Shown here one piece after another: positions 1 through 64,000 of a DNA stretch of 64,000 bases (the first letter of the stretch is position 1; every line of letters begins with the position of its first letter). The position numbers were made by a program, and so were the translations under genes. The notes beneath the pieces were generated by a model, which was given only the letters and a program-made list of their open reading frames with translations, did no database searches and was not told the origin of the DNA. The DNA is taken from contig JALHMS010000022.1 in NCBI GenBank assembly GCA_022843925.1, positions 19,083 through 83,082 of the forward strand, in the 5' to 3' direction. The DNA comes from Burkholderiales bacterium (lineage in GTDB: Bacteria; Pseudomonadota; Gammaproteobacteria; Burkholderiales; Ga0077523).

Positions 1-75
1 GGCAGAGAGCAGGACGGTAGAGCCCGTAATGCGCGCTCTGGCCGTCTCGGCAGGTACGTAGCAGTTGCACCTGTT

Positions 76-120
76 CCATCAGCACCATCAGCACCATCAG
101 CACTGCCAGCACCACCAGTA
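76..120 (+). repeat. 9-bp tandem repeat (CCATCAGCA x3 plus 2 degenerate units) in the rpsA leader
   Basis: ccatcagca ccatcagca ccatcagca ctgccagca ccaccagta read directly; it explains the HQH run in the over-extended ORF translation. Confidence 0.8.
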
Positions 121-238
121 CCCAGTCGCCCCGGCTGATGGCGCGTCGATTCTGGATCGCGCGCGCAGTCTGAGGCGAATTTTTCAACCCTACCAGCCCG
201 GGCACACCAGCGTCCGGCCGCAGGAAACCAACCAACCC

Positions 239-1957
239 ATGACTACCGCCACCCAATCCCCCGTATCCACCATGGAAGACTTCGCCTCCCTCTTCGAGGA
301 GAGCCTGACGCATCAGGAAATGCGCGCCGGTGAAGTGATCACTGCCGAAGTCGTCCGAATCGACCAGAACCACGTGGTGGTGAACGCGGGCTTGAAGTCC
401 GAGAGCTTCATCCCGGTCGAGGAATTCCGCGGTGACCGCGGCGAACTGGAGGTGAAGGTCGGCGACTTCGTGTCGGTGGCGATCGAAGCTCTCGAAGACG
501 GTTATGGCGAGACCCGCCTCTCGCGCGACAAGGCGAAGCGCCTCGCCGCCTGGACCGCTCTCGAACAGGCGCTCGACGACGGCGTCCTGGTGCAGGGCCT
601 GATCACCGGCAAGGTGAAGGGCGGCCTCACCGTGATGATCAACGGCATCCGCGCCTTCCTCCCGGGGTCCCTCGTGGACACACGCCCGGTCAAGGACACC
701 TCCCCCTACGAAGGCAAACAGCTCGAGTTCAAGGTCATCAAGCTCGACCGCAAGCGCAACAACGTGGTCGTCTCCCGTCGCGCCGTCGTGGAAGCGACCC
801 AGGGCGAAGAGCGCCAGAAGCTCCTCGAGACGCTGCAGGAAGGCGCGGTCGTCAAGGGCATCGTCAAGAACATCACCGACTACGGCGCGTTCGTGGACCT
901 GGGCGGCATCGATGGCCTCCTCCACATCACCGATCTGGCCTGGCGTCGCGTGAAGCACCCGTCCGAAGTGCTGGCCGTGGGTGACGAAGTCGAGGCCAAG
1001 GTCCTCAAGTTCGACCAGGAGAAGAACCGCGTCTCCCTGGGCCTCAAGCAGCTCGGCGAAGATCCGTGGGTGGGCCTCGGTCGCCGCTACCCCACCGGAA
1101 CCCGCCTGTTCGGCAAGGTCACGAACCTCACCGACTACGGCGCGTTCGTCGAGATCGAGTCCGGCATCGAAGGTCTGGTGCACGTCTCCGAGATGGACTG
1201 GACCAACAAGAACGTCCATCCGTCCAAGGTCGTCCAGCATGGCGACGAAGTCGAGGTGATGATCCTCGAGATCGACGAGGACCGCCGCCGCATCTCGCTG
1301 GGCATGAAGCAGTGCATGTCCAACCCGTGGGAGGAGTTCGCCGCCAATTCCAAGAAGGGCGACAAGGTCCGCGGTCAGATCAAGTCCATCACCGACTTCG
1401 GTGTCTTCATCGGCCTGGCCGGTGGCATCGACGGTCTCGTCCACCTGTCCGATCTCTCCTGGAACGTCGCAGGAGAGGAGGCGGTGCGCAATTACAAGAA
1501 GGGAGAGGAGGTCGAGGCCGTGGTGCTCGGCATCGACGTCGAACGCGAGCGCATCTCGCTCGGCATCAAGCAGCTGGAAGGCGACCCGTTCAACAACTAC
1601 ATCGCCTCCCACGACAAGAACACCATCGTCGAAGGCACGGTGAAGACGATCGATCCGAAGGGCGCGGTGATCTCGCTGGAAGGCGAGGTGGAAGGTTATC
1701 TGCGCGCCTCGGAAGTCTCCCGCGATCGCGTCGAGGACATCCGTACGCATCTCAAGGAAGGCGACCGCCTCACGGCGATGGTCATCAACATCGATCGCAA
1801 GAACCGAACGATCAACCTGTCCATCAAGGCCAAGGACATGGCGGACGAATCGGAAGCGATGCAGAAGGTGGCTTCCGAAAGCCCGACCAATGCCGGTACG
1901 ACGAATCTCGGTGCGCTTCTGAAGGCGAAGCTCGACAACAAGAACGCCAACCCGTAA
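239..1957 (+). CDS. rpsA: 30S ribosomal protein S1
   Basis: Repeated S1 domains ([38 protein letters not shown]); start moved to ATG 239 (MTTATQ...[11 protein letters not shown]). Confidence 0.97.
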
Positions 1958-1972
1958 GACCCGAAGGTTGTC

Positions 1973-2347
1973 ATGACCAAGTCCGAGCTGATTGCGAAGC
2001 TGGCGGCGCATTTCCCTCAGTTGGGAGCCGCCGATGCCGAGCTGGCCGTGAAGATGATCCTCGATGCGATGGCGAAGAGTCTGTCGCACGGGGAGCGCAT
2101 CGAGATCCGAGGATTTGGCAGCTTCGGACTGAACTATCGACCGCCGCGGGTCGGCAGGAATCCGAAGTCTGGAGAGAAGGTGCAGGTGCCGGCCAAGTAC
2201 GTGCCGCATTTCAAGGCCGGCAAGGAACTGCGGGAGAGGGTGGACCTCAAGCACGCGGAGGAGCAGGACACCCGGCAGTCCCAGCAGGGCGTCGTGGCAT
2301 CGGCAGCGCCGTCGGCGTTGCCGGCCTCCACGACTTCGGCTTCCTGA
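1973..2347 (+). CDS. ihfB: Integration host factor subunit beta, with low-complexity C-terminal tail
   Basis: MTKSELI...[10 protein letters not shown]...[10 protein letters not shown]...[12 protein letters not shown]; conserved position after rpsA. Confidence 0.96.
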
Positions 2348-2405
2348 AGCAACGCCGGGCTCCGGCGCCGTTCGGGTCCAACCCAGTGCGGAACACCGAC
2401 ACCGG

Positions 2406-2690
2406 ATGCGTCCTTTTCCCCGGCTCCTGAAGGCGATCCTCTACGGCATCCTGTTTCTGGTGCTGCTCGGGTTCGCCGCGAAGAACACCGTTCCCGTCGT
2501 CGTGCGCTACTACCTCGGTGCCGAATGGCAGGCGCCGCTGGTGGTGGTGCTCCTCGTGACCTTCACGTTGGGCGCGGTGTCGGGCATCCTCGCGAGTCTC
2601 GGCTATCTCATGCGCATGCGTCGCGAACTGCTCAGGCTGCGCCGACGGATCGACGCGCCGGCTCCCACCACCGAAAGCGGAACCCCCTAG
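2406..2690 (+). CDS. lapA: Lipopolysaccharide assembly protein LapA-like membrane protein
   Basis: Two hydrophobic segments with FAAKN...YYLG...APL; ihfB-lapA-lapB synteny. Confidence 0.85.
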   Translation: MRPFPRLLKAILYGILFLVLLGFAAKNTVPVVVRYYLGAEWQAPLVVVLLVTFTLGAVSGILASLGYLMRMRRELLRLRRRIDAPAPTTESGTP

Positions 2691-2695
2691 ACCGG

Positions 2696-3871
2696 ATGGA
2701 ATTCGAAACCTGGTGGCTGCTCGCGCTGCCGCTGTTCTTCGGCCTGGGATGGGTCGCGGCGCGCATCGACATCAAGCAGCTCGTCAGCGAATCCCGCCGG
2801 TTGCCCAGTTCCTATTTTCGCGGGCTCAATTTCCTTCTGAACGAACAGCCCGACAAGGCCATCGAGGCCTTCATCGAGGTCGTGAAGGTCGAGAAGGAGA
2901 CCGTCGAACTCCACTTCGCGCTCGGCAGCCTGTTCCGCCGGCGCGGTGAACTGGAACGCGCGATCCGCATGCATCAGAACATCCTCGATCGCGAGGACAT
3001 CGCACCCGAACAGCGCCTCATGGCCGTCTTCGAGCTTGGCCAGGACTATCTGAAGGCCGGCCTGCTCGACCGCGCGGAGGAACTCTTCGCGAAGCTCGGC
3101 GGCACGAGCTACGAGCAGCGCGGTCTGAAGTACCTGCTCGAGATCTACGAGCAGGAGAAGGACTGGGAGAAGGCCATCCGCACCTCGCGGATGATGGACG
3201 CCATCACCGGCGAATCAAGCGCCAAGGACATCGCGCACTTCTATTGCGAACTGGCCACCGGGGAGCTCACCCACCAGCGCTACGACGCCGCGCTGGCGTA
3301 CGTGGAGGACGCGCTTGCCATGAATCGCAAGTGCACCCGGGCGAACATGATCCTCGGCGATCTCCACGTCGCCCGAGGCGACAGCGACGCCGCCATCGAG
3401 GCGTGGAAGCGGATCGAATCGCAGAATCCTGCGTACCTCTCGCTCCTGGCGGACCGACTGCTTGCCGCGCATCGCAAGGTCGGCCGGGAATCGCAGGGAA
3501 TCGCGCTGCTGCGTGGCTACCTCGAGCAGTATCCTTCGCTCGATCTGCTGAACGTCGTCTTCCAGGCCGTCCTGGAAACGGCAGGCACCGGGGACGCCCA
3601 GGCACTCCTGCGCGACGAACTTCGCCGCAATCCGACTCTCATCGGATTGTCGCGGCTCATCGAGGTCCAGCTGGCCGAGGCGCCGGTCGAACGCCGGCAT
3701 GATCTCGAGCTCACCCGGAATCTGATTCAGCAGCACTCCCGAGGTCTGTCGCTCTACAAGTGCGACACGTGCGGTTTCCGCGCCCGACAGTTCTACTGGC
3801 ATTGTCCGGCCTGTCACGGGTGGGAGACCTATCCGCCGCGCCGCGCCGAAGAGCGCGATCTCGCGGCCTGA
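2696..3871 (+). CDS. lapB: Lipopolysaccharide assembly protein LapB
   Basis: N-terminal [22 protein letters not shown] repeats, C-terminal CxxCGF...WHCPAC rubredoxin-like motif; start at ATG 2696. Confidence 0.95.
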
Positions 3872-3903
3872 CGCACTTTCCCTGTCGCAGCCAAGACGGA
3901 ACC

Positions 3904-4602
3904 ATGAACGATCCCAAGATCATCGTCGCGATGGACGTGGCTTCCGCCGACGACGCGCTTGCGTTGGCGGGCCGGCTTTCCCCTCTGGCCTGTCGCCTGA
4001 AGGTGGGGAAGGAACTCTTCGTGTCGGCAGGGCCCGGGCTCGTGTCGGCACTGCACGACCGCGGCTTCGGGGTCTTCCTGGACCTCAAGTTCCATGACAT
4101 TCCCAACACCGTCGCGCAGGCCTGCGCCGCGGCGGCACGCCTCGGCGTGTGGATGGTGAACGTGCACGCGCTCGGCGGGCGACGGATGCTCGAGGCGGCG
4201 AGGGATGCCGTCGAACGCGTTCCGAATCCGCCGCGCCTCATCGCCGTCACGATCCTGACCAGCCTCGGCACCGAAGACCTCGTCGACATCGGCCTCGTCG
4301 ATGCCGGTCCTGCCCAGGCGGCCCTGCGACTCGCGGCGCTGACGCAGTCGGCAGGCCTCGACGGCGTCGTCTGCTCGGCGCAGGAGGCCGCGGCACTTCG
4401 TGCACAGTGTGGCCCGGCATTCGATCTGGTGACGCCGGGCATCCGGCCGGCCGACAGCAGCGCGGACGACCAGAGCCGCATCATGACGCCGCGTGCGGCG
4501 ATGAACGCGGGGGCCTCCTACCTCGTCATCGGCCGCCCGATCACCAGGGCGGCGGATCCGGTGGCGGCCCTCGAACGGATCAACGTGGAGATTCGCCCAT
4601 GA
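3904..4602 (+). CDS. pyrF: Orotidine-5'-phosphate decarboxylase
   Basis: [13 protein letters not shown] and VTPGIRP motifs; start at ATG 3904. Confidence 0.96.
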
Positions 4603-5570
4603 CCTCGACGACGGGAGCCCCGATGACCGTTCGGAGCGCGCTCGACAGCCTCCGCGCCGCGCGCGTGCTGGTGGTGGGAGACGTCATGCTCGATCGATAC
4701 TGGTTCGGCGAAGTGGAGCGGATCTCCCCCGAGGCGCCGGTACCCGTGGTGAAAGTGGCGCGGACCGAGGAGCGCCTCGGCGGCGCGGCCAACGTCGCCC
4801 GGAACGCTGCCGCGCTCGGTGCGCAAGTGGCGCTGCTCTCCGTCGTCGGCGACGACGAGGCGGCGCGCAGCATGGAGCGCCTGCTGGCCGAGGAGGGGAT
4901 CGATGCCTCCATGCAACGCGACCCGGCCGTGACCACCACGGTGAAGCTGCGCGTCATCGGTCGGCAGCAGCAACTGCTGCGCATCGACTTCGAGACGCCG
5001 CCGGGGCGCGAGGCGCTCGAGTCCAAGCTGGCGGAGTTCGAGCGTCGGCTGCCGCAATGCGATGTCGTGATCCTGTCCGACTACGGCAAGGGCGGCCTCA
5101 CGCACATCGCCCGGATGATCGACCTCGCGCGGGCGGCAGGCCGCATCGTCCTCGTCGATCCGAAGGGGGACGACTACGATCGCTATCGCGGTGCGACCTG
5201 CCTCACGCCCAACCGCTCCGAGTTTCGCCAGGTGGCCGGACGCTGGAGCAGCGAGGCGGAACTCGAGGCGAAGGCGCAGGCGCTGCGTGAGCGGCTGTCC
5301 CTCGATGCGCTGCTGGTCACCCGGAGCGAGGAAGGCATGTCGCTCTATCGACAGGGCAGCGCGCTGCACGCACCGACCGTCGCGCAGGAAGTGTTCGACG
5401 TGAGCGGTGCCGGCGACACCGTGATCTCGACGCTCGGCGTGATGCTCGCGGCGGGGCATGATTTCGGCGCGGCGATGCACTGGGCGAACGTCGCCGCAGG
5501 TATCGTCGTCGGCAAGCTCGGCACCGCGGTCGCGAGCCCCGCGGAACTTCTCGCCGCACTCGGTGGCTGA
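4599..5570 (+). CDS. rfaE1: D-glycero-beta-D-manno-heptose-7-phosphate kinase (RfaE1/HldA, stand-alone kinase domain)
   Basis: [37 protein letters not shown]; ATGA overlap with pyrF. Confidence 0.93.
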
Positions 5571-5597
5571 CGCCACCGCCATCGGAGAACACGACAC

Positions 5598-6593
5598 ATG
5601 ATCATCGTCACCGGCGCTGCTGGGTTCGTGGGCGCCAATCTCGTGAAAGGACTCAACGAGCGGGGTGTGACCGACATCCTTGCCGTGGACAACCTGACCC
5701 GCGCCGACAAGTTCCGGAATCTCGCCGACTGCGACATCGCGGACTACCAGGACAAGGAGGACTTCCTGGAAGCGCTCGTGGGCGGCGACTACGACGGCGA
5801 GGTCGAGATGGTGTTCCACAACGGCGCCTGCTCCGACACCATGGGCGGGGACGGCCGCTACATGATGGACAACAACTATCGCTATTCGCTGACCTTGCTC
5901 GATTGGTGCCAGGCCGAGGGCGTCCGCCTCGTGTACGCATCGTCAGCCGCGGTCTACGGTGCCGGCCCCGGGTTCCGCGAGGACCGCGCCTGCGAGGCGC
6001 CGCTCAACGTGTACGGCTACTCGAAGTTCCTCATGGATCAGGTGGTGCGCCGCCGCTGGTCCGACCTGCGCGGTCAGGTGGTGGGTCTGAGGTATTTCAA
6101 TGTGTACGGCCCGCGCGAAGCCCACAAGGGCCGGATGGCGTCGGTCGCGTTCCACTGCTTCAACCAGTTCCGGGCCGAGGGCCGCGTGAAGCTGTTCGAA
6201 GGCAGCGGCAGCTACGGTCCCGGTGAGCAGATGCGCGATTTCGTTTCGGTGGAGGACGTCGTCCGCGTGAATCTCTGGTTGATGGACCACCCCGACGTCT
6301 CGGGCATCTTCAACCTCGGCACCGGGCGGGCCCAGCCCTTCAACGACGTCGCCTGCGCCACCGTGAATGCCCTGCGGGCGGCCTCCGGCGAGCCGGCGTT
6401 GTCGCTCACAGATCTCCGTGGGCACGGTCTGCTCGAATACATCCCGTTCCACGATGGGCTGAAAGGCAAGTATCAGAGCTACACGCAGGCCGACCTCGGC
6501 CGGCTCCGCGCCGCTGGCTACGGCGCCCCTTTCCTCACCGTCGAGGAAGGTGTCGCGCGCTACGTCAACTGGCTGCTTGCCCACTCCGCCTGA
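5598..6593 (+). CDS. hldD: ADP-L-glycero-D-manno-heptose-6-epimerase
   Basis: [40 protein letters not shown]. Confidence 0.95.
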
Positions 6594-6603
6594 GGCTTAC
6601 ACC

Positions 6604-7497
6604 GTGATCAACTATCCCGTTCTCGACGACTTCGTCGGCAACACGCCGCTCGTCCGCTTCAAGCGCATGACCGGCCACGCGAGCAACGTCGTCCTCGGCA
6701 AGCTCGAAGGCAACAACCCGGCCGGGTCGGTAAAGGACAGGCCGGCACTCTCGATGATCCTCGGCGCCGAGGCGCGTGGCGAGATCAAGCCCGGCGACAC
6801 GCTCATCGAGCCCACCAGCGGCAACACCGGGATCGCCCTGGCGATGGTCGCTGCGATGCGTGGCTATCGCATGGTGCTGGTGATGCCGGAAGACCTGTCG
6901 GTGGAACGTCGCCAGACCATGGCCGCGTACGGCGCGTCGTTCGTGCTGACGCCCAAGGCCGGCGGCATGGAGTCCGCCCGTGACATCGCGCTCGAGATGC
7001 AGGCGCGCGGCGAAGGGCGGATCCTCGATCAGTTCGCCAACCCGGACAATCCCCTCGCCCACTATCGCGGCACGGCACCGGAGATCTGGCGCGACACCCA
7101 CGGAACGATCACCCACTTCGTCAGCAGCATGGGCACCACCGGCACCATCATGGGCTGCTCGCGCTTCTTCAAGCAGGTGAACCCTGCCATCCAGGTGATC
7201 GGATGCCAGCCCACCGACGGCTCCCGGATCCCCGGGATCCGCAAGTGGCCGGAAGCCTATCTGCCATCGATCTACGAGCGCGCACGCGTCGACGAGGTGA
7301 TGGAAGTGAGTCAGCAGGACGCCGAGGAGACCGCGCGCCGCATGGCCCGCGAGGAGGGCATCTTCTGCGGCATCTCGGCCGGCGGCGCGGCGTGGGTGGC
7401 GCTGGAACTCGCGAAGCGCCTGGAGAACGCCGTGATCGTCACGATCGTGTGCGATCGCGGCGATCGGTATCTGTCGACGGGCGTCTTCGGGGGGTAG
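6604..7497 (+). CDS. cysM: Cysteine synthase B
   Basis: KLEGNNPAGSVKDR PLP-lysine motif, CDRGDRYLSTG; GTG start at 6604. Confidence 0.95.
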   Translation: MINYPVLDDFVGNTPLVRFKRMTGHASNVVLGKLEGNNPAGSVKDRPALSMILGAEARGEIKPGDTLIEPTSGNTGIALAMVAAMRGYRMVLVMPEDLSVERRQTMAAYGASFVLTPKAGGMESARDIALEMQARGEGRILDQFANPDNPLAHYRGTAPEIWRDTHGTITHFVSSMGTTGTIMGCSRFFKQVNPAIQVIGCQPTDGSRIPGIRKWPEAYLPSIYERARVDEVMEVSQQDAEETARRMAREEGIFCGISAGGAAWVALELAKRLENAVIVTIVCDRGDRYLSTGVFGG

Positions 7498-7552
7498 GTA
7501 GACGCGTCGCATCGGAGGCCATCGTCGCCTGGCCTCCGATGTGCGATGCCGA

Positions 7553-9424
7553 TCAGCCGGCCGGCAGTGACCACTGCTCCGGGGAGCGCCACAAGGCCGC
7601 CAGCAGCAGTTCCCGGCGCAGTACGAACTCCTTGGGCAGCCGATCGTAGAGCTTGATGAACAACTCCTCGTGCAGCAGGAGTTCGCGCACCCAGTCCTCG
7701 CGATCCAGGCGCATCGCCTGACGGAAGCTGTTCCGCACCGACTGGTCGAGCCCGCCCCATTCGATCTGGCCTTCCGTGGGCATCCACCCCAGCGGACTCT
7801 CCACGGCGCCCGTGGTGCCTTCGCAGCGTTCGATGATCCACTGCAGGACGCGCATGTTGTCGCCGTAGCCGGGCCACAGGAACTTCCCGTTTTCGTCCTT
7901 ACGGAACCAGTTCACGCAGAAGATGCGCGGCGGGCCGGGGAGGCGCAGACCCGTCTCCAGCCAATGGTCGAAGTAGTCGCCGATGTGGTAGCCACAGAAG
8001 GGCAGCATCGCGAAAGGATCCCGGCGGACCTCCCCAACCTTGTGCGCCGCGGCGGCCGTGGTTTCCGAGCCCATCGTGGCAGCGAGGTACACGCCGTCGG
8101 TCCAGTTGAAGCTCTCCACGACGAGCGGCATCGTCGTCGTGCGGCGACCGCCGAAGATGAACGCCGAGATCGGCACGCCCTGCGTGTTCTCCCATTCGGG
8201 ATCGAGCGACGGGCACTGCGACGCAGGAGCGGTGAAGCGGGCGTTCGGATGGGCCGCCTTCCGACCGCAGTCGGGCGTCCATTCCTGCCCCTGCCAGTCG
8301 GTGAGCTTCGCCGGCGGGGTATCGGTCATTCCTTCCCACCAGACATCGCCTTCGGGGGTGAGCGCCACGTTGGTGAAGATGGAGTTGGCCTTCATCGTGG
8401 CCATCGCGTTCGGATTCGACTGATCGCTCGTGCCGGGCGCGACGCCGAAGAAACCGTACTCCGGGTTGATCGCGTAGAGGCGTCCGTCCGCGCCCGGTTT
8501 GATCCAGGCGATGTCGTCGCCGACCGTCGTCACCTTCCAGCCGGCGAAGACCGGGGGCGGAATCAGCATCGCGAAGTTGGTCTTGCCGCAGGCGCTGGGG
8601 AAGGCGGCCGCGACGTAGTGCTTCCTGCCGCCGGGAGACTGCACGCCGAGGATCAGCATGTGTTCTGCGAGCCAGCCCTGCTCGCGCCCCATGGTCGAGG
8701 CGATGCGCAGAGCGAAGCATTTCTTCCCGAGCAGCGCATTGCCGCCGTAGCCGCTGCCGAAGGACCAGATCGCGTTCTCTTCGGGGAAGTGGACGATGTA
8801 CTTGTCGTCCTTGTTGCACGGCCAGGGCACGTCCGCCTGACCCGGCGCCAGCGGCATCCCCACCGAATGCAGGCACGGGACGAAGTTGCCGTCCTCGCCG
8901 AGCGCCTCGACCGCGGCGCGCCCCATGCGGGTCATGATCTTCATGCTCACGGCGACGTAGGCGGAGTCCGTCAGTTCCACACCGATGTGCGATAGGGGCG
9001 AGCCCACCGGCCCCATGCTGAAGGGCACGACGTAAAGCGTTCGGCCGCGCATGCAACCGTCGAACAGCTTGCCGAGCTTCACCTTCATCTCGGCGGGCGC
9101 CATCCAGTTGTTGGTCGGTCCGGCGTCGTGTCGGTGGACTGAACAGATGAACGTGCGGTCCTCGACGCGCGCGACGTCCGACGGGTCCGAGAGCGCGAGG
9201 AAGCTGTTGGGCCGGAGCGTCGGGTTCAGGGGGCGGAAAGTGCCCGCCGAGACGAGTTCCTGGCAGAGGCGGTCGTACTCGGCGGTGCTGCCGTCGCACC
9301 AGACGATGCGTTCCGGACGGGTGAGGGCGGCGACCTGGGTCACCCACTGTTTCAACGCCGTGTGGCGGACCCACTCCGGCGCGTTGAGGGCCGTACTGGG
9401 TCCGGCGACGTTCTCGATCTTCAA
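7553..9424 (-). CDS. pckG: Phosphoenolpyruvate carboxykinase (GTP)
   Basis: [34 protein letters not shown]; GGAGG precedes the TTG start. Confidence 0.96.
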
Positions 9425-9723
9425 TTTCTGCGACCTCCATGGTCATGCGGAGCCGTCAGGTGCCCCGGGGAGTCTCGGGATGCTACACCCCTGACGCCAG
9501 AATGGGCAGACGCGGCACGCGTTGTTGCGCCGCGTCTGCCTATAGCGGACGCAGCGGAGTCCCGCGCAACGCAAGGCATGTGCCCAAGCCGCCGCCAGGA
9601 CGGGTCGGAGCGCTAGAATCGCGGGCTTCGCCGGGACCTCGCATCGCCGGCCAGACCCGTTGTCAGCACAGCCGTCGCCCGACACACCCATCGGTGACCA
9701 CAAGGATGACCACCAGGATGACC

Positions 9724-10503
9724 ATGATCCCCGTTCTCGTCTTCGACATCGAAACCATTCCCGACGTGAACGGATTGCGCCGGCTCCACGGCCTCGGTCC
9801 CGACGTGCCCGACGCCGACGTGGCCGAACGTGCGTTTGCCGCACGGCGGGAGGCGACCGGATCCGATTTCCTGCAGCACCACCTGCATCGCGTGGTGACG
9901 ATCTCGTGCTCGCTGCGCGATCGGGACAGCTTCCGCGTCTGGTCGCTGTCCGAGCCCGAGGAGACCGAGGGGACCCTCATCCAGCGATTCTTCGACGGCC
10001 TGGAGCGCTACACGCCGCAACTGGTGTCGTGGAACGGCGGCGGTTTCGATCTCCCGGTGCTCCACTATCGCGGCCTGGTGAATGGCGTGACCGCCCGACG
10101 CTACTGGGACATGGGCGAGGACGACCGCGACTTCAAGTGGAACAACTACATCAGTCGCTACCACACCCGTCACCTCGACATGATGGATCTCCTGGCGATG
10201 TACCAGCCGCGCGCATCTGCGCCGCTGGACGCCATGGCGCAGCTGCTCGGCTATCCGGGCAAGCTCGGCATGGACGGGAGCAAGGTGTGGGAGGCCTATC
10301 AGGCGGGCCGGATCGGCGACATCCGCGACTACTGCGAGACCGATGTCGTCAACACGTACCTCGTCTACCTGCGCTTCCAGTTGCTGCGGGGCATGCTGGA
10401 CCGCGATGCGCACGATCGCGAGGTGGCGCTGGTGCGCGACGCTCTCGGCAAGCTGCCGGGAAAACACTGGGTCGAGTTTCTCGCGGCCTGGGGTGCGCCA
10501 TGA
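9724..10503 (+). CDS. Predicted 3'-5' exonuclease (DEDD, PolB-related)
   Basis: [30 protein letters not shown]; commonly sits upstream of rlmD; start could also be 9706 or 9718. Confidence 0.88.
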
Positions 10504-11816
10504 CCGCCGACGGTCGGCCGCGACGGCCGCTGAAGGTCGAATCCCTCGATCACGAGGGGAAGGGCGTCGCCCACGAGGACGGCAAGGTGGTCTTCATCGA
10601 AGGTGCCCTGCCGGGCGAGACTGCGCACATCCGCGTGACACGTTCGCGCACCGCCTTCGATGTGGCGGTGGCGGACCGCATCGAGCATCCGAGCAGCCAG
10701 CGCGTCACCCCGCAGTGTCCGCACTTCGGCGTGTGCGGCGGTTGCAGCCTGCAGCATCTGGATGCCCGCGCGCAGGTGGCCGCGAAGCAACGGGTGCTGG
10801 AGGACAACCTTGCGCGCATCGGCGCCGTGCGGCCCGAGATCATGCTCGCCGCCATCCACGGACCGACCTGGGGCTATCGCTATCGCGCCCGGCTCTCGGT
10901 GCGCGACGTACACAAGAAGGGCGGCGTGCTCGTCGGATTCCACGAGCGCAAGAGCAGCTACGTCGCCGACATGAGCGAGTGCCACGTCCTCCCGCGGCGC
11001 TGGTCCGATCGACTCCTCCCGCTACGTCGACTCGTCGAGGGACTGTCGATCCGCGACCGGATGCCGCAGATCGAGATCGCGTGCGGGGAGTCCGTCGACG
11101 TGATGGTGCTGCGCATCCTCGCGCCGCTGACGAAGGGCGACGAGACCCTGCTGCGTGCCTTTGCGGACCGCTGGCATGTGTGCATCTATCTCCAGTCGAA
11201 GGGGCCGGAGACCATCTGCCGTTTCCACCCGATGGACGCCCCGGAGCTCGACTACATCCTCCCGGAGTTCGACCTGCGATTCCCCTTCGGGCCCTCCGAG
11301 TTCACGCAGGTGAACCACGCCGTCAACCGCGTGCTGGTGAGTCGTGCGATCCGCCTGCTCGATCCTCAGCCGGGCGAGCGCGTGGCCGACATGTTCTGCG
11401 GCCTCGGCAACTTCTCGTTGCCGATCGCGCGTCGTGGGGCGAGGGTCGTCGGCTACGAGGGGAGCGAAGGCCTGGTGCGGCGCGCCCGCGAGACCTCGGC
11501 GCTGAACGGGCTGTCGGATTCGACGACCTTCGAAGCACGGGATCTCTTCACGATCACGCCGGAGCAGTTCGCGGCGCTCGGTCAGTTCGACAAGATGCTG
11601 ATCGACCCGCCGCGCGATGGCGCCATCGAACTCGTGAAGTCGGTGGGGGCGGCACCGCCGAACCGGATCGTCTACGTCTCGTGCGCGCCGGGCACGCTGG
11701 CGCGCGACGCGGGTGTGCTCGTGAACGTGCACGGCTACCGGCTGCGCGCGGCCGGGGTGGTGAACATGTTCCCGCACACCGCCCACGTGGAGTCGATCGC
11801 CGTCTTCGATCGCTGA
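10500..11816 (+). CDS. rlmD: 23S rRNA (uracil1939-C5)-methyltransferase
   Basis: TRAM domain, [10 protein letters not shown] Fe-S motif, [26 protein letters not shown]. Confidence 0.95.
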
Positions 11817-11823
11817 AAACGAA

Positions 11824-11849
11824 ACGGGCGATCCCGAAGGATCGCCCGT
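11824..11849. terminator. Intrinsic terminator hairpin between convergent rlmD and yccA
   Basis: acgggcgatcc-cgaa-ggatcgcccgt, perfect 11-bp stem; A-run on the left gives a U-tract on the minus strand. Confidence 0.8.
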
Positions 11850-11886
11850 GGCGACATCGACCACCCGCGTCGGCGGGTCAGGGTGG

Positions 11887-12573
11887 TCAGTCTCGCTCGC
11901 CGCCGAAGGCCATCAGCAGGTGGAGCAGGTTCGCGAAGATGTTGTAGAGGCTCATGTAAACACCCGTCGCGGCCATGATGTAGTTCGTCTCGCCGCCATT
12001 CACGATCCGGCTGACATCGTGCAGCAGGAACATCGAGAACACTCCGATGGCGAGCGCCGAGATCGTCAGCGACAGCGCGGGCAGTTGGAAGAACATGTTC
12101 GCAAGGCTCGCGACCAGCAGCACCACCATGCCGACCACCAGGAACTTGCCCATGAAGCTGAAGTCGCGCTTCGACGTCGTCGCGATCGCGCTCATGGCGA
12201 GCATGATGCCGCCAGTACCTGCCGCCGCGAGACCCACCAGCTGAGGGCCATTCCTGAGAGCCAGCGCGTAGTTGAGCATCGGGCCGAGCCACCAGCCCAG
12301 GATGAAAGTCATGCCCAACAGAAGCACGACGCCCAGGGCGCTATCGCGATTCGCGGCGATCGCGAACTGGATGCCGACCACGCCTGCGAGCATCACCAGA
12401 CTCGCGACGATCGGGTGCTCGAGCACGATCCCGCTGGTCTGCATCCCCACAAGGGCGCCGACCACCGTGGGGATCATCGTGAGCGCGATCAGCAGATAGG
12501 TATTCCGGAGTACCTTGTGCTGCGCGGCGCCCAGAGCGCGGGAGCCGCGCAGGACTTGAATCTCTGGTTGCAT
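11887..12573 (-). CDS. yccA: Bax inhibitor-1/YccA family membrane protein
   Basis: HKVLRNTY, about 7 TM segments, GGETNYIMA, YNIFANLL. Confidence 0.9.
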   Translation of the reverse strand: MQPEIQVLRGSRALGAAQHKVLRNTYLLIALTMIPTVVGALVGMQTSGIVLEHPIVASLVMLAGVVGIQFAIAANRDSALGVVLLLGMTFILGWWLGPMLNYALALRNGPQLVGLAAAGTGGIMLAMSAIATTSKRDFSFMGKFLVVGMVVLLVASLANMFFQLPALSLTISALAIGVFSMFLLHDVSRIVNGGETNYIMAATGVYMSLYNIFANLLHLLMAFGGERD

Positions 12574-12769
12574 CTGTATGTCCCTCCTAGGGATGAAACT
12601 ACCGCGCTAAGACTACGAGAAGCCCGGTTCGGTTTCAATCGCAACGCGCGGATTTTCCAGAGCCTCCGGTATCATTCGGCCCGGTCCGGCAAGCGAGGTG
12701 CCGGGCTGTTTGCGGTAGCCCCAGCACCCCACCTCGCGCGTCGCCTCAGGTGCTGCCCAGTTCGAATCA

Positions 12770-12859
<90 letters not shown>

Positions 12860-13365
12860 AACAGCAAGCATTGGCGCGGGTTTCTGAGCGCTAGATCAAG
12901 AAACCCACCGTCTTGCCCACCCAAATGGCATCCCGCTCTGATGTTGGGAGTTCGTTGAGTGAGTGCTAGCGGTTTCGCCGAATCTCCGGAGCGTGAACCG
13001 GCCCCCCACGGACCGGCGACAGTCTTGCCTAGCCCCTTCCCGAATACTGTGCTCGCTGACCGGAGTCCGGCGTCAATCCTTGACTGGCGACGGCCGGCTA
13101 CTTCCGCCAATGACAATAGCCAGCGCAAGTGCCTTGATGAACAACTCCATCGCTTTCGCGAGCCGATCGCGCTCGGCCTCGGTCACCAGGGCAAGCGATT
13201 TCGCCCGCATCTCCTCCGGCATCGGACCATATCGCTCCATGTGGTAAGCCACCTGGACCGCGAGTAGCCTGCCAGCGTCCGCCAGCTGCTCCCGCGTTGA
13301 CTGTTCGCCGATGATCTCGCTCGTGCGGTAGTACGCTGAGTATTCTTGCAAGTCCCCCGATGGAA

Positions 13366-13530
13366 AGTCCGCGATTGGTGCTCTGGCCGGACGAACCATT
13401 CCCGGGCAGTGGTTGAGATGGCGCAGGCGCACACCACCAGCGGCAAGGTAGAGGCGGCGTATCGCCGCGGAGACCTCTTCGGCAAGCGGCGACAGTTGAT
13501 CGATGACCGCGCGGCGTTCTGCGCCGTCGC
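13366..13530 (+). pseudogene. C-terminal remnant of a tyrosine integrase
   Basis: VRDWCSGRTNHSRAVVEMAQAHTTSGKVEAAYRRGDLFGKRRQL aligns with FRDWCAEQTNFPREVAEMSLAHTIGDKVEAAYRRGDLFEKRRRL of 62197..63447; ends approximate. Confidence 0.85.
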
Positions 13531-13745
13531 GAGTTCGACCGAATGCACAGAGTCCGGAAGCATTGAAGCCAAGCGGTGCGGTGTGACCAACGGAAGGACT
13601 GGCGGGTCCTCGGCCCTCGATAGGGCAGCCGGCATTCCACACTCGACGGCGGAATGCTTTCGGTTGGTTTGTCGGGTACACCTGTGAATTGGATCGAAGT
13701 AGTAGCGATGCCCCAAACGGCGCCACGACCTCAAGAGGCCACCAC

Positions 13746-14906
13746 ATGCCGACACGCCCGCGAACCCTAAACGTTGCCCCGGTGAATTGGGAGCTCTGGA
13801 CGCAGGTCGACCGCGTGGAAGCGTGGAAGGCCTGCGCCCTTTCGGTCGGCGTCGAACCATCTTCCCTCGAGTTCGAGCTGGACGAGGGAGTAGACGTGCT
13901 GTTGTCCTGGACCATGGCGGATGATCTGCAAGCGGAGTTCTCCCTCCGCTGCGACATTGTGACAACCTATGTCGGGTCCCCGGTACTCGCATGCTTCCAC
14001 AAGTATGGTGGCAGGCTTGGAGAGGGCAATCAGCTGAATAGCCTTGTGTCTATTCATGAGTTCGTAAGCTGGGCGCGCTCTCGCTCGTGGTCCCTTCCCC
14101 CCAACATGACCGCAATGATCCCAGAGCCGCCAGAGCCAGAAGTCGACTCCGAGGAAGAGCGATTCCGCTCCGCTGAGACCGCGATGGGCTTTCGAAATCA
14201 CCTTAGGTTGAGAGACATGGGGGATGCCAAGCCAACTTCTCCGACAGAGATCGAAACAAAGGCCGCAGTTGTCTCGAAGCTGCGCAGAAAGCAAAGCCGG
14301 CCCCGGGCGCCGAGACCCGAGTGGGATACATGGCGTGAGCTGCCTACGGCGATGCTCTGGGAGGCAGTCGCGCTATCCCTAGACGCCGCGCCGGATCCCG
14401 AGATCCAGGATGACCCCGAATCATATCGACCAAAGGACTACGAGAAGCGTCTCCTCACGGCGCATTCCCATGCTCGCGCTGAAGAGAGCTTTCTGATGGC
14501 TCCTCGCCCAGCAGTGGTTTCGCATGATGCGGTGGTGGATCTGCGGAGGTTCGGGTCCTGGGCTAGATCTCTGGGGTGGACATTGCCCGCCGAGTTTCCC
14601 TTAGAGCCCGGCACTGGCAGTCTGGTGAACACGGATGCCCAGTCCCGACGCAACCCAAATGCTGAGCGCGATGCCTGGATCGTGAAGCGGCTCGTCGAAC
14701 TGAAGAAAGAAGGCAAAAGAAAATGGACAGAAACGGTGTCAAGGGAGACGGGCCTGTCCCCGCAATGGATTCGTGAAATCTGGGCAAAAGCCCGGTCTGA
14801 AGCCGACAGGGTCGAAGAGTCGAAGGACAACGAATCGTTGCAGGAGAAAGAGCGAGCGAACACCTCAAAAGACGCCTCGAATCCGTTGAAAAAAACTCGC
14901 AACTAG
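13746..14906 (+). CDS. Hypothetical protein with an internally duplicated domain and C-terminal HTH; probable regulator upstream of alpA
   Basis: WELW...AWKACALS / WDTW...LWEAVALS and EFVSWARSRSWSLP / RFGSWARSLGWTLP; HTH-like TVSRETGLSPQWIREIW. Confidence 0.65.
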   Translation: MPTRPRTLNVAPVNWELWTQVDRVEAWKACALSVGVEPSSLEFELDEGVDVLLSWTMADDLQAEFSLRCDIVTTYVGSPVLACFHKYGGRLGEGNQLNSLVSIHEFVSWARSRSWSLPPNMTAMIPEPPEPEVDSEEERFRSAETAMGFRNHLRLRDMGDAKPTSPTEIETKAAVVSKLRRKQSRPRAPRPEWDTWRELPTAMLWEAVALSLDAAPDPEIQDDPESYRPKDYEKRLLTAHSHARAEESFLMAPRPAVVSHDAVVDLRRFGSWARSLGWTLPAEFPLEPGTGSLVNTDAQSRRNPNAERDAWIVKRLVELKKEGKRKWTETVSRETGLSPQWIREIWAKARSEADRVEESKDNESLQEKERANTSKDASNPLKKTRN

Positions 14907-14945
14907 TTCATGGGGCGGCCGAGCGCCAAGTGATTTCAATACGCT

Positions 14946-15053
14946 AACCGCAACGCCTACTCGCGGTTGACCGCAGCCATGGTTGCGGGTTGTTTAAATT
15001 CAATTAGTTAAATCACAACCCCGACTTGCGGTTGACCGCAATCGTGGTTGCGG
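14946..15053. promoter_or_regulatory. Operator array upstream of alpA: two 26-bp direct repeats of CCGCA/TGCGG boxes around an AT-rich IHF-like site
   Basis: gcggttgaccgcagccatggttgcgg (14963-14988), gcggttgaccgcaatcgtggttgcgg (15028-15053); attcaattagtta (14998-15010) matches WATCAANNNNTTR with one mismatch. Confidence 0.65.
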
Positions 15054-15094
15054 CCTCATTGTTCATACCGTCTCATGTTCTCCAACGGGCGGTC

Positions 15095-15466
15095 ATGAAA
15101 GAGCGTTCTACCGCGGCGCCGAGTGTCGCGACGCTTGGCGACAGTGAAGCCGAGCCGCAGTCCAAGCATTCGATCGACGGCGCCCTTGCCTCGTCGCAAT
15201 CTTGGCCAACCGACGGTTTCGTCCGGCAGAAGCAACTTATCCCCCACTTCATTCCGATCAGCCCCGCGACGCTCTGGCGGTGGGTGAAGGCGAATCGATT
15301 TCCAAGGCCAGTGAAACTTTCCGAGGGCGTGACCGCTTGGAAAGTGCGTGACGTAATCCTCTGGCGAGAGGGTCACGACTGGGGTGGGCACTCGGCTCAA
15401 GGGCTACGCATTCCTAGGTCGACCGCGCCCGAGCATGCGGATCTGGACGAGGAGGCGCCGCAATGA
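15095..15466 (+). CDS. AlpA family transcriptional regulator/excisionase
   Basis: GFVRQKQL...ISPATLWRWVKANRFPRPVKLSEGVTAWKVRDV. Confidence 0.88.
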   Translation: MKERSTAAPSVATLGDSEAEPQSKHSIDGALASSQSWPTDGFVRQKQLIPHFIPISPATLWRWVKANRFPRPVKLSEGVTAWKVRDVILWREGHDWGGHSAQGLRIPRSTAPEHADLDEEAPQ

Positions 15467-15678
15467 CGATGCGAGCAACGATTGAGCGGTGCGAACTCGT
15501 CTGGCGCGGCGAGGGAGGATCGCGGCTTGCGAAATGTCTCGTCGGATTGGTCGCGGATACGACCGCCAACCAGCGGCACAACCTCCAGTTCTCGCGGATC
15601 CGCCTGGACGGCAACGAAGCCGCGGGCGAGTCTGCTCTTGGGCTGGTTCTCGTGGTCAAGCACGGGGGAATTCAGTGA
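15463..15678 (+). CDS. Hypothetical protein
   Basis: Translationally coupled: ATGA overlap upstream, TGATG downstream. Confidence 0.45.
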   Translation: MTMRATIERCELVWRGEGGSRLAKCLVGLVADTTANQRHNLQFSRIRLDGNEAAGESALGLVLVVKHGGIQ

Positions 15679-15869
15679 TGCGGTATGAACCAAAGAAAGA
15701 GCTCAGTGGACTCCGCCACCGGTGTGAAGCGTGTGCAGTCCTCTTCTTCCCTAATCAGGGTGATGTCCGCTACTGCATTGACTGCCGGCTCACCCACCAC
15801 TTGATCGTCTTTACTGGAATCGCTGCCGCGCGGCACGCCGAGGAGCAGCGGCGCAAGGGGCGTTCGTGA
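15678..15869 (+). CDS. Small zinc-ribbon protein
   Basis: CEAC...CIDC; GGGGGA SD; overlaps both neighbours. Confidence 0.55.
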   Translation: MRYEPKKELSGLRHRCEACAVLFFPNQGDVRYCIDCRLTHHLIVFTGIAAARHAEEQRRKGRS

Positions 15870-16711
15870 TGGCGAACAGACTCATCCGCGACGGCATTCT
15901 GGACTCCGAGCGCTACTGGTCCGTCACGATCGAAGCGAAGCTTCTTTTCTTCCACCTGATGCTCGTGGCCGACGACATCGGCTGCCTGAGCTTGGCGCCG
16001 ATCTTCGTTCGGCGTCACTGTTTCGACGACAGACCGAGCGACGAGAAGGTTGCCAAGCTGCTGCAGGAATTGGCGGATGCCGACTTGGTGCGGATCTACA
16101 TGCACGACGGCGCACGCTACGGCTTCATTCCGCGATTTCGCCAGCGCCTCCAACGATGCACGTTAAAGTACCCAGAACCTCCCGCCGAACTGCTTAAGGG
16201 GGATGACGACGCGCAGAAAAAGCTGATAAAAATCAAACATAATCCACCAAATCCAACCGTTGGCCAACGGTTGTCCACGGTTGGCCAACGGTGTGAAATG
16301 GAAGTAGAAGTAGAAGAGAAAAAGCAACTGCATGGGGTGATCGGCGACGCCAATCACCCGCGGCCCAGCCCGCCGAGTTGCCCGCACGAACGCATCGTGG
16401 CGCTGTACCACGAATCTCTCCCCTCCCTGCCTCAAGTTCGCCATTGGACGAAGACCCGTCAGGTCTATCTCGCAAACCGTTGGCGCGAACAGGTGGCCGC
16501 CGGCGAGTACGCGACTGTCGAGGAGGGACTGACGTGGTGGGCGAAACTCTTCGCCTACGTGGGCCGTTCCAAGTTCCTGACCGGCCGGGTGGAGGCACGC
16601 GATGGTCGGCGCCCGTTCCTTGCGGACCTTGAGTGGCTCGTGAAGCCATCGAACTTCGTGAAGGTCATCGAAGGCAAGTACGACGACGCGGAGGCCCACC
16701 TTGCTGCGTGA
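15866..16711 (+). CDS. Phage-type replication initiator protein
   Basis: MANRLIRDGIL...ADDIG N-terminus, FLADLEWLVKPSNFVKVIEGKY C-terminus typical of phage replication proteins; directly precedes DnaB. Confidence 0.75.
   Translation: MMANRLIRDGILDSERYWSVTIEAKLLFFHLMLVADDIGCLSLAPIFVRRHCFDDRPSDEKVAKLLQELADADLVRIYMHDGARYGFIPRFRQRLQRCTLKYPEPPAELLKGDDDAQKKLIKIKHNPPNPTVGQRLSTVGQRCEMEVEVEEKKQLHGVIGDANHPRPSPPSCPHERIVALYHESLPSLPQVRHWTKTRQVYLANRWREQVAAGEYATVEEGLTWWAKLFAYVGRSKFLTGRVEARDGRRPFLADLEWLVKPSNFVKVIEGKYDDAEAHLAA
16216..16325. other. Putative replication origin inside the initiator gene
   Basis: Perfect 20-bp palindrome caaccgttggccaacggttg (16254-16273); gttggccaacggt repeated at 21-bp spacing; A-rich flanks. 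Confidence 0.6.
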
Positions 16712-18047
16712 ACCACCTCACAACCTCGATGCAGAGCAATCCGTGCTCGGTGGTTGCCTGCTCGACGGCACCGCCGTGGATCGTGTGCCGGAGCTTCGAC
16801 CGGCGTGCTTCTACCGGTCGACACACCGCGACATCTTCCAGGCGATCCTGGATGCCGCGGAGTCTGGGGATCCGATCGACCCGCTGACGATCGCCGAACG
16901 ATTGGAAGGTCAGGGGCTGCTGGAATCGGTCGGCGGGTTCGCTTACCTCGTGGAACTCCAGCAGAACACGCCCAGTGCTGCCAACGTCGGCGCCTATGCG
17001 CGGATCGTGGCGGACAAGTCCCGAGAGCGGGAACTGCTCGCGGCAGTCGTAGAGGTCGGCGAACGCGCGCATGGCGGAGGCACGGCTGCAGAGAAGATCG
17101 ATTTCGCTCAGGCGCGCGTCATGGCGCTCACGAAACTGGATCGCACGGCATCGAGGCGCGTTGCGGATCTCCGTGACGAGTTCCTCGCGACGATGGAGCA
17201 ACGCGCGGCGGGGGAGGCTGTGGGCACCCCGACCATGTTCCAGGACCTCGACCGCATGCTGGGCGGCATGCGCCCCGGGAGTCTCTTGATCATCGCCGCG
17301 CGCCCCTCCACAGGGAAATCCTCGCTCGCGTTGCAGATCGCTCATCGCAACGCGCGCAATGGGCGCCCGGTACTGTGCTTTTCCATGGAGATGTCGGCCC
17401 TCGAGGTGCATGACCGTCTCGTGGCCTGGGAAGCCGGGATACCCCTCGAAGGAGTGACGAGTGGCAATCCACCGACGCCGGGGCACATCCAAGCCGCGCT
17501 CGACCACATGCGCAACTGGCCCATGGAGATCGACGATTCCGCCGGCCTGAACATTCGCGAGCTTCGCGCCCGCTGCCGCGCGATGGCGAGGCGGAACAAG
17601 CCGGCGGCGGTGATTGTCGACTACCTGCAACTGATGCACGGCGATGGCGACACTCGGAATGCGCAGCTTGAAGGCATCACCCGCGGTATGAAGGCTCTCG
17701 CGAAGGAACTCGAAACGCCCGTCATTGCGCTCTCGCAGCTTTCCCGAAAATGTGAGGACCGCACTGACCGTCGGCCCATCCTCAGCGATCTGCGCGAGTC
17801 AGGTGCCATCGAGCAAGACGCCGATGTCGTCATGATGATCCATCGCGAAGAGATGAACCTGCGTGAGAAGGGTGCATGGGAGGGAAAGGCGGAATTGCTC
17901 ATCCGAAAGAATCGACAAGGTCCGACGGGTGACGTGCGTCTGGCTTGGCGTGGGTCGCATGCGGCGTTCGAAACCTTCGTAGGGGATTGGCCGGACGACA
18001 TTGGGAATGCCCGGCCAGTTCGTCGAAACGTCGGATTCCAGGCATGA
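16701..18047 (+). CDS. dnaB: Replicative DNA helicase, DnaB family (element-borne)
   Basis: PPHNLDAEQSVLG, ARPSTGKS Walker A, IVDYLQLM, LSQLSR, DLRESGAIEQDAD. Confidence 0.93.
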   Translation: MLREPPHNLDAEQSVLGGCLLDGTAVDRVPELRPACFYRSTHRDIFQAILDAAESGDPIDPLTIAERLEGQGLLESVGGFAYLVELQQNTPSAANVGAYARIVADKSRERELLAAVVEVGERAHGGGTAAEKIDFAQARVMALTKLDRTASRRVADLRDEFLATMEQRAAGEAVGTPTMFQDLDRMLGGMRPGSLLIIAARPSTGKSSLALQIAHRNARNGRPVLCFSMEMSALEVHDRLVAWEAGIPLEGVTSGNPPTPGHIQAALDHMRNWPMEIDDSAGLNIRELRARCRAMARRNKPAAVIVDYLQLMHGDGDTRNAQLEGITRGMKALAKELETPVIALSQLSRKCEDRTDRRPILSDLRESGAIEQDADVVMMIHREEMNLREKGAWEGKAELLIRKNRQGPTGDVRLAWRGSHAAFETFVGDWPDDIGNARPVRRNVGFQA

Positions 18048-18126
18048 GATTCCATCCGATCTACGCTCTGCCTCACCAGCCGCGGGCGACGACGGAGACC
18101 AGACCCGTTGTTTCGGAGTCGCGCCC

Positions 18127-18642
18127 ATGACCGCCAGGCACCACCGCATCACCCTGTTCGTCGAGGCCTACCTCGAGACGCACAACTCGGCCAAGGCAGC
18201 CATTGCCGCCGGCTACAGCCGCCGATCGGCCAAGCGGATTGGCTACAACCTCCTCCGGCATCCTGCGGTCACCTCCGCCCTGCGGGGCCGGCAGGTCGAG
18301 GTTGCCCATGCGGCTCGCCTCCGCGCCGAAGACGTCCTCACGCAACTGGCAGCGATCGTCCATGCCGACATCCGGCGTGTCTTCCATCGGGACGGGCGCG
18401 TGAAGATGCCGCACGAACTGGACGCCCAGACGGCCGCAGCGATCTCACTGTTCCATTTCGATATCGTTGACGGCGTTGTCGTGGGGGCTCGGATCCACTT
18501 CTGGAACAAGGTGACCGCCATCGAGAAGGCGATGAAGCACCTTGGTCTGTTCGATCGCGATCACGCGCAGGGGCGCGACGTTGCCGCCGAACTGCTCGCC
18601 CATGTCGCGCAGCACAACCAGGCGCTGGCGATCCGCGCGTAG
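18127..18642 (+). CDS. Terminase small subunit
   Basis: FVEAYL...NSAKAAIAAGYSRRSAKRIGYNLLRHP and KVTAIEKAMKHLGLF. Confidence 0.85.
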   Translation: MTARHHRITLFVEAYLETHNSAKAAIAAGYSRRSAKRIGYNLLRHPAVTSALRGRQVEVAHAARLRAEDVLTQLAAIVHADIRRVFHRDGRVKMPHELDAQTAAAISLFHFDIVDGVVVGARIHFWNKVTAIEKAMKHLGLFDRDHAQGRDVAAELLAHVAQHNQALAIRA

Positions 18643-18659
18643 GTATGCCAGAAACGGGG

Positions 18660-19142
18660 AACGGAGGCTGGACGGTTCCGACGTGGTCGAGCGCAAGGTC
18701 GATGTAGACCCTTGTGGACTTTCCGTCGGCGCGTGCAGGTCTGCCCACGGGGCCCGGCGGCGCGATAGCCGCGTTCACCAGAACCGAAGGCCCTCGCGCG
18801 CCCGAAAAAGCTGAGGCGGCCGCTTGCCATGCGTTGGTCGACAAAGATGGCGTGGCGAGGCATCAAGTCCGGATGCGCTGGCGGGACCGAGATGCCCGAG
18901 CCTCCCGCCAACTGGCGATCTAGCGGTAGTGCGATCGCGATGCGTTGTCCAACACCGAGGTGTCGGGGGCCGCTATGGTCGAGTATCCGGATGACCGGCG
19001 GACCTTCTTCGGGCACTACTGGATGAAAGGGACGCCGTCGCCGATGTCACCGTCGGCAGTGTGCGTCGACTACAGCGATGGTCTTGGAGGACCTCTTGTG
19101 GCGTATCGCCTGACGGAGGAGGGGAAGTCGGCATCCGCGTAG
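18660..19142 (+). pseudogene. Degraded C-terminal part of a metallophosphoesterase
   Basis: DKDGVARHQVRMRW and FFGHYW...CVDYS...GGPLVAYR split by a stop; no N-terminus. Confidence 0.6.
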
Positions 19143-19269
19143 GATTTCGTCAGGGTGGAGTAGCGCCGGTGCCTGGGGAGAGTCTGATTGCAGCATGGTG
19201 AGTAGCGTGGGGAACTGAATCGCTGCTTGATTGGGGGGGCGAAGAATCCCTGTGACGCTCTGTGGTCCC

Positions 19270-19460
19270 CGTCACGTTGCCTTCGAAAGCCAGATGGGTT
19301 AGAAAGGCTTCGACCTTGTGCACTCCAGCCATCTCCAGATGGTGGAGGCCGTGGAAGTGCACAGAGCGCCGCACCCAGTCGACGTAGGCCTTCTCGGTGT
19401 TGATACTGGAATGCTTCATACGAACCTTATGAAGTACCCGGTCGAGCAAGCGTGGTTGCG
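19270..19460 (-). pseudogene. intI: Truncated integron integrase (N-terminal domain only)
   Basis: PRLLDRV...RMKHSSINTEKAYVDWVRR..HFHG..H..EM....VEAFLTHLAFEGNV resembles the IntI N-terminus; catalytic domain absent; ends approximate. Confidence 0.8.
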
Positions 19461-19663
19461 GCGTGGCAATGTCGTCGGGTGGGGAAGCGTGCGGAACGAG
19501 AGGCGAAAAGAGCGGTACGGCAATGCAATCACCTGCCGCGTCCTATCTGTCATTTGACGTGTTCAATCACGTCATCAGGAATGCGTATGCGTAAGTCACG
19601 AAGGGAGTCCCGCATATTTGACCTTAACTAACCTTCTACTCATTGTGGAAAAAGACTCGTGAA

Positions 19664-19948
19664 ATGAGCGGACTATCTTCCCTAGATTTGCTGTTCTCGT
19701 TTGTAGTCACATGGACAGTTGTACTCGCTCCGCCAGCGACGATTAGAGCAATTCTTCGAAAGCCTCTAGCAGAATGGTCTGCCGTCACCTTGTCAGCTGC
19801 TCTCTACTTCGCAAACGTCTTCCTATTCACCGCGATGGGGAGCCAAAGCAAATCACACATGGCTTTTCTCATCGGAGCAGTGTTTTGCTACTACGTACTT
19901 CGATGGCGAAAGAATTCAAGTGCGGCCGGCCCTATTTCAAAACAATAG
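19664..19948 (+). CDS. Small membrane protein, probable integron cassette gene
   Basis: Three hydrophobic segments, low GC, divergent from the intI remnant. Confidence 0.6.
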   Translation: MSGLSSLDLLFSFVVTWTVVLAPPATIRAILRKPLAEWSAVTLSAALYFANVFLFTAMGSQSKSHMAFLIGAVFCYYVLRWRKNSSAAGPISKQ

Positions 19949-20004
19949 AAAGCAATCGGATGCGATGACAGTTTTGGCATTTTTTTGCGAGAACACACAA
20001 CATC

Positions 20005-20427
20005 ATGAATACCGTACTTCTCGCAGTCGTCTGCTTCTTCTTCTCTACTGGTCTGTATGCACAAACGTTCAAGGCAGAAGATTTGGAGAAACTCTGCACA
20101 GCAAGCGAGGATTCAGATGCGTATGCGTCATGCGTTCTAATTGTAAAGGTCTACATGGATGGGTTTATCGAAGGTGTTGGAAAGGGGGCAATTGATACGT
20201 ACAAATATGACGCACAAGTATTGGCCCAGGTGAGAGATGTCAAGATGAAAGACATGGCACCTCGAGTAAACAAGGTCGTAGAACAAGCCACCTGCATACA
20301 GCGTGTATCGGTCGCCCAGATGGTCAATGCGTATGTCGCATTCGTGCGAAAGAACTCATCAATAAGGCCGAAGAACTATCGTGAGGCAATGACGCGTGCA
20401 ATCGTGGCAACGTACTGTCAGAGGTAA
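20005..20427 (+). CDS. Secreted protein resembling Rap1a/Tai immunity proteins; cassette gene
   Basis: Signal peptide, LEKLC...C...Y..GF...C....VS..Q...YC cysteine pattern; followed by attC; family call tentative. Confidence 0.55.
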   Translation: MNTVLLAVVCFFFSTGLYAQTFKAEDLEKLCTASEDSDAYASCVLIVKVYMDGFIEGVGKGAIDTYKYDAQVLAQVRDVKMKDMAPRVNKVVEQATCIQRVSVAQMVNAYVAFVRKNSSIRPKNYREAMTRAIVATYCQR

Positions 20428-20445
20428 CGATGCCGAAGTGGAATC

Positions 20446-20526
20446 GCCCAACTTTGCCATCAACTCGGAAGTGCAGAGGGGCAGCGTCGCTTAGCTTCTG
20501 CACGCCAGTTATGGCGAACGTTGAGG
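20446..20526 (+). other. Integron attC recombination site
   Basis: R'' GCCCAAC, L'' CCATCAAC with extra C, internal GTGCAGA/TCTGCAC stem, L' GTTATGG, R' GTTGAGG. Confidence 0.8.
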
Positions 20527-20705
20527 CTGAAGAAAAAACGCCTCCCGCCCCTTGTCGCCGGGCATAGCGCTGGGCAGCATCTCTGCAATCTCGTTGCTTC
20601 ACGGGTGGTCGAGATAGCGCGGTGTCGGGACGTCGACATGCTGAACGATTCCACAAATGCGGCCGCTACAATCGACAGCTTCATGGGCTTCGTCGCACAG
20701 GACGC

Positions 20706-21245
20706 ATGGAACGTCATTCCAATCCCCACATGCAGCGCGCTCACCGGGTGCTTGCGATGGTGCACGAGCTCCATAAGCTCGGTTACCAGCGGCTTCGAAT
20801 CGCGCCTGGAGAGTCGCCATCGGGGGCGCACTGGCGGTGCTCCGTCACTCATGTGGGGAACATCCAACGGTCGCACGGCGCCCTGATGTGCGACTTCCAA
20901 CGAGATGCGGCCCACTACACGACGGGGCAGGGCAACAATTGCTTTGGGTGGGACGACGCGCAGCGCGACACGGGCCGGCAGCTCGCCTCCAAGTTCGTGG
21001 AGCGCTTCCCCGATATCGCTCGGTTGGGTAGCGGAGCTGACTGGCCATACGCAGGATGGTATGTACAGATGTTGGGGTTGGCTGAGCGGGGGGAGTTCCC
21101 CATTGCGTATGCCGACTGGTTTTCCAAGCCGCCCGCGGGCTGGCTACCGACAACTGCAGGCTTTGTCAGCGGCCTCCCCATGCCGCCTGCCGGTGAGGGC
21201 AGTCCCAGTGCCGCACCAGACGCGGCGGAGAATGGCGGGGATTGA
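20706..21245 (+). CDS. Hypothetical protein
   Basis: Protein-like ORF RVLAMVHELHKLGYQRLRI...YAGWY; start at ATG 20706. Confidence 0.65.
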   Translation: MERHSNPHMQRAHRVLAMVHELHKLGYQRLRIAPGESPSGAHWRCSVTHVGNIQRSHGALMCDFQRDAAHYTTGQGNNCFGWDDAQRDTGRQLASKFVERFPDIARLGSGADWPYAGWYVQMLGLAERGEFPIAYADWFSKPPAGWLPTTAGFVSGLPMPPAGEGSPSAAPDAAENGGD

Positions 21246-21314
21246 TGTGGTTCCAGGATCCGTAGCTTTCCGGCGCGCCGCCTCGGAACTCAGTCATTGC
21301 CGGGAGTGTGAAAC

Positions 21315-21641
21315 ATGGCAGGTGAAATCCATCTCATAGAGAAGATGGGGCACGTGAAATGCGTTGATAAGGCTGCAGCTGTTTGGGAGAGCGGCTGGTG
21401 GGCCGTATCGTCAGACACCGCGGCTAGGCTGATCGGAGGCCGCATCTTTCTCCACAAGACTCAGCAAGAGCCCTCCTTCTTCGGCGGACGCATCATGGAC
21501 TTCCGCATCGAAACGAGCGGAATCTGGACGGGGCGCATCATCTTTTCGTTCACGCCCTTGCCTGAGTGTAAGGACGCTACGACTGGCAGCGATGGGTGGA
21601 GCATGGAGAAGAAAATTGTCTACGATTCAGGACGAGAGTAA
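21315..21641 (+). CDS. Hypothetical protein
   Basis: GGGAG SD; WESGWW...LIGGRIFLH...SFFGG globular ORF. Confidence 0.65.
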   Translation: MAGEIHLIEKMGHVKCVDKAAAVWESGWWAVSSDTAARLIGGRIFLHKTQQEPSFFGGRIMDFRIETSGIWTGRIIFSFTPLPECKDATTGSDGWSMEKKIVYDSGRE

Positions 21642-21715
21642 GCCTAGGGTACCGACTGACATTGGTGCTGGTGGGTTTCCCCAACGGGGCGCGCTACGGT
21701 TGTCACCCATGAACA

Positions 21716-22128
21716 ATGTACCGCGTAGGCAGACCTGACGAGGCACCAGTGGCTGGGGCACTACTGCTTGTTGACTTCGAGAATGTGCAACAGGTGGATC
21801 TCTCGCGTTTGCAAGATGACACGGACGCCATCGTCTTCGTTGGAGCAAGTCCAGTCAGAAGGCGGTGCCAATCGAGCTTGTGGCCTCTGCACAGACGCGG
21901 GGCGCGCGCCTGGAATGGCACCGTGTAGACGGCAACGGCGGCAACGCGCTAGATTTTCATGTCGCTTGCCATCTCGGCCGTGTGTTTGAGAGGGCCTCGC
22001 GCCTGTGTTGGATGGTGCTGTCGAAAAACAAAGGCCTCGATCCGCTCGTGCGCCAGTTGTATACGTTCGGCCTCGCGTGCCGTCGCATGGAAAGCCTATC
22101 TGAACTCGACCTGTTGGTCAGAAACTGA
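21716..22128 (+). pseudogene. Frameshifted PIN-domain protein
   Basis: LLVDFENVQ...VFVG in one frame; GNGGNALDFH...LSKNKGLDPL in another; shift near 21850. Confidence 0.7.
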
Positions 22129-22387
22129 TCGGCGCGAACAGACCCTTCTGGACTTTTCGTGAACGCGTGCAAACTTGCCGACGGGGCCCAGCTTCGCGAT
22201 AGCCGCCGTCATCAGAACCGAAAGCCGGCCAGTGCCGGGAATAGTGGTGTCGGCTGACAGGTCTCTACCGCGCCCGCTCCGGAATCACCCCCGGACGAGT
22301 TGAATGGCCGCGAAGTCGATCGTATGGTGAAAGTACGTGCCGATGGGCGACGACCTCCGGCTGTGACGACCTGCAAGGGGACAACAG

Positions 22388-24070
22388 GTGCCCTACGTGC
22401 CGCCCAGGTGGGTCACGCTCGCCGACGGTGTGACCTACGCGTTCGCTCCGCTGCGCGCATTCGAACGCCAGCGGCGATTGTCCCTTCGCCTTTCCAGACA
22501 TCCGAAACCCCTCGACTACGCGCCGCTGTTCGACGTCCTGCGGTTCGATCAGGCAGTCGAGGAGTTCCGGTTCATCGGCGAAACATTCGATCAGTTCATG
22601 CGGCGGTGGCGGCGCGAGCATCCCGAGGACATGGATCGCCTCGCGGATCACTACCGAGAACTGCCTCAGCGGTTCCCTGCGCTTTTGCGATACCTGCCAC
22701 GGGTGCCGGAGAACCGGTTCGCCCTTGCCGTCGCGAGGGCGCCGTTCATCTCCACCCTGCGAGCCCGGATCGAGTCCTCGGGCACGCGCGCGGCGCCCGC
22801 CGGCCAGTGGCTGGCGACCATCGACGGACTCCGGCAGAAGGGGATCCGAGACGAGATCGGCCAGTCAGGCGTTCGGGAGCGGCTTCGGGCCGTGGGGGCC
22901 GGCGACAAGGTCTCGAACCGGGATCTCGCGCGGCAGGTCGACCTCGCGCATGTGGTGCCGGTGCTCATGGTGGAGTTGGCCCGGGCCTTCGACGCGCGGG
23001 CCGGGTTTCGCGATTGCTGCGAACGCATCGACCTCCGGTTCCTGAAGCGCCACGGGCACATGGGCAGAATCCAGGGCGCCAGGCACGTCATCCGGTACCG
23101 CCATCGCACCTTCGGCTACGCCATCGTGATGTCCCGATTCCCGGGCGATCTCGTGTCCCTGGGCGGCGTCTGGTGGACCGTGCTCGACGAGCGGAAGCGC
23201 TTCCTCGTTCAGCCGCCCGAGGGCTTCGAGAGCGCGGATGCCGCCATGGCCTTCGCCGAAGGCCACATCCGGGAACGCTGCGCCGCCAGCGTCGGGAACA
23301 CCCGTGCCCTCGAGCGCTGGCGGCACGAGGCTCTTCCCGGCGGTGACGACTACGGGGAGATCCTCGTCACGCTCCCCAACGTCACTGACTCGTACTGGGG
23401 AGGACACTTCAGGACGCGCAACGTCCTGGCGCACGTCCGCTGCAGCCTGCGAGTGGACCAAGACGGACGGCGGGTCCTCTTCCTCGACGAAGTCCAGAGC
23501 GACTGGGTCGCCGCGACCACCCCAGCGGCCGACCCCCACCACAAGGTGCCGACGCCGCCATTCCGCTCGGAGTGGGTACTGCTGTGTCTCAAGCTCATGC
23601 TCTGGTGGTCGCACGCGCGCGGCATCGATGGTCTCGCCTGGAGCCCCGCGGACCTGCAGGCGCAGCGCTGGGCCGGGTACGAGCCGCCCATTGCGCTCTA
23701 CGACAAGATCCTCCCGGACGAAGCCGCCCGACTGGCACGCACCCTGGGCCTGTCGGTCCAGTCGATGACGCTGACTGTCCGTGCCGGTCAACGCACCGTC
23801 GAGGGTTACGACGATCGGTGGCGGGTCCTCGACGGCGACGGGAAACAGGTCACTCGCGAGTTCAGACGACAGGCCCAGGCGGAGGTGTTCGCGGACCTGA
23901 CCGACGCTCGGACCGAGTGGGTCGTCCCCGTCATGTGGTTCGACGTGCTTCCGCCGATTCGAGCCGTACCGCTGTTCGGAACGGGGTGCGCACTCGATTG
24001 GTACGCACCGCAGAAAACTCTGCAGGAAGACGTCGGCGATCAACGCCGCGAAGCCAGGCAGTCAACGTGA
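22388..24070 (+). CDS. Hypothetical protein, paralogue 1 (LDEVQSDW domain resembling large polyvalent phage proteins)
   Basis: 560-aa ORF, colinear and highly similar to 53976..55697. Confidence 0.8.
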   Translation: MPYVPPRWVTLADGVTYAFAPLRAFERQRRLSLRLSRHPKPLDYAPLFDVLRFDQAVEEFRFIGETFDQFMRRWRREHPEDMDRLADHYRELPQRFPALLRYLPRVPENRFALAVARAPFISTLRARIESSGTRAAPAGQWLATIDGLRQKGIRDEIGQSGVRERLRAVGAGDKVSNRDLARQVDLAHVVPVLMVELARAFDARAGFRDCCERIDLRFLKRHGHMGRIQGARHVIRYRHRTFGYAIVMSRFPGDLVSLGGVWWTVLDERKRFLVQPPEGFESADAAMAFAEGHIRERCAASVGNTRALERWRHEALPGGDDYGEILVTLPNVTDSYWGGHFRTRNVLAHVRCSLRVDQDGRRVLFLDEVQSDWVAATTPAADPHHKVPTPPFRSEWVLLCLKLMLWWSHARGIDGLAWSPADLQAQRWAGYEPPIALYDKILPDEAARLARTLGLSVQSMTLTVRAGQRTVEGYDDRWRVLDGDGKQVTREFRRQAQAEVFADLTDARTEWVVPVMWFDVLPPIRAVPLFGTGCALDWYAPQKTLQEDVGDQRREARQST

Positions 24071-24283
24071 TCAGTGGATCTGCATCCACAACGGCGGCAG
24101 CGGCGGAAGCAGCAGCGGCGCGGGTAGCGGCGGAGTCTGGCGGCGAGCGTTGCCTCGGCGGCAGCTGATTGCTGCCTGCGTTGATCGATCGGCGGCGGTA
24201 CGCGTACGCACTTGGTGCGCGCCCCAGGAGAGGGTGCGCACCGTACCCTCGGCCCAGTGTGAACGACGAAGACGGGAACGAAT

Positions 24284-25636
24284 GTGATGACGAGGGAAGA
24301 GCTCTACGAGTTGGTTTGGTCGATGCCCATGACCAAGGTCGCCGAGAAGTTCGAGGTGTCGGGCAGCTACCTCGCCCGGGTGTGTGCCGCGCTGCGGGTG
24401 CCCCGTCCGGAGCGCGGCTACTGGGCCAAGCTGGCGGTGGGCAAGGCGTCGCAACGGCCGGCGCTTCCGGAACCGCTGCCGGGTGATCCCGCCGTGTGGT
24501 CCCGGACCGACGCCGAGCTTCCGGCTCCTGCCGTGCCGAAACCCCGCCCAACACGAAGCCCCCGCGCTCCAAGACTTGCCCGCCCCGTGACCGGGACCCA
24601 CGACCTGATCCGCGGCGCGAAGGAGTACTTCCTGGCGAGCCGCAAGGTCGACGAAGCCGAACACTTGAAGCCATACAAGAAGTTGCTGGTCGACGTCACC
24701 GTCTCCCGCTCCGGGCTCGACAAGGCGCTTGGCTTCGCGAACGACCTGTTCAATGCCTTGGAGTCTGCCGGGCACCGAGTGGTCATCGCTCCTCCTGATG
24801 CCCAGTTTCTGCTGGAGCGTGTCCAGGAGAAGGAAGATCCGCCGAAGAAGGCCCCCCGGCAAGATCCCTACGGATACGACCGCCGCTGGTCGCCATACCG
24901 GCCAACAGTTGCCTACGTCGACTCGCTTGCATTCGGATTGGCCATTGTCGAGATGACCGAATCGGTTGCGATGCGGTACGTGAAGGGCAAGTACATCCGG
25001 GAGTCTGACTACGTGTCGCCCAAAGCATCCAGCCGCCATGTCGATCACACCTGGACGACGAGCCGAGATCTGCCCTCCGGTCGCTTGAGGCTGCTCGTCT
25101 ACTCACCGTACAGCGGCGTCTCGTGGTCGACGTCGTTTCAGGAGTCCAAGGCGCGAAGCCTGACCTCGGATATCCCGCAGATCGTGAAAGCAGTCGAGAA
25201 CGCCACTGCGACCGTGGCCGAGCAGCTGCGGGAGGCTGAACGACAGGCCGAGCTCTGGCGGCAGGAGCGACTCGCAGAAGAGGAACGGCGCCGGCAGGAG
25301 GAAGACCGACGGCGCGCAGCTCAGTCCATCAAGGACAGTCGCGACCAGCTCGAACAGGTCATTCAATCCTGGGCGAAGGTTGTCAGCCTGGAGCAGTTCT
25401 TCCAGGGCGTCGAGGATCGGGCGCTGAGCCTTCCCGAAGCGGAACGTCAGGGGGTGCGCGAACGACTCCGGCTCGCCCGGGAGTTCGTCGGCATGCAGGA
25501 CCCTCTGGATTTTTTCCGGGGGTGGAAGACGCCGCTCGAAAGGTACGTGCCGCTGTCGCTGCGTGCCCCGCGCTCGCCAGCCGTCGACGACGCGGAAGGC
25601 GATCAAGAAGACGACGAAGACGCCGGGGAGCGGTGA
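24284..25636 (+). CDS. Hypothetical protein with N-terminal HTH
   Basis: TREELYELVWSMPMTKVA...LARVC....VPRPERGYWAK; C-terminal coiled coil. Confidence 0.75.
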   Translation: MMTREELYELVWSMPMTKVAEKFEVSGSYLARVCAALRVPRPERGYWAKLAVGKASQRPALPEPLPGDPAVWSRTDAELPAPAVPKPRPTRSPRAPRLARPVTGTHDLIRGAKEYFLASRKVDEAEHLKPYKKLLVDVTVSRSGLDKALGFANDLFNALESAGHRVVIAPPDAQFLLERVQEKEDPPKKAPRQDPYGYDRRWSPYRPTVAYVDSLAFGLAIVEMTESVAMRYVKGKYIRESDYVSPKASSRHVDHTWTTSRDLPSGRLRLLVYSPYSGVSWSTSFQESKARSLTSDIPQIVKAVENATATVAEQLREAERQAELWRQERLAEEERRRQEEDRRRAAQSIKDSRDQLEQVIQSWAKVVSLEQFFQGVEDRALSLPEAERQGVRERLRLAREFVGMQDPLDFFRGWKTPLERYVPLSLRAPRSPAVDDAEGDQEDDEDAGER

Positions 25637-25759
25637 GAGCTCTGCGGGGTCAGCGGTCCAACGCCGCCGCCACAGTACGCTGCTGCCCCCATTCGGTCGG
25701 CAGCGAATTCTTCTGGAACCATAGTTGGCTCATGCAGCGGGGCTGCTCGCCGGCCAGGA

Positions 25760-25946
25760 TCGCTTGGATGACGTGGATTGCGCGACAGTGGAATGGGTCG
25801 ACTGGTTCACCCACCGACGTCTCGTGGAACCGATCGGCGACATCCCACCGGCCGAACTGAAGCAGTCGTACTATCGGCAGCAACAGGAGTCGGCCAAGGC
25901 GGCCTGACTCAAACCCGGAGGTCTCAGGGAAACCCGGGGCGATTCA
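25760..25946 (+). mobile_element. IS3-family remnant: transposase C-terminus plus right inverted repeat
   Basis: ATVEWVDWFTHRRLVEPIGDIPPAE...YY motif, then ggaaacccggggcgattca ending in CA. Confidence 0.8.
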
Positions 25947-26022
25947 GTTCCGTGTTCTTCTGATGCCACGAGGTGCCTTCATCTTTGAGTTCCACGACTG
26001 CACCAGCGAGGCCCCTCAATGC

Positions 26023-26787
26023 TTAGGACCGAGCGTATAGCCGATCGATGATCTCGAGCATGTCGGCCGGCAACTTCCCCCTCGCCGTCTCGGCGATTTC
26101 CGCAGGTACACCGAACCTCGCTTCCGCTACCGCACCCGCGATGGCCGCCACGGTGTCGCTGTCACCACCGATCGAGATCGACAGTCTGATGGCGTGCTCG
26201 AAGTTCCGCCCCTCGAGCGCACAGATCAGCGCCTCCGGCACCGTCTCCTGGCAAGTCTCGTTGAAGTGGTAGATCGGGCGGATCTGGTCGGTCGTGCGAT
26301 CCATGTCGTACCCGTGAGTCCGAGCGACGTGATCCCGGATCCTCTCGGCCGACTCGCCCTGCCGCGCGAGGAAGATCGCCTCGGCCGTAGCGACGGCGCC
26401 CTTGATGCCCTCCGGGTGGTTGTGGGTCACGACGGTCACGCGCCGCGCCAGATCCGCCACCTCGGCCACCGATCGGGCGAGCAGGCCGGCGGGCCCTACC
26501 CGCATCGCCGACCCGTTGCCGAAGCTGTCGTACGGCTGAAGGCTGCGCCTGCTGATCCACTGCGCGAACCGGCCACCGTACCCGCGATGGGGATAGCGCT
26601 CGCACCAGTCGAGCAGCACCGGTGCCGGGTCGACATCATCGAGCAGCGCCTGCGCCACGGCGATCGTGCAGACGGTGTCGTCCGTGAAGTCGCTCCGCGG
26701 ATGGAAGAAGGGTTCGAAGTCGGTTCGACGCAGGTTGTCGAACTCGTACACCGATCCGACGATGTCTCCGATGATGGCGCCGATCAT
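26023..26787 (-). CDS. ADP-ribosylglycohydrolase family protein
   Basis: GAIIGDIVGS, TDDT, GNGSAMR, THNHPEG, GGDSDT; start at ATG 26787 overlapping the upstream stop. Confidence 0.92.
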   Translation of the reverse strand: MIGAIIGDIVGSVYEFDNLRRTDFEPFFHPRSDFTDDTVCTIAVAQALLDDVDPAPVLLDWCERYPHRGYGGRFAQWISRRSLQPYDSFGNGSAMRVGPAGLLARSVAEVADLARRVTVVTHNHPEGIKGAVATAEAIFLARQGESAERIRDHVARTHGYDMDRTTDQIRPIYHFNETCQETVPEALICALEGRNFEHAIRLSISIGGDSDTVAAIAGAVAEARFGVPAEIAETARGKLPADMLEIIDRLYARS

Positions 26788-27347
26788 TCCGTCTTCCCTC
26801 CTGCGATTCGAATACGGTCGTGCCGCGCCCACTCGCGCACAAATTGCCTCTGCTCCGGCGTCTGCGGTGATTCCGGATGCCACGCGCGCTTCTTCTCGCT
26901 CACCGTCGCCCAGTGCTCCGCGAGTGTCTGCAGCGCCGACTGTCCTGTCTGACCATGTCGCACGAGCCAGCACCCCACGATCGTGCCGGTACGCCCCACG
27001 CCACCCCAGCAATGGACGTAGGGCGCGACACCGGCCGCGAGAAGTGCATCGATGCGATCGAGAATCCGGTTTGCGTAGGTCGCCGTCTCGGGAATGTCCA
27101 TATCGCAGATCGGCCACCGCTCGTGGGACATCGACTGTTGAAGCCCCGCCGAGGCGGTGGTCAGCAACGGAGCGTAGGGACGAAGCTCGTGCGGCTGGGT
27201 GAGATCGATGAAATGCCGTACGCCGAATTCCCCGATCCGCGCGAGCCGCGGCAGCGCAACACTGTCGCGCTCGGCCCCGGGGTACTCCCCGGCCATGAAC
27301 TGGTCAGGTAGCACCCAGTAGCAGTTGTCGTGAGGGCGAATTGGCAT
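26784..27347 (-). CDS. Dual-specificity/protein-tyrosine phosphatase family protein
   Basis: VHCWGGVGRTG CX5R motif; PQTPEQRQFV. Confidence 0.9.
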   Translation of the reverse strand: MPIRPHDNCYWVLPDQFMAGEYPGAERDSVALPRLARIGEFGVRHFIDLTQPHELRPYAPLLTTASAGLQQSMSHERWPICDMDIPETATYANRILDRIDALLAAGVAPYVHCWGGVGRTGTIVGCWLVRHGQTGQSALQTLAEHWATVSEKKRAWHPESPQTPEQRQFVREWARHDRIRIAGGKTE

Positions 27348-27389
27348 CGGGCGTAAGGTCTCTGGTGAGGCTTCAGTTTATCGAAACTG

Positions 27390-27418
27390 TTGACGCATCC
27401 CGCCTTCCGCGCGAGACT
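27390..27418 (+). promoter_or_regulatory. Putative sigma70 promoter of the SAM-riboswitch operon
   Basis: TTGACG-17 bp-GAGACT, placing +1 near 27424-27425 at the start of aptamer 1. Confidence 0.55.
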
Positions 27419-27424
27419 TCAACT

Positions 27425-27480
27425 GCGCCGATTTGATTTTTCCAGCTTGCGGGCGCCCTACAAATGCCGCTAAAGCGAGA
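27425..27480 (+). ncRNA. SAM-II riboswitch aptamer 1
   Basis: P1 GCGCC/GGCGC, loop GATTTG, CTTGCG pairing with CGC-T-AAAG, ACAAAT linker: canonical SAM-II pseudoknot signature, upstream of metK. Confidence 0.85.
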
Positions 27481-27496
27481 CTCCCGCGAAACCTCC

Positions 27497-27540
27497 GCAG
27501 AGCCCGCTTTGGTGTGTCCCCCAAGCGGGCTTTTGCATTT
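27497..27540 (+). terminator. Intrinsic terminator-like hairpin downstream of aptamer 1
   Basis: AGCCCGCTT (27501-27509)/AAGCGGGCT (27523-27531) followed by TTTGCATTT. Confidence 0.7.
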
Positions 27541-27564
27541 CCGGGCGACGCGCAGGCCACGGCC

Positions 27565-27620
27565 CCCGCCGAGTTGATCGACATCTTGCAGGGCGGGTAA
27601 CAAGTGCTGCTAAAGCGTCG
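27565..27620 (+). ncRNA. SAM-II riboswitch aptamer 2
   Basis: P1 CCCGCC/GGCGGG, loop GAGTTG (variant of GATTTG), CTTGCAG pairing with CTGC-T-AAAG, CGAC/GTCG P2a. Confidence 0.75.
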
Positions 27621-27676
27621 CCGCTCCGCCCGCCCCGGGAGCTGCGCCGATCCCCCCGGGGCAGTGGGAGCACGCC

Positions 27677-27808
27677 ATGCAACACCTCTTCGACAAGCGC
27701 TCGACGGCGACCCTTCGCCGCTTCTGCGACACCCCCTCCAGTCCGACCGCCACACCCGCAGCACCCCTGATGCGCCTCCGCATCCAGGAGAACACCCATG
27801 CCCGCTAG
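27677..27808 (+). CDS. 43-aa leader ORF overlapping the HD gene start
   Basis: GGGAG SD then [43 protein letters not shown]; below the ORF-track cutoff. Confidence 0.4.
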   Translation: MQHLFDKRSTATLRRFCDTPSSPTATPAAPLMRLRIQENTHAR

Positions 27809-28841
27809 CACCGACATGCCGCGCCTCGGCGCCCGGTTCACCGACGCCTTCGCACTCGCGCACGAACTGCATAGCGCCCAGGTCCGGAAAGGTACCGACA
27901 TTCCCTACGTGAGCCATCTGATGGCCGTCGCCGCGATCGTCATCGAACACGGTGGCGACGAGGACGAAGCCATCGCGGCGCTCCTGCACGATGCCGTGGA
28001 GGACTGCGGTGGCTTATCGGTGGCGGAGCGGATCCGCGCTGCCTTCGGTGACCGGGTCGCCAACCTCGTCCTCGAACTGTCGGACTCCTTGGCCGACACG
28101 CGCGACGACACCACCGACAAGGCCGACTGGCAGACGCGGAAGCGCACCTACCTCGCGCACCTGGCCACCGCCTCACCCGCCGCCCTGCGTATCTCCGCCG
28201 CGGACAAACTCCACAACCTGCGCAGCATCGTCGCGGACCTCCGTCGTGAGGGCGACGCGCTCTGGGTCCGATTCAACGCCGGCCGGGACGATCAGCGCTG
28301 GTACTACCACGAGCTGCTGAAAGTGCTGACTGGTCGCGCCCCTGCGGCGCTCGTGGAAGCACTCGCCGAGAGCCTGCAGGATCTCGAAGCCGCCATCGCC
28401 CCCGGCGACCTCGCGAAGGCCATCGCCATCGCGGCCTGCGTCCACATCACCCAGCGCGACAAGGGCGGCGGTGCGTACATCCTCCACCCGCTGCGGGTGA
28501 TGAACGCCCAGACCACCGAGCCCGCCCGCATCGCCGGCGTGCTGCACGACGTCGTGGAAGACGGCATCGGCTGGACGGCGGACCGCCTCGCGCGCGAAGG
28601 CTTCTCCAGCGAAGTCATCGAGGCCGTGCAGCACCTCACCAAGGTGGAGGGCGAGGACTACGACGCCTTCGTCGATCGCGCCGCCAGCAACCCCATCGCG
28701 CGGGCCGTGAAGCGCGCCGACCTCGAGGACAACATGGACCTCCGCCGTCTGGGCACCGTCCGCGAGAAGGACCTCGAGCGCCTCGAGAAGTACCACCGCA
28801 ACTGGCGGAAGCTCGCCGCGTTCTCCGAAGGAGGAATCTGA
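27798..28841 (+). CDS. Tandem double HD-domain protein (RelA/SpoT-hydrolase/Mesh1-like)
   Basis: Domain 1 PYVSHL...ALLHDAVED...ADKLHN; domain 2 YILHP...GVLHDVVED...ADLEDN. Confidence 0.88.
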
Positions 28842-29998
28842 TGCTCATCCGTGACGGCCTCTTCTCGTCCGAGTCGGTCTCCGAAGGCCACCCGGACAAG
28901 CTCGCCGACCGCGTGTCGGACGCCATCCTCGACGCCTTCCTCGCTGTCGAGCCCGACGCCCGCGTCGCCTGCGAGACCCTGCTGGCCGACGGCCTCGTCG
29001 TCATCGCCGGCGAGTTCAAGACCCGCGACCGCGCGCTCTTCGATCACATCCGCGGCACCGCGCCCGAGATCGCGGCGCGCGTGCTGCGTGCCTCCGGCTA
29101 CGGCCCCGCCTGGATGGGCGTGGACTTCGACCGGCTCGACTTCGTGGTGCGCTTCAATCACCAGTCGCCCCACATCGCCATGGGCGTGGACCGCGCCGAC
29201 GGCGTGCTCGGTGCCGGCGACCAGGGCCTCATGTTCGGCTACGCGTGCGACGACACCCCGGAGCGCATGCCCCTGCCCATCCACCTCGCGCATCGACTCG
29301 TGAAGCGCCAGGCAGAACTGAGGGCGCATGGCGATCTGCCATGGCTGGGCCCCGATGCGAAGTCCCAGGTGAGCGTGCGGTACCGCGACGGCGAGCCCCA
29401 TCACGTGGAGGCCGTCGTGCTCTCCACCCAGCACCACGAGAGCGTCGACATCGACACCGTGCGAGACATCGTTCGCGCACGAATCATCGAACCGGTCATC
29501 CCACCGGAACGTCGCGCCCCCGACATGAAGGTGCTCGTGAACCCCACGGGCCGCTTCACCGTCGGCGGCCCCCACGGCGACACCGGCCTCACCGGCCGCA
29601 AGATCATCGTCGACACCTACGGCGGCGCGGCACCCCACGGCGGGGGCGCGTTCTCGGGGAAGGACCCGTCGAAGGTGGACCGCTCCGCCGCCTACATGGC
29701 GCGCTTCCTCGCCAAGCAGGTGGTGTCCCGTGGATGGGCCAGGAAGTGCCTCGTGCAGCTCGCCTACGCCATCGGCGTGGCCGAGCCGGTGAGCTTCGTC
29801 GTGGAGACGTTCGGCACCGGGAAGAGATCGTCCGAGGACATCACCGCGGCGCTCTCGGCCGAGTTCGATCTCACACCGGCGGGAATCATCCGGCGGCTGG
29901 ATCTGAAGCGACCGATCTACGAGCTCACCACGAACTACGGGCACTTCGGGCGGGAGCTGCCGGAGTTCACGTGGGAGCAGGTGGTGCCCGTGGGCTAA
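28841..29998 (+). CDS. metK: Methionine adenosyltransferase (SAM synthetase), island-borne
   Basis: [23 protein letters not shown] and GGGAFSGKD signatures, [14 protein letters not shown]. Confidence 0.96.
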
Positions 29999-30092
29999 CC
30001 GCAGGGGAAGTGTCGTCGACGTATCCGGAGGCTCACGTGGTGCGCCTCTGGATCCGGATACTCGACCCACTCACTTGCAGGAGATCACCCGC

Positions 30093-30944
30093 ATGAGCAT
30101 CCCCGATCTGTCGGACCACATCGCTCGAGCCGCCGCCCTGATCGCGGAGGCCGACGCCATCCTCGTCACGGCCGGCGCCGGCATCGGCATCGACTCCGGC
30201 CTCCCCGACTTCCGCGGTCCAGGCGGGTTCTGGAGGGCCTATCCGGCGCTCGGCCGACGCAGCCTGGAATTCACCGACATCGCATCCCCTGCCGCCTTCG
30301 ACGCGCTGCCCCGCGTCGCCTGGGGCTTCTACGGCCATCGCCTTGCGCTCTACCGCGCCACGGTGCCCCACGAGGGCTTCCATATCCTGCAGGCCTTCGG
30401 ACAGCGCACGCGGCGCGGGCTGCGCGTCTTCACCTCGAACGTCGACGGGCAGTTCCAGAAGTCCGGCATTCCGGAGGAACACGTCGCCGAATGCCACGGG
30501 TCGATCCACCACCTGCAGTGCCTGGAGAACTGCGGTCGCGCACCATGGACCGCGACCGACCTGACGCCCGACATCGACGAAGCCGCCTGCGAGTGGCGCG
30601 GCGACCTGCCCACCTGCCCGGACTGCGGTGGCCTGGCGCGACCGAACATCCTGATGTTCAGCGACTACGGCTGGACGGGGCGGCGCTACGAAGCAGCGGA
30701 GCTGCGACTGGTGGACTGGGAGGTGAACTCACGGAAGCTCGTCGTGATCGAGATCGGTGCCGGCACGGCGATCCCGTCGGCGCGACGGTTCGGTGAGTCG
30801 ACCGGGCAACCGCTGATTCGGATCAACCCGAGAGAGGGCGCCGTGACTCGGCCGCGAGATGTGCCGTTGCGGCTGGGAGCGCTGGAGGCGTTGCAGCAGA
30901 TCGCGGCTGTACTTGATGAGACGAAAGCAGGGAAGACAACATGA
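30093..30944 (+). CDS. Sir2 family NAD-dependent deacylase
   Basis: GAGIGIDSGLPDFRG, SNVDG, ECHGS, Zn ribbon CxxxC/CxxC, RPNIL; AGGAG SD before ATG 30093. Confidence 0.92.
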   Translation: MSIPDLSDHIARAAALIAEADAILVTAGAGIGIDSGLPDFRGPGGFWRAYPALGRRSLEFTDIASPAAFDALPRVAWGFYGHRLALYRATVPHEGFHILQAFGQRTRRGLRVFTSNVDGQFQKSGIPEEHVAECHGSIHHLQCLENCGRAPWTATDLTPDIDEAACEWRGDLPTCPDCGGLARPNILMFSDYGWTGRRYEAAELRLVDWEVNSRKLVVIEIGAGTAIPSARRFGESTGQPLIRINPREGAVTRPRDVPLRLGALEALQQIAAVLDETKAGKTT

Positions 30945-31705
30945 CCACGACCACCGACGAGATGCCCATCCGGATTCCCGCCGCACTGCTCACTGCCTAC
31001 GCAGCCACCCTCTACGAAATCGACGCGCCCGACGGAACGGCATTGATCCGCATCGGGCAACCCGTTCCGGAGGTGCTGCACGCGTTGACATTCCACTGGG
31101 ACAGGGTCGCCGTCGTCACGGCGTTCAATCCATTCAGCGTGAAGCTCTCGGAGGCGAAGAACCTTCGGCGCCACGAAGTCCTCCGTGGAGCAGTCGCTGC
31201 CGCTGGACACCGGCTGCTCGGCGGTGCCGGGCGCGGCGCCTCAGGGGAGTGGCCGTCAGAGACCAGCCTGGCGATCTTCGACGCAACAGACGACGAGCTC
31301 GACGACTGGATGCTCACCTTCGGCCAGAACGCGATCGTCGTGGCAACGCGCGACGGGAACGCGGCACTGCGGTTGCATCCGCACGAGGTGTCGAGGGTGG
31401 CAGGGGACCCCCATGCCGCGCAACGCAGCGCTGCAAGACTGTGGACCCATGCAGCGGCATCCAAAAACATCACGCTACTGGCGATGGCCCTGCATCCCGA
31501 CGTCGAATACCTCGGACCTGACGCCGACGACGGCGCGGTCGGGCGAACGGCGGTGGTCGATCGGCTGAACCTCGATGTCTTGGCCTCTACCGAGGCGACG
31601 CCAGCGATGCTGGCGTCCTTCCGCATGCGCGAAGGGCAGATCCGCCGGATCGATGGGCGAGAACACGCGCGGCACGGGCCGCACTCCGAGGAGACTCCAG
31701 CATGA
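30941..31705 (+). CDS. DUF3293-like protein with an extra C-terminal domain
   Basis: AY.AT.Y, VTAFNPFS...N...H..L, W.SE.S, FGQNAIV pattern. Confidence 0.7.
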   Translation: MTTTTDEMPIRIPAALLTAYAATLYEIDAPDGTALIRIGQPVPEVLHALTFHWDRVAVVTAFNPFSVKLSEAKNLRRHEVLRGAVAAAGHRLLGGAGRGASGEWPSETSLAIFDATDDELDDWMLTFGQNAIVVATRDGNAALRLHPHEVSRVAGDPHAAQRSAARLWTHAAASKNITLLAMALHPDVEYLGPDADDGAVGRTAVVDRLNLDVLASTEATPAMLASFRMREGQIRRIDGREHARHGPHSEETPA

Positions 31706-32103
31706 GCGACACCGATCGTTTCTATGTCGACCACGTGCAACTCCGCGCCCGTGGCTGGACCCGCACGATGGTCGAGCGGTTCCTCGTGCGGCCAGACCGC
31801 TGGGAGACCGTGAACTACTGGGCGAACTTCAAGGGCAAGGCCACCTACTTCGTCGAGCGTGTGCTGCTGGCCGAGCACAGCCCCGCGTTCAAGCGCGCCT
31901 TCGAAGCATCCGCCCGGCGGCGGCGACTTGCGGTGCAGGCGCTGACCGAGATCGCCACCACCCGGGCGCTCGTGGACGACGACTACCGCGCGTGGCTGAA
32001 GACGGTGACACCCGAGGATGTTCAGCTGATGGTGGCACTCACGGAGGCGGCGCGAGCCTTCGAAGAGGTGCGGGCGCGGGGGTACAGGACGCCGCACAAG
32101 TAG
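31702..32103 (+). CDS. Hypothetical protein, last gene of the operon
   Basis: ATGA coupling, GAGGAG SD; LRARGWTRTMVERFLVRPD. Confidence 0.7.
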   Translation: MSDTDRFYVDHVQLRARGWTRTMVERFLVRPDRWETVNYWANFKGKATYFVERVLLAEHSPAFKRAFEASARRRRLAVQALTEIATTRALVDDDYRAWLKTVTPEDVQLMVALTEAARAFEEVRARGYRTPHK

Positions 32104-33069
32104 CAGAGTCTGCTAACGCAAGCGTTCCTCGGTATCGCTGAAGCTGCTGTTCGAGATCCTTGCATTTTGGGAGATTGCCGCGGCTTCCACGCCACCGTGA
32201 GCCTTGTTGCTCAGCGGAAGCGGCGAGTCGGCCGGCGCCGTCGTGACGATTTCTTCACGTTGACGCTCTCGCCCCCTGCACATTCTCGGCACCGTCGCGC
32301 AGAATCGGGGGGACACTGCAGCACCCCGCAATCGACAACGAGCCCGGATGGTTGATGCCACGCAGCGCCCTCGCCGACAGCCAGTGCACTCTTTCCGGCG
32401 CCGGGTTCTTGCAACTGGAACGCGCAGGCTTGCAGGAATGGCCCGATCCCCAATCGCTTGGCTGATCGGTGGACAGCAGGAGGTTGACCAGCCATACGCG
32501 GCTGGAAGTCGAAGGGCGCTCACGAGAAGAACGCGTTGGAGATCTCTGGTTCGCACGCCTCCGAGACCCGCTTCCATCCCGCGCTCGATGCCCGCATCGA
32601 GAGTCGGGACCCGACAGGGTCCTCTGTGCACGGAATCGATCATCGGCGAACGCGGACCACCGCGTGCGGTGTCCGGCTATCCGAAGTCGCAAGGGTGTGG
32701 CAAATACGTTCCTGCCCGCGTCGCAGCCCGGTCTACGCAGCTCGGTTTGTCCAGCGACGCTGTGGCAGGTGCAGTTTCCAATGCGAACGCGGTGGCGGTG
32801 CACGAATGGCGACTGCGACCGCGGAGAGCATGAAAGAATGGCGCTCGGAAAAGCAGGCCGAGTGGATTTCGGATGGCGTGTTTGCAGGTTTTGACGAACC
32901 CTTTCTCCGGAGATGCATCGACGTTGATGAACGCTTTCTGTCTCGACAAACAGCGTCGGTTGGTGACTCACGAATCCCCTGGCCGTGGCCGGCCGATCGC
33001 GGCTCATGGCGGTAGTTGGTCCGTACCGAGCGAGCAGAATTGATCGAAAGCCGAGCCAGTTCCGGTTCC

Positions 33070-33852
33070 ATGGTGTTCCCGACCGCATCGCCTGCACTGG
33101 AGTCGTTCGGGATCAAGTTCTCCACCGGGGGGGCGCATGTCAGCCGGACGATGATGCTGACCGAGCTCGAGGCGTTGCTTGCCGCGGTACCCGCGGGCTC
33201 GATCCCGGAGGACTATCGCGCCGCCGTGCTGGGGCGCAATGTGCTGGGCAAGACCACCGTCAGCACCCGGCACAAGACCCTTCGTCACATGCGTGAGTTG
33301 TACTCGCTCGACGAATCTGTCCCGATCTTCGGGCTGCTGCGCACACTCGAGGCTGTCGACAATGGAGCTAGCCTGCCCTTGCTGGCCATCCAGGTCGCGT
33401 GGTCGCGCGACCCGCTTCTCCGGGCCACGACCGAGCCTGTGCTCGACGCCACTGTGGGCGCGATGGTGGAGCAGGCAAGCCTCGCGCATGGCTTCGAAGC
33501 CGCCTTTCCGGATCAGTACTCAGACGCCACGCTTCGAAGGACCATCCGGAACGCGGCCTCCTCGTGGACCCAGGCAGGGCACCTCATCGGGCGTGTGAAG
33601 AAGATCCGCCAGCAGATCAAGCCCACACCGGTGGCAGTCACCATGGCGCTTTTCCTCGGGCGGCTTGCGGGGAATCACGGCACGGACGTCTTCTCCAGCC
33701 CGTGGGTCCGTCTGCTCGATCTCGGCGCCGACCGAGCGAGGGGTATGGCGCAGGAGGCGCACCGAGCGGGCCTGCTCGATATGCGCGCCGTGGGCGAGGT
33801 CGTCGATCTGAGCTTTCCGCGGCTCGACAGGTTCGAGAGACCATCTTCATGA
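33070..33852 (+). CDS. brxA: BREX BrxA-like protein
   Basis: First gene of the coupled BREX run; GGAHVSRTMM, ASSWTQAGHL; symbol assigned mainly by position. Confidence 0.65.
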   Translation: MVFPTASPALESFGIKFSTGGAHVSRTMMLTELEALLAAVPAGSIPEDYRAAVLGRNVLGKTTVSTRHKTLRHMRELYSLDESVPIFGLLRTLEAVDNGASLPLLAIQVAWSRDPLLRATTEPVLDATVGAMVEQASLAHGFEAAFPDQYSDATLRRTIRNAASSWTQAGHLIGRVKKIRQQIKPTPVAVTMALFLGRLAGNHGTDVFSSPWVRLLDLGADRARGMAQEAHRAGLLDMRAVGEVVDLSFPRLDRFERPSS

Positions 33853-34406
33853 GCGCCGTCGAACGCCTGCTTGCCAATTACACACGCCAGGTCCGCCTGC
33901 CGTGGTCGGCCAACATGTCCGGCAAGCAGCGGGTGTGGTTCGCTGTCTATCCGCCGGCCGAAGAGCGCCGGATTCGGGCGAAGCAACCGCAGTTCGAGGC
34001 CACTACCCTGGAAGCCCAGCATGGGTGGCTGAACGTCGACCTCACAAACTTGCTTCCTCAGTGGATTGCGGCGCACGAGTACCGCGAGAGCATCTTCGCG
34101 GAGCCCGAGCACTTCAGCGTAAGCGGCGAACTCGAGCACCTGGCGGTGGAGCGGGTACGTCAGGCCTGCATCAGCGAAGACGCGAACGCCGGCACCGTCG
34201 TCGCCATCACCGGCCTGGCCACCCTGTTCGACTTCATGCGCGTGTCCAGCCTCGTCGAGCGCGTGGAAGACAGCGTCCGGGGGCGGCTCCTGGTGTTCTT
34301 TCCTGGCGAGTACACCGGCAACGTGTACCGTTTCATGGACGCGCGCGACGGCTTCAACTACATGGCAGTGCCCATCACCGCAATCGAGAGCTTCGTCCAG
34401 CCATGA
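33849..34406 (+). CDS. brxB: BREX BrxB (DUF1788-like)
   Basis: GRLLVFFPGEY...YRFMDARDGFNYMA; ATGA overlaps on both sides. Confidence 0.8.
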   Translation: MSAVERLLANYTRQVRLPWSANMSGKQRVWFAVYPPAEERRIRAKQPQFEATTLEAQHGWLNVDLTNLLPQWIAAHEYRESIFAEPEHFSVSGELEHLAVERVRQACISEDANAGTVVAITGLATLFDFMRVSSLVERVEDSVRGRLLVFFPGEYTGNVYRFMDARDGFNYMAVPITAIESFVQP

Positions 34407-37400
34407 TCAATCGCAGCCTCTACTTCCGTGACCCGGCCACGCAGGAGTTGCTCAACAACGGCGTCTCGAAGGTGTCCGAGATCGGCCGCGACGCCAGCCA
34501 GATCAAGACGCTCCGCTTCGAGCTGCAGAACTTCGTCTGCGACGGCGAATACGCGCGCGGGATGGAACGCATCCTCGGCGCCTATCTCGGTGGACTCGGA
34601 AAGGCCGAACAGAACGCCGTCTGGGTGAGCGGCTTCTTCGGCAGCGGGAAGTCGCACCTGGTCAAGGTGCTGCGCTACCTGTGGGAGGACTACCGCTTCG
34701 ACGACGGCGCCACCGCGCGGTCGCTCGTCACCTTGCCCGACGAGATCAGCGCCTTGCTGACGGAACTGAGCAACCGGTCCAGGCCGCTGGGCGGTTTGCG
34801 CGCCGCTGCCGGCACTCTGGGCGCCGGGTCGATGGACAACGTGCGCCTCGCCTTCATCCAGCTGGTGCTGCGCGCCGCCGGCCTGCCCGAAAACCTCGCC
34901 CAAGCCAGGTTCATGCTGTGGCTGCGCGCGTCCGGCCTGGAGGCCAAGGTGCAGGAGGCGCTGAAGCAGCAGAAACGTGATCTGGCCAAGGAAGTGCTCA
35001 GCTTGAAGCTGTCCACGCCGCTGGCCGAGGCGCTGGTCGCCGCTGACCCACGGTACGGCACGACCACCAATGCGCAGGCCAGCATCCGCGACGAGTTCAA
35101 GGAGAGCGGTTCGCCGACGGTGGACGACGCATTGAAGATCGTCCACGAGATCTTCGCCGATGGCGGGCAACTGCCCTGCACGCTGCTCGTCGTGGACGAG
35201 ATCCAGCAGTTCATCAGTGACAAGGTCCAGCGCGCACACGACGTGCAGGAAATCGCCGAGCACGTCTGCACCGATCTCAACAGCCGGCTCCTGCTGGTCG
35301 GCACCGGGCAGTCGGCGCTGCATGGCGCCACACCCGCGCTCCAGCGGCTGCAGGCCCGCTTCGCCGTCAAGGTGCAGTTGTCCGATACCGACGTCGAGAG
35401 CGTGATCCGCAAGACCGTGCTGCGGAAGAAGCCCGAGCACGAGACGACGCTGTCTCGATGCATGGCGGGCAACCAGGGCGAGTTGGCGCGCCACCTGCAA
35501 GGAACGCGGCTCGCCGCCACGCACGAGGACGATGCCTTCTTCGTGGCCGACTACCCGCTTCTGCCCACGCGGCGGCGATTCTGGGAACGGGTGCTGCGCA
35601 ACACCGACCACTCCGGTACGAAGGCGCAGTTGCGTTCGCAGTTGCAGATCGTCTTCGAAGCCACCCGCCAGACGGCGGAGGCGGCCGTGGGATCGGTGGT
35701 GCCGGCCGACTTCATCTACGACCAGATCTCGACCGACCTCCTCAACTCCGGCGAGCTGGAGCGCGAGTACGACGAGATCATCCGCAAGCAGCGCGACGGC
35801 ACGCCCGAGGGCGAGCTGCGATCGAGCCTGTGTGCCCTGGTGTTCCTGATCGGCAAGCTGCCGCGCACGCCCGGCGCCGACGACGGGGTGCGGGCCAACG
35901 TGGAGACACTGGTGGACTTGCTGGTGGCCGACCTGTTGGCAGACCGCCCTAGGCTCGAGCAGCAGGTGCCGAAGCTCCTCGCGCACCTGGTCGCGCATGG
36001 ACAGCTGATGGCGGTGGAGACGGAGTACCGGCTGCAGACGCGTGAAGGCGCAGTCTGGACCCACGAGTTCAACCGCCGCCGCACCACCGCGCTCAACGAC
36101 GACCAGCGCATCAGCACCAGGCGGGCCGAGTTGCTGCGCGATCGTGCGAAGCAGGCGCTCAAGCCGGTGTCGCTCCAGCAGGGCAATTCGGGCACGGCAC
36201 GCAAGCTGGTGTTCGATCTGTCGTCGGCACGGCCCGCTGGCGGCAGCGATGACGTGACCTTGTGGTTGCGCGACGGCTGGAGCGACGACGAGAAATCGGT
36301 GCTGAACGACGCCCGTGCCGCCGGCGTCGACAGCCCCATGCTCTTTGGCTATCTCCCGCGCGTGCACCATGAAGAACTGAAGCAGGCCATCGCCTCGCAG
36401 ATCGCCGCCCAGGAAACGCTGGACGCCCATGGCATGGCGGGCGGCCCGGAAACCATCGAACCCCGCAAGGCCGTCGAGACCCACCTGGCCGTCGCCCAGC
36501 ATCGCATCCACGATCTTCTCGGCCAGGTGATCGACGGCGCCAAGGTGTTTCTCGGCGGCGGGCAGGAAGGCAACGGCATCGAACTGGCCGACAAGGTGCA
36601 GGACTCGGCCGACAGCGCCCTGGTGCGCCTGTTCCCGCAGTTCTCCGAGGCCGACCACGCCAACTGGGGACAGGTGGTCTCGCAAGCGCGCGCCGGCAAC
36701 GTGGCCGCCCTGGCGCAGGTGGGGTTCCAGGGCAACCCCACGCAGCACGCGGTGTGCCGCAAGGTGCTGGAGTACGTCGGTGCCGGCAAGAAGGGCAAGG
36801 ACCTCCGCGACAACTTCAAGGGCGCCCCCTACGGCTGGCCGCAGGACGCCATCGACGGCGCGCTTTATGTGATGCTGGTGGCGGGCAACCTGCGCGCCAC
36901 CGTCAATGGCCAGCCGGTGAACGCGTCGCTGCCGCAGAACCAGCTTGGCACCGCCAGCTTCTATGTGGACGTCCCGCCGCTGGACGTGCAGCAGCGCCTG
37001 AACCTGAAAGCCCTGTTCCAGAAGGCCGGCATCACCACCCAGAACGGCAAGGAGTCCGAGGCCGCGGCCCAGGCGCTGGCGAGGCTGCTGGCCCTGGCGG
37101 CCAGTGCCGGTGGACCCGCGCCGCGCCCCGAGCCGCCCGACACCCTGGCGGTGACGGCGCTGCAGATGCTCAGCGGCAATGCCCAGTTGCTGCAGATCCA
37201 CGAGCAGAAGGACGACCTGGCCTCCAGGCTGGCCGCGTGGAAGAAGAGCGCCGACGCCATCGGCAAGCGCTGGCCCGCCTGGGAGCGGCTGCAGGACTTC
37301 CAGCGCTTTGCCGCCGGCCTGCCCGAGGCCGACGCCACTGCCGTCTCCATCGCGGCGATCACCGAGGGCCGCAGCCTGCTGGCCGAGCCCGACCCGGTGC

Positions 37401-37840
37401 CCGAACTGATCAAGCAGCTGGCCACTGCGTTGCGCCTCGCGCTCGGGAAGCTGCAGGACGACCTCGCGGACGCCTTCAAGGCGGGCGAAGCCTTACTGGC
37501 GGCATCGCCTGTGTGGGCCGGTCGCACCGACGAGCAGCGCAGCGCCATCGCGACGGCCTGCCAGCTGGCGCCACCGCCCAAGGCCGCCGTCGGCACCGAT
37601 GACGAGATCCTGGCCGCGCTGACGGCGCGCAGCCTGACCGACCGCCGCAACCTGCTGGACGCCGTGCCGCAGCGCTTCGCCCGCGCGCTGGAAGAGGCCG
37701 GCAAGCTGGCCACGCCCGACGCCGTGCGCGTGCCACTGCCGGCCGCCGTCATCAAGACCACCGACGAGCTGGACCACTGGCTGGCCGGCGTGCGCCAGCA
37801 GGTGCTGAGCAGGCTCGAGAAAGGTCCGGTGATCCTGTGA
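34403..37840 (+). CDS. brxC: BREX P-loop ATPase BrxC
   Basis: WVSGFFGSGKSH Walker A, LLVVDEIQQF Walker B, PYGWPQDA; start at ATG 34403. Confidence 0.92.
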   Translation: MINRSLYFRDPATQELLNNGVSKVSEIGRDASQIKTLRFELQNFVCDGEYARGMERILGAYLGGLGKAEQNAVWVSGFFGSGKSHLVKVLRYLWEDYRFDDGATARSLVTLPDEISALLTELSNRSRPLGGLRAAAGTLGAGSMDNVRLAFIQLVLRAAGLPENLAQARFMLWLRASGLEAKVQEALKQQKRDLAKEVLSLKLSTPLAEALVAADPRYGTTTNAQASIRDEFKESGSPTVDDALKIVHEIFADGGQLPCTLLVVDEIQQFISDKVQRAHDVQEIAEHVCTDLNSRLLLVGTGQSALHGATPALQRLQARFAVKVQLSDTDVESVIRKTVLRKKPEHETTLSRCMAGNQGELARHLQGTRLAATHEDDAFFVADYPLLPTRRRFWERVLRNTDHSGTKAQLRSQLQIVFEATRQTAEAAVGSVVPADFIYDQISTDLLNSGELEREYDEIIRKQRDGTPEGELRSSLCALVFLIGKLPRTPGADDGVRANVETLVDLLVADLLADRPRLEQQVPKLLAHLVAHGQLMAVETEYRLQTREGAVWTHEFNRRRTTALNDDQRISTRRAELLRDRAKQALKPVSLQQGNSGTARKLVFDLSSARPAGGSDDVTLWLRDGWSDDEKSVLNDARAAGVDSPMLFGYLPRVHHEELKQAIASQIAAQETLDAHGMAGGPETIEPRKAVETHLAVAQHRIHDLLGQVIDGAKVFLGGGQEGNGIELADKVQDSADSALVRLFPQFSEADHANWGQVVSQARAGNVAALAQVGFQGNPTQHAVCRKVLEYVGAGKKGKDLRDNFKGAPYGWPQDAIDGALYVMLVAGNLRATVNGQPVNASLPQNQLGTASFYVDVPPLDVQQRLNLKALFQKAGITTQNGKESEAAAQALARLLALAASAGGPAPRPEPPDTLAVTALQMLSGNAQLLQIHEQKDDLASRLAAWKKSADAIGKRWPAWERLQDFQRFAAGLPEADATAVSIAAITEGRSLLAEPDPVPELIKQLATALRLALGKLQDDLADAFKAGEALLAASPVWAGRTDEQRSAIATACQLAPPPKAAVGTDDEILAALTARSLTDRRNLLDAVPQRFARALEEAGKLATPDAVRVPLPAAVIKTTDELDHWLAGVRQQVLSRLEKGPVIL

Positions 37841-37910
37841 GCGCCGCCCGACCGTTCCGAGGCGCCCGCTCCCGCTTCGCGGGACCAGCCGCAGGTCGTC
37901 GGGGGCACCC

Positions 37911-40900
37911 ATGAGCAGCCTGCCCACCCCGCTGCGCCGGCAGCTCGAAGGCGCCGTGCGCCAGGCCCGCAAGATCGCCGAGGCGGGCGCCCGCCACGCG
38001 CTCGAAGCGCTGGCCGTGCACGAGCCGGACCCCTACCGCCACATGGACGAGGCCGCGCGCGCGCTGCGCCGCCAGCTGCGCGCCCAGGCCAAGCAGCTGG
38101 GCGACGGCGAAAGCCGGCACAAGCCCGGCGCCTACGAGATCAAGCATCTGGCCGAGAAGCTGGCCTACGACCAGTGGCACCGGCTGCTGTTCGCCCGCTA
38201 TCTGCTGGAGAACGACCTGCTGATCTCGCCCGAGCATGGCGTGGCGGTGTCGCTGGACGACTGCGAGGAACTGGCGCCCTCGGTCGGATGCAAGGACGCC
38301 TGGGCCGTGGCGGCCCGTTTCGCCGCCAGAGAACTGCCCGAGATCTTCCGCGCCGACGACCCCGCCGGTGCCGTCGAGCTGGCCGTCAACGACCGCCAGC
38401 CGCTGATCGCCCTGGTCACCGGCCTGCCCGTGGAAGTCTTCACCGCCAGCGACAGCCTGGGCTGGTGTTACCAGTTCTGGCAAGCCGAGAAGAAGGACGA
38501 GGTCAACGCCGCCGGCAACAAGATCGGCGCCGACGAACTGCCCGCCGTCACGCAGTTGTTCACCGAGGACTACATGGTGGACTTCCTGCTCGACAACACG
38601 CTGGGGGCCTGGCATGCGGGCAAGGTGCTGGCGGCCAGGCCGGAACTGGGCCGGACGGCGGAGAGCGAATCCGAACTGCGGGAGGCGGTGGCCTTGCCGG
38701 GTTGCCCTTGGACGTATCTTCGCTTCATCCAGGCTGACGACGGCGTCTGGGTGCCTGCGGCGGGCACGTTCGACGGCTGGCCCCGGTCCGCCATGGAGTT
38801 GAAGTGCCTGGACCCCTGCATGGGCAGCGGGCACTTCGTGGTGGCCATGTTCGAGCGCGTGGTGGCGCTGCGCGTCGCGGAAGAAGGTCTGGACGAGGCA
38901 GAGGCGGTGGCTGCCGTGGTCGGCGACAACCTGTTCGGGTTGGAACTGGACCCGCGGTGTACGCAGATCGGCGCGTTCAATCTGGCGCTGGCGGCGTGGC
39001 GGCGGGTGGGACACTGCGTGTTGCCGGCTATGAACATCGCCTGCTCGGGACTGGCGCCGAATGCGAAGCAAGCGGATTGGTTGAAGCTGGCGGGCGGCGA
39101 TGACCGTCTTGAGCGCGGTATGGCACGGCTCTATGCGTCGTTCGCTGACGCGCCAGTCCTTGGCAGTCTCATCAACCCACGCAACGAAGCGGGCGATCTG
39201 TTAGTGGCGGCGTTCCATGAACTTCAGCCGCTACTGGAAAGAGCGCTTGCGCAAGAAGCCACCGACGACTTGGCGCACGAGATGGCTGTGACCGCGCGCG
39301 GACTGGCCAAAGCAGCCGAGATCCTCGCGGGGCAGTTCACACTCGTGGTTACCAACGTGCCCTACCTGGGGCGCGGAAAACAACACACCGTCCTTCAGGA
39401 CTACTGCGCCCAGTTCCATAGCGAAGGGAAATCGGATCTGGCGACCTGTTTTCTTGAGCGATGCATCGACTTCTGCGGCCGCTCTGGGCATGCTGCATTG
39501 GTTACACCCCAGAACTGGTGGTTCAGTTCGACATACAAGGGTTTAAGGCAGCAAGTAATTACCGAATGCAGCCTGCACTTTGCTGTGACTCTTGGCGAAG
39601 AAGCCTGGCAAGCATTCGGCAATCGCGGACCATTCGCCGGACTTATTTGTCTGGGTGCTACTGGCGCAAAGTCCGATCAACGCTTTGCAGGCATCGATGC
39701 ACTTCAAAAGGCGACCATTCCGGAGAAAGTTAGGGAACTTGAGAATGGGGCCGTGCTGATGCTGCTACAGGCGGACTCTCGCCTCAACTCTGACTGCCGC
39801 ATTGCAGTCGCACTGCCTAACCGTGGCGCGATCCTCGAGTCTTTTGCCAAGAGTTATCAGGGAATAAAAACCGGAGATGATGAGCGATTCGGCCGATACT
39901 TTGTCGAGCTATGCAAAATCTCAAGATATTGGAAGTTTTATCAAGGTGGCGTATCAAATATCTGCTTGACCGGAGGTATGGAGCAAGTGCTGTTCTGGGC
40001 TGCCGACGGGAGTGGTTTGGCCCGAAAGCAGGGTATCAGTGCCTGGGGTAAGTCAGGTGTGCTGGTATGCCTGATGCGCGACCTCCCGGCGACACGGTAC
40101 TTTGGAGACGTGTTTTCGAGCAGCGTGTCGCCGCTGGTCATCGAGAATAGCGAACATCTCCTGCCAATTTGGTCATTCTGTAGCTCGGATGATTTCCGCG
40201 CGGAAGTGAGAAAGATCGATAGGAGAGTTTGCGTTACAAATGCAAATCTGCTGAAGGTGCCTTTCGATCTGGAGTATTGGCAAGAGGTTGCAGCTCAGAA
40301 GTACCCGCAAGGCCTACCGAAGCCGTTCTCGAGCGACCCAACTCAGTGGTTGTTCAATGGTCACCCAAAGGACGCCGATCAGCCATTGCAGGTGGCCGTG
40401 GCGCGCCTGCTCGGCTACCACTGGCCCCGCCAGACCGGCTCCAGCTTTCCCGATTGCCCGGCCCTCGGCCCCGACGGCCTCGAAGCATTCGCAGACACCG
40501 ACGGTATCGTGCCCCTCAGCCCCACCAAAGGCGAAGCCGCCGCCGCCGAGCGCTTGCGCGACCTGCTCGCCCGGGCCTACGGCGCGGAATGGAGCGCATC
40601 CCTGCAGCAGGAGTTATTGGCCCAGGTCGACGGCGCGGGAACCTCGCTGGAGGACTGGCTGCGCAACGCCTTCTTTGAGCAGCACTGCAAGCTGTTCCAG
40701 AACCGCCCCTTCATCTGGCACCTCTGGGATGGCCACAAAAGTGGCTTCAGCGCGCTGGTGAACTATCACAAGCTAACCCACGCCAACCTGGAGAAGCTGA
40801 CCTACGCCTACCTGGGTGACTGGATCCGCCGGCAGCAGGCCGCGGTGGACGCGGGGGAGTCAGGCAGCGATGCGCGCCTGCAGGCGGCGAAGAACCTGCA

Positions 40901-41273
40901 GGCCACACTCGCGCTGATCCTCGAAGGCGAGCCGCCGTTCGACCTCTTCGTGCGCTGGAAGCCGCTGTCGCAGCAGGCCATCGGCTGGCAGCCGGACCTG
41001 AACGACGGCGTGCGGATGAACATCCGCCCGTTCATGGCGCGCGACATTCCCGGCGGCAAGAAGGGCGCGGGCGTGCTGCGCACCAAGCCCAACATCAAAT
41101 GGGACAAGGACCGCGGCAAGGAGCCCACGCGCTCCAAGGCGGAGTACCCGTGGTTCTGGGGCTGGGACGGGAAGACCGAGGACTTTGCTGGCGTCGGCAA
41201 GGAGCCTGACGGCAACCGCTGGAACGATTGCCACTACGGCAATGCATTCAAGCGCGGCAAGCGCCAAAGCTGA
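37911..41273 (+). CDS. pglX: BREX adenine DNA methyltransferase PglX/BrxX
   Basis: TQLFTEDYMV, DPCMGSGHF (motif I), TNVPY (motif IV variant), PDLNDGVRMNIRPF. Confidence 0.9.
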   Translation: MSSLPTPLRRQLEGAVRQARKIAEAGARHALEALAVHEPDPYRHMDEAARALRRQLRAQAKQLGDGESRHKPGAYEIKHLAEKLAYDQWHRLLFARYLLENDLLISPEHGVAVSLDDCEELAPSVGCKDAWAVAARFAARELPEIFRADDPAGAVELAVNDRQPLIALVTGLPVEVFTASDSLGWCYQFWQAEKKDEVNAAGNKIGADELPAVTQLFTEDYMVDFLLDNTLGAWHAGKVLAARPELGRTAESESELREAVALPGCPWTYLRFIQADDGVWVPAAGTFDGWPRSAMELKCLDPCMGSGHFVVAMFERVVALRVAEEGLDEAEAVAAVVGDNLFGLELDPRCTQIGAFNLALAAWRRVGHCVLPAMNIACSGLAPNAKQADWLKLAGGDDRLERGMARLYASFADAPVLGSLINPRNEAGDLLVAAFHELQPLLERALAQEATDDLAHEMAVTARGLAKAAEILAGQFTLVVTNVPYLGRGKQHTVLQDYCAQFHSEGKSDLATCFLERCIDFCGRSGHAALVTPQNWWFSSTYKGLRQQVITECSLHFAVTLGEEAWQAFGNRGPFAGLICLGATGAKSDQRFAGIDALQKATIPEKVRELENGAVLMLLQADSRLNSDCRIAVALPNRGAILESFAKSYQGIKTGDDERFGRYFVELCKISRYWKFYQGGVSNICLTGGMEQVLFWAADGSGLARKQGISAWGKSGVLVCLMRDLPATRYFGDVFSSSVSPLVIENSEHLLPIWSFCSSDDFRAEVRKIDRRVCVTNANLLKVPFDLEYWQEVAAQKYPQGLPKPFSSDPTQWLFNGHPKDADQPLQVAVARLLGYHWPRQTGSSFPDCPALGPDGLEAFADTDGIVPLSPTKGEAAAAERLRDLLARAYGAEWSASLQQELLAQVDGAGTSLEDWLRNAFFEQHCKLFQNRPFIWHLWDGHKSGFSALVNYHKLTHANLEKLTYAYLGDWIRRQQAAVDAGESGSDARLQAAKNLQATLALILEGEPPFDLFVRWKPLSQQAIGWQPDLNDGVRMNIRPFMARDIPGGKKGAGVLRTKPNIKWDKDRGKEPTRSKAEYPWFWGWDGKTEDFAGVGKEPDGNRWNDCHYGNAFKRGKRQS

Positions 41274-41344
41274 GGCCTCGGGAAGATGATCCGACGCAAC
41301 CATCCGCCGGTGGCGGCGGCGAGCAGGCATCCTGGGGAGTGACC

Positions 41345-42334
41345 ATGGACGAGATCGACGCATCCGCTGAATTGCTCGATGCCACAGGGCGCTGGCGCGC
41401 CCGCGACGTCGCCTACTGGGCCGGTCGTTGGGATCGCCTGGCCCGACTGGTGCCGACGTTCACGATCGAGCCGTTTCGGGCAGGCCCGGACTCGCCCGCC
41501 AACCCGCACATCCGGGCCGTCGTCCGTCAGCCGTTGACCGTTACCGAGCGGCCCATTCCCGTGGGCACGGTCTCCAATGCCTATCAGCTTGCCCAGCATC
41601 ACGAAGTCGTTACACGCTGCTTCGAGGGACTGCGACGGGTCGGTGTCGACCCCGCGCCGTTGCGATGTGAAGTCGGACTGACGCCGTTGGGGGAGTGGAT
41701 GAACTTTCGGGCCTACTTTCCGGAGTCTCACCACTACACGCCGAGAGATGGCAAGCCATTGGGGCTGCGTCTGGAATGCTTCAACTCCGTGGACGGGTCC
41801 AGCCGCCTCGTCATTCTCCTGGGGTGGTTGCGGTTCGTTTGTGCAAACGGGCTGGTGATCGGCGAAACCAAGGCCGAACTGAGAGACGTACACGACGAGC
41901 ACTTGAGTCTGGATGCCATCCCGGAGCTTGTGGTCTCGGGCATGACTGCGGTGACCGCTGACCTGCAGCGCCTGAAGGGCTGGGAGGCTGCCGAAGTCTC
42001 CTCCGTGCAGTTGGAGAAATGGGTCAACGGCAAGGTGTCCTCGACGTGGGGCAAGAAGGCCGCCTGCCGCGTGTTCCACATCTGCAGGAGCGGACGCGAC
42101 GTTGAAATCGTGGACCCCTTCGCGAAAGGGGAAGCGACCGAGAAGCCGGTCAAGGCGATGGGGGATGTGCCGGGTACAGCCCGTCCGGCCAGGACCCTCT
42201 ACGACGTCAGCCAGGCACTGTCGTGGATCGCCACCCAGCGCAGTAACACCGAAGAGCGGGTGGAGTGGCAGGGCGCCATTCCCGAGCTGATCGGCTCGTT
42301 GCGTGCGGGCGCTGCAATCCGCAGCACCACCTGA
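41345..42334 (+). CDS. DUF932-like protein inserted in BREX
   Basis: VSNAYQL, FNSVDGSS...LRFVCANGL pattern; GGGGAG SD. Confidence 0.7.
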   Translation: MDEIDASAELLDATGRWRARDVAYWAGRWDRLARLVPTFTIEPFRAGPDSPANPHIRAVVRQPLTVTERPIPVGTVSNAYQLAQHHEVVTRCFEGLRRVGVDPAPLRCEVGLTPLGEWMNFRAYFPESHHYTPRDGKPLGLRLECFNSVDGSSRLVILLGWLRFVCANGLVIGETKAELRDVHDEHLSLDAIPELVVSGMTAVTADLQRLKGWEAAEVSSVQLEKWVNGKVSSTWGKKAACRVFHICRSGRDVEIVDPFAKGEATEKPVKAMGDVPGTARPARTLYDVSQALSWIATQRSNTEERVEWQGAIPELIGSLRAGAAIRSTT

Positions 42335-42345
42335 CCGTGCCCTCG

Positions 42346-43482
42346 ATGGCTACGAAGAAGTCCGCCGTCGGTACCAGCGAGCCCAAGGCTCGCAAGCCCG
42401 CGCTCGTGGCGGCGAAGCGCAAGGTGAGCGCTGCCACCCCCAGCCCGGCCGGGCTGCTGGCCGAGATTCGAACGCTGATCCTGCAAGCGCGCCAGACGGT
42501 GGCACAGGGCGTCAATTCGGCCCTGGTGCTGCTGTACTGGCAGATCGGCCACCGCATCCGCACCGATGTTCTGAAGGCGAAGCGGGCGGACTACGGTCAG
42601 CAGATCGTCCACGCGCTGAGTGGAAAATTGACGGCCGAGTTCGGGCGCGGCTTCACCATGAGCAACCTGTTCAACATGGTTCGCTGCGCAGAGGCCTTTC
42701 CCGATGCGAAGATCTTGCACGCACTGAGTGCAAATTTGAGCTGGACGCATCTGCGCCGGATCATCTATCTGGACGACCCGCTCCAGCGCGATTTCTATGC
42801 GGAGATGTGCCGTCTGGAACGCTGGAGCACGCGCACGCTGCACGAGAGGATCCAGAGCATGCTGTACGAACGCACGGCGCTGTCGAAGAAACCCGACAAG
42901 CTGATCGCGGCCGAGCTGAAGAAGCTGCGCGACGACGGCAGGCTGTCGCCGGACCTCGTGTTTCGCGACCCCTACCTGCTGGACTTCCTGGGCCTGAAGG
43001 ACACCTATTCCGAGCAGGACCTCGAGGCAGCGATCCTGCGTGAGATCGAGGCCTTCATGCTGGAGATCGGCGCGGGCTTCTGCTTCGTCGCCCGACAGAA
43101 GCGCATGCAGATCGATGGCCGCGACTACTACCTCGACCTGCTCTTCTATCACCGCAAGCTGCGTCGGCTGGTGGCTGTCGAACTGAAGGTGGGCGACTTC
43201 GAAGCGGCGGACAAGGGCCAGATGGAGCTGTACCTGTCCTGGCTCGCGCGACACGAGTGCGAGCCCGGCGAAGCCGAGCCGCTGGGCATGATCCTGTGCG
43301 CAGGCAAGAGCGACGAGCATGTCGAACTGATGGACCTGCAGAAGAGCGGCATCCACCTGGCCAGCTACCTGACGCGACTGCTGCCCAGGAGGCAACTGGT
43401 GAAGAAGCTGCACGAGGCCGTGCGTCTGGCGAGGCAGCGGCTGCGCGCCGGACAGAATGGCAGCATCGAGGGATCGGCATGA
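42346..43482 (+). CDS. DUF1016/YhcG PD-(D/E)XK nuclease-like protein
   Basis: LYWQIG, LSWTH, FRDPYLLDFL, DLLFYHRKLRRLVAVELK, GQMELYL. Confidence 0.9.
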   Translation: MATKKSAVGTSEPKARKPALVAAKRKVSAATPSPAGLLAEIRTLILQARQTVAQGVNSALVLLYWQIGHRIRTDVLKAKRADYGQQIVHALSGKLTAEFGRGFTMSNLFNMVRCAEAFPDAKILHALSANLSWTHLRRIIYLDDPLQRDFYAEMCRLERWSTRTLHERIQSMLYERTALSKKPDKLIAAELKKLRDDGRLSPDLVFRDPYLLDFLGLKDTYSEQDLEAAILREIEAFMLEIGAGFCFVARQKRMQIDGRDYYLDLLFYHRKLRRLVAVELKVGDFEAADKGQMELYLSWLARHECEPGEAEPLGMILCAGKSDEHVELMDLQKSGIHLASYLTRLLPRRQLVKKLHEAVRLARQRLRAGQNGSIEGSA

Positions 43483-45803
43483 GCGAGACCATCGGACAGC
43501 AGCTTGTCGCAGCCCTCAGGACCGTTGCCCGAGCCTATGCCCCGGGTGACCAGGTGGCCCCCTGCGCGGTGTTGTGGGCAGACCCCGAGCGCCTGTGGGC
43601 TGGCGTGGTGCCCGCGTTGCTGCCGCTGCTCCCCGAGTTGTATCAGCTGGGCACCTACGATCCGCCAACCCGCAGCGGCCCCGCGCTGTGGCTGCGCTGC
43701 ATCGAGGCTCGCCTGGTGGATGGTGCGACTCCGACAGGGACCACGCCCATCCTGTATCTGCCCGGCGTGAGCCGCGAGCAACTGCGCGCAGCGGAGGACT
43801 GCACTTCCGAGCTGGCCCCGCTGGTGGAACTGCAGTTCCGCGGGGGGCTGTGGCTGCACGTGAACGGCAAGGAATGGACGCCTTACGCATTCCTGGTGTC
43901 CAGGCACGGCGGGCTCGACCTGGATGTGGCCCGCGACCAGGCCACCCTGGAGGCACTGGCGGGCGCCCTCCCGACGCTGCTGGCCGAACCCCTCGCACAG
44001 CTGAGGGGCCGGCGGCTCGACGCCGAGTTCTTCAACTCGATGCTGGCGCCGGATGCCACCGGGCTGCTCCTGCGCTGGTTGAGCGACCCCGACGGGTTCA
44101 GGCAGAGCCGATCCGACGCCGAGTGGAAGGCCTTCTGCCAGCAATGCAGGACGGAGGCGGGCTTCGACCCGGTCAAGGAAGGTCCGCTGAAGGCCGCAGG
44201 TCTGCTGGCGGCGCGGTCCAACCACTGGGGCCATGTGTGGCGGCGGTTCGCCGAATCGCCGGCCAACTACCCCGGCATCGTCGAGTGGCTCACCCGCGCC
44301 GCACCGAAGAGCCCGGGGATGTTCGACTCGGCCGAGACGTGGCCGAGCATCAACGAGAAGGAAGAGCAGGCCCTGAAGGAGGCCCTGGAGGCACTTGCCG
44401 ATAGACCTCAGGGCGACGTGATCCGACAGCTGGCCGAGCTGGAACGCCGCCACGCCGAACGCCGGCGTCATCCGTGGCAGAAGCTGGGACTCAGTCCGCT
44501 CGCCACGGCGCTCGCCCCACTGGCACAACTCGCCGGGCTGTGTGCTGCGCCGCCCGGGGCGCCGGCGCCCGAGGCCTTCGCCGCCGCGTATGCCGGCGGT
44601 GGCTGGCGTGTGGACGCAGCCGCACTGGCTGCCATGGCGGCCAGCAGCGCACCGGAGGTACAGGAGGCAGTGCTGGGCACGCTCCGGGCGGTCTACCTGC
44701 CCTGGCTGGAAAGCACGTCTCGCCATCTGCAGCAGTTGATTCATGCCCAGGGGCAATCGGTGTCGCGACGCCATGCGCCGATCGACGCGATGCCCGGGCG
44801 GCTGGTGTTGTTCGCGGACGGCCTGCGGATGGACGTGGCACAGCAGCTGGCCGACGCCCTGGCTGCCGATGGCATTACGTCGTCGCAAGACTGGGAGTGG
44901 TCGGCGATTCCTTCGGTGACGGCCACGGCGAAGCCCGCTGCATCGCCGGTCGCAGACGCCTTTCACGGTGGAGCTCCGGAGGACGAGTTCGGCGCGCGAC
45001 TGACGGCCACCGGTCAGTTGCTGACACAGAGCCGCTTCCTCGACACGCTTACGTCGCGCGGCTGGCAGTGCCTGGCCGCCGGCGAGATCGGCAACCCGGT
45101 CGGGTCCGCCTGGACCGAGGCGGGCTCGCTGGACAAGCGGGGGCATACCGAGGGATGGAAGCTCGCCCGCAGCGTGGCGTCCGAGGTCCAGGACCTGGCG
45201 AGCCGAATCCGCACGCTGCTGCACGCGGGATGGACCGAGGTGGTGGTGGTCACCGACCACGGCTGGCTGCTGATGCCCGGTGGCTTGCCCAAGGTCGAAT
45301 TGAAGGCCTTCCTGACCGAGACCCGCTGGACCCGATGTGCTGCGCTGAAGGCCGAAGCACAGACCGATGCCCAGGCCTTCAAGTGGTATTGGAACCCCGC
45401 GGTGATGATGGCCAGCCCCCCTGGCGCGGGCAGCTACCGCGCCAACATCGAGTACTCGCATGGCGGCGTGTCGCTGCAGGAACTCGTGACGCCGGTGTTG
45501 CGCATCTCGGCAGTCCCGGCTGCGGGCGCCGCTGCCCGCCTGCTCGAGGCCAGGTGGACAGGCGCCAAGTGCCGCGTATCGGTGGGCGGCGAGGGTACCG
45601 GCATGAGGGTGGACATTCGCGCCAGCCAGACCGACCCGAACACCTCGCTGCTGACCGACAAGCAGGCACGCGAGATCACAGCCGATGGCAAGGTCACTGT
45701 CTTCCTCGAGGACGACGCCGACATCGGCAAGCCGGCGGAAGTCGTACTGCTAGATGCGTCAGGACAGGTGATCCACGCACTGCCCACCACTTTGGGAAAC
45801 TGA
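43479..45803 (+). CDS. pglZ: BREX PglZ phosphatase-family protein
   Basis: LFADGLRMD, PSVTATAK, VVTDHGW, YSHGGVSLQE. Confidence 0.92.
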   Translation: MSETIGQQLVAALRTVARAYAPGDQVAPCAVLWADPERLWAGVVPALLPLLPELYQLGTYDPPTRSGPALWLRCIEARLVDGATPTGTTPILYLPGVSREQLRAAEDCTSELAPLVELQFRGGLWLHVNGKEWTPYAFLVSRHGGLDLDVARDQATLEALAGALPTLLAEPLAQLRGRRLDAEFFNSMLAPDATGLLLRWLSDPDGFRQSRSDAEWKAFCQQCRTEAGFDPVKEGPLKAAGLLAARSNHWGHVWRRFAESPANYPGIVEWLTRAAPKSPGMFDSAETWPSINEKEEQALKEALEALADRPQGDVIRQLAELERRHAERRRHPWQKLGLSPLATALAPLAQLAGLCAAPPGAPAPEAFAAAYAGGGWRVDAAALAAMAASSAPEVQEAVLGTLRAVYLPWLESTSRHLQQLIHAQGQSVSRRHAPIDAMPGRLVLFADGLRMDVAQQLADALAADGITSSQDWEWSAIPSVTATAKPAASPVADAFHGGAPEDEFGARLTATGQLLTQSRFLDTLTSRGWQCLAAGEIGNPVGSAWTEAGSLDKRGHTEGWKLARSVASEVQDLASRIRTLLHAGWTEVVVVTDHGWLLMPGGLPKVELKAFLTETRWTRCAALKAEAQTDAQAFKWYWNPAVMMASPPGAGSYRANIEYSHGGVSLQELVTPVLRISAVPAAGAAARLLEARWTGAKCRVSVGGEGTGMRVDIRASQTDPNTSLLTDKQAREITADGKVTVFLEDDADIGKPAEVVLLDASGQVIHALPTTLGN

Positions 45804-45807
45804 GTCC

Positions 45808-47859
45808 ATGAGTCAACAACTCGACCCTATCGACACGATCGCCACCCGGGCCTTCGAAGGCTACGTGGTGAGGAAGGACCTGGTGCGCAGGTTCAAGGGC
45901 CAGTACCCCGTTCCAACCTACGTGGCGGAATTTCTTCTGGGGCGCTACTGCGCATCGGTGGACGAGGAAGAGATCGCCGAGGGGCTGAAGATCGTCGAGC
46001 GTCAGCTGGGCGAAAAGACCGTGCGCGCAGGCGAGCAGGAACTGTTCAAGGCCCGGGCGAAGGAGAAGGGCCACGTCAAGCTCATTGACATCATCACCGC
46101 CCGCTTGGATTCGGGAACCGATTCCTTCGTGGCCACGCTACCCAGCTTGCAGTTGAAGGACGTGCGCATCAGCGAGGCGATGGTGCACGCCAACGAGCGC
46201 ATGCTGACCGGCGGCTTCTATGCCGAGGTGGAACTGTCCTACGACCCAACCATCGCCCAGGAGAGGAATGGCCGCCCGTTCGGCGTGGATTCGCTGCGCG
46301 AGATCCAGCTGTCCAAGCGTGACGTACTGCCAGCGCTGTACAAGGGGCGTGAAGCCTTCGCGACCGAGGAATGGAAGGACTTCCTGATCCGCAGCGTAGG
46401 CATGGAGCCCGAGCAGCTGACGCCGCGCGCACGCGACATGATGCTGCTGCGAATGGCGCCCTTCGTCGAGCGCAACTACAACATTGTTGAACTGGGGCCG
46501 CGAGGCACCGGCAAGAGCCACCTGTTTCAACAGGTCTCGCCCTACGCACACCTGATTTCTGGCGGCAAGGCGACGGTGGCGCGCATGTTCGTCAACAACC
46601 AGAACGGCCAGCGCGGCCTGGTGTGCCAGTACGACGTGGTCTGCTTCGACGAGATCTCGGGTGTGTCCTTCGACCAGAAGGACGGCGTCAACATCATGAA
46701 GGGCTACATGGAGTCCGGGGAGTTCAGCCGGGGCAAGGAGAGCATCCGCGCCGAGGGTGGTGTCGTGATGGTGGGCAACTTCGACGTGGACGTGCAGCAC
46801 CAACAGCGCGTCGGCCATCTGTTCGGCCCGCTGCCACCCGAGATGCGCGACGACACCGCATTCATGGACCGGATCCACGCCTATCTTCCGGGATGGGACC
46901 TGCCCAAGGTGAATCGGGACCTGCTGACCAACCGCTTCGGACTGGTCAGCGACTTCCTTTCAGAATGCTGGAACCAGCTGCGCAAGCAGAGCAGGCAAGG
47001 TGTTCTACAAGGGCGCGTGCACCTGGGCGGCGCGCTGAGCGGTCGCGACACGACCGGTGTTCAGAAGACGGTCAGCGGGCTGATCAAACTGGTGTCGCCG
47101 AACCCCGAAGTGCCGGTTTCCGACGAGGTGCTGGAGTGGGCGTTGCGGTTGGCGCTGGAGTGCCGCCGGCGGGTGAAGGAGCAGCAGAAGCGAATCGGCT
47201 CTGCCGAGTTCCGCAACACGCAGTTCAGTTACTCGATGGGCGACGACGGCGTCGAAAAGTTCGTGGCAACGCCGGAGCTATACAGCGAGAGCAGCATCGG
47301 CAGTGACCCTCTGCCGCCTGGACAGGCCTGGATTGTCTCGGCTGGGGGCGGCGACGAAAACCCTGGGCTGTACCAGGTGGACGTCACCGGGGGGCCTGGC
47401 AGCGGCGTCAAGATCCTTAACCAGCCCGCCCCGCCTCCGTTCCGCGAAAGCGTTCGCTGCGCCGAGCAGAACCTCTACACCCGCGCGAAGGAACTGGTCG
47501 GGGATCGCGAGCCGCGACAACATGAGTTCTCGGTACAGCTACGTGCATTCGACAGCGCCAAGAGCGGTTCCGCCGTGGGCGTTGGTGTGCTGCTCGCCTT
47601 GTGCTCGTCGCTGCTCCAGAAGAGCATCAAAGGCGGCCTCGTCGTCACCGGCGGCTTGAACCTCGGCGGGTCATTGGAGCCGATCTTCAACCCCGTGTCG
47701 GTGGTCGAAGTCGCCGTCGAGAAGGGCGCCGGGAGCATCCTGATGCCGATCAGCAGTCGCCGGCAGTTGAACGACTTGCCGGACGACGTCGCAGCGAAAA
47801 TCACGATCCTCTACTACCTGGATGCGCGCGACGCGCTGTTGAAGGCGCTGGTGGAGTGA
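45808..47859 (+). CDS. brxL: BREX Lon-like AAA+ protein BrxL
   Basis: ELGPRGTGKS, DVVCFDE, MESGEFSRG, C-terminal Lon-like domain. Confidence 0.94.
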   Translation: MSQQLDPIDTIATRAFEGYVVRKDLVRRFKGQYPVPTYVAEFLLGRYCASVDEEEIAEGLKIVERQLGEKTVRAGEQELFKARAKEKGHVKLIDIITARLDSGTDSFVATLPSLQLKDVRISEAMVHANERMLTGGFYAEVELSYDPTIAQERNGRPFGVDSLREIQLSKRDVLPALYKGREAFATEEWKDFLIRSVGMEPEQLTPRARDMMLLRMAPFVERNYNIVELGPRGTGKSHLFQQVSPYAHLISGGKATVARMFVNNQNGQRGLVCQYDVVCFDEISGVSFDQKDGVNIMKGYMESGEFSRGKESIRAEGGVVMVGNFDVDVQHQQRVGHLFGPLPPEMRDDTAFMDRIHAYLPGWDLPKVNRDLLTNRFGLVSDFLSECWNQLRKQSRQGVLQGRVHLGGALSGRDTTGVQKTVSGLIKLVSPNPEVPVSDEVLEWALRLALECRRRVKEQQKRIGSAEFRNTQFSYSMGDDGVEKFVATPELYSESSIGSDPLPPGQAWIVSAGGGDENPGLYQVDVTGGPGSGVKILNQPAPPPFRESVRCAEQNLYTRAKELVGDREPRQHEFSVQLRAFDSAKSGSAVGVGVLLALCSSLLQKSIKGGLVVTGGLNLGGSLEPIFNPVSVVEVAVEKGAGSILMPISSRRQLNDLPDDVAAKITILYYLDARDALLKALVE

Positions 47860-48060
47860 GTTCAGCCTCGCTCAGCGGAGCCCTGAGAGACAGGGTGCGA
47901 GCGCAGGGCATGAACTGCATGGCAGCGATGCGTGTGTCTTCCTCCGACTTTGACTAGTGACGTCACTGCCTCATGGGTCAACCAGATCTCGGAGCGATTC
48001 CTGTCGGGGTATGCATGAAACGGCCGGGCGGGCTGTGACAAGACACTTGACCAAGGAGGG

Positions 48061-50658
48061 ATGGAGGTCATGAAGTTTCTGTTCGACGAGGAGTTTCTTC
48101 GCTCCGTTAGCGATCTGTACAACAAAGGAGGGAAGTTCCAGAAGGCAGCCACTGCAGTACAGGCCGTAATGGGGCGAGCAAGCGGTGGCGGGTCGCTTCA
48201 AGACGTATTCAAGGGATTGGTGGTGACAAACCACGGTGAGAGCCGGATCGATCACTGCGTGAAGTACGACCTCACAGGATTTGCTCGGTTGGTCACGGTG
48301 AACCAAGAGCATGTCTGCGTTCTGTTGTTTGCCGGAGATCACGATGCAACAGATAGATGGTTAGAGCGTAACCGCGGCCGACGATTCGTCTTCCGGAAGG
48401 AAGGCGAAACCGCAGTGGTGGAAACAGTCAAGATCGCAGGCCCGCCTCAAGGGGATGCGGGCACCGTTACCGGTCGAATCGATTTTCGTACGGGCAGTCT
48501 TGTAAGCCATCTTCCGGAACGCTACTGGAGGCATCTCTCCGGGGCCCTTGAAGACGACACGCGGCGTGATGCGGAAGCACTCGTGTCAATTTCCACGGAC
48601 AGTGATATTGAGGCGGTCTGCCTGCAAGTCAAAGACAGTTCGGTTCAGAATACGTTGATGGAGGTTCTTCTGGCGTTGCGAGCCGGTGACGTCGTCAATG
48701 CGAAGGTACATATCGACCTTCACACTACTGCCGCCAAGCCGCTGACAGCTATTTCGGATGCCGACGCTGACGCACTTGAGTCAGGAACCTCCGTAGTGGT
48801 TGCCAACGACGTGGATCCCGAGCTTTTCGATCACTTCGTCAAGACGGCATCCTTCGAGAAGTGGATGCTCTATCTTCATCCCAAGCAACGCGAACATGTT
48901 CAGCGGGATTTCAACGGCTCGGCGCGCCTGGCTGGCGTGAGTGGCTCCGGGAAAACCTGCGTGGTCGTTCACCGTGCACTACGACTCGCCAGAGTTCACT
49001 CAGATCAACGGGTGCTGCTGGTGACGCTTAGCGGCGCGCTCGCGGGCTTGCTTAATCGCCTTATTGATGCGCAGTGCGGAGAGTTGCGACCAAAGAATCT
49101 TCGGGTCGTGTCGATCTTCGACCTCTGCCAAGAGATGCTCTTCAAGTTCGACCCGTCTATAAAGAACCATCTTGTGAAGAAGACGGTCGTTCCCAATGCG
49201 TTTGCGCAATCAGAGCATGTCGATGAAGTCTGGAGGGAGTACTTCTACTGCGAGAACAACAACAATGACGCTGAAGTGCTCAGCGATCTCGTGAAGCATC
49301 TCAACGCGCGTGGGGTGTATGCAAATGACTACATCAGGCAGGAGTTCGACTACATCCGAAGCGCCTTTTCGCCGGATCGGCGGGAGGACTACCTCAAGGC
49401 GGATCGACACGGCAGGATTGTCCCACTACTAGCGCAGTCGCGGCAGCAAGCTCTCGCGGGCCTGCAAGGCTGGGAAGCAAAGATGGCGGCGGTGGGCGTA
49501 ATCGATGATTTGGGGATCGTCGCAGCTCTGCACAAGCATCTTCACCAGATTGATCCTGAGTATCGTTGTGTCCTGGTCGATGAAGCACAGGACCTAGGAA
49601 CGCTGGAACTCGCCATTCTTCGTAAACTGGTTCCGCCCGGAGAGAACGATCTCTTCCTGTGCGGCGATGCAGCGCAGACGATTCACACGAAACTGTCGGA
49701 CCTCAAGGCTGCTGGCATCACGTTGGCCAGCACTACGGTGCGCCTTGATCAGAACTATCGAAACAGCAAAGAGATTCTCCAGGCCGCGCATACAGTGCTT
49801 CGGCAGTCGATCGGGAAGATGCCAAAGGATTTTCCGGATCTTGACGTCTTGGCCCCGGAGTTTGCGAGTTTCTCGTCGCCGAAACCGCTGATTCTAAAGG
49901 GCGCCTCCGTCGTCGATGAAGTAGCTCGAGGCATCAGCTTTCTGGTCGACTACGCCGAGGATCAGCCAGAAACGCACCGCTATTGCCTTGTGCTGTGCGG
50001 ATTCGGCCAAAGAGCGATCGAGGTTCTCGGGGACACAATCTCGTGGCCCGTGCTCTCATCGCGTGTGGACGTTCGTAGTGCACGTATGTTCCTGTCGGAC
50101 TTAGAGCAGACCAAGGGCTTTGAGTTTGATGCCGTAGTGATCGTTAACTGCAATTGGGGAACCATTCCCCATCCGAATCTTCCGGAAGAGGAGTCGTTCA
50201 GAGACCTTTGCAGGCTCTACGTTGCGATGACGCGTGCAAAGACGCAGCTAGCCATAACGTACAGTGGGCAGATGTCAACGTTCCTCGATGCAGCGCGGGC
50301 CTGCTTTACCGAGGCGAATCTAGACGACTATGCGGAACCCGCGTTCGAGGGTGCTATCTCCCTGCCGCCACCGGACCTTCCAGAGCTGCTCGATCAAGAG
50401 GCGTGGGGAAGGCATGGCAAAGGGTTCCTACGATCACGAGACGCGGTGGGATTGGACCTGGGATTGCAGGACGAGATACTCGACCACGTGACGGGACAAG
50501 AGACGCTCAGAGGGCCCAACAAGAAGCAGATTGCGTGGAAAACGTTCGGCGGATTTATCAATGCGATGGTGGCGCCAAAGAAGCGATTCCAGATTTTGAG
50601 CAGCGAGGCTTGGGAGCGGTTGGAGCATCATGTCGAACTTTTGAAGAGCGAGCGTTAG
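48061..50658 (+). CDS. UvrD/SF1 helicase with putative RelE-like N-terminal domain
   Basis: GVSGSGKT, DEAQD, GDAAQ, QNYRN, KGFEFD, LYVAMTRA; lower GC than BREX. Confidence 0.88.
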   Translation: MEVMKFLFDEEFLRSVSDLYNKGGKFQKAATAVQAVMGRASGGGSLQDVFKGLVVTNHGESRIDHCVKYDLTGFARLVTVNQEHVCVLLFAGDHDATDRWLERNRGRRFVFRKEGETAVVETVKIAGPPQGDAGTVTGRIDFRTGSLVSHLPERYWRHLSGALEDDTRRDAEALVSISTDSDIEAVCLQVKDSSVQNTLMEVLLALRAGDVVNAKVHIDLHTTAAKPLTAISDADADALESGTSVVVANDVDPELFDHFVKTASFEKWMLYLHPKQREHVQRDFNGSARLAGVSGSGKTCVVVHRALRLARVHSDQRVLLVTLSGALAGLLNRLIDAQCGELRPKNLRVVSIFDLCQEMLFKFDPSIKNHLVKKTVVPNAFAQSEHVDEVWREYFYCENNNNDAEVLSDLVKHLNARGVYANDYIRQEFDYIRSAFSPDRREDYLKADRHGRIVPLLAQSRQQALAGLQGWEAKMAAVGVIDDLGIVAALHKHLHQIDPEYRCVLVDEAQDLGTLELAILRKLVPPGENDLFLCGDAAQTIHTKLSDLKAAGITLASTTVRLDQNYRNSKEILQAAHTVLRQSIGKMPKDFPDLDVLAPEFASFSSPKPLILKGASVVDEVARGISFLVDYAEDQPETHRYCLVLCGFGQRAIEVLGDTISWPVLSSRVDVRSARMFLSDLEQTKGFEFDAVVIVNCNWGTIPHPNLPEEESFRDLCRLYVAMTRAKTQLAITYSGQMSTFLDAARACFTEANLDDYAEPAFEGAISLPPPDLPELLDQEAWGRHGKGFLRSRDAVGLDLGLQDEILDHVTGQETLRGPNKKQIAWKTFGGFINAMVAPKKRFQILSSEAWERLEHHVELLKSER

Positions 50659-51188
50659 GGCGGCGGTTGGCGTAGATCGCACCCAGGCCCCTATGCCATG
50701 GCTCTGATCAGTACCTAGTTCCGAACTTCAGCCTCAGCCCGACCGCGACATCTATCACCCGCGAGTCACCAGTGGTGCTTTCCCTCCCAATCTCGCTGCA
50801 GTATTCCAACTTCGCGCGCGGACGCAGGTTCTGGGAGAGGTTGGTGACGGCGCACGCACCGTGCACCGTCACCCATCCAGTTTCTCGCGCAGGGCGTCTT
50901 CGCAGGCCCTTTCGCTGAGGACTTCGGACTCAGTAAGCCCGGCTCACTGCGCCGACGCCGCCTTGGAGGCCGCCCCCGGAGGGTTGGCTGCGTATTCCGG
51001 CGAACGTGACCGCCCAGCCGGGAAACGTGAACAAGGTGCGATGCAGCAATCACGCAGGATCGGCTTGCGGTGCTCCTGGGCACCTCCAGGTTTGCGAAAA
51101 CATGAGGGCGGGTTTTCAGCGACGGCGTGGCCGTGAGGATCCCTGCGCCCGAGTGCGCTCCCGTATATGCACCCCCGGCCGTGCCCCC

Positions 51189-51575
51189 TCACCGCCCCGG
51201 CACCACATAAATCCTCTTCCCCGAATGCGGATTCCCCGCCCCATACGGGTTGTTGATGCTGTCGGGCGAGAAGAGGCTTCCATAGCGCCCATACGGGTTC
51301 GATGTGGAGTCCGGGTCGTAGGGGTTGGCGCTCAGCCGCCCGCGATAGTTGCCGTCCTGGTCGTACAGCCGCGGGGCGTCGGTCGCGTAGGGGTTGGTGT
51401 GCGATCGATTGCTGTAGGGGCTGCCGTACTCGCTGTACGGATTCATCAGCCCGTCCGCCTTGTAGGGGCTGCCGGCGCCGTAGGGGTTGTCGAGGCACGC
51501 CGGGTCGTACGGGCATACCGCACCAGCTTCCGCGCAGGCCAGTGCGACGATCAGTGCGGCGATCGATGTCTTCAT
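51189..51575 (-). CDS. Small secreted protein with NPY(G) repeats
   Basis: Signal peptide; NPY occurs six times. Confidence 0.75.
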   Translation of the reverse strand: MKTSIAALIVALACAEAGAVCPYDPACLDNPYGAGSPYKADGLMNPYSEYGSPYSNRSHTNPYATDAPRLYDQDGNYRGRLSANPYDPDSTSNPYGRYGSLFSPDSINNPYGAGNPHSGKRIYVVPGR

Positions 51576-51676
51576 GCGGGGTTCCTCCGTCGAGGGGATT
51601 CGTGTTGCCGGAACGCGCGCTCATCGCACCCGTTCCGGCGTTCCGTTGCGATCCTGCGTGACGCCAGGTGCCGACC

Positions 51677-52300
51677 TCAGAACCCCAACTCGAGGCCCAC
51701 CCCGACGAGGATCACCCGCGAGTCACCCGTGGTGCTCTCCTTCCCGATCTTGTTGAAATACTCCAGCTCGGCACGCAGGCGCAGGTTCGGTGTGAGGTTC
51801 GTGATGACGCCCACGCCGAGCAGCGGGGTCCAGCCGGTGTCGGACGCGGAGACGGTCACCCCGAAGCCACTCCCCGTGGACTTGACGTCCCAAAAGGCTA
51901 TGCCGCCTTTCGCCATCAGCGATGTATCCCCGGTGATGGGCAGGTAGCCGTTGGCGGTCAGGCCGAAGGCCTTCGCGTCGACCTCGGCGGTGATGCTGCC
52001 GGAGTTCGGCGCGAGCAGCGTGACGCGCGCTTCGTAGTTGCCGAGCGTGCCGTAGTGGGCCTCGATGCCGAAGTGCTTGTCGAAGCGATACCCGCCGTAG
52101 AGCCGGGCGGTTCCCGAGGTGACCTCGAGCGTCGTCAGGTTGGGCGCGCCGATGGAATTCGCGACCTCCTGGGCATCTCCTTCGACGCGCGCGACGCCGA
52201 GCCCGACACCAACGTAGGGGCCGATGTTGTCGGCGGCGATGCTCGCGGCGGGAACCGCCAGGGCTGCGAGGGTGAATGGGGTCAGGAATAGTCTGCGCAT
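51677..52300 (-). CDS. Outer membrane beta-barrel protein (OmpA-like TM domain)
   Basis: Signal peptide, YGGYRF..HFGIE, alternating beta strands, C-terminal F; start at ATG 52300. Confidence 0.85.
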   Translation of the reverse strand: MRRLFLTPFTLAALAVPAASIAADNIGPYVGVGLGVARVEGDAQEVANSIGAPNLTTLEVTSGTARLYGGYRFDKHFGIEAHYGTLGNYEARVTLLAPNSGSITAEVDAKAFGLTANGYLPITGDTSLMAKGGIAFWDVKSTGSGFGVTVSASDTGWTPLLGVGVITNLTPNLRLRAELEYFNKIGKESTTGDSRVILVGVGLELGF

Positions 52301-52427
52301 GGTGGGCTCCGGTCTCAGGTGTTGGACATGACGGTGCCGAGGCCTGCGGGCGGCGCGTTCCGGTGTGCGCCGAAGGGCGGCACGCGGCGACGTTGCGGGC
52401 ATCTGCCTGACGGAGTATTCGACTGGA

Positions 52428-52518
52428 ACTGCCTCACCAGATGAGGCAGTGGCAACGCGGTTGCGTAGACTCGGGAACATCGCATTCGATCACCCACTGC
52501 CTCATCTGGTGAGTCACT
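52428..52518. promoter_or_regulatory. Two palindromic operators (CTCA-N5-TGAG core) in inverted orientation
   Basis: actgcctca-ccaga-tgaggcagt (52428-52450) and actgcctca-tctgg-tgagtcact (52496-52518). Confidence 0.75.
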
Positions 52519-52586
52519 GGTTGTGGATGATCGGTCGTCTCTTCCACTCCTGACGGGGCCGCGGCGCGCGGGCTCGGAGCCGGACC

Positions 52587-53552
52587 ATGGACCGCACCGA
52601 ACGCTTCTACCGCATCCGCCGCCTGCTCGCGTCCCGCGCCGTCGTGCCGATCGACGCCTTCCTCGCGGATCTCGAGGTATCGCGTGCGACGTTCACCCGC
52701 GACGTCGAGTACCTGCGGGACCGCCTCAACGTGCCCATCGTGTGGGACCGCGCGGGGCGCGGTTACCGCCTGGCGCCCGGCGACGGCACCGAGCTGCCGG
52801 GTCTGTGGCTGGACCCGGACGAGATCCGGGCCCTGCTCGCGATGGCGGAGATGCTCGACTCCCTGCAGGCAGGCCTGCTCGCCGAGCACCTCGCGCCGCT
52901 GCGGTCACGCCTGTCGGCGTTCGCAACTTCCCACGGCCTCAGCGTCGAGGCAATTCAGCGGCGCGTCCGGCTCGTGGCGTCTCTGCCGCGTGCGACGGAC
53001 ATGCAGTCGATGCAGACGGTGCTGCATGCAGTGCTGGAGCGCCGGCGGCTGCGCGTGGACCACTTCCATCGGCTGCGCAACGCAGCCACGCGACGCGAGC
53101 TGTCGCCGCAGACACTGGTGTTCTACCGGAACGCCTGGTACCTGCAGGCGTGGTGCCATCTGCGGGAGGACGTCCGAGTCTTCTCGCTCGACGCGATGCG
53201 CGTGCTGGAGATCACCGACACCGCCGCCGTGGAGGTCGACCCGGAAACGCTGCGCACCCGTCTCGACGGTACCTACGGCATCTTCGACGGGCCCACCGTG
53301 CAATGGGCCCACATCCGCTTCTCCCCGCAGCAGGCCCGTTGGGTCGCCGCCGAACGTTGGCATCCACTCCAGCGGGGCACGCTACGCGAGGATGGCAGCT
53401 ACGACCTCGAGATCCCGTACTCCGATGATCGTGAACTGCTGATGGACGTCATGCGCTTCGGTGCAGAGGCCGAGGTCGTGGGACCGCCATCGCTCAGAGT
53501 GAGGATTCGAGATCTGCACGCGGAGGCTGCCGAACGCTATGGAGGAAGCTGA
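52587..53552 (+). CDS. WYL-domain (YafY-type) transcriptional regulator
   Basis: N-terminal wHTH (VSRATFTRDVEYLR), NAWYLQAWCHLR, C-terminal WCX-like region. Confidence 0.93.
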   Translation: MDRTERFYRIRRLLASRAVVPIDAFLADLEVSRATFTRDVEYLRDRLNVPIVWDRAGRGYRLAPGDGTELPGLWLDPDEIRALLAMAEMLDSLQAGLLAEHLAPLRSRLSAFATSHGLSVEAIQRRVRLVASLPRATDMQSMQTVLHAVLERRRLRVDHFHRLRNAATRRELSPQTLVFYRNAWYLQAWCHLREDVRVFSLDAMRVLEITDTAAVEVDPETLRTRLDGTYGIFDGPTVQWAHIRFSPQQARWVAAERWHPLQRGTLREDGSYDLEIPYSDDRELLMDVMRFGAEAEVVGPPSLRVRIRDLHAEAAERYGGS

Positions 53553-53975
53553 GCAGCGAGGCAGCACGTGCTGCCCGACTTCCATCCTAATTCGACCCAA
53601 GGATTCCCGCGACTCCGATTCTCGAGACAGAGAGAAAGACCGGACCACGACAAACCATACGCGACCTTCGCCGGAAATGCTCGGATGGATCCTTCCCGAC
53701 GCTCATCGCACTGCAGAGAATCCAAGGACTTCCTCCCCGATCGCGGAGGTGTTTCACCAACCAGTTAGGTCACTCCCTACGGAGGCTTGGGGTCGTTGAT
53801 TGCTTGATGCTCGGCGCCACTCCGAGTTGACTCCATACGCTGATGGCACGATGTGATCGAGAACTGCCGAACAATGGCCTGCGGCCTAACTGCAGCGTCA
53901 TGAATGTGCCTGCATGATGCAGGGGATTTCGATGCAGGCGACCATCGGTTGCCTTCACCACCAAGGTAACGACAC

Positions 53976-55697
53976 GTGCCTTACGTTCCGCCCAAGTGGA
54001 TCAAGCTCTCCGACGGCGAGACCTACGCCTTTGCGCCGCTACGCGCCCTCGAGCACCAGCGGCGCCTGTCGCTACGCCTGACCAAGGCGCCTAAGCCCCT
54101 CGACTACGCGCCGCTGTTCGACGTTCTTCTGTTCAACCCCTCGGTGGAAGAGTTCCACTTCATCGGGGAGACCTTCGATCGGTTCATGCGCCGTTGGCGC
54201 CGGAAGCACCCGGAGGACATGGACCGTCTGGCGGATTATTACCGCGAACTGCCTCCACGGTTCCACTTCTTCCTCAAGCACCTACCGCTGGTTCCACAGA
54301 ATCGGTTTGCCCTGGCCGTGGCAAGGCCGCCGTTCATCTCCACCCTGGCGGCCCGGATCGAGCAGTCGGGCACGCGCGCGGCTCCTGCGAGCCAGTGGAA
54401 GGCCACCATCGACGGACTCCGGCAGAAGGGGATCAGGGAAGATGAGATCGTCCAGTCCGGAATCCGCGAACGGCTTGGCGCCCTCGGTGCCGGCACAAGG
54501 GTCACCAGCCGGGATCTCGCGCGGCAGGTCACTCTCGCGCACCTCACGCCGGTGCTCATGGTGGAGTCGGCTCGGGCGTTCGACGCTCGGGCCGGCTTTC
54601 GGGACTGCTGCGAACGCATCGAGCCCCGGTTCCTGAAATGGCATGGGCAGATGGGCAGAGTCCGGGGCGCCAGGCACGTCGTCCGCTACCGCCACCGCAC
54701 CTTCGGCTACGTCATCCTCATGTCCCGATTCCCGAGCGATCTGGTGTCATTGGGCGGTGTGTGGTGGACCGTGCTCGACGAGAAGAAGCGCTTCCTCATC
54801 CAACCCGCGGAGGGCTTCGAGAATGCGGACGCCGCAATGGCGTTCGCGGAAGGCCATATCCGGGAGCGCTGCGCAGGCAGCGTCGGCAATACCCGAGCGC
54901 TGGAGCGCTGGCGGCATGCGGCCCTTCCTGGCGGCGATGACTATCGGGAGATCCTAGTCACGCTCCCCGACGTCACTGACTCTTACTGGGGTGCGCACTT
55001 CAGGACGCGCAACGTACTGGCGCACCTCCGCTGCAGTCTGCGAGTCGGCGAAGACGGACGGCGGGTTCTATTCCTCGATGAAGTGCAGAGCGACTGGGTC
55101 GCGGAAGCCGCGAGGCCGGCCGACCCCGCTCGCCCCGGCGACGTGCCAGCGCCACCCTTCCGCGGGGAATGGGTGCTGCTCTGCCTCAAGCTCATGCTGT
55201 GGTGGGCGCACGCCCGGGGCATCGATGGCTTGGCGTGGAGCCCCGCTGACTTGCAGGCGCAGCGCTGGGCCGGATACGGGCCACCGCTTGCACTCTACGA
55301 ACGTCTCCTTCCGGACGAGGCCGCCAAGCTGGCACGTACCCTGGGACTGTCGATCCAATCGATGACGTTGACCGTGCGTGCCGGTCAACGCACGGTCGAC
55401 GGCTATGACGATCGATGGTGGGTTATCAGCGGCGATGGGAAGCAGCTCACACGAGCATTCGGGCGGCAGACCCAGGCGGAGGTGTTCGCCGATCTAACCG
55501 ACGCCCGGACCGAATTGGTCGTTCCGGTCATATGGTTCGAGGGCCTTCCGGAGATTCGAGCTGTGCCGATGTTCGGGTTGGGTCAGGCGCGGGACTGGTT
55601 CGCCGCAGAGAAGCCACCGAATGGGCACGCCGGCGATCAACGACGGCCCCCGCCGCAATCAACGTCATCAACAGCCCCTCCGACCAACAGTGAGTAG
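53976..55697 (+). CDS. Hypothetical protein, paralogue 2 of 22388..24070
   Basis: 573-aa ORF colinear with paralogue 1. Confidence 0.8.
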   Translation: MPYVPPKWIKLSDGETYAFAPLRALEHQRRLSLRLTKAPKPLDYAPLFDVLLFNPSVEEFHFIGETFDRFMRRWRRKHPEDMDRLADYYRELPPRFHFFLKHLPLVPQNRFALAVARPPFISTLAARIEQSGTRAAPASQWKATIDGLRQKGIREDEIVQSGIRERLGALGAGTRVTSRDLARQVTLAHLTPVLMVESARAFDARAGFRDCCERIEPRFLKWHGQMGRVRGARHVVRYRHRTFGYVILMSRFPSDLVSLGGVWWTVLDEKKRFLIQPAEGFENADAAMAFAEGHIRERCAGSVGNTRALERWRHAALPGGDDYREILVTLPDVTDSYWGAHFRTRNVLAHLRCSLRVGEDGRRVLFLDEVQSDWVAEAARPADPARPGDVPAPPFRGEWVLLCLKLMLWWAHARGIDGLAWSPADLQAQRWAGYGPPLALYERLLPDEAAKLARTLGLSIQSMTLTVRAGQRTVDGYDDRWWVISGDGKQLTRAFGRQTQAEVFADLTDARTELVVPVIWFEGLPEIRAVPMFGLGQARDWFAAEKPPNGHAGDQRRPPPQSTSSTAPPTNSE

Positions 55698-56162
55698 CGG
55701 GATTCGATCGCGACCATTGATCCAGCGGCTGCGGGTTGTTGACTGCCTAGATCGGTCAACGATCGTCGAGTGCGCACTTCGTACGCACCTCTGGAGAGCG
55801 GTGCGCACGGGGACTGCGCACAATTGATCGACGATTGGCTGCCCTCGTTGATCGGATTGGGAATGCCAGTCGTTGGATGACGCCGCTCCGCTCCCGAAGG
55901 GATCTGTGCCCATACGGTACACGATGACGCCGTTGGCATCGGTGAAGAACAGGCGGACGGTTTCGACGCGCGGGTCGCGGTACAGCTGCGCCAGCACGGC
56001 GAGCTCGCCCGGGCCTTCTACTCTTCGTCCGACGAGCGAGACGCGCTGGTTGGCAGCGAAATCACGCAACAGGGGCTGACCATGTATGGTGGCCGTGGCG
56101 TGTAGGTCATCAACGCCGGCAGCGGCCGCCCGTCGGGCAGCGTCAAGGGCCGGTCCCGCCTG

Positions 56163-56300
56163 GCTTGAATCAGCCGGGACTCCGGCAAACAGGTCGAGCT
56201 GGGCGTCGTTTCGCCGGGATCGTCGTTGCTCAACGCTCAGGCCTCCGGCGTAGGCGGCGCCGGGTTCTCGGACTCCGTAGGCCGGCGCATAATCTTCTCC
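56163..56300. repeat. 138-bp direct repeat, copy 1 (copy 2 at 61476-61613)
   Basis: gcttgaatcagccgggactccggcaaacaggtcgagctgggc...aatcttctcc aligns without gaps. Confidence 0.9.
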
Positions 56301-56404
56301 TTCGCCCGCTTCTCGGCCAGGAGCTTGTCCGCCTTCCGGGACCGCTCCAGATCCTCGTTCTGCAGGTCGTGCATCTCCTGCGCGTCCATTAGCCTGTAGC
56401 TCAT
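56237..56404 (-). CDS. Small ORF nested out of frame within the polyvalent fragment
   Basis: AAGGAGGT SD then MSYRLMDAQEM...ENPAPPTPEA*. Confidence 0.55.
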   Translation of the reverse strand: MSYRLMDAQEMHDLQNEDLERSRKADKLLAEKRAKEKIMRRPTESENPAPPTPEA

Positions 56405-56651
56405 CGTCAACCTCCTTGATAACACCGTCGGTCTTGCCTCGCGAACTGCCGTTGTTACAGGTGAGCTTCGCCGGCATAGAGTCTGGCACCCCGTCGAGAA
56501 TGCCATCTGCAGGTAGGGCCCGGCTCCGGGGCGATGTCGCCCCTGGGGGCGAGGTAGTGGGTGAGATCGATGACGTACATGTGCGAGAGCGTCTCGTGGA
56601 GCAAGTGAAGCCCGGGGCCGTTCGACCGACGCTGGCGCTCGGTCGGGCGGC

Positions 56652-57332
56652 CTATAAAGCGGTGGCCGCCACGAATCGCACCGGAATTCCTGCCTTTTCG
56701 GCTGCGCGGTTGGCTTCGTCGATATCGCAGTGAAGTTCCGCAGCGAAATAGGTGCTACCTGGATGTTCCCCTTCGACCACCCTCACACCCAGTGCTTGTC
56801 GTTGGTCGATATCCATCGACTGGAAGAATTCCATGGCGGCACCTTGCGCCGTACCGCTCTTCGGCAGGTAGTCATCTTCAAATGCCCAGTTGGGCGGAGA
56901 CTCGAACCACTTCTCGATCTCCGGCGAGACCCACTCCTCGAACTCTCTGCTCGTCAGTGTGAGCAGCCAGGCCTCGACGCCGTCCTCAGGCTCTTCAGGC
57001 ATCGCGCGCAGACGTGCTTGCAGCGCCGCGAGTCGCTTCTTGTGACTGGTTCCGGCCTTCTGTGCTTCATGCGCGTCCGATGCAAGCTCGTCGCGAAAGT
57101 CCGAGTAGATTGAGTGAACCGCCCAAGCGAGCGGTTGACAGTAGTCCATCGCGTCAGCCAGCGCCTGAGTCGAGCCCGACCAGTCTTCGGCGACCTCCTC
57201 GTAGAACTCGGCACGGGTCTCGGGCTCGTAGTGCCCCAACATGCTCAAGGCCCCGCCGGAATCGACCTCGAACTCGGTCATTTGCTCTGTAACCGAGGGC
57301 GGGGCATCTTGTTTCTTCGGCGTCCTGCTCAT
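56652..57332 (-). CDS. Acidic hypothetical protein
   Basis: 226-aa ORF with GGAAGG SD; GEHPGSTYFAAEL. Confidence 0.7.
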   Translation of the reverse strand: MSRTPKKQDAPPSVTEQMTEFEVDSGGALSMLGHYEPETRAEFYEEVAEDWSGSTQALADAMDYCQPLAWAVHSIYSDFRDELASDAHEAQKAGTSHKKRLAALQARLRAMPEEPEDGVEAWLLTLTSREFEEWVSPEIEKWFESPPNWAFEDDYLPKSGTAQGAAMEFFQSMDIDQRQALGVRVVEGEHPGSTYFAAELHCDIDEANRAAEKAGIPVRFVAATAL

Positions 57333-57348
57333 CAGCGGGCCCTTCCTC

Positions 57349-58128
57349 TCAGATGGTGCTCGACGCTATCCGGCAGCAGCGCCGAATCCGCTCGGCGGTT
57401 TCAGAAAACGCGGGTAGCGGTGTAGCGTCCCCTTCCTGAAGATACAACCGTCGGTTGACCTCAACCATAACGGCCTCGACGCGCCCGTCCTCGCGATACC
57501 GGCTGGCTGGAACCAATGCTCCCGGGAACGGGTCGTCCAGGCTGACACTCCAGCCCTCCAGCCGGAATGCGGACACGAACGCCGCTGCCAATGCCTCGCT
57601 TGTGTGAAAGTCATCGGTACCGATGCAGATGTCGGGCCGAGGCTTCGATGGATCAGCCATCTCGTAAGGCAGCGCCACACTCGGGAAGCTGTGGCAGTCG
57701 ATTACCAGGCATCGCCCGTATCGATCGACTGCCATGGTGACCGCTTCCTCCAGTCGCGCGTGATGGGGGTGGTAGTAGTCCTGCATCAGCCACTCACGCT
57801 CGTCCTTCAGCAGACGTCGCCGCAGCGGCGTCAGGTGCGATGTCGCCGTGTAGATCGCGCCCATGCCGCGGGCGGCCATCGGTTCATCGATGTCATTCGG
57901 GAATCGCTCGACGTCCACCACGAGGCGGCTTACAGTCGAGCTGACGACCACGGTTTCCGATGACGGATCCGAGAAGATCGCCAGGGTCAGGTGGTCCGTC
58001 ATGCGGTCCAGTTCGCGCCCGAGTTCGGCATCGTCGAGCAGGAACTGCGAGCGTACGTCCGCTGGCACTGTCGTTGAATCGTGCGGCACGTGAAGGACGA
58101 TCCAAGGCGGGTAGACATCGCTCGTCAT
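57349..58128 (-). CDS. N-formylglutamate amidohydrolase family protein
   Basis: LHVPHDS, SRLVVDVERF, IDCHSFPS, RPDICIG, MVEVNRRLY. Confidence 0.9.
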   Translation of the reverse strand: MTSDVYPPWIVLHVPHDSTTVPADVRSQFLLDDAELGRELDRMTDHLTLAIFSDPSSETVVVSSTVSRLVVDVERFPNDIDEPMAARGMGAIYTATSHLTPLRRRLLKDEREWLMQDYYHPHHARLEEAVTMAVDRYGRCLVIDCHSFPSVALPYEMADPSKPRPDICIGTDDFHTSEALAAAFVSAFRLEGWSVSLDDPFPGALVPASRYREDGRVEAVMVEVNRRLYLQEGDATPLPAFSETAERIRRCCRIASSTI

Positions 58129-58859
58129 GGGTTGGGCAGTCCACGGTGCGATACGGCTAGCTGCCGATGCAACTCGTACGCGCGTTCGGCATCACCAGGA
58201 TGATCACCCTCAAACTTTCGCGCGACCCTCTCGTGATCCGTCCACACGGTTGCCCAGCCGTTGATGGATGTGGCGCCCGTGCGGTAGATCGGTCCGCTGG
58301 TCCAGCCGCCGATGACCGTCTTCTCTCGAACTTGAACGACCGGATGATTCGCGGCAACAAGTGTGTCAATCAGCTTTCGCGGTGAAGACTCCGCAGGAAT
58401 AGGCACGCCGCCGCGAGTCACGATTGCATAGACGATGCCGTCGTCCCACAGCAGGAGTGGCCCAGCAACGATTCGGGTAGGGTGCCTTCCAAGGATCGCG
58501 CATGCGATGGCTAGGCACGACTGGTCGATCGCGTGCGTGTCCCGGTCCAGAAGCTCCTTCGTCTTCAGATCCTTCTGCTGTGCCTCTGCCCGCAGCTCCT
58601 GAAGTGCCTCTTTGAGGCTCGTGGCTTCCTGCTGCATCTGGGGACGATCCGTGCCCGTGCGCTCCAGGAGCACGTCAAGGTCTCGAATGGCGCTCAGCTC
58701 GCGCATGACCGCCGCTCGCACGCCCACTTCCATCTGCTTCGACATCGATGCAATCAGGCTGCGAGTCCGGGACTTGGTCACCCGCAGGGTACCTGCGCGC
58801 AGCCAGCCCAGCCAGTACGAGCCGCTGATTATCTGCCCTTGCCACGGGCTGCTGTCCAT
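58125..58859 (-). CDS. Hypothetical protein
   Basis: 244-aa ORF with an ATGA overlap to the downstream gene; start uncertain. Confidence 0.5.
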   Translation of the reverse strand: MDSSPWQGQIISGSYWLGWLRAGTLRVTKSRTRSLIASMSKQMEVGVRAAVMRELSAIRDLDVLLERTGTDRPQMQQEATSLKEALQELRAEAQQKDLKTKELLDRDTHAIDQSCLAIACAILGRHPTRIVAGPLLLWDDGIVYAIVTRGGVPIPAESSPRKLIDTLVAANHPVVQVREKTVIGGWTSGPIYRTGATSINGWATVWTDHERVARKFEGDHPGDAERAYELHRQLAVSHRGLPNP

Positions 58860-58867
58860 ATCGATGC

Positions 58868-59571
58868 CTATCGCCTCGCAGAACTCGATAAGTGTGGTGG
58901 GGGCGTGCCCGCCTTGTGGATCGGCAAGCCGTACGCCGTGCTCGTCGGCAAGGTTCGTGATCTACTCGAATCCCGAGACGAGGTCGGTGAGCCAGTCGGC
59001 CCACTCGGTCGGACTGTCATCGCCGTGGCACACCAGGGTGAAGCCGCCGCGGGATTGCCCAATGCTCGGAAAGTCATCCTCTCGAAGCGTCGGGGGAAAC
59101 GTCTTCTTGCCCATGCAATCAACTCCTCACGCCCAAAGAAGCATGGCATTGGCCCACTGTGCACGATTCATCGCCCAGAAGGCGGTGTTGACGGCGATCA
59201 GGCGCCGAGTGCAGGGCGTTTGGAAGAAAGGTCACATAGGCCGGGCTGTTGTCGAGTTGTCTGGGGCACCATGCGCCGAAATGTGGCGGAAGGTCGTGAG
59301 GGGCCATCTCTATCTGCGCGAGGTCGTGCTCCGTCCAGCGGGAGGAGCCACCGCGCGGCTTCTCGTTCGCCATTGCCCGGCGAATGGTGCTGTTTTCCGA
59401 CTCCCGCATGGCCGGCGGCGCGATCTCGACGCGTATCCCGTAGTGCTCATGCTGGGGGATCAGGGTGTCGCTCTTCAGGCTGTCCTTGATGGTCGTCGGC
59501 GCGATCCCTGCCATCAGGTTGCCAAGCGGGACTCCGAGCGGCGCGGGATTCGGCTTCTTGTTCCAGAACAT
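58868..59571 (-). pseudogene. Probable degraded hypothetical gene
   Basis: Good SD plus MFWNKK start after the SNF2 stop, then fragmented ORFs. Confidence 0.35.
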
Positions 59572-59584
59572 GGTGGGTCTCCTC

Positions 59585-61249
59585 TCAGCCGGCCAGCGCC
59601 GTCTTGCGCACCTCGCGCACATGCTTGCACTCACCGCGATACTCGAAGCCTGGGCAGGTGCACTGCAGATGCCCGCCGCGACCGAAGGTCACGCGGTAGG
59701 ACTTGTTCGGGCTGCTCGAGCTCGGGAACTCCCAGGTGCCGGTCTCCAGCAGGGGCGCGTCGGCCGGCAGCGCGGCCACCATCTCGCCGATGATGTCGAG
59801 CCGAGCGCCTTCCTGGCCGGTCGCGCGGGCGGCCTTCGCTTCCTGGAGCAGGGCGGGGCCCAGTCGGGTGAGTTCTTCCTGGAGATCGTTCAGGATCGAA
59901 GCGTCCGGCAGTTCGTCTGCTTCCACCGCCTGCACTAGCCGCAGCTTGGCTTCCAGCAGGCGAGCGATGTAGCCGTCCAGCGTGCCGCTGGCCTGCAGGT
60001 ATTCCACGGTGACCTGCTTGTCCTGCCCGATGCGGTAGCAACGGTCCTCCGCCTGCAGGTGGTTGGCAGGCACCCAGTCAAGGTCCTGGAAGATCACGTG
60101 GGTGGCCGCAGTGAGGTTCAGGCCCACGCCGCCGGCGATCAGGTTGCACAGCATCACTGTCACGTTCGGATCCTTCTGGAAGGCGTCCATCGCAGCCATC
60201 CGCTGCTTCGCGGTATCAGCCCCCGTGATGCTTACGGCCTGGTCGCCCAGGGTCTTCTTGTGTCGGGTGATGCCGTCGGTGTACGACGTGAAGACGATGA
60301 CCTTCTGCCCAGACGCCACGACGTCCTTGATGCGCTCCGCGCAGGCCGCGTGCTTCGCCCTGTGCAAGGCAAGTCGCAATTTGGTGATCCGCGCCAGGAA
60401 CTCGGTGTCGTTGGGCCGGCTGGCATCGGAGCCGAGGAACCAGTTCAGGAAGCCCTCGTTCGCGTTCAATGCCGACTCGGTGTTGATCTGCACTGGCACC
60501 CAGGATCGGATCTTGGGCGGTAGGTCCAGTACGTCGTCCTTCTTTCGCCGGAGCATCACCTCCTTGAGCAGCAGATTCAGCTCAGCAAGGTTCGACGCAC
60601 CATCGGTCACCCAGCCGTAGTTGTTGCGGTAGGCGCTGCAGTACTGGCGAGCGAAGGCGATGAAACTGCGCGCGGCCGGATGCCCCACCGCCCGCAGCAG
60701 GTTGAATAGATCGCGGGGGCGATTCGGCATCGGCGTGCCGGTGAGCAGGAACACCAGGCGCGGCTCGGACACGCGGGCGCGCTTGTCGTCCGACACGCCC
60801 AGGATCTTCAGCGCCTGCGATGAGCGCTGGCTGGCGTTCTTGATGAAGTGCGCTTCGTCCAGTGCCACTCCAGTCCAGGGTACGGCGCGCAGCCGCTCCC
60901 CGTGCCGGGCGAGCAGATCGTAGTTGACGATCACCCACTGAGGCTGCGGGTGCGCGTACCCGGCAACGCCGAGCACCTCGATCCGGGCGGACGGGTCGAC
61001 CACGCTTATCTCGCGCGCCCAGTTGAGCTTGAGCGAGGCGGGGCAGATGACGAGGAAGACGCCCCCTGGGGCGGATTCCTTCATGGCGATGATGGCCTGG
61101 CGGGTCTTGCCCAGGCCCATGTCGTCGCCCAGGATTGCGCGGCCACGCTGGGCCAGGAACTCCACACCGGTGACCTGGTGCGGATAGAGCGCGTAACGCG
61201 CGAGGTTCATGCTGAACTCGTCTTTAGCAGTGGTTGAGCCGGTTGGCAT
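59585..61249 (-). CDS. SNF2-family (HARP/SMARCAL1-like) helicase with C-terminal SWIM zinc finger
   Basis: GDDMGLGKT, DEAH, LTGTP, QAEDRCYRIGQ, CTCPGFEYRGECKH; start may be 61210. Confidence 0.9.
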   Translation of the reverse strand: MPTGSTTAKDEFSMNLARYALYPHQVTGVEFLAQRGRAILGDDMGLGKTRQAIIAMKESAPGGVFLVICPASLKLNWAREISVVDPSARIEVLGVAGYAHPQPQWVIVNYDLLARHGERLRAVPWTGVALDEAHFIKNASQRSSQALKILGVSDDKRARVSEPRLVFLLTGTPMPNRPRDLFNLLRAVGHPAARSFIAFARQYCSAYRNNYGWVTDGASNLAELNLLLKEVMLRRKKDDVLDLPPKIRSWVPVQINTESALNANEGFLNWFLGSDASRPNDTEFLARITKLRLALHRAKHAACAERIKDVVASGQKVIVFTSYTDGITRHKKTLGDQAVSITGADTAKQRMAAMDAFQKDPNVTVMLCNLIAGGVGLNLTAATHVIFQDLDWVPANHLQAEDRCYRIGQDKQVTVEYLQASGTLDGYIARLLEAKLRLVQAVEADELPDASILNDLQEELTRLGPALLQEAKAARATGQEGARLDIIGEMVAALPADAPLLETGTWEFPSSSSPNKSYRVTFGRGGHLQCTCPGFEYRGECKHVREVRKTALAG

Positions 61250-61315
61250 GGGCCTGCAATTCGGATGAACTCGCCCCGGAAACGTGGTGTGACGGTGATA
61301 AGTTAGGGTGCCCCA

Positions 61316-61332
61316 GGCTCATCAGATGAGCC
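61316..61332. promoter_or_regulatory. Palindrome matching the WYL-type operator core upstream of the SNF2 gene
   Basis: ggctca-tcaga-tgagcc. Confidence 0.55.
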
Positions 61333-61475
61333 AGCCAGGCTCGATGCTTGGCAGTTTTCCCACGGAAGGTCGAGATCGTCCCGACCAAAGTGACCATAGG
61401 CTGCCGTCGGGTAGTAGATCGGTCGCTGTAAATCGAGGCACGGGTCAGTTCTGGGCGAACGTCAGCAGCCTGCTA

Positions 61476-61613
61476 GCTTGGATCAGCCGGGACTCCGGCA
61501 AACAGGTCGAGCTGGGCGTCGTTTCGCTGGGATCGTCGTTGCTCAATGCTCAGGCCTCCGGCGTAGGCGGCTCCAAGCTCTCTGACTCTGCAGGCCAATA
61601 CTGAATCTTCTCC
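61476..61613. repeat. 138-bp direct repeat, copy 2
   Basis: See 56163-56300. Confidence 0.9.
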
Positions 61614-61816
61614 GGCAGCGCCATCTCGAACTCCGCCGGTATTGGATCCGGCGCCCTGTCCGGGTAGGCGAATCGCAGGTAGTTCTCCCGAGCAAGAGAA
61701 ATATGCCGATTGGCGAGGTGCGCCTCGATCGCGTTGACTCCAGGCCGGGGCGGCGAGGCGATGAGCGAGTCTAAGGGTCCGCCCTCGGGCGTCGTCTTCG
61801 GCGATTTGTCCGTCAC
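61550..61816 (-). CDS. Small ORF nested out of frame within a second polyvalent-type fragment (61473..62015)
   Basis: GGAGGAG SD then GTG: VTDKSP...EKIQYWPAESESLEPPTPEA*. Confidence 0.5.
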   Translation of the reverse strand: MTDKSPKTTPEGGPLDSLIASPPRPGVNAIEAHLANRHISLARENYLRFAYPDRAPDPIPAEFEMALPEKIQYWPAESESLEPPTPEA

Positions 61817-62196
61817 GATAGCTCCTCCAGAGGTCGTCCACGGCAATGCGGAGGCGCTCGTCGCGCTTCTGCTCCGGTTGGAAAAGGCCGCTCACTGCTG
61901 TCGATCTGATCGATTGCAACCCCTCGAAACGATGCCACGCGATGGCAGGCTTCGCTGCGCTTCCCTGGGGCGCTTGGCCGCTACGGGCAACCGCAACCGC
62001 CATCCCCTCGATCAAGCAAATCCCTCCCGTACTTCAGCAGGAACTGGTCCATTGGTTTCTGATGAGCCCGCTCTGGATCAAACGTCGCGCCCTTGCAGTT
62101 GTGTGCGCTTGCCGGCCCGAAAAGCATCTACGACGATCGGTGCTCCGACTTACGAAGGGACGCTATCCGATACGAATCGGTGTGGCGACCAACGTT

Positions 62197-63447
62197 TCAG
62201 GAAGTCGCCATCTTGCCGCGTTCGTTGATCTGGATAACCTCCCCGGCGGGCGCCGGCGCAGCGCAGAACCCAGCCCATTCCTCCATCAGCCGGCGCCGCT
62301 TCTCGAACAGATCGCCACGGCGATACGCGGCCTCGACCTTGTCGCCAATCGTGTGCGCCAACGACATTTCGGCGACCTCCCGAGGGAAGTTCGTCTGCTC
62401 GGCACACCAGTCCCGGAACGTCGATCGGAACCCGTGTGGCACAGCGTCCAGCCCCATGCGCCGCAGCACGCTCGTCAAGGTCATGTCGGACAGGCTACCG
62501 CTGCGAGGGGAGGGAAAGACGAGATCGACGCCGGCGAACTTGGGCAGAGCACGGAGCAGGGCAAGGGCGGCCCCGGACAGCGGCACGCGATGCTCCTTCC
62601 CCGCCTTCATGCGGTCCGCAGGGACCGTCCAGATACCCGCATCAAGGTCGATCTCTGCCCATGTCGCGCCGCGGACTTCGCCGGAGCGAGCGGCCGTCAG
62701 AATGACGAATTCGAGGGCTCGAGCGCCCATGCCGTCCGTCTTGCGAAGCCTTTCCATGAATGATCCAAGGTCGCGGACGGGAAGGGCGGTGAAGTGCTTC
62801 CGCTTGACCGCCTTTTCCTTCGACAGCAGTAGCTTGTCGAGGCCGCCGCGCCACCGGGCAGGATTGAGTCCCTCCGCACGGTACTCGGCCTGCATGGCGT
62901 AGCTGATGACAAGTTCAATCCGGCCGCGCAGCCGTGCTGCCGTCTCGTTCTTTTCCGTCCAGATAGGTTTCAGCACGTCCAGAATGTGCGCCTTCTCGAC
63001 GTCCCCGATCAGCAGGTTGCCAATCTTGGGATAGGCGTAAGTCTCAAGCGTACTGCGCCACTGTTGCCCGTGCTTCGCGTTCTTCCATCCCGCCGCGTGG
63101 ACCGACATGTACTCTTCCGCGCACTGCTTGAAGGTGCGGGCAGCAGTCGCGGCAGCGCGTAGAGCGCTCCTCGCCGCCTTCTTCTGATCCACTGGGTCGA
63201 CGCCCTTCCGGATTAGGTCCCGCGCGTCGCGCGCCTTCTCTCTTGCGCTGGCGAGGCTGATCTCGGGGAATCCACCAAGCCCCATTTCCCGGCGCCGCCC
63301 TCCGACTGCGATCCGAAGAATCCAACTGCGAGCATCGGGGCTGGCCACCTGAAGCGCCAGTCCGGGAACTCCACCAACGAAGTGAAGACCGGGATCGGTC
63401 AGCCTGGACACTGCCAGGGCACTGAGTTCCGTCGCCTTTCGTGGCAT
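62197..63447 (-). CDS. P4-like tyrosine integrase with arm-binding domain
   Basis: GGVPGLAL, MGLGGFPEISLA, TAARSGE, HGFRSTFRDW, AH...AYRR catalytic residues. Confidence 0.95.
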   Translation of the reverse strand: MPRKATELSALAVSRLTDPGLHFVGGVPGLALQVASPDARSWILRIAVGGRRREMGLGGFPEISLASAREKARDARDLIRKGVDPVDQKKAARSALRAAATAARTFKQCAEEYMSVHAAGWKNAKHGQQWRSTLETYAYPKIGNLLIGDVEKAHILDVLKPIWTEKNETAARLRGRIELVISYAMQAEYRAEGLNPARWRGGLDKLLLSKEKAVKRKHFTALPVRDLGSFMERLRKTDGMGARALEFVILTAARSGEVRGATWAEIDLDAGIWTVPADRMKAGKEHRVPLSGAALALLRALPKFAGVDLVFPSPRSGSLSDMTLTSVLRRMGLDAVPHGFRSTFRDWCAEQTNFPREVAEMSLAHTIGDKVEAAYRRGDLFEKRRRLMEEWAGFCAAPAPAGEVIQINERGKMATS

Positions 63448-63648
63448 TCACCCACCTCGCGAGTATGAATCCCGGGAACGCTTCCACATTCGCAGGGTTC
63501 CTATTTATCCCACCATCCTACCCACCTACGAGCTTGCGATTGGATGATACGAAGTGAATCGACGTTAGGCAATAAGGTGTTGGAAGATAATGGGATAACG
63601 GGCAAATGCGATGCTCGATGATAAGGCTTGAAGTTCTACGGAGGAGGA

Positions 63649-63663
63649 CACCGCTTCCGCCAA
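63649..63663 (+). repeat. att core (integrase-proximal copy)
   Basis: caccgcttccgccaa identical to 12846-12860. Confidence 0.9.
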
Positions 63664-63779
63664 GTTGTCCGGCGCTCTGGTCGAAGTCTCGAAAGAAGTC
63701 TCCGTTCAGGCGCTTCTGGAACTCCTTGGACGTCGGTCGGGTTCGAGGCGATGGCGGCAGAAAGGCCCCCTTGCTCTGG

Positions 63780-64000
63780 GCGGCGTCGTGCGTATGGGTC
63801 AGCGTACTGATGCCGGCGCCCCAGCGGTGCCGCATTCATGGCCGAGGTGTCGAATCAGTTGTGGTGGGCGCACGTGATCGTTCTGTCTGCCGCGTCGATG
63901 ATCTGCGTCGGGCGGTCACGGGCGTCGAACGTGAAGCCCGTAGTCGCCCCGCCGTGCCAGGTGGTGAGGCGGCGACGGCCCAGTTCGTCGTTGGTGTGAG
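63780..64000 (-). pseudogene. Degraded RHS/YD-repeat fragment running off the window
   Basis: NDELGRR...TTGFTFDARDRPTQIIDAADRTIT then a stop; TLTHTHDAA in another frame. Confidence 0.55.

Follow-up and report, generated by a model that had tools for sequence, protein, structure and literature searches.

The closest described relatives of the first of the two aptamers presented here are the SAM-II riboswitches of Rfam family RF00521 and the betaproteobacterial 'metXZ' element (Leyn 2014, PMC4239095), which a later account (PMC5473149) named canonical SAM-II; pseudoknot, core and a downstream terminator are shared. Most SAM-II riboswitches act on transcription according to PMC6061858, which contradicts the view of a preliminary description of this locus that the class is mostly translational. 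Tandem arrangements have been described as well. In Pelagibacter, SAM-II is followed by SAM-V, and transcription and then translation are controlled by one ligand (PMC9481103, PMC6061858). Moreover, 44 SAM-II doublets are reported in the survey of Sherlock et al. 2022 (PMC9481103), among them cases with a terminator followed by a ribosome binding site (RBS). The SAM-II/SAM-V pair, the one tandem named in the preliminary description, is thus not the only known case, and the steep "double lock" response suggested there is the published expectation for such tandems. For betaproteobacterial metK, the comparative study Leyn 2014 (PMC4239095) states that no regulator was known.

Here we analyse a leader in a 64,000-nucleotide stretch of Burkholderiales DNA (the window), in which two SAM-II-type aptamers of different sequence flank an intrinsic terminator and precede a translation platform (Table 1). 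We regard it, with a probability of roughly 0.78 judged from the sequence, as a real and probably functional bi-mechanism tandem SAM-II/SAM-II OFF switch heading a mobile low-SAM operon. As in the doublets reported in PMC9481103, two SAM-II aptamers are combined, the first in front of a terminator and the second at an RBS. Such doublets are published, and tandem pairs were found in at least 13 of 150 further genomes from this order, so that the architecture cannot count as new and the tandem as such is an ordinary finding. The second aptamer and the genes behind the leader are of wider interest.

Table 1. Position and properties of the features in the window
Feature	Position	Strand	Properties
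Divergent DSP/PTP phosphatase and ADP-ribosylglycohydrolase genes	26023..27347	-	Pair also beside the G801 copy of the cassette
Putative sigma-70 promoter	27390..27418	+	-35 TTGACG 27390-95, 17-nt spacer, weak -10 GAGACT 27413-18
Aptamer 1, canonical betaproteobacterial SAM-II (U10)	27425..27477	+	RF00521 28.9 bits, R1 33 bits; P1 GCGCC 27425-29 with GGCGC 27452-56; core GAUUU 27430-34, UUGC 27447-50, GCUAAAG 27469-75
Predicted antiterminator	27469..27513	+	Aptamer strand GCUAAAGCG 27469-77 with terminator arm CGCUUUGGU 27505-13
Intrinsic terminator	27501..27540	+	Hairpin of -23.1 kcal/mol, stem about 27501-09 with 27523-31, then UUUUGCAUUU; U tract interrupted
Aptamer 2, SAM-II metK-leader subtype (G at position 10)	27565..27620	+	R1 61.5 bits; P1 CCCGCC 27565-70 with GGCGGG 27592-97; P2a CGAC 27579-82 with GUCG 27617-20; core GAGUU 27571-75, UUGC 27586-89, GCUAAAG 27609-15
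Predicted translation platform	27616..27679	+	Anti-SD GCUCC 27623-27 with alternative partners GGAGC 27638-42 (early hairpin, ON) or SD GGAGC 27667-71 (OFF)
Leader ORF	27677..27808	+	43 codons, C-rich, overlaps HD start; peptide not conserved
Two-domain HD protein, RelA/SpoT hydrolase (small alarmone hydrolase) type	27798..28841	+	Pfam HD_4
Second, accessory SAM synthetase (MetK)	28841..29998	+	TIGR01034 over cut-off
Sir2-family protein, DUF3293 protein, 133-aa ORF	30075..32103	+	Last three genes overlap at stop/start
BREX (brxA, brxB, brxC, pglX, pglZ, brxL)	33016..47859	+	PADLOC; complete; 0.9 kb after the cassette, neighbour only
Third compact SAM-II-like element, G10	61212..61280	-	Directly before SNF2 helicase gene; no Rfam match

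Overall organization of the leader

The positions and the common pairing scheme given in the preliminary description were borne out, and both aptamers are able to form the P1/P2 pseudoknot. Two further close copies of the cassette, one in the genome G801 (L311) and one on the metagenome contig L161, carry HD genes 93% and 88% identical to that of the window, and both aptamers are 100% identical there (57/57 and 56/56). The homology of the three copies begins at the -35 box. This box lies 40 nt before the core of aptamer 1, and in 22 of the 26 first aptamers a -35-like hexamer precedes the core at a distance of 39–46 nt. A consensus scan of the leader detected neither promoter nor terminator, because the -10 box (GAGACT) is weak and the run of U residues is broken. 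A gene of SAM metabolism follows, metK being the second long gene 3' of the leader and 1.2 kb downstream of the aptamers. At the Rfam gathering thresholds, a tRNA was the only match in the whole window.

Aptamer 1 and the terminator

Against RF00521, aptamer 1 is matched with an E-value of 1.7e-4 in 701 nt and of 3.2e-4 genome-wide, whereas aptamer 2 gave no Rfam match at E≤10; neither reaches the gathering threshold of 36 bits. The two other SAM-II leaders of the host score 33.3 and 27.5 bits and are also under the cut-off, which indicates that the alphaproteobacterial RF00521 model fits this lineage poorly; one homologue, L231, exceeds the cut-off with 37.8 bits. Elements of the aptamer-1 type precede metZ-like and metH-like genes of the host (named from their translations). 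Aptamer 1 differs from the described metXZ/RF00521 elements in remaining under the gathering cut-off and in standing before island genes rather than before metX or metZ.

The terminator postulated between the aptamers is supported by the hairpin and the U run, and a matching hairpin with a U run is present in related leaders. The predicted antiterminator deviates from earlier proposals. The pairing GCGGGC:GCCCGC, which the preliminary description had suggested and which corresponds to the central GC-rich regions considered speculatively by Leyn (PMC4239095), is complementary, but it breaks P1 and amounts to -22.5 kcal/mol in the nascent-transcript fold. In contrast, P1 together with GCUAAAGCG:CGCUUUGGU, which uses the 3' strand of the aptamer, reaches -29.9 kcal/mol. 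In the full-leader fold, P1 plus the terminator is favoured with -37.2 against -34.9 kcal/mol. The comparison was extended to 22 related leaders, some of them near-duplicates. In 17 of these, pairing of the 3' aptamer strand with the terminator arm is better than with shuffled arms, and in 14 it outpairs the strand proposed in the preliminary description. An ensemble test of the arm–aptamer pairing did not beat shuffled aptamers (for the window, 0.325 of the controls were as high). With an intrinsic terminator and a predicted competing fold, the first aptamer shows the composition of the transcriptional half of a bi-mechanism tandem.

A match to the sRNA Bp2_287 (RF02424) on the minus strand (27393–27535) was considered as an explanation of the region and rejected, as the same match turns up on the strand opposite other canonical leaders of the SAM-II-plus-terminator type and resembles their reverse complement. 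RF02424, listed as 'Burkholderia sRNA', was also observed opposite SAM-II leaders in L147, L195, L208, L222, L226, L231 and L249, and the family may be a reverse-strand annotation of such leaders.

Aptamer 2 and a SAM-II subtype in metK leaders

For aptamer 2, a covariance model (R1) was built from 31 betaproteobacterial housekeeping metK leaders with the window excluded. R1 recognizes aptamer 2 with E 6e-13 and also scores aptamer 1, so that the assignment of both as SAM-II-type aptamers stands on RF00521 for the first and on R1 for both. Due to the G in place of U10, aptamer 2 is filed as a SAM-II variant. The metK-leader consensus consists of a GAGUU or GCGUU core, followed by GAC-A-NC-UUGC and GCUAAAG-CGUCG. 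Aptamer 2 shares with the housekeeping leaders the GAGUU core, these two segments and the anti-SD layout. The housekeeping element stands alone and directly before metK, whereas aptamer 2 is second in a tandem and separated from metK by the leader ORF and the HD gene.

In the alignment of the metK leaders, which contains 30 distinct homologues, 99.6% of the cells are paired, and 6 of 15 pairs show two-sided changes. Its covariation score exceeds that of 500/500 shuffles. The sequences are related and P1 pairing was part of the selection filter, three covarying pairs in P2/P2a lying outside that filter. The preliminary description had read the same pairing in two sequence-distinct aptamers as natural covariation. 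The alignment of the metK leaders supports the SAM-II pseudoknot. A G10-type element occurs within 250 nt of the start in 29 of 80 metK loci, which were chosen by protein similarity, and R1 gives hits in 104 of the 151 genomes from this order; no SAM-II element was found at the host's own metK. A loose pattern search over 401 genomes gave matches about as frequently as a reversed control and was used for candidates only. A pattern scan of viral contigs gave two matches, both due to chance and inside coding sequence.

We consider it quite probable that the G10 subtype is the missing regulator of metK across Burkholderiales. Invisible to Rfam and placed before metK in many Betaproteobacteria, it would make the SAM-II consensus broader at a position of the pocket that has been taken as invariant. 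No description of the subtype was found in the article texts covered. A G10 aptamer was also observed behind a SAM-I/IV aptamer in L245 (1430–1645), where the pair precedes an AAA-type ATPase gene (family assigned by eye); the aptamer recurs in L246 and L247.

Ligand of the two aptamers

The residues U11, U21, G22, U44 and A47, which contact SAM, and the triple-forming G8, U11 and U12 are present in both aptamers. U10 of loop L1, for which complete conservation across the Rfam seed is reported (PMC3764141), is found in aptamer 1 and replaced by G in aptamer 2. On the basis of this exchange, aptamer 2 might sense SAH or MTA, or bind SAM very differently, and the leader would become a two-input gate. 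Besides the conservation of U10, the absence of the GAUUU core from 61/61 single metK leaders is in line with such a gate, a count biased by search patterns containing G. On the other hand, U10 is reported to hydrogen-bond U44 and not SAM (PMC3303485), and the U11/U21 pair that reads the sulfonium is intact. Furthermore, G10 (L283) and U10 (L287, L288, L292–L294) are both found in second aptamers in front of the same small-ORF/MATE operon. We therefore judge a two-input gate very improbable.

A tally over 108 distinct aptamers, which carries the bias of the G-containing search patterns, gave for the single metK leaders GAGUU in 57, GCGUU in 3 and GAAUU in 1 case, for first aptamers of tandems GAUUU in 16/16, and for second aptamers GAGUU in 9, GAUUU in 6 and GCGUU in 1. 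Because the SAM contacts are kept, metK is the main gene and G10 and U10 alternate in one gene context, a different ligand is unlikely, and SAM is the likely ligand of aptamer 2. Of the suggestion in the preliminary description that affinity or ligand differ, only the former is retained, the affinity of aptamer 2 possibly deviating from that of the U10 type.

The translation platform and the leader ORF

Downstream of aptamer 2, an SD (GGGAG 27666–70) precedes the ATG at 27677. The GC hairpin noted before the SD in the preliminary description (27632–39 with 27655–62) is correctly placed, but it does not cover the SD. It is nested in a larger fold whose closing helix pairs GCUCC with the SD, and it is this anti-SD that is predicted to hide the SD. 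Translational control after aptamer 2, as proposed there, is the preferred reading, the anti-SD being present and conserved in the homologues. Unlike SAM-V, which is described as covering the SD directly (PMC9481103, PMC6061858), aptamer 2 possesses a 4-bp P2a and a separate anti-SD located ca. 45 nt before the SD. The leader gave no Rfam match to SAM-V and its SD lies ca. 50 nt past aptamer 2, which places it outside that class.

Compared with shuffled platforms, the SD is more occluded in 48 of 60 metK leaders, but in only 7 of 13 second aptamers of tandems. In the window, an early hairpin makes use of the CGUC tail of the aptamer (3.0 vs 0.9 kcal/mol, a value equalled by 1 of 30 shuffles); across leaders, this signal reaches p≤0.1 in no more than 15 of the 53. 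Equilibrium folding of 43 metK leaders revealed no ligand-dependent switch of the SD, which is closed in both states with a mean unpaired fraction of 0.15 vs 0.12, and in the window the OFF fold is favoured by 6.8 and 8.0 kcal/mol in the two states. Consequently, the ON state must be kinetic if the second switch is real. A rise in the cost of SD opening upon blocking the aptamer (37 of 53 leaders) was discounted, since making part of the sequence unavailable by itself shifts the cost that way.

The leader ORF is open at 43 codons and overlaps the HD start in all three copies. Its codon changes are predominantly nonsynonymous (nonsynonymous:synonymous 8:1 and 14:3), and the idea of a functional peptide was rejected on account of this neutral drift. 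In composition the ORF is extreme, with 57 C and 24 G in 121 nt and a skew of 0.41 that only 0.04% of 55,644 genome windows reach. Together with the presence of Rho in the host, this C-richness suggests polarity. It is not a general property of such leaders, as the mean skew is 0.20 in tandems (n=23) and 0.18 at metK starts.

These data also bear on the question whether only aptamer 1 regulates the operon and aptamer 2 is a relic gating a meaningless short ORF. The neutral drift of the peptide, the dominance of the OFF fold at equilibrium and the broken second aptamer in L231 would agree with a relic. So would the good SD of the HD gene itself, due to which the influence of aptamer 2 may hardly extend past the leader ORF. 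Such decay is at odds with the invariance of aptamer 2 (56/56) and the 55/57 identity of the platform in two copies whose coding genes are 4–12% apart, and with the recurrence of the tandem before unrelated downstream genes. We thus hold the relic to be rather improbable and prefer two working switches.

Proposed mechanism

For the preferred bi-mechanism switch we propose the following scenario. Transcription would start at about P1 of aptamer 1. When SAM is bound, GCUAAAGCG would be locked in the pseudoknot, the terminator could form and transcription would stop near 27535; when SAM is absent, GCUAAAGCG would pair with the 5' arm of the terminator and the polymerase would read on. Aptamer 2 might then decide whether the leader ORF is translated. 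In the absence of SAM, the CGUCG tail would help the early hairpin to hold the anti-SD, so that the ribosome can load, whereas bound SAM would draw the tail into P2a and allow the anti-SD to close on the SD. An untranslated C-rich leader might subsequently silence HD-metK-Sir2 by lost coupling or by Rho polarity. In sum, the extra SAM synthetase and the nucleotide-stress enzymes would be made only at low SAM.

Distribution of tandem SAM-II leaders

Besides the 13 or more genomes with tandem pairs detected by R1, a junction pattern found at least 8 complete tandems and the one with the broken second aptamer (L231) among 120 metagenome loci. In 8 of the 13 genome tandems listed, the leader precedes a small ORF and a MATE exporter gene; the leader therefore needs no defence context. 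Chromosomal tandems of this kind occur in several families (L283, L287–L290, L292–L294) before a MYDC/MFDC ORF of ca. 105 aa, for which three scanned sequences gave no Pfam match, and the exporter, which is thereby linked to low SAM. In L319 (G662), a tandem leader with GCGUU as second core stands before small ORFs and faces an Hma defence system.

The downstream operon and the island

The HD protein matches the PDB entries 7qoe (E 5e-48) and 7smg, a '(p)ppApp hydrolase' (E 5e-32). The accessory MetK is of full length, exceeds the NCBIfam cut-off and aligns in the active-site motifs. It shares 57% identity with the host's copy on C1 and falls into a separate clade of 12 rows (SH-aLRT 95) in a quick tree of 54 rows hand-picked from about 90 candidates, the partial gene of L314 being left out. 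The Sir2, DUF3293 and 133-aa genes probably belong to the same operon as HD-metK, judged from their arrangement.

The island region is bounded by a tRNA at 12770 and an integrase near 63400. The cassette occurs sporadically: of 24 further genomes from the genus, one has it, and one more carries a tandem leader before other small ORFs. On a mobile island, and next to a defence system that depends on SAM, low SAM would thus induce a second SAM synthetase together with nucleotide-stress enzymes. The third element of the island scores 53 bits with a model (R2) that includes close relatives. Similar compact elements before SNF2 helicase genes were seen in L240, L241, L242 and L243; in these relatives the SD reads GAGGAG, in the window GACGAG, and the window copy may therefore be weakened.

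A possible link to phage-induced SAM loss

The T3 SAMase is reported to block BREX by cleaving SAM and inhibiting the host MetK, an effect lessened by a heterologous MetK (bioRxiv 10.1101/2023.02.27.530186). As this enzyme both destroys SAM and inhibits MetK, a spare MetK is a plausible counter. The cassette might accordingly be conceived as a SAM-depletion alarm that senses phage-caused SAM loss and rebuilds SAM by a divergent MetK, thereby keeping BREX or restriction working. A complete BREX system 3 kb downstream fits this idea, as do SAM-dependent methylases near other accessory-clade copies, a type III RM in L312 and type I RMs in L019 and L313, taken as raw proximity. Methylases are, however, common on islands. 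BREX lies beside only 1 of the 3 close copies, the G801 copy being accompanied by Zorya and a type III RM and that of L161 by a helicase and a TGT-like gene, and SAM-II is detectable in front of only 5 of the 12 accessory-clade MetK rows. The tandems before MATE genes also speak against a specific defence role. A fixed cassette–BREX link was rejected on the basis of the 1/3 count, which leaves an anti-phage role possible only, and we consider the alarm doubtful.

Similarly tentative, and in our estimation unlikely, is a broader picture. In it, the island SAM-II switches, including the third before SNF2, would sense at the RNA level a collapse of SAM caused by phage, while spare MetK, alarmone hydrolase and sirtuin would sustain SAM-dependent defence such as BREX and the G10 subtype would be the missing metK regulator, this last part being quite probable when taken alone. 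In the parts of the literature covered, no published link between SAM riboswitches and defence islands was found. The cassette offers a concrete test case of whether bacteria counter phage SAM lyases by riboswitch feedback.

Several minor observations concern the island itself. The G801 locus (L311–L312) has the same island backbone with a 98% identical WYL gene, BREX being replaced by Zorya type I and a type III RM. It carries an N-formylglutamate amidohydrolase-like gene after Sir2, a similar gene being found in the window downstream of SNF2 (57349–58128). A gene for a 560–573 aa protein without Pfam match is present in two copies of 76–83% DNA identity (22388–24070 and 53976–55697). Finally, DnaB helicase and small terminase genes (15866–18642) adjoin the tRNA, which suggests a phage-satellite-like element at the left island end.
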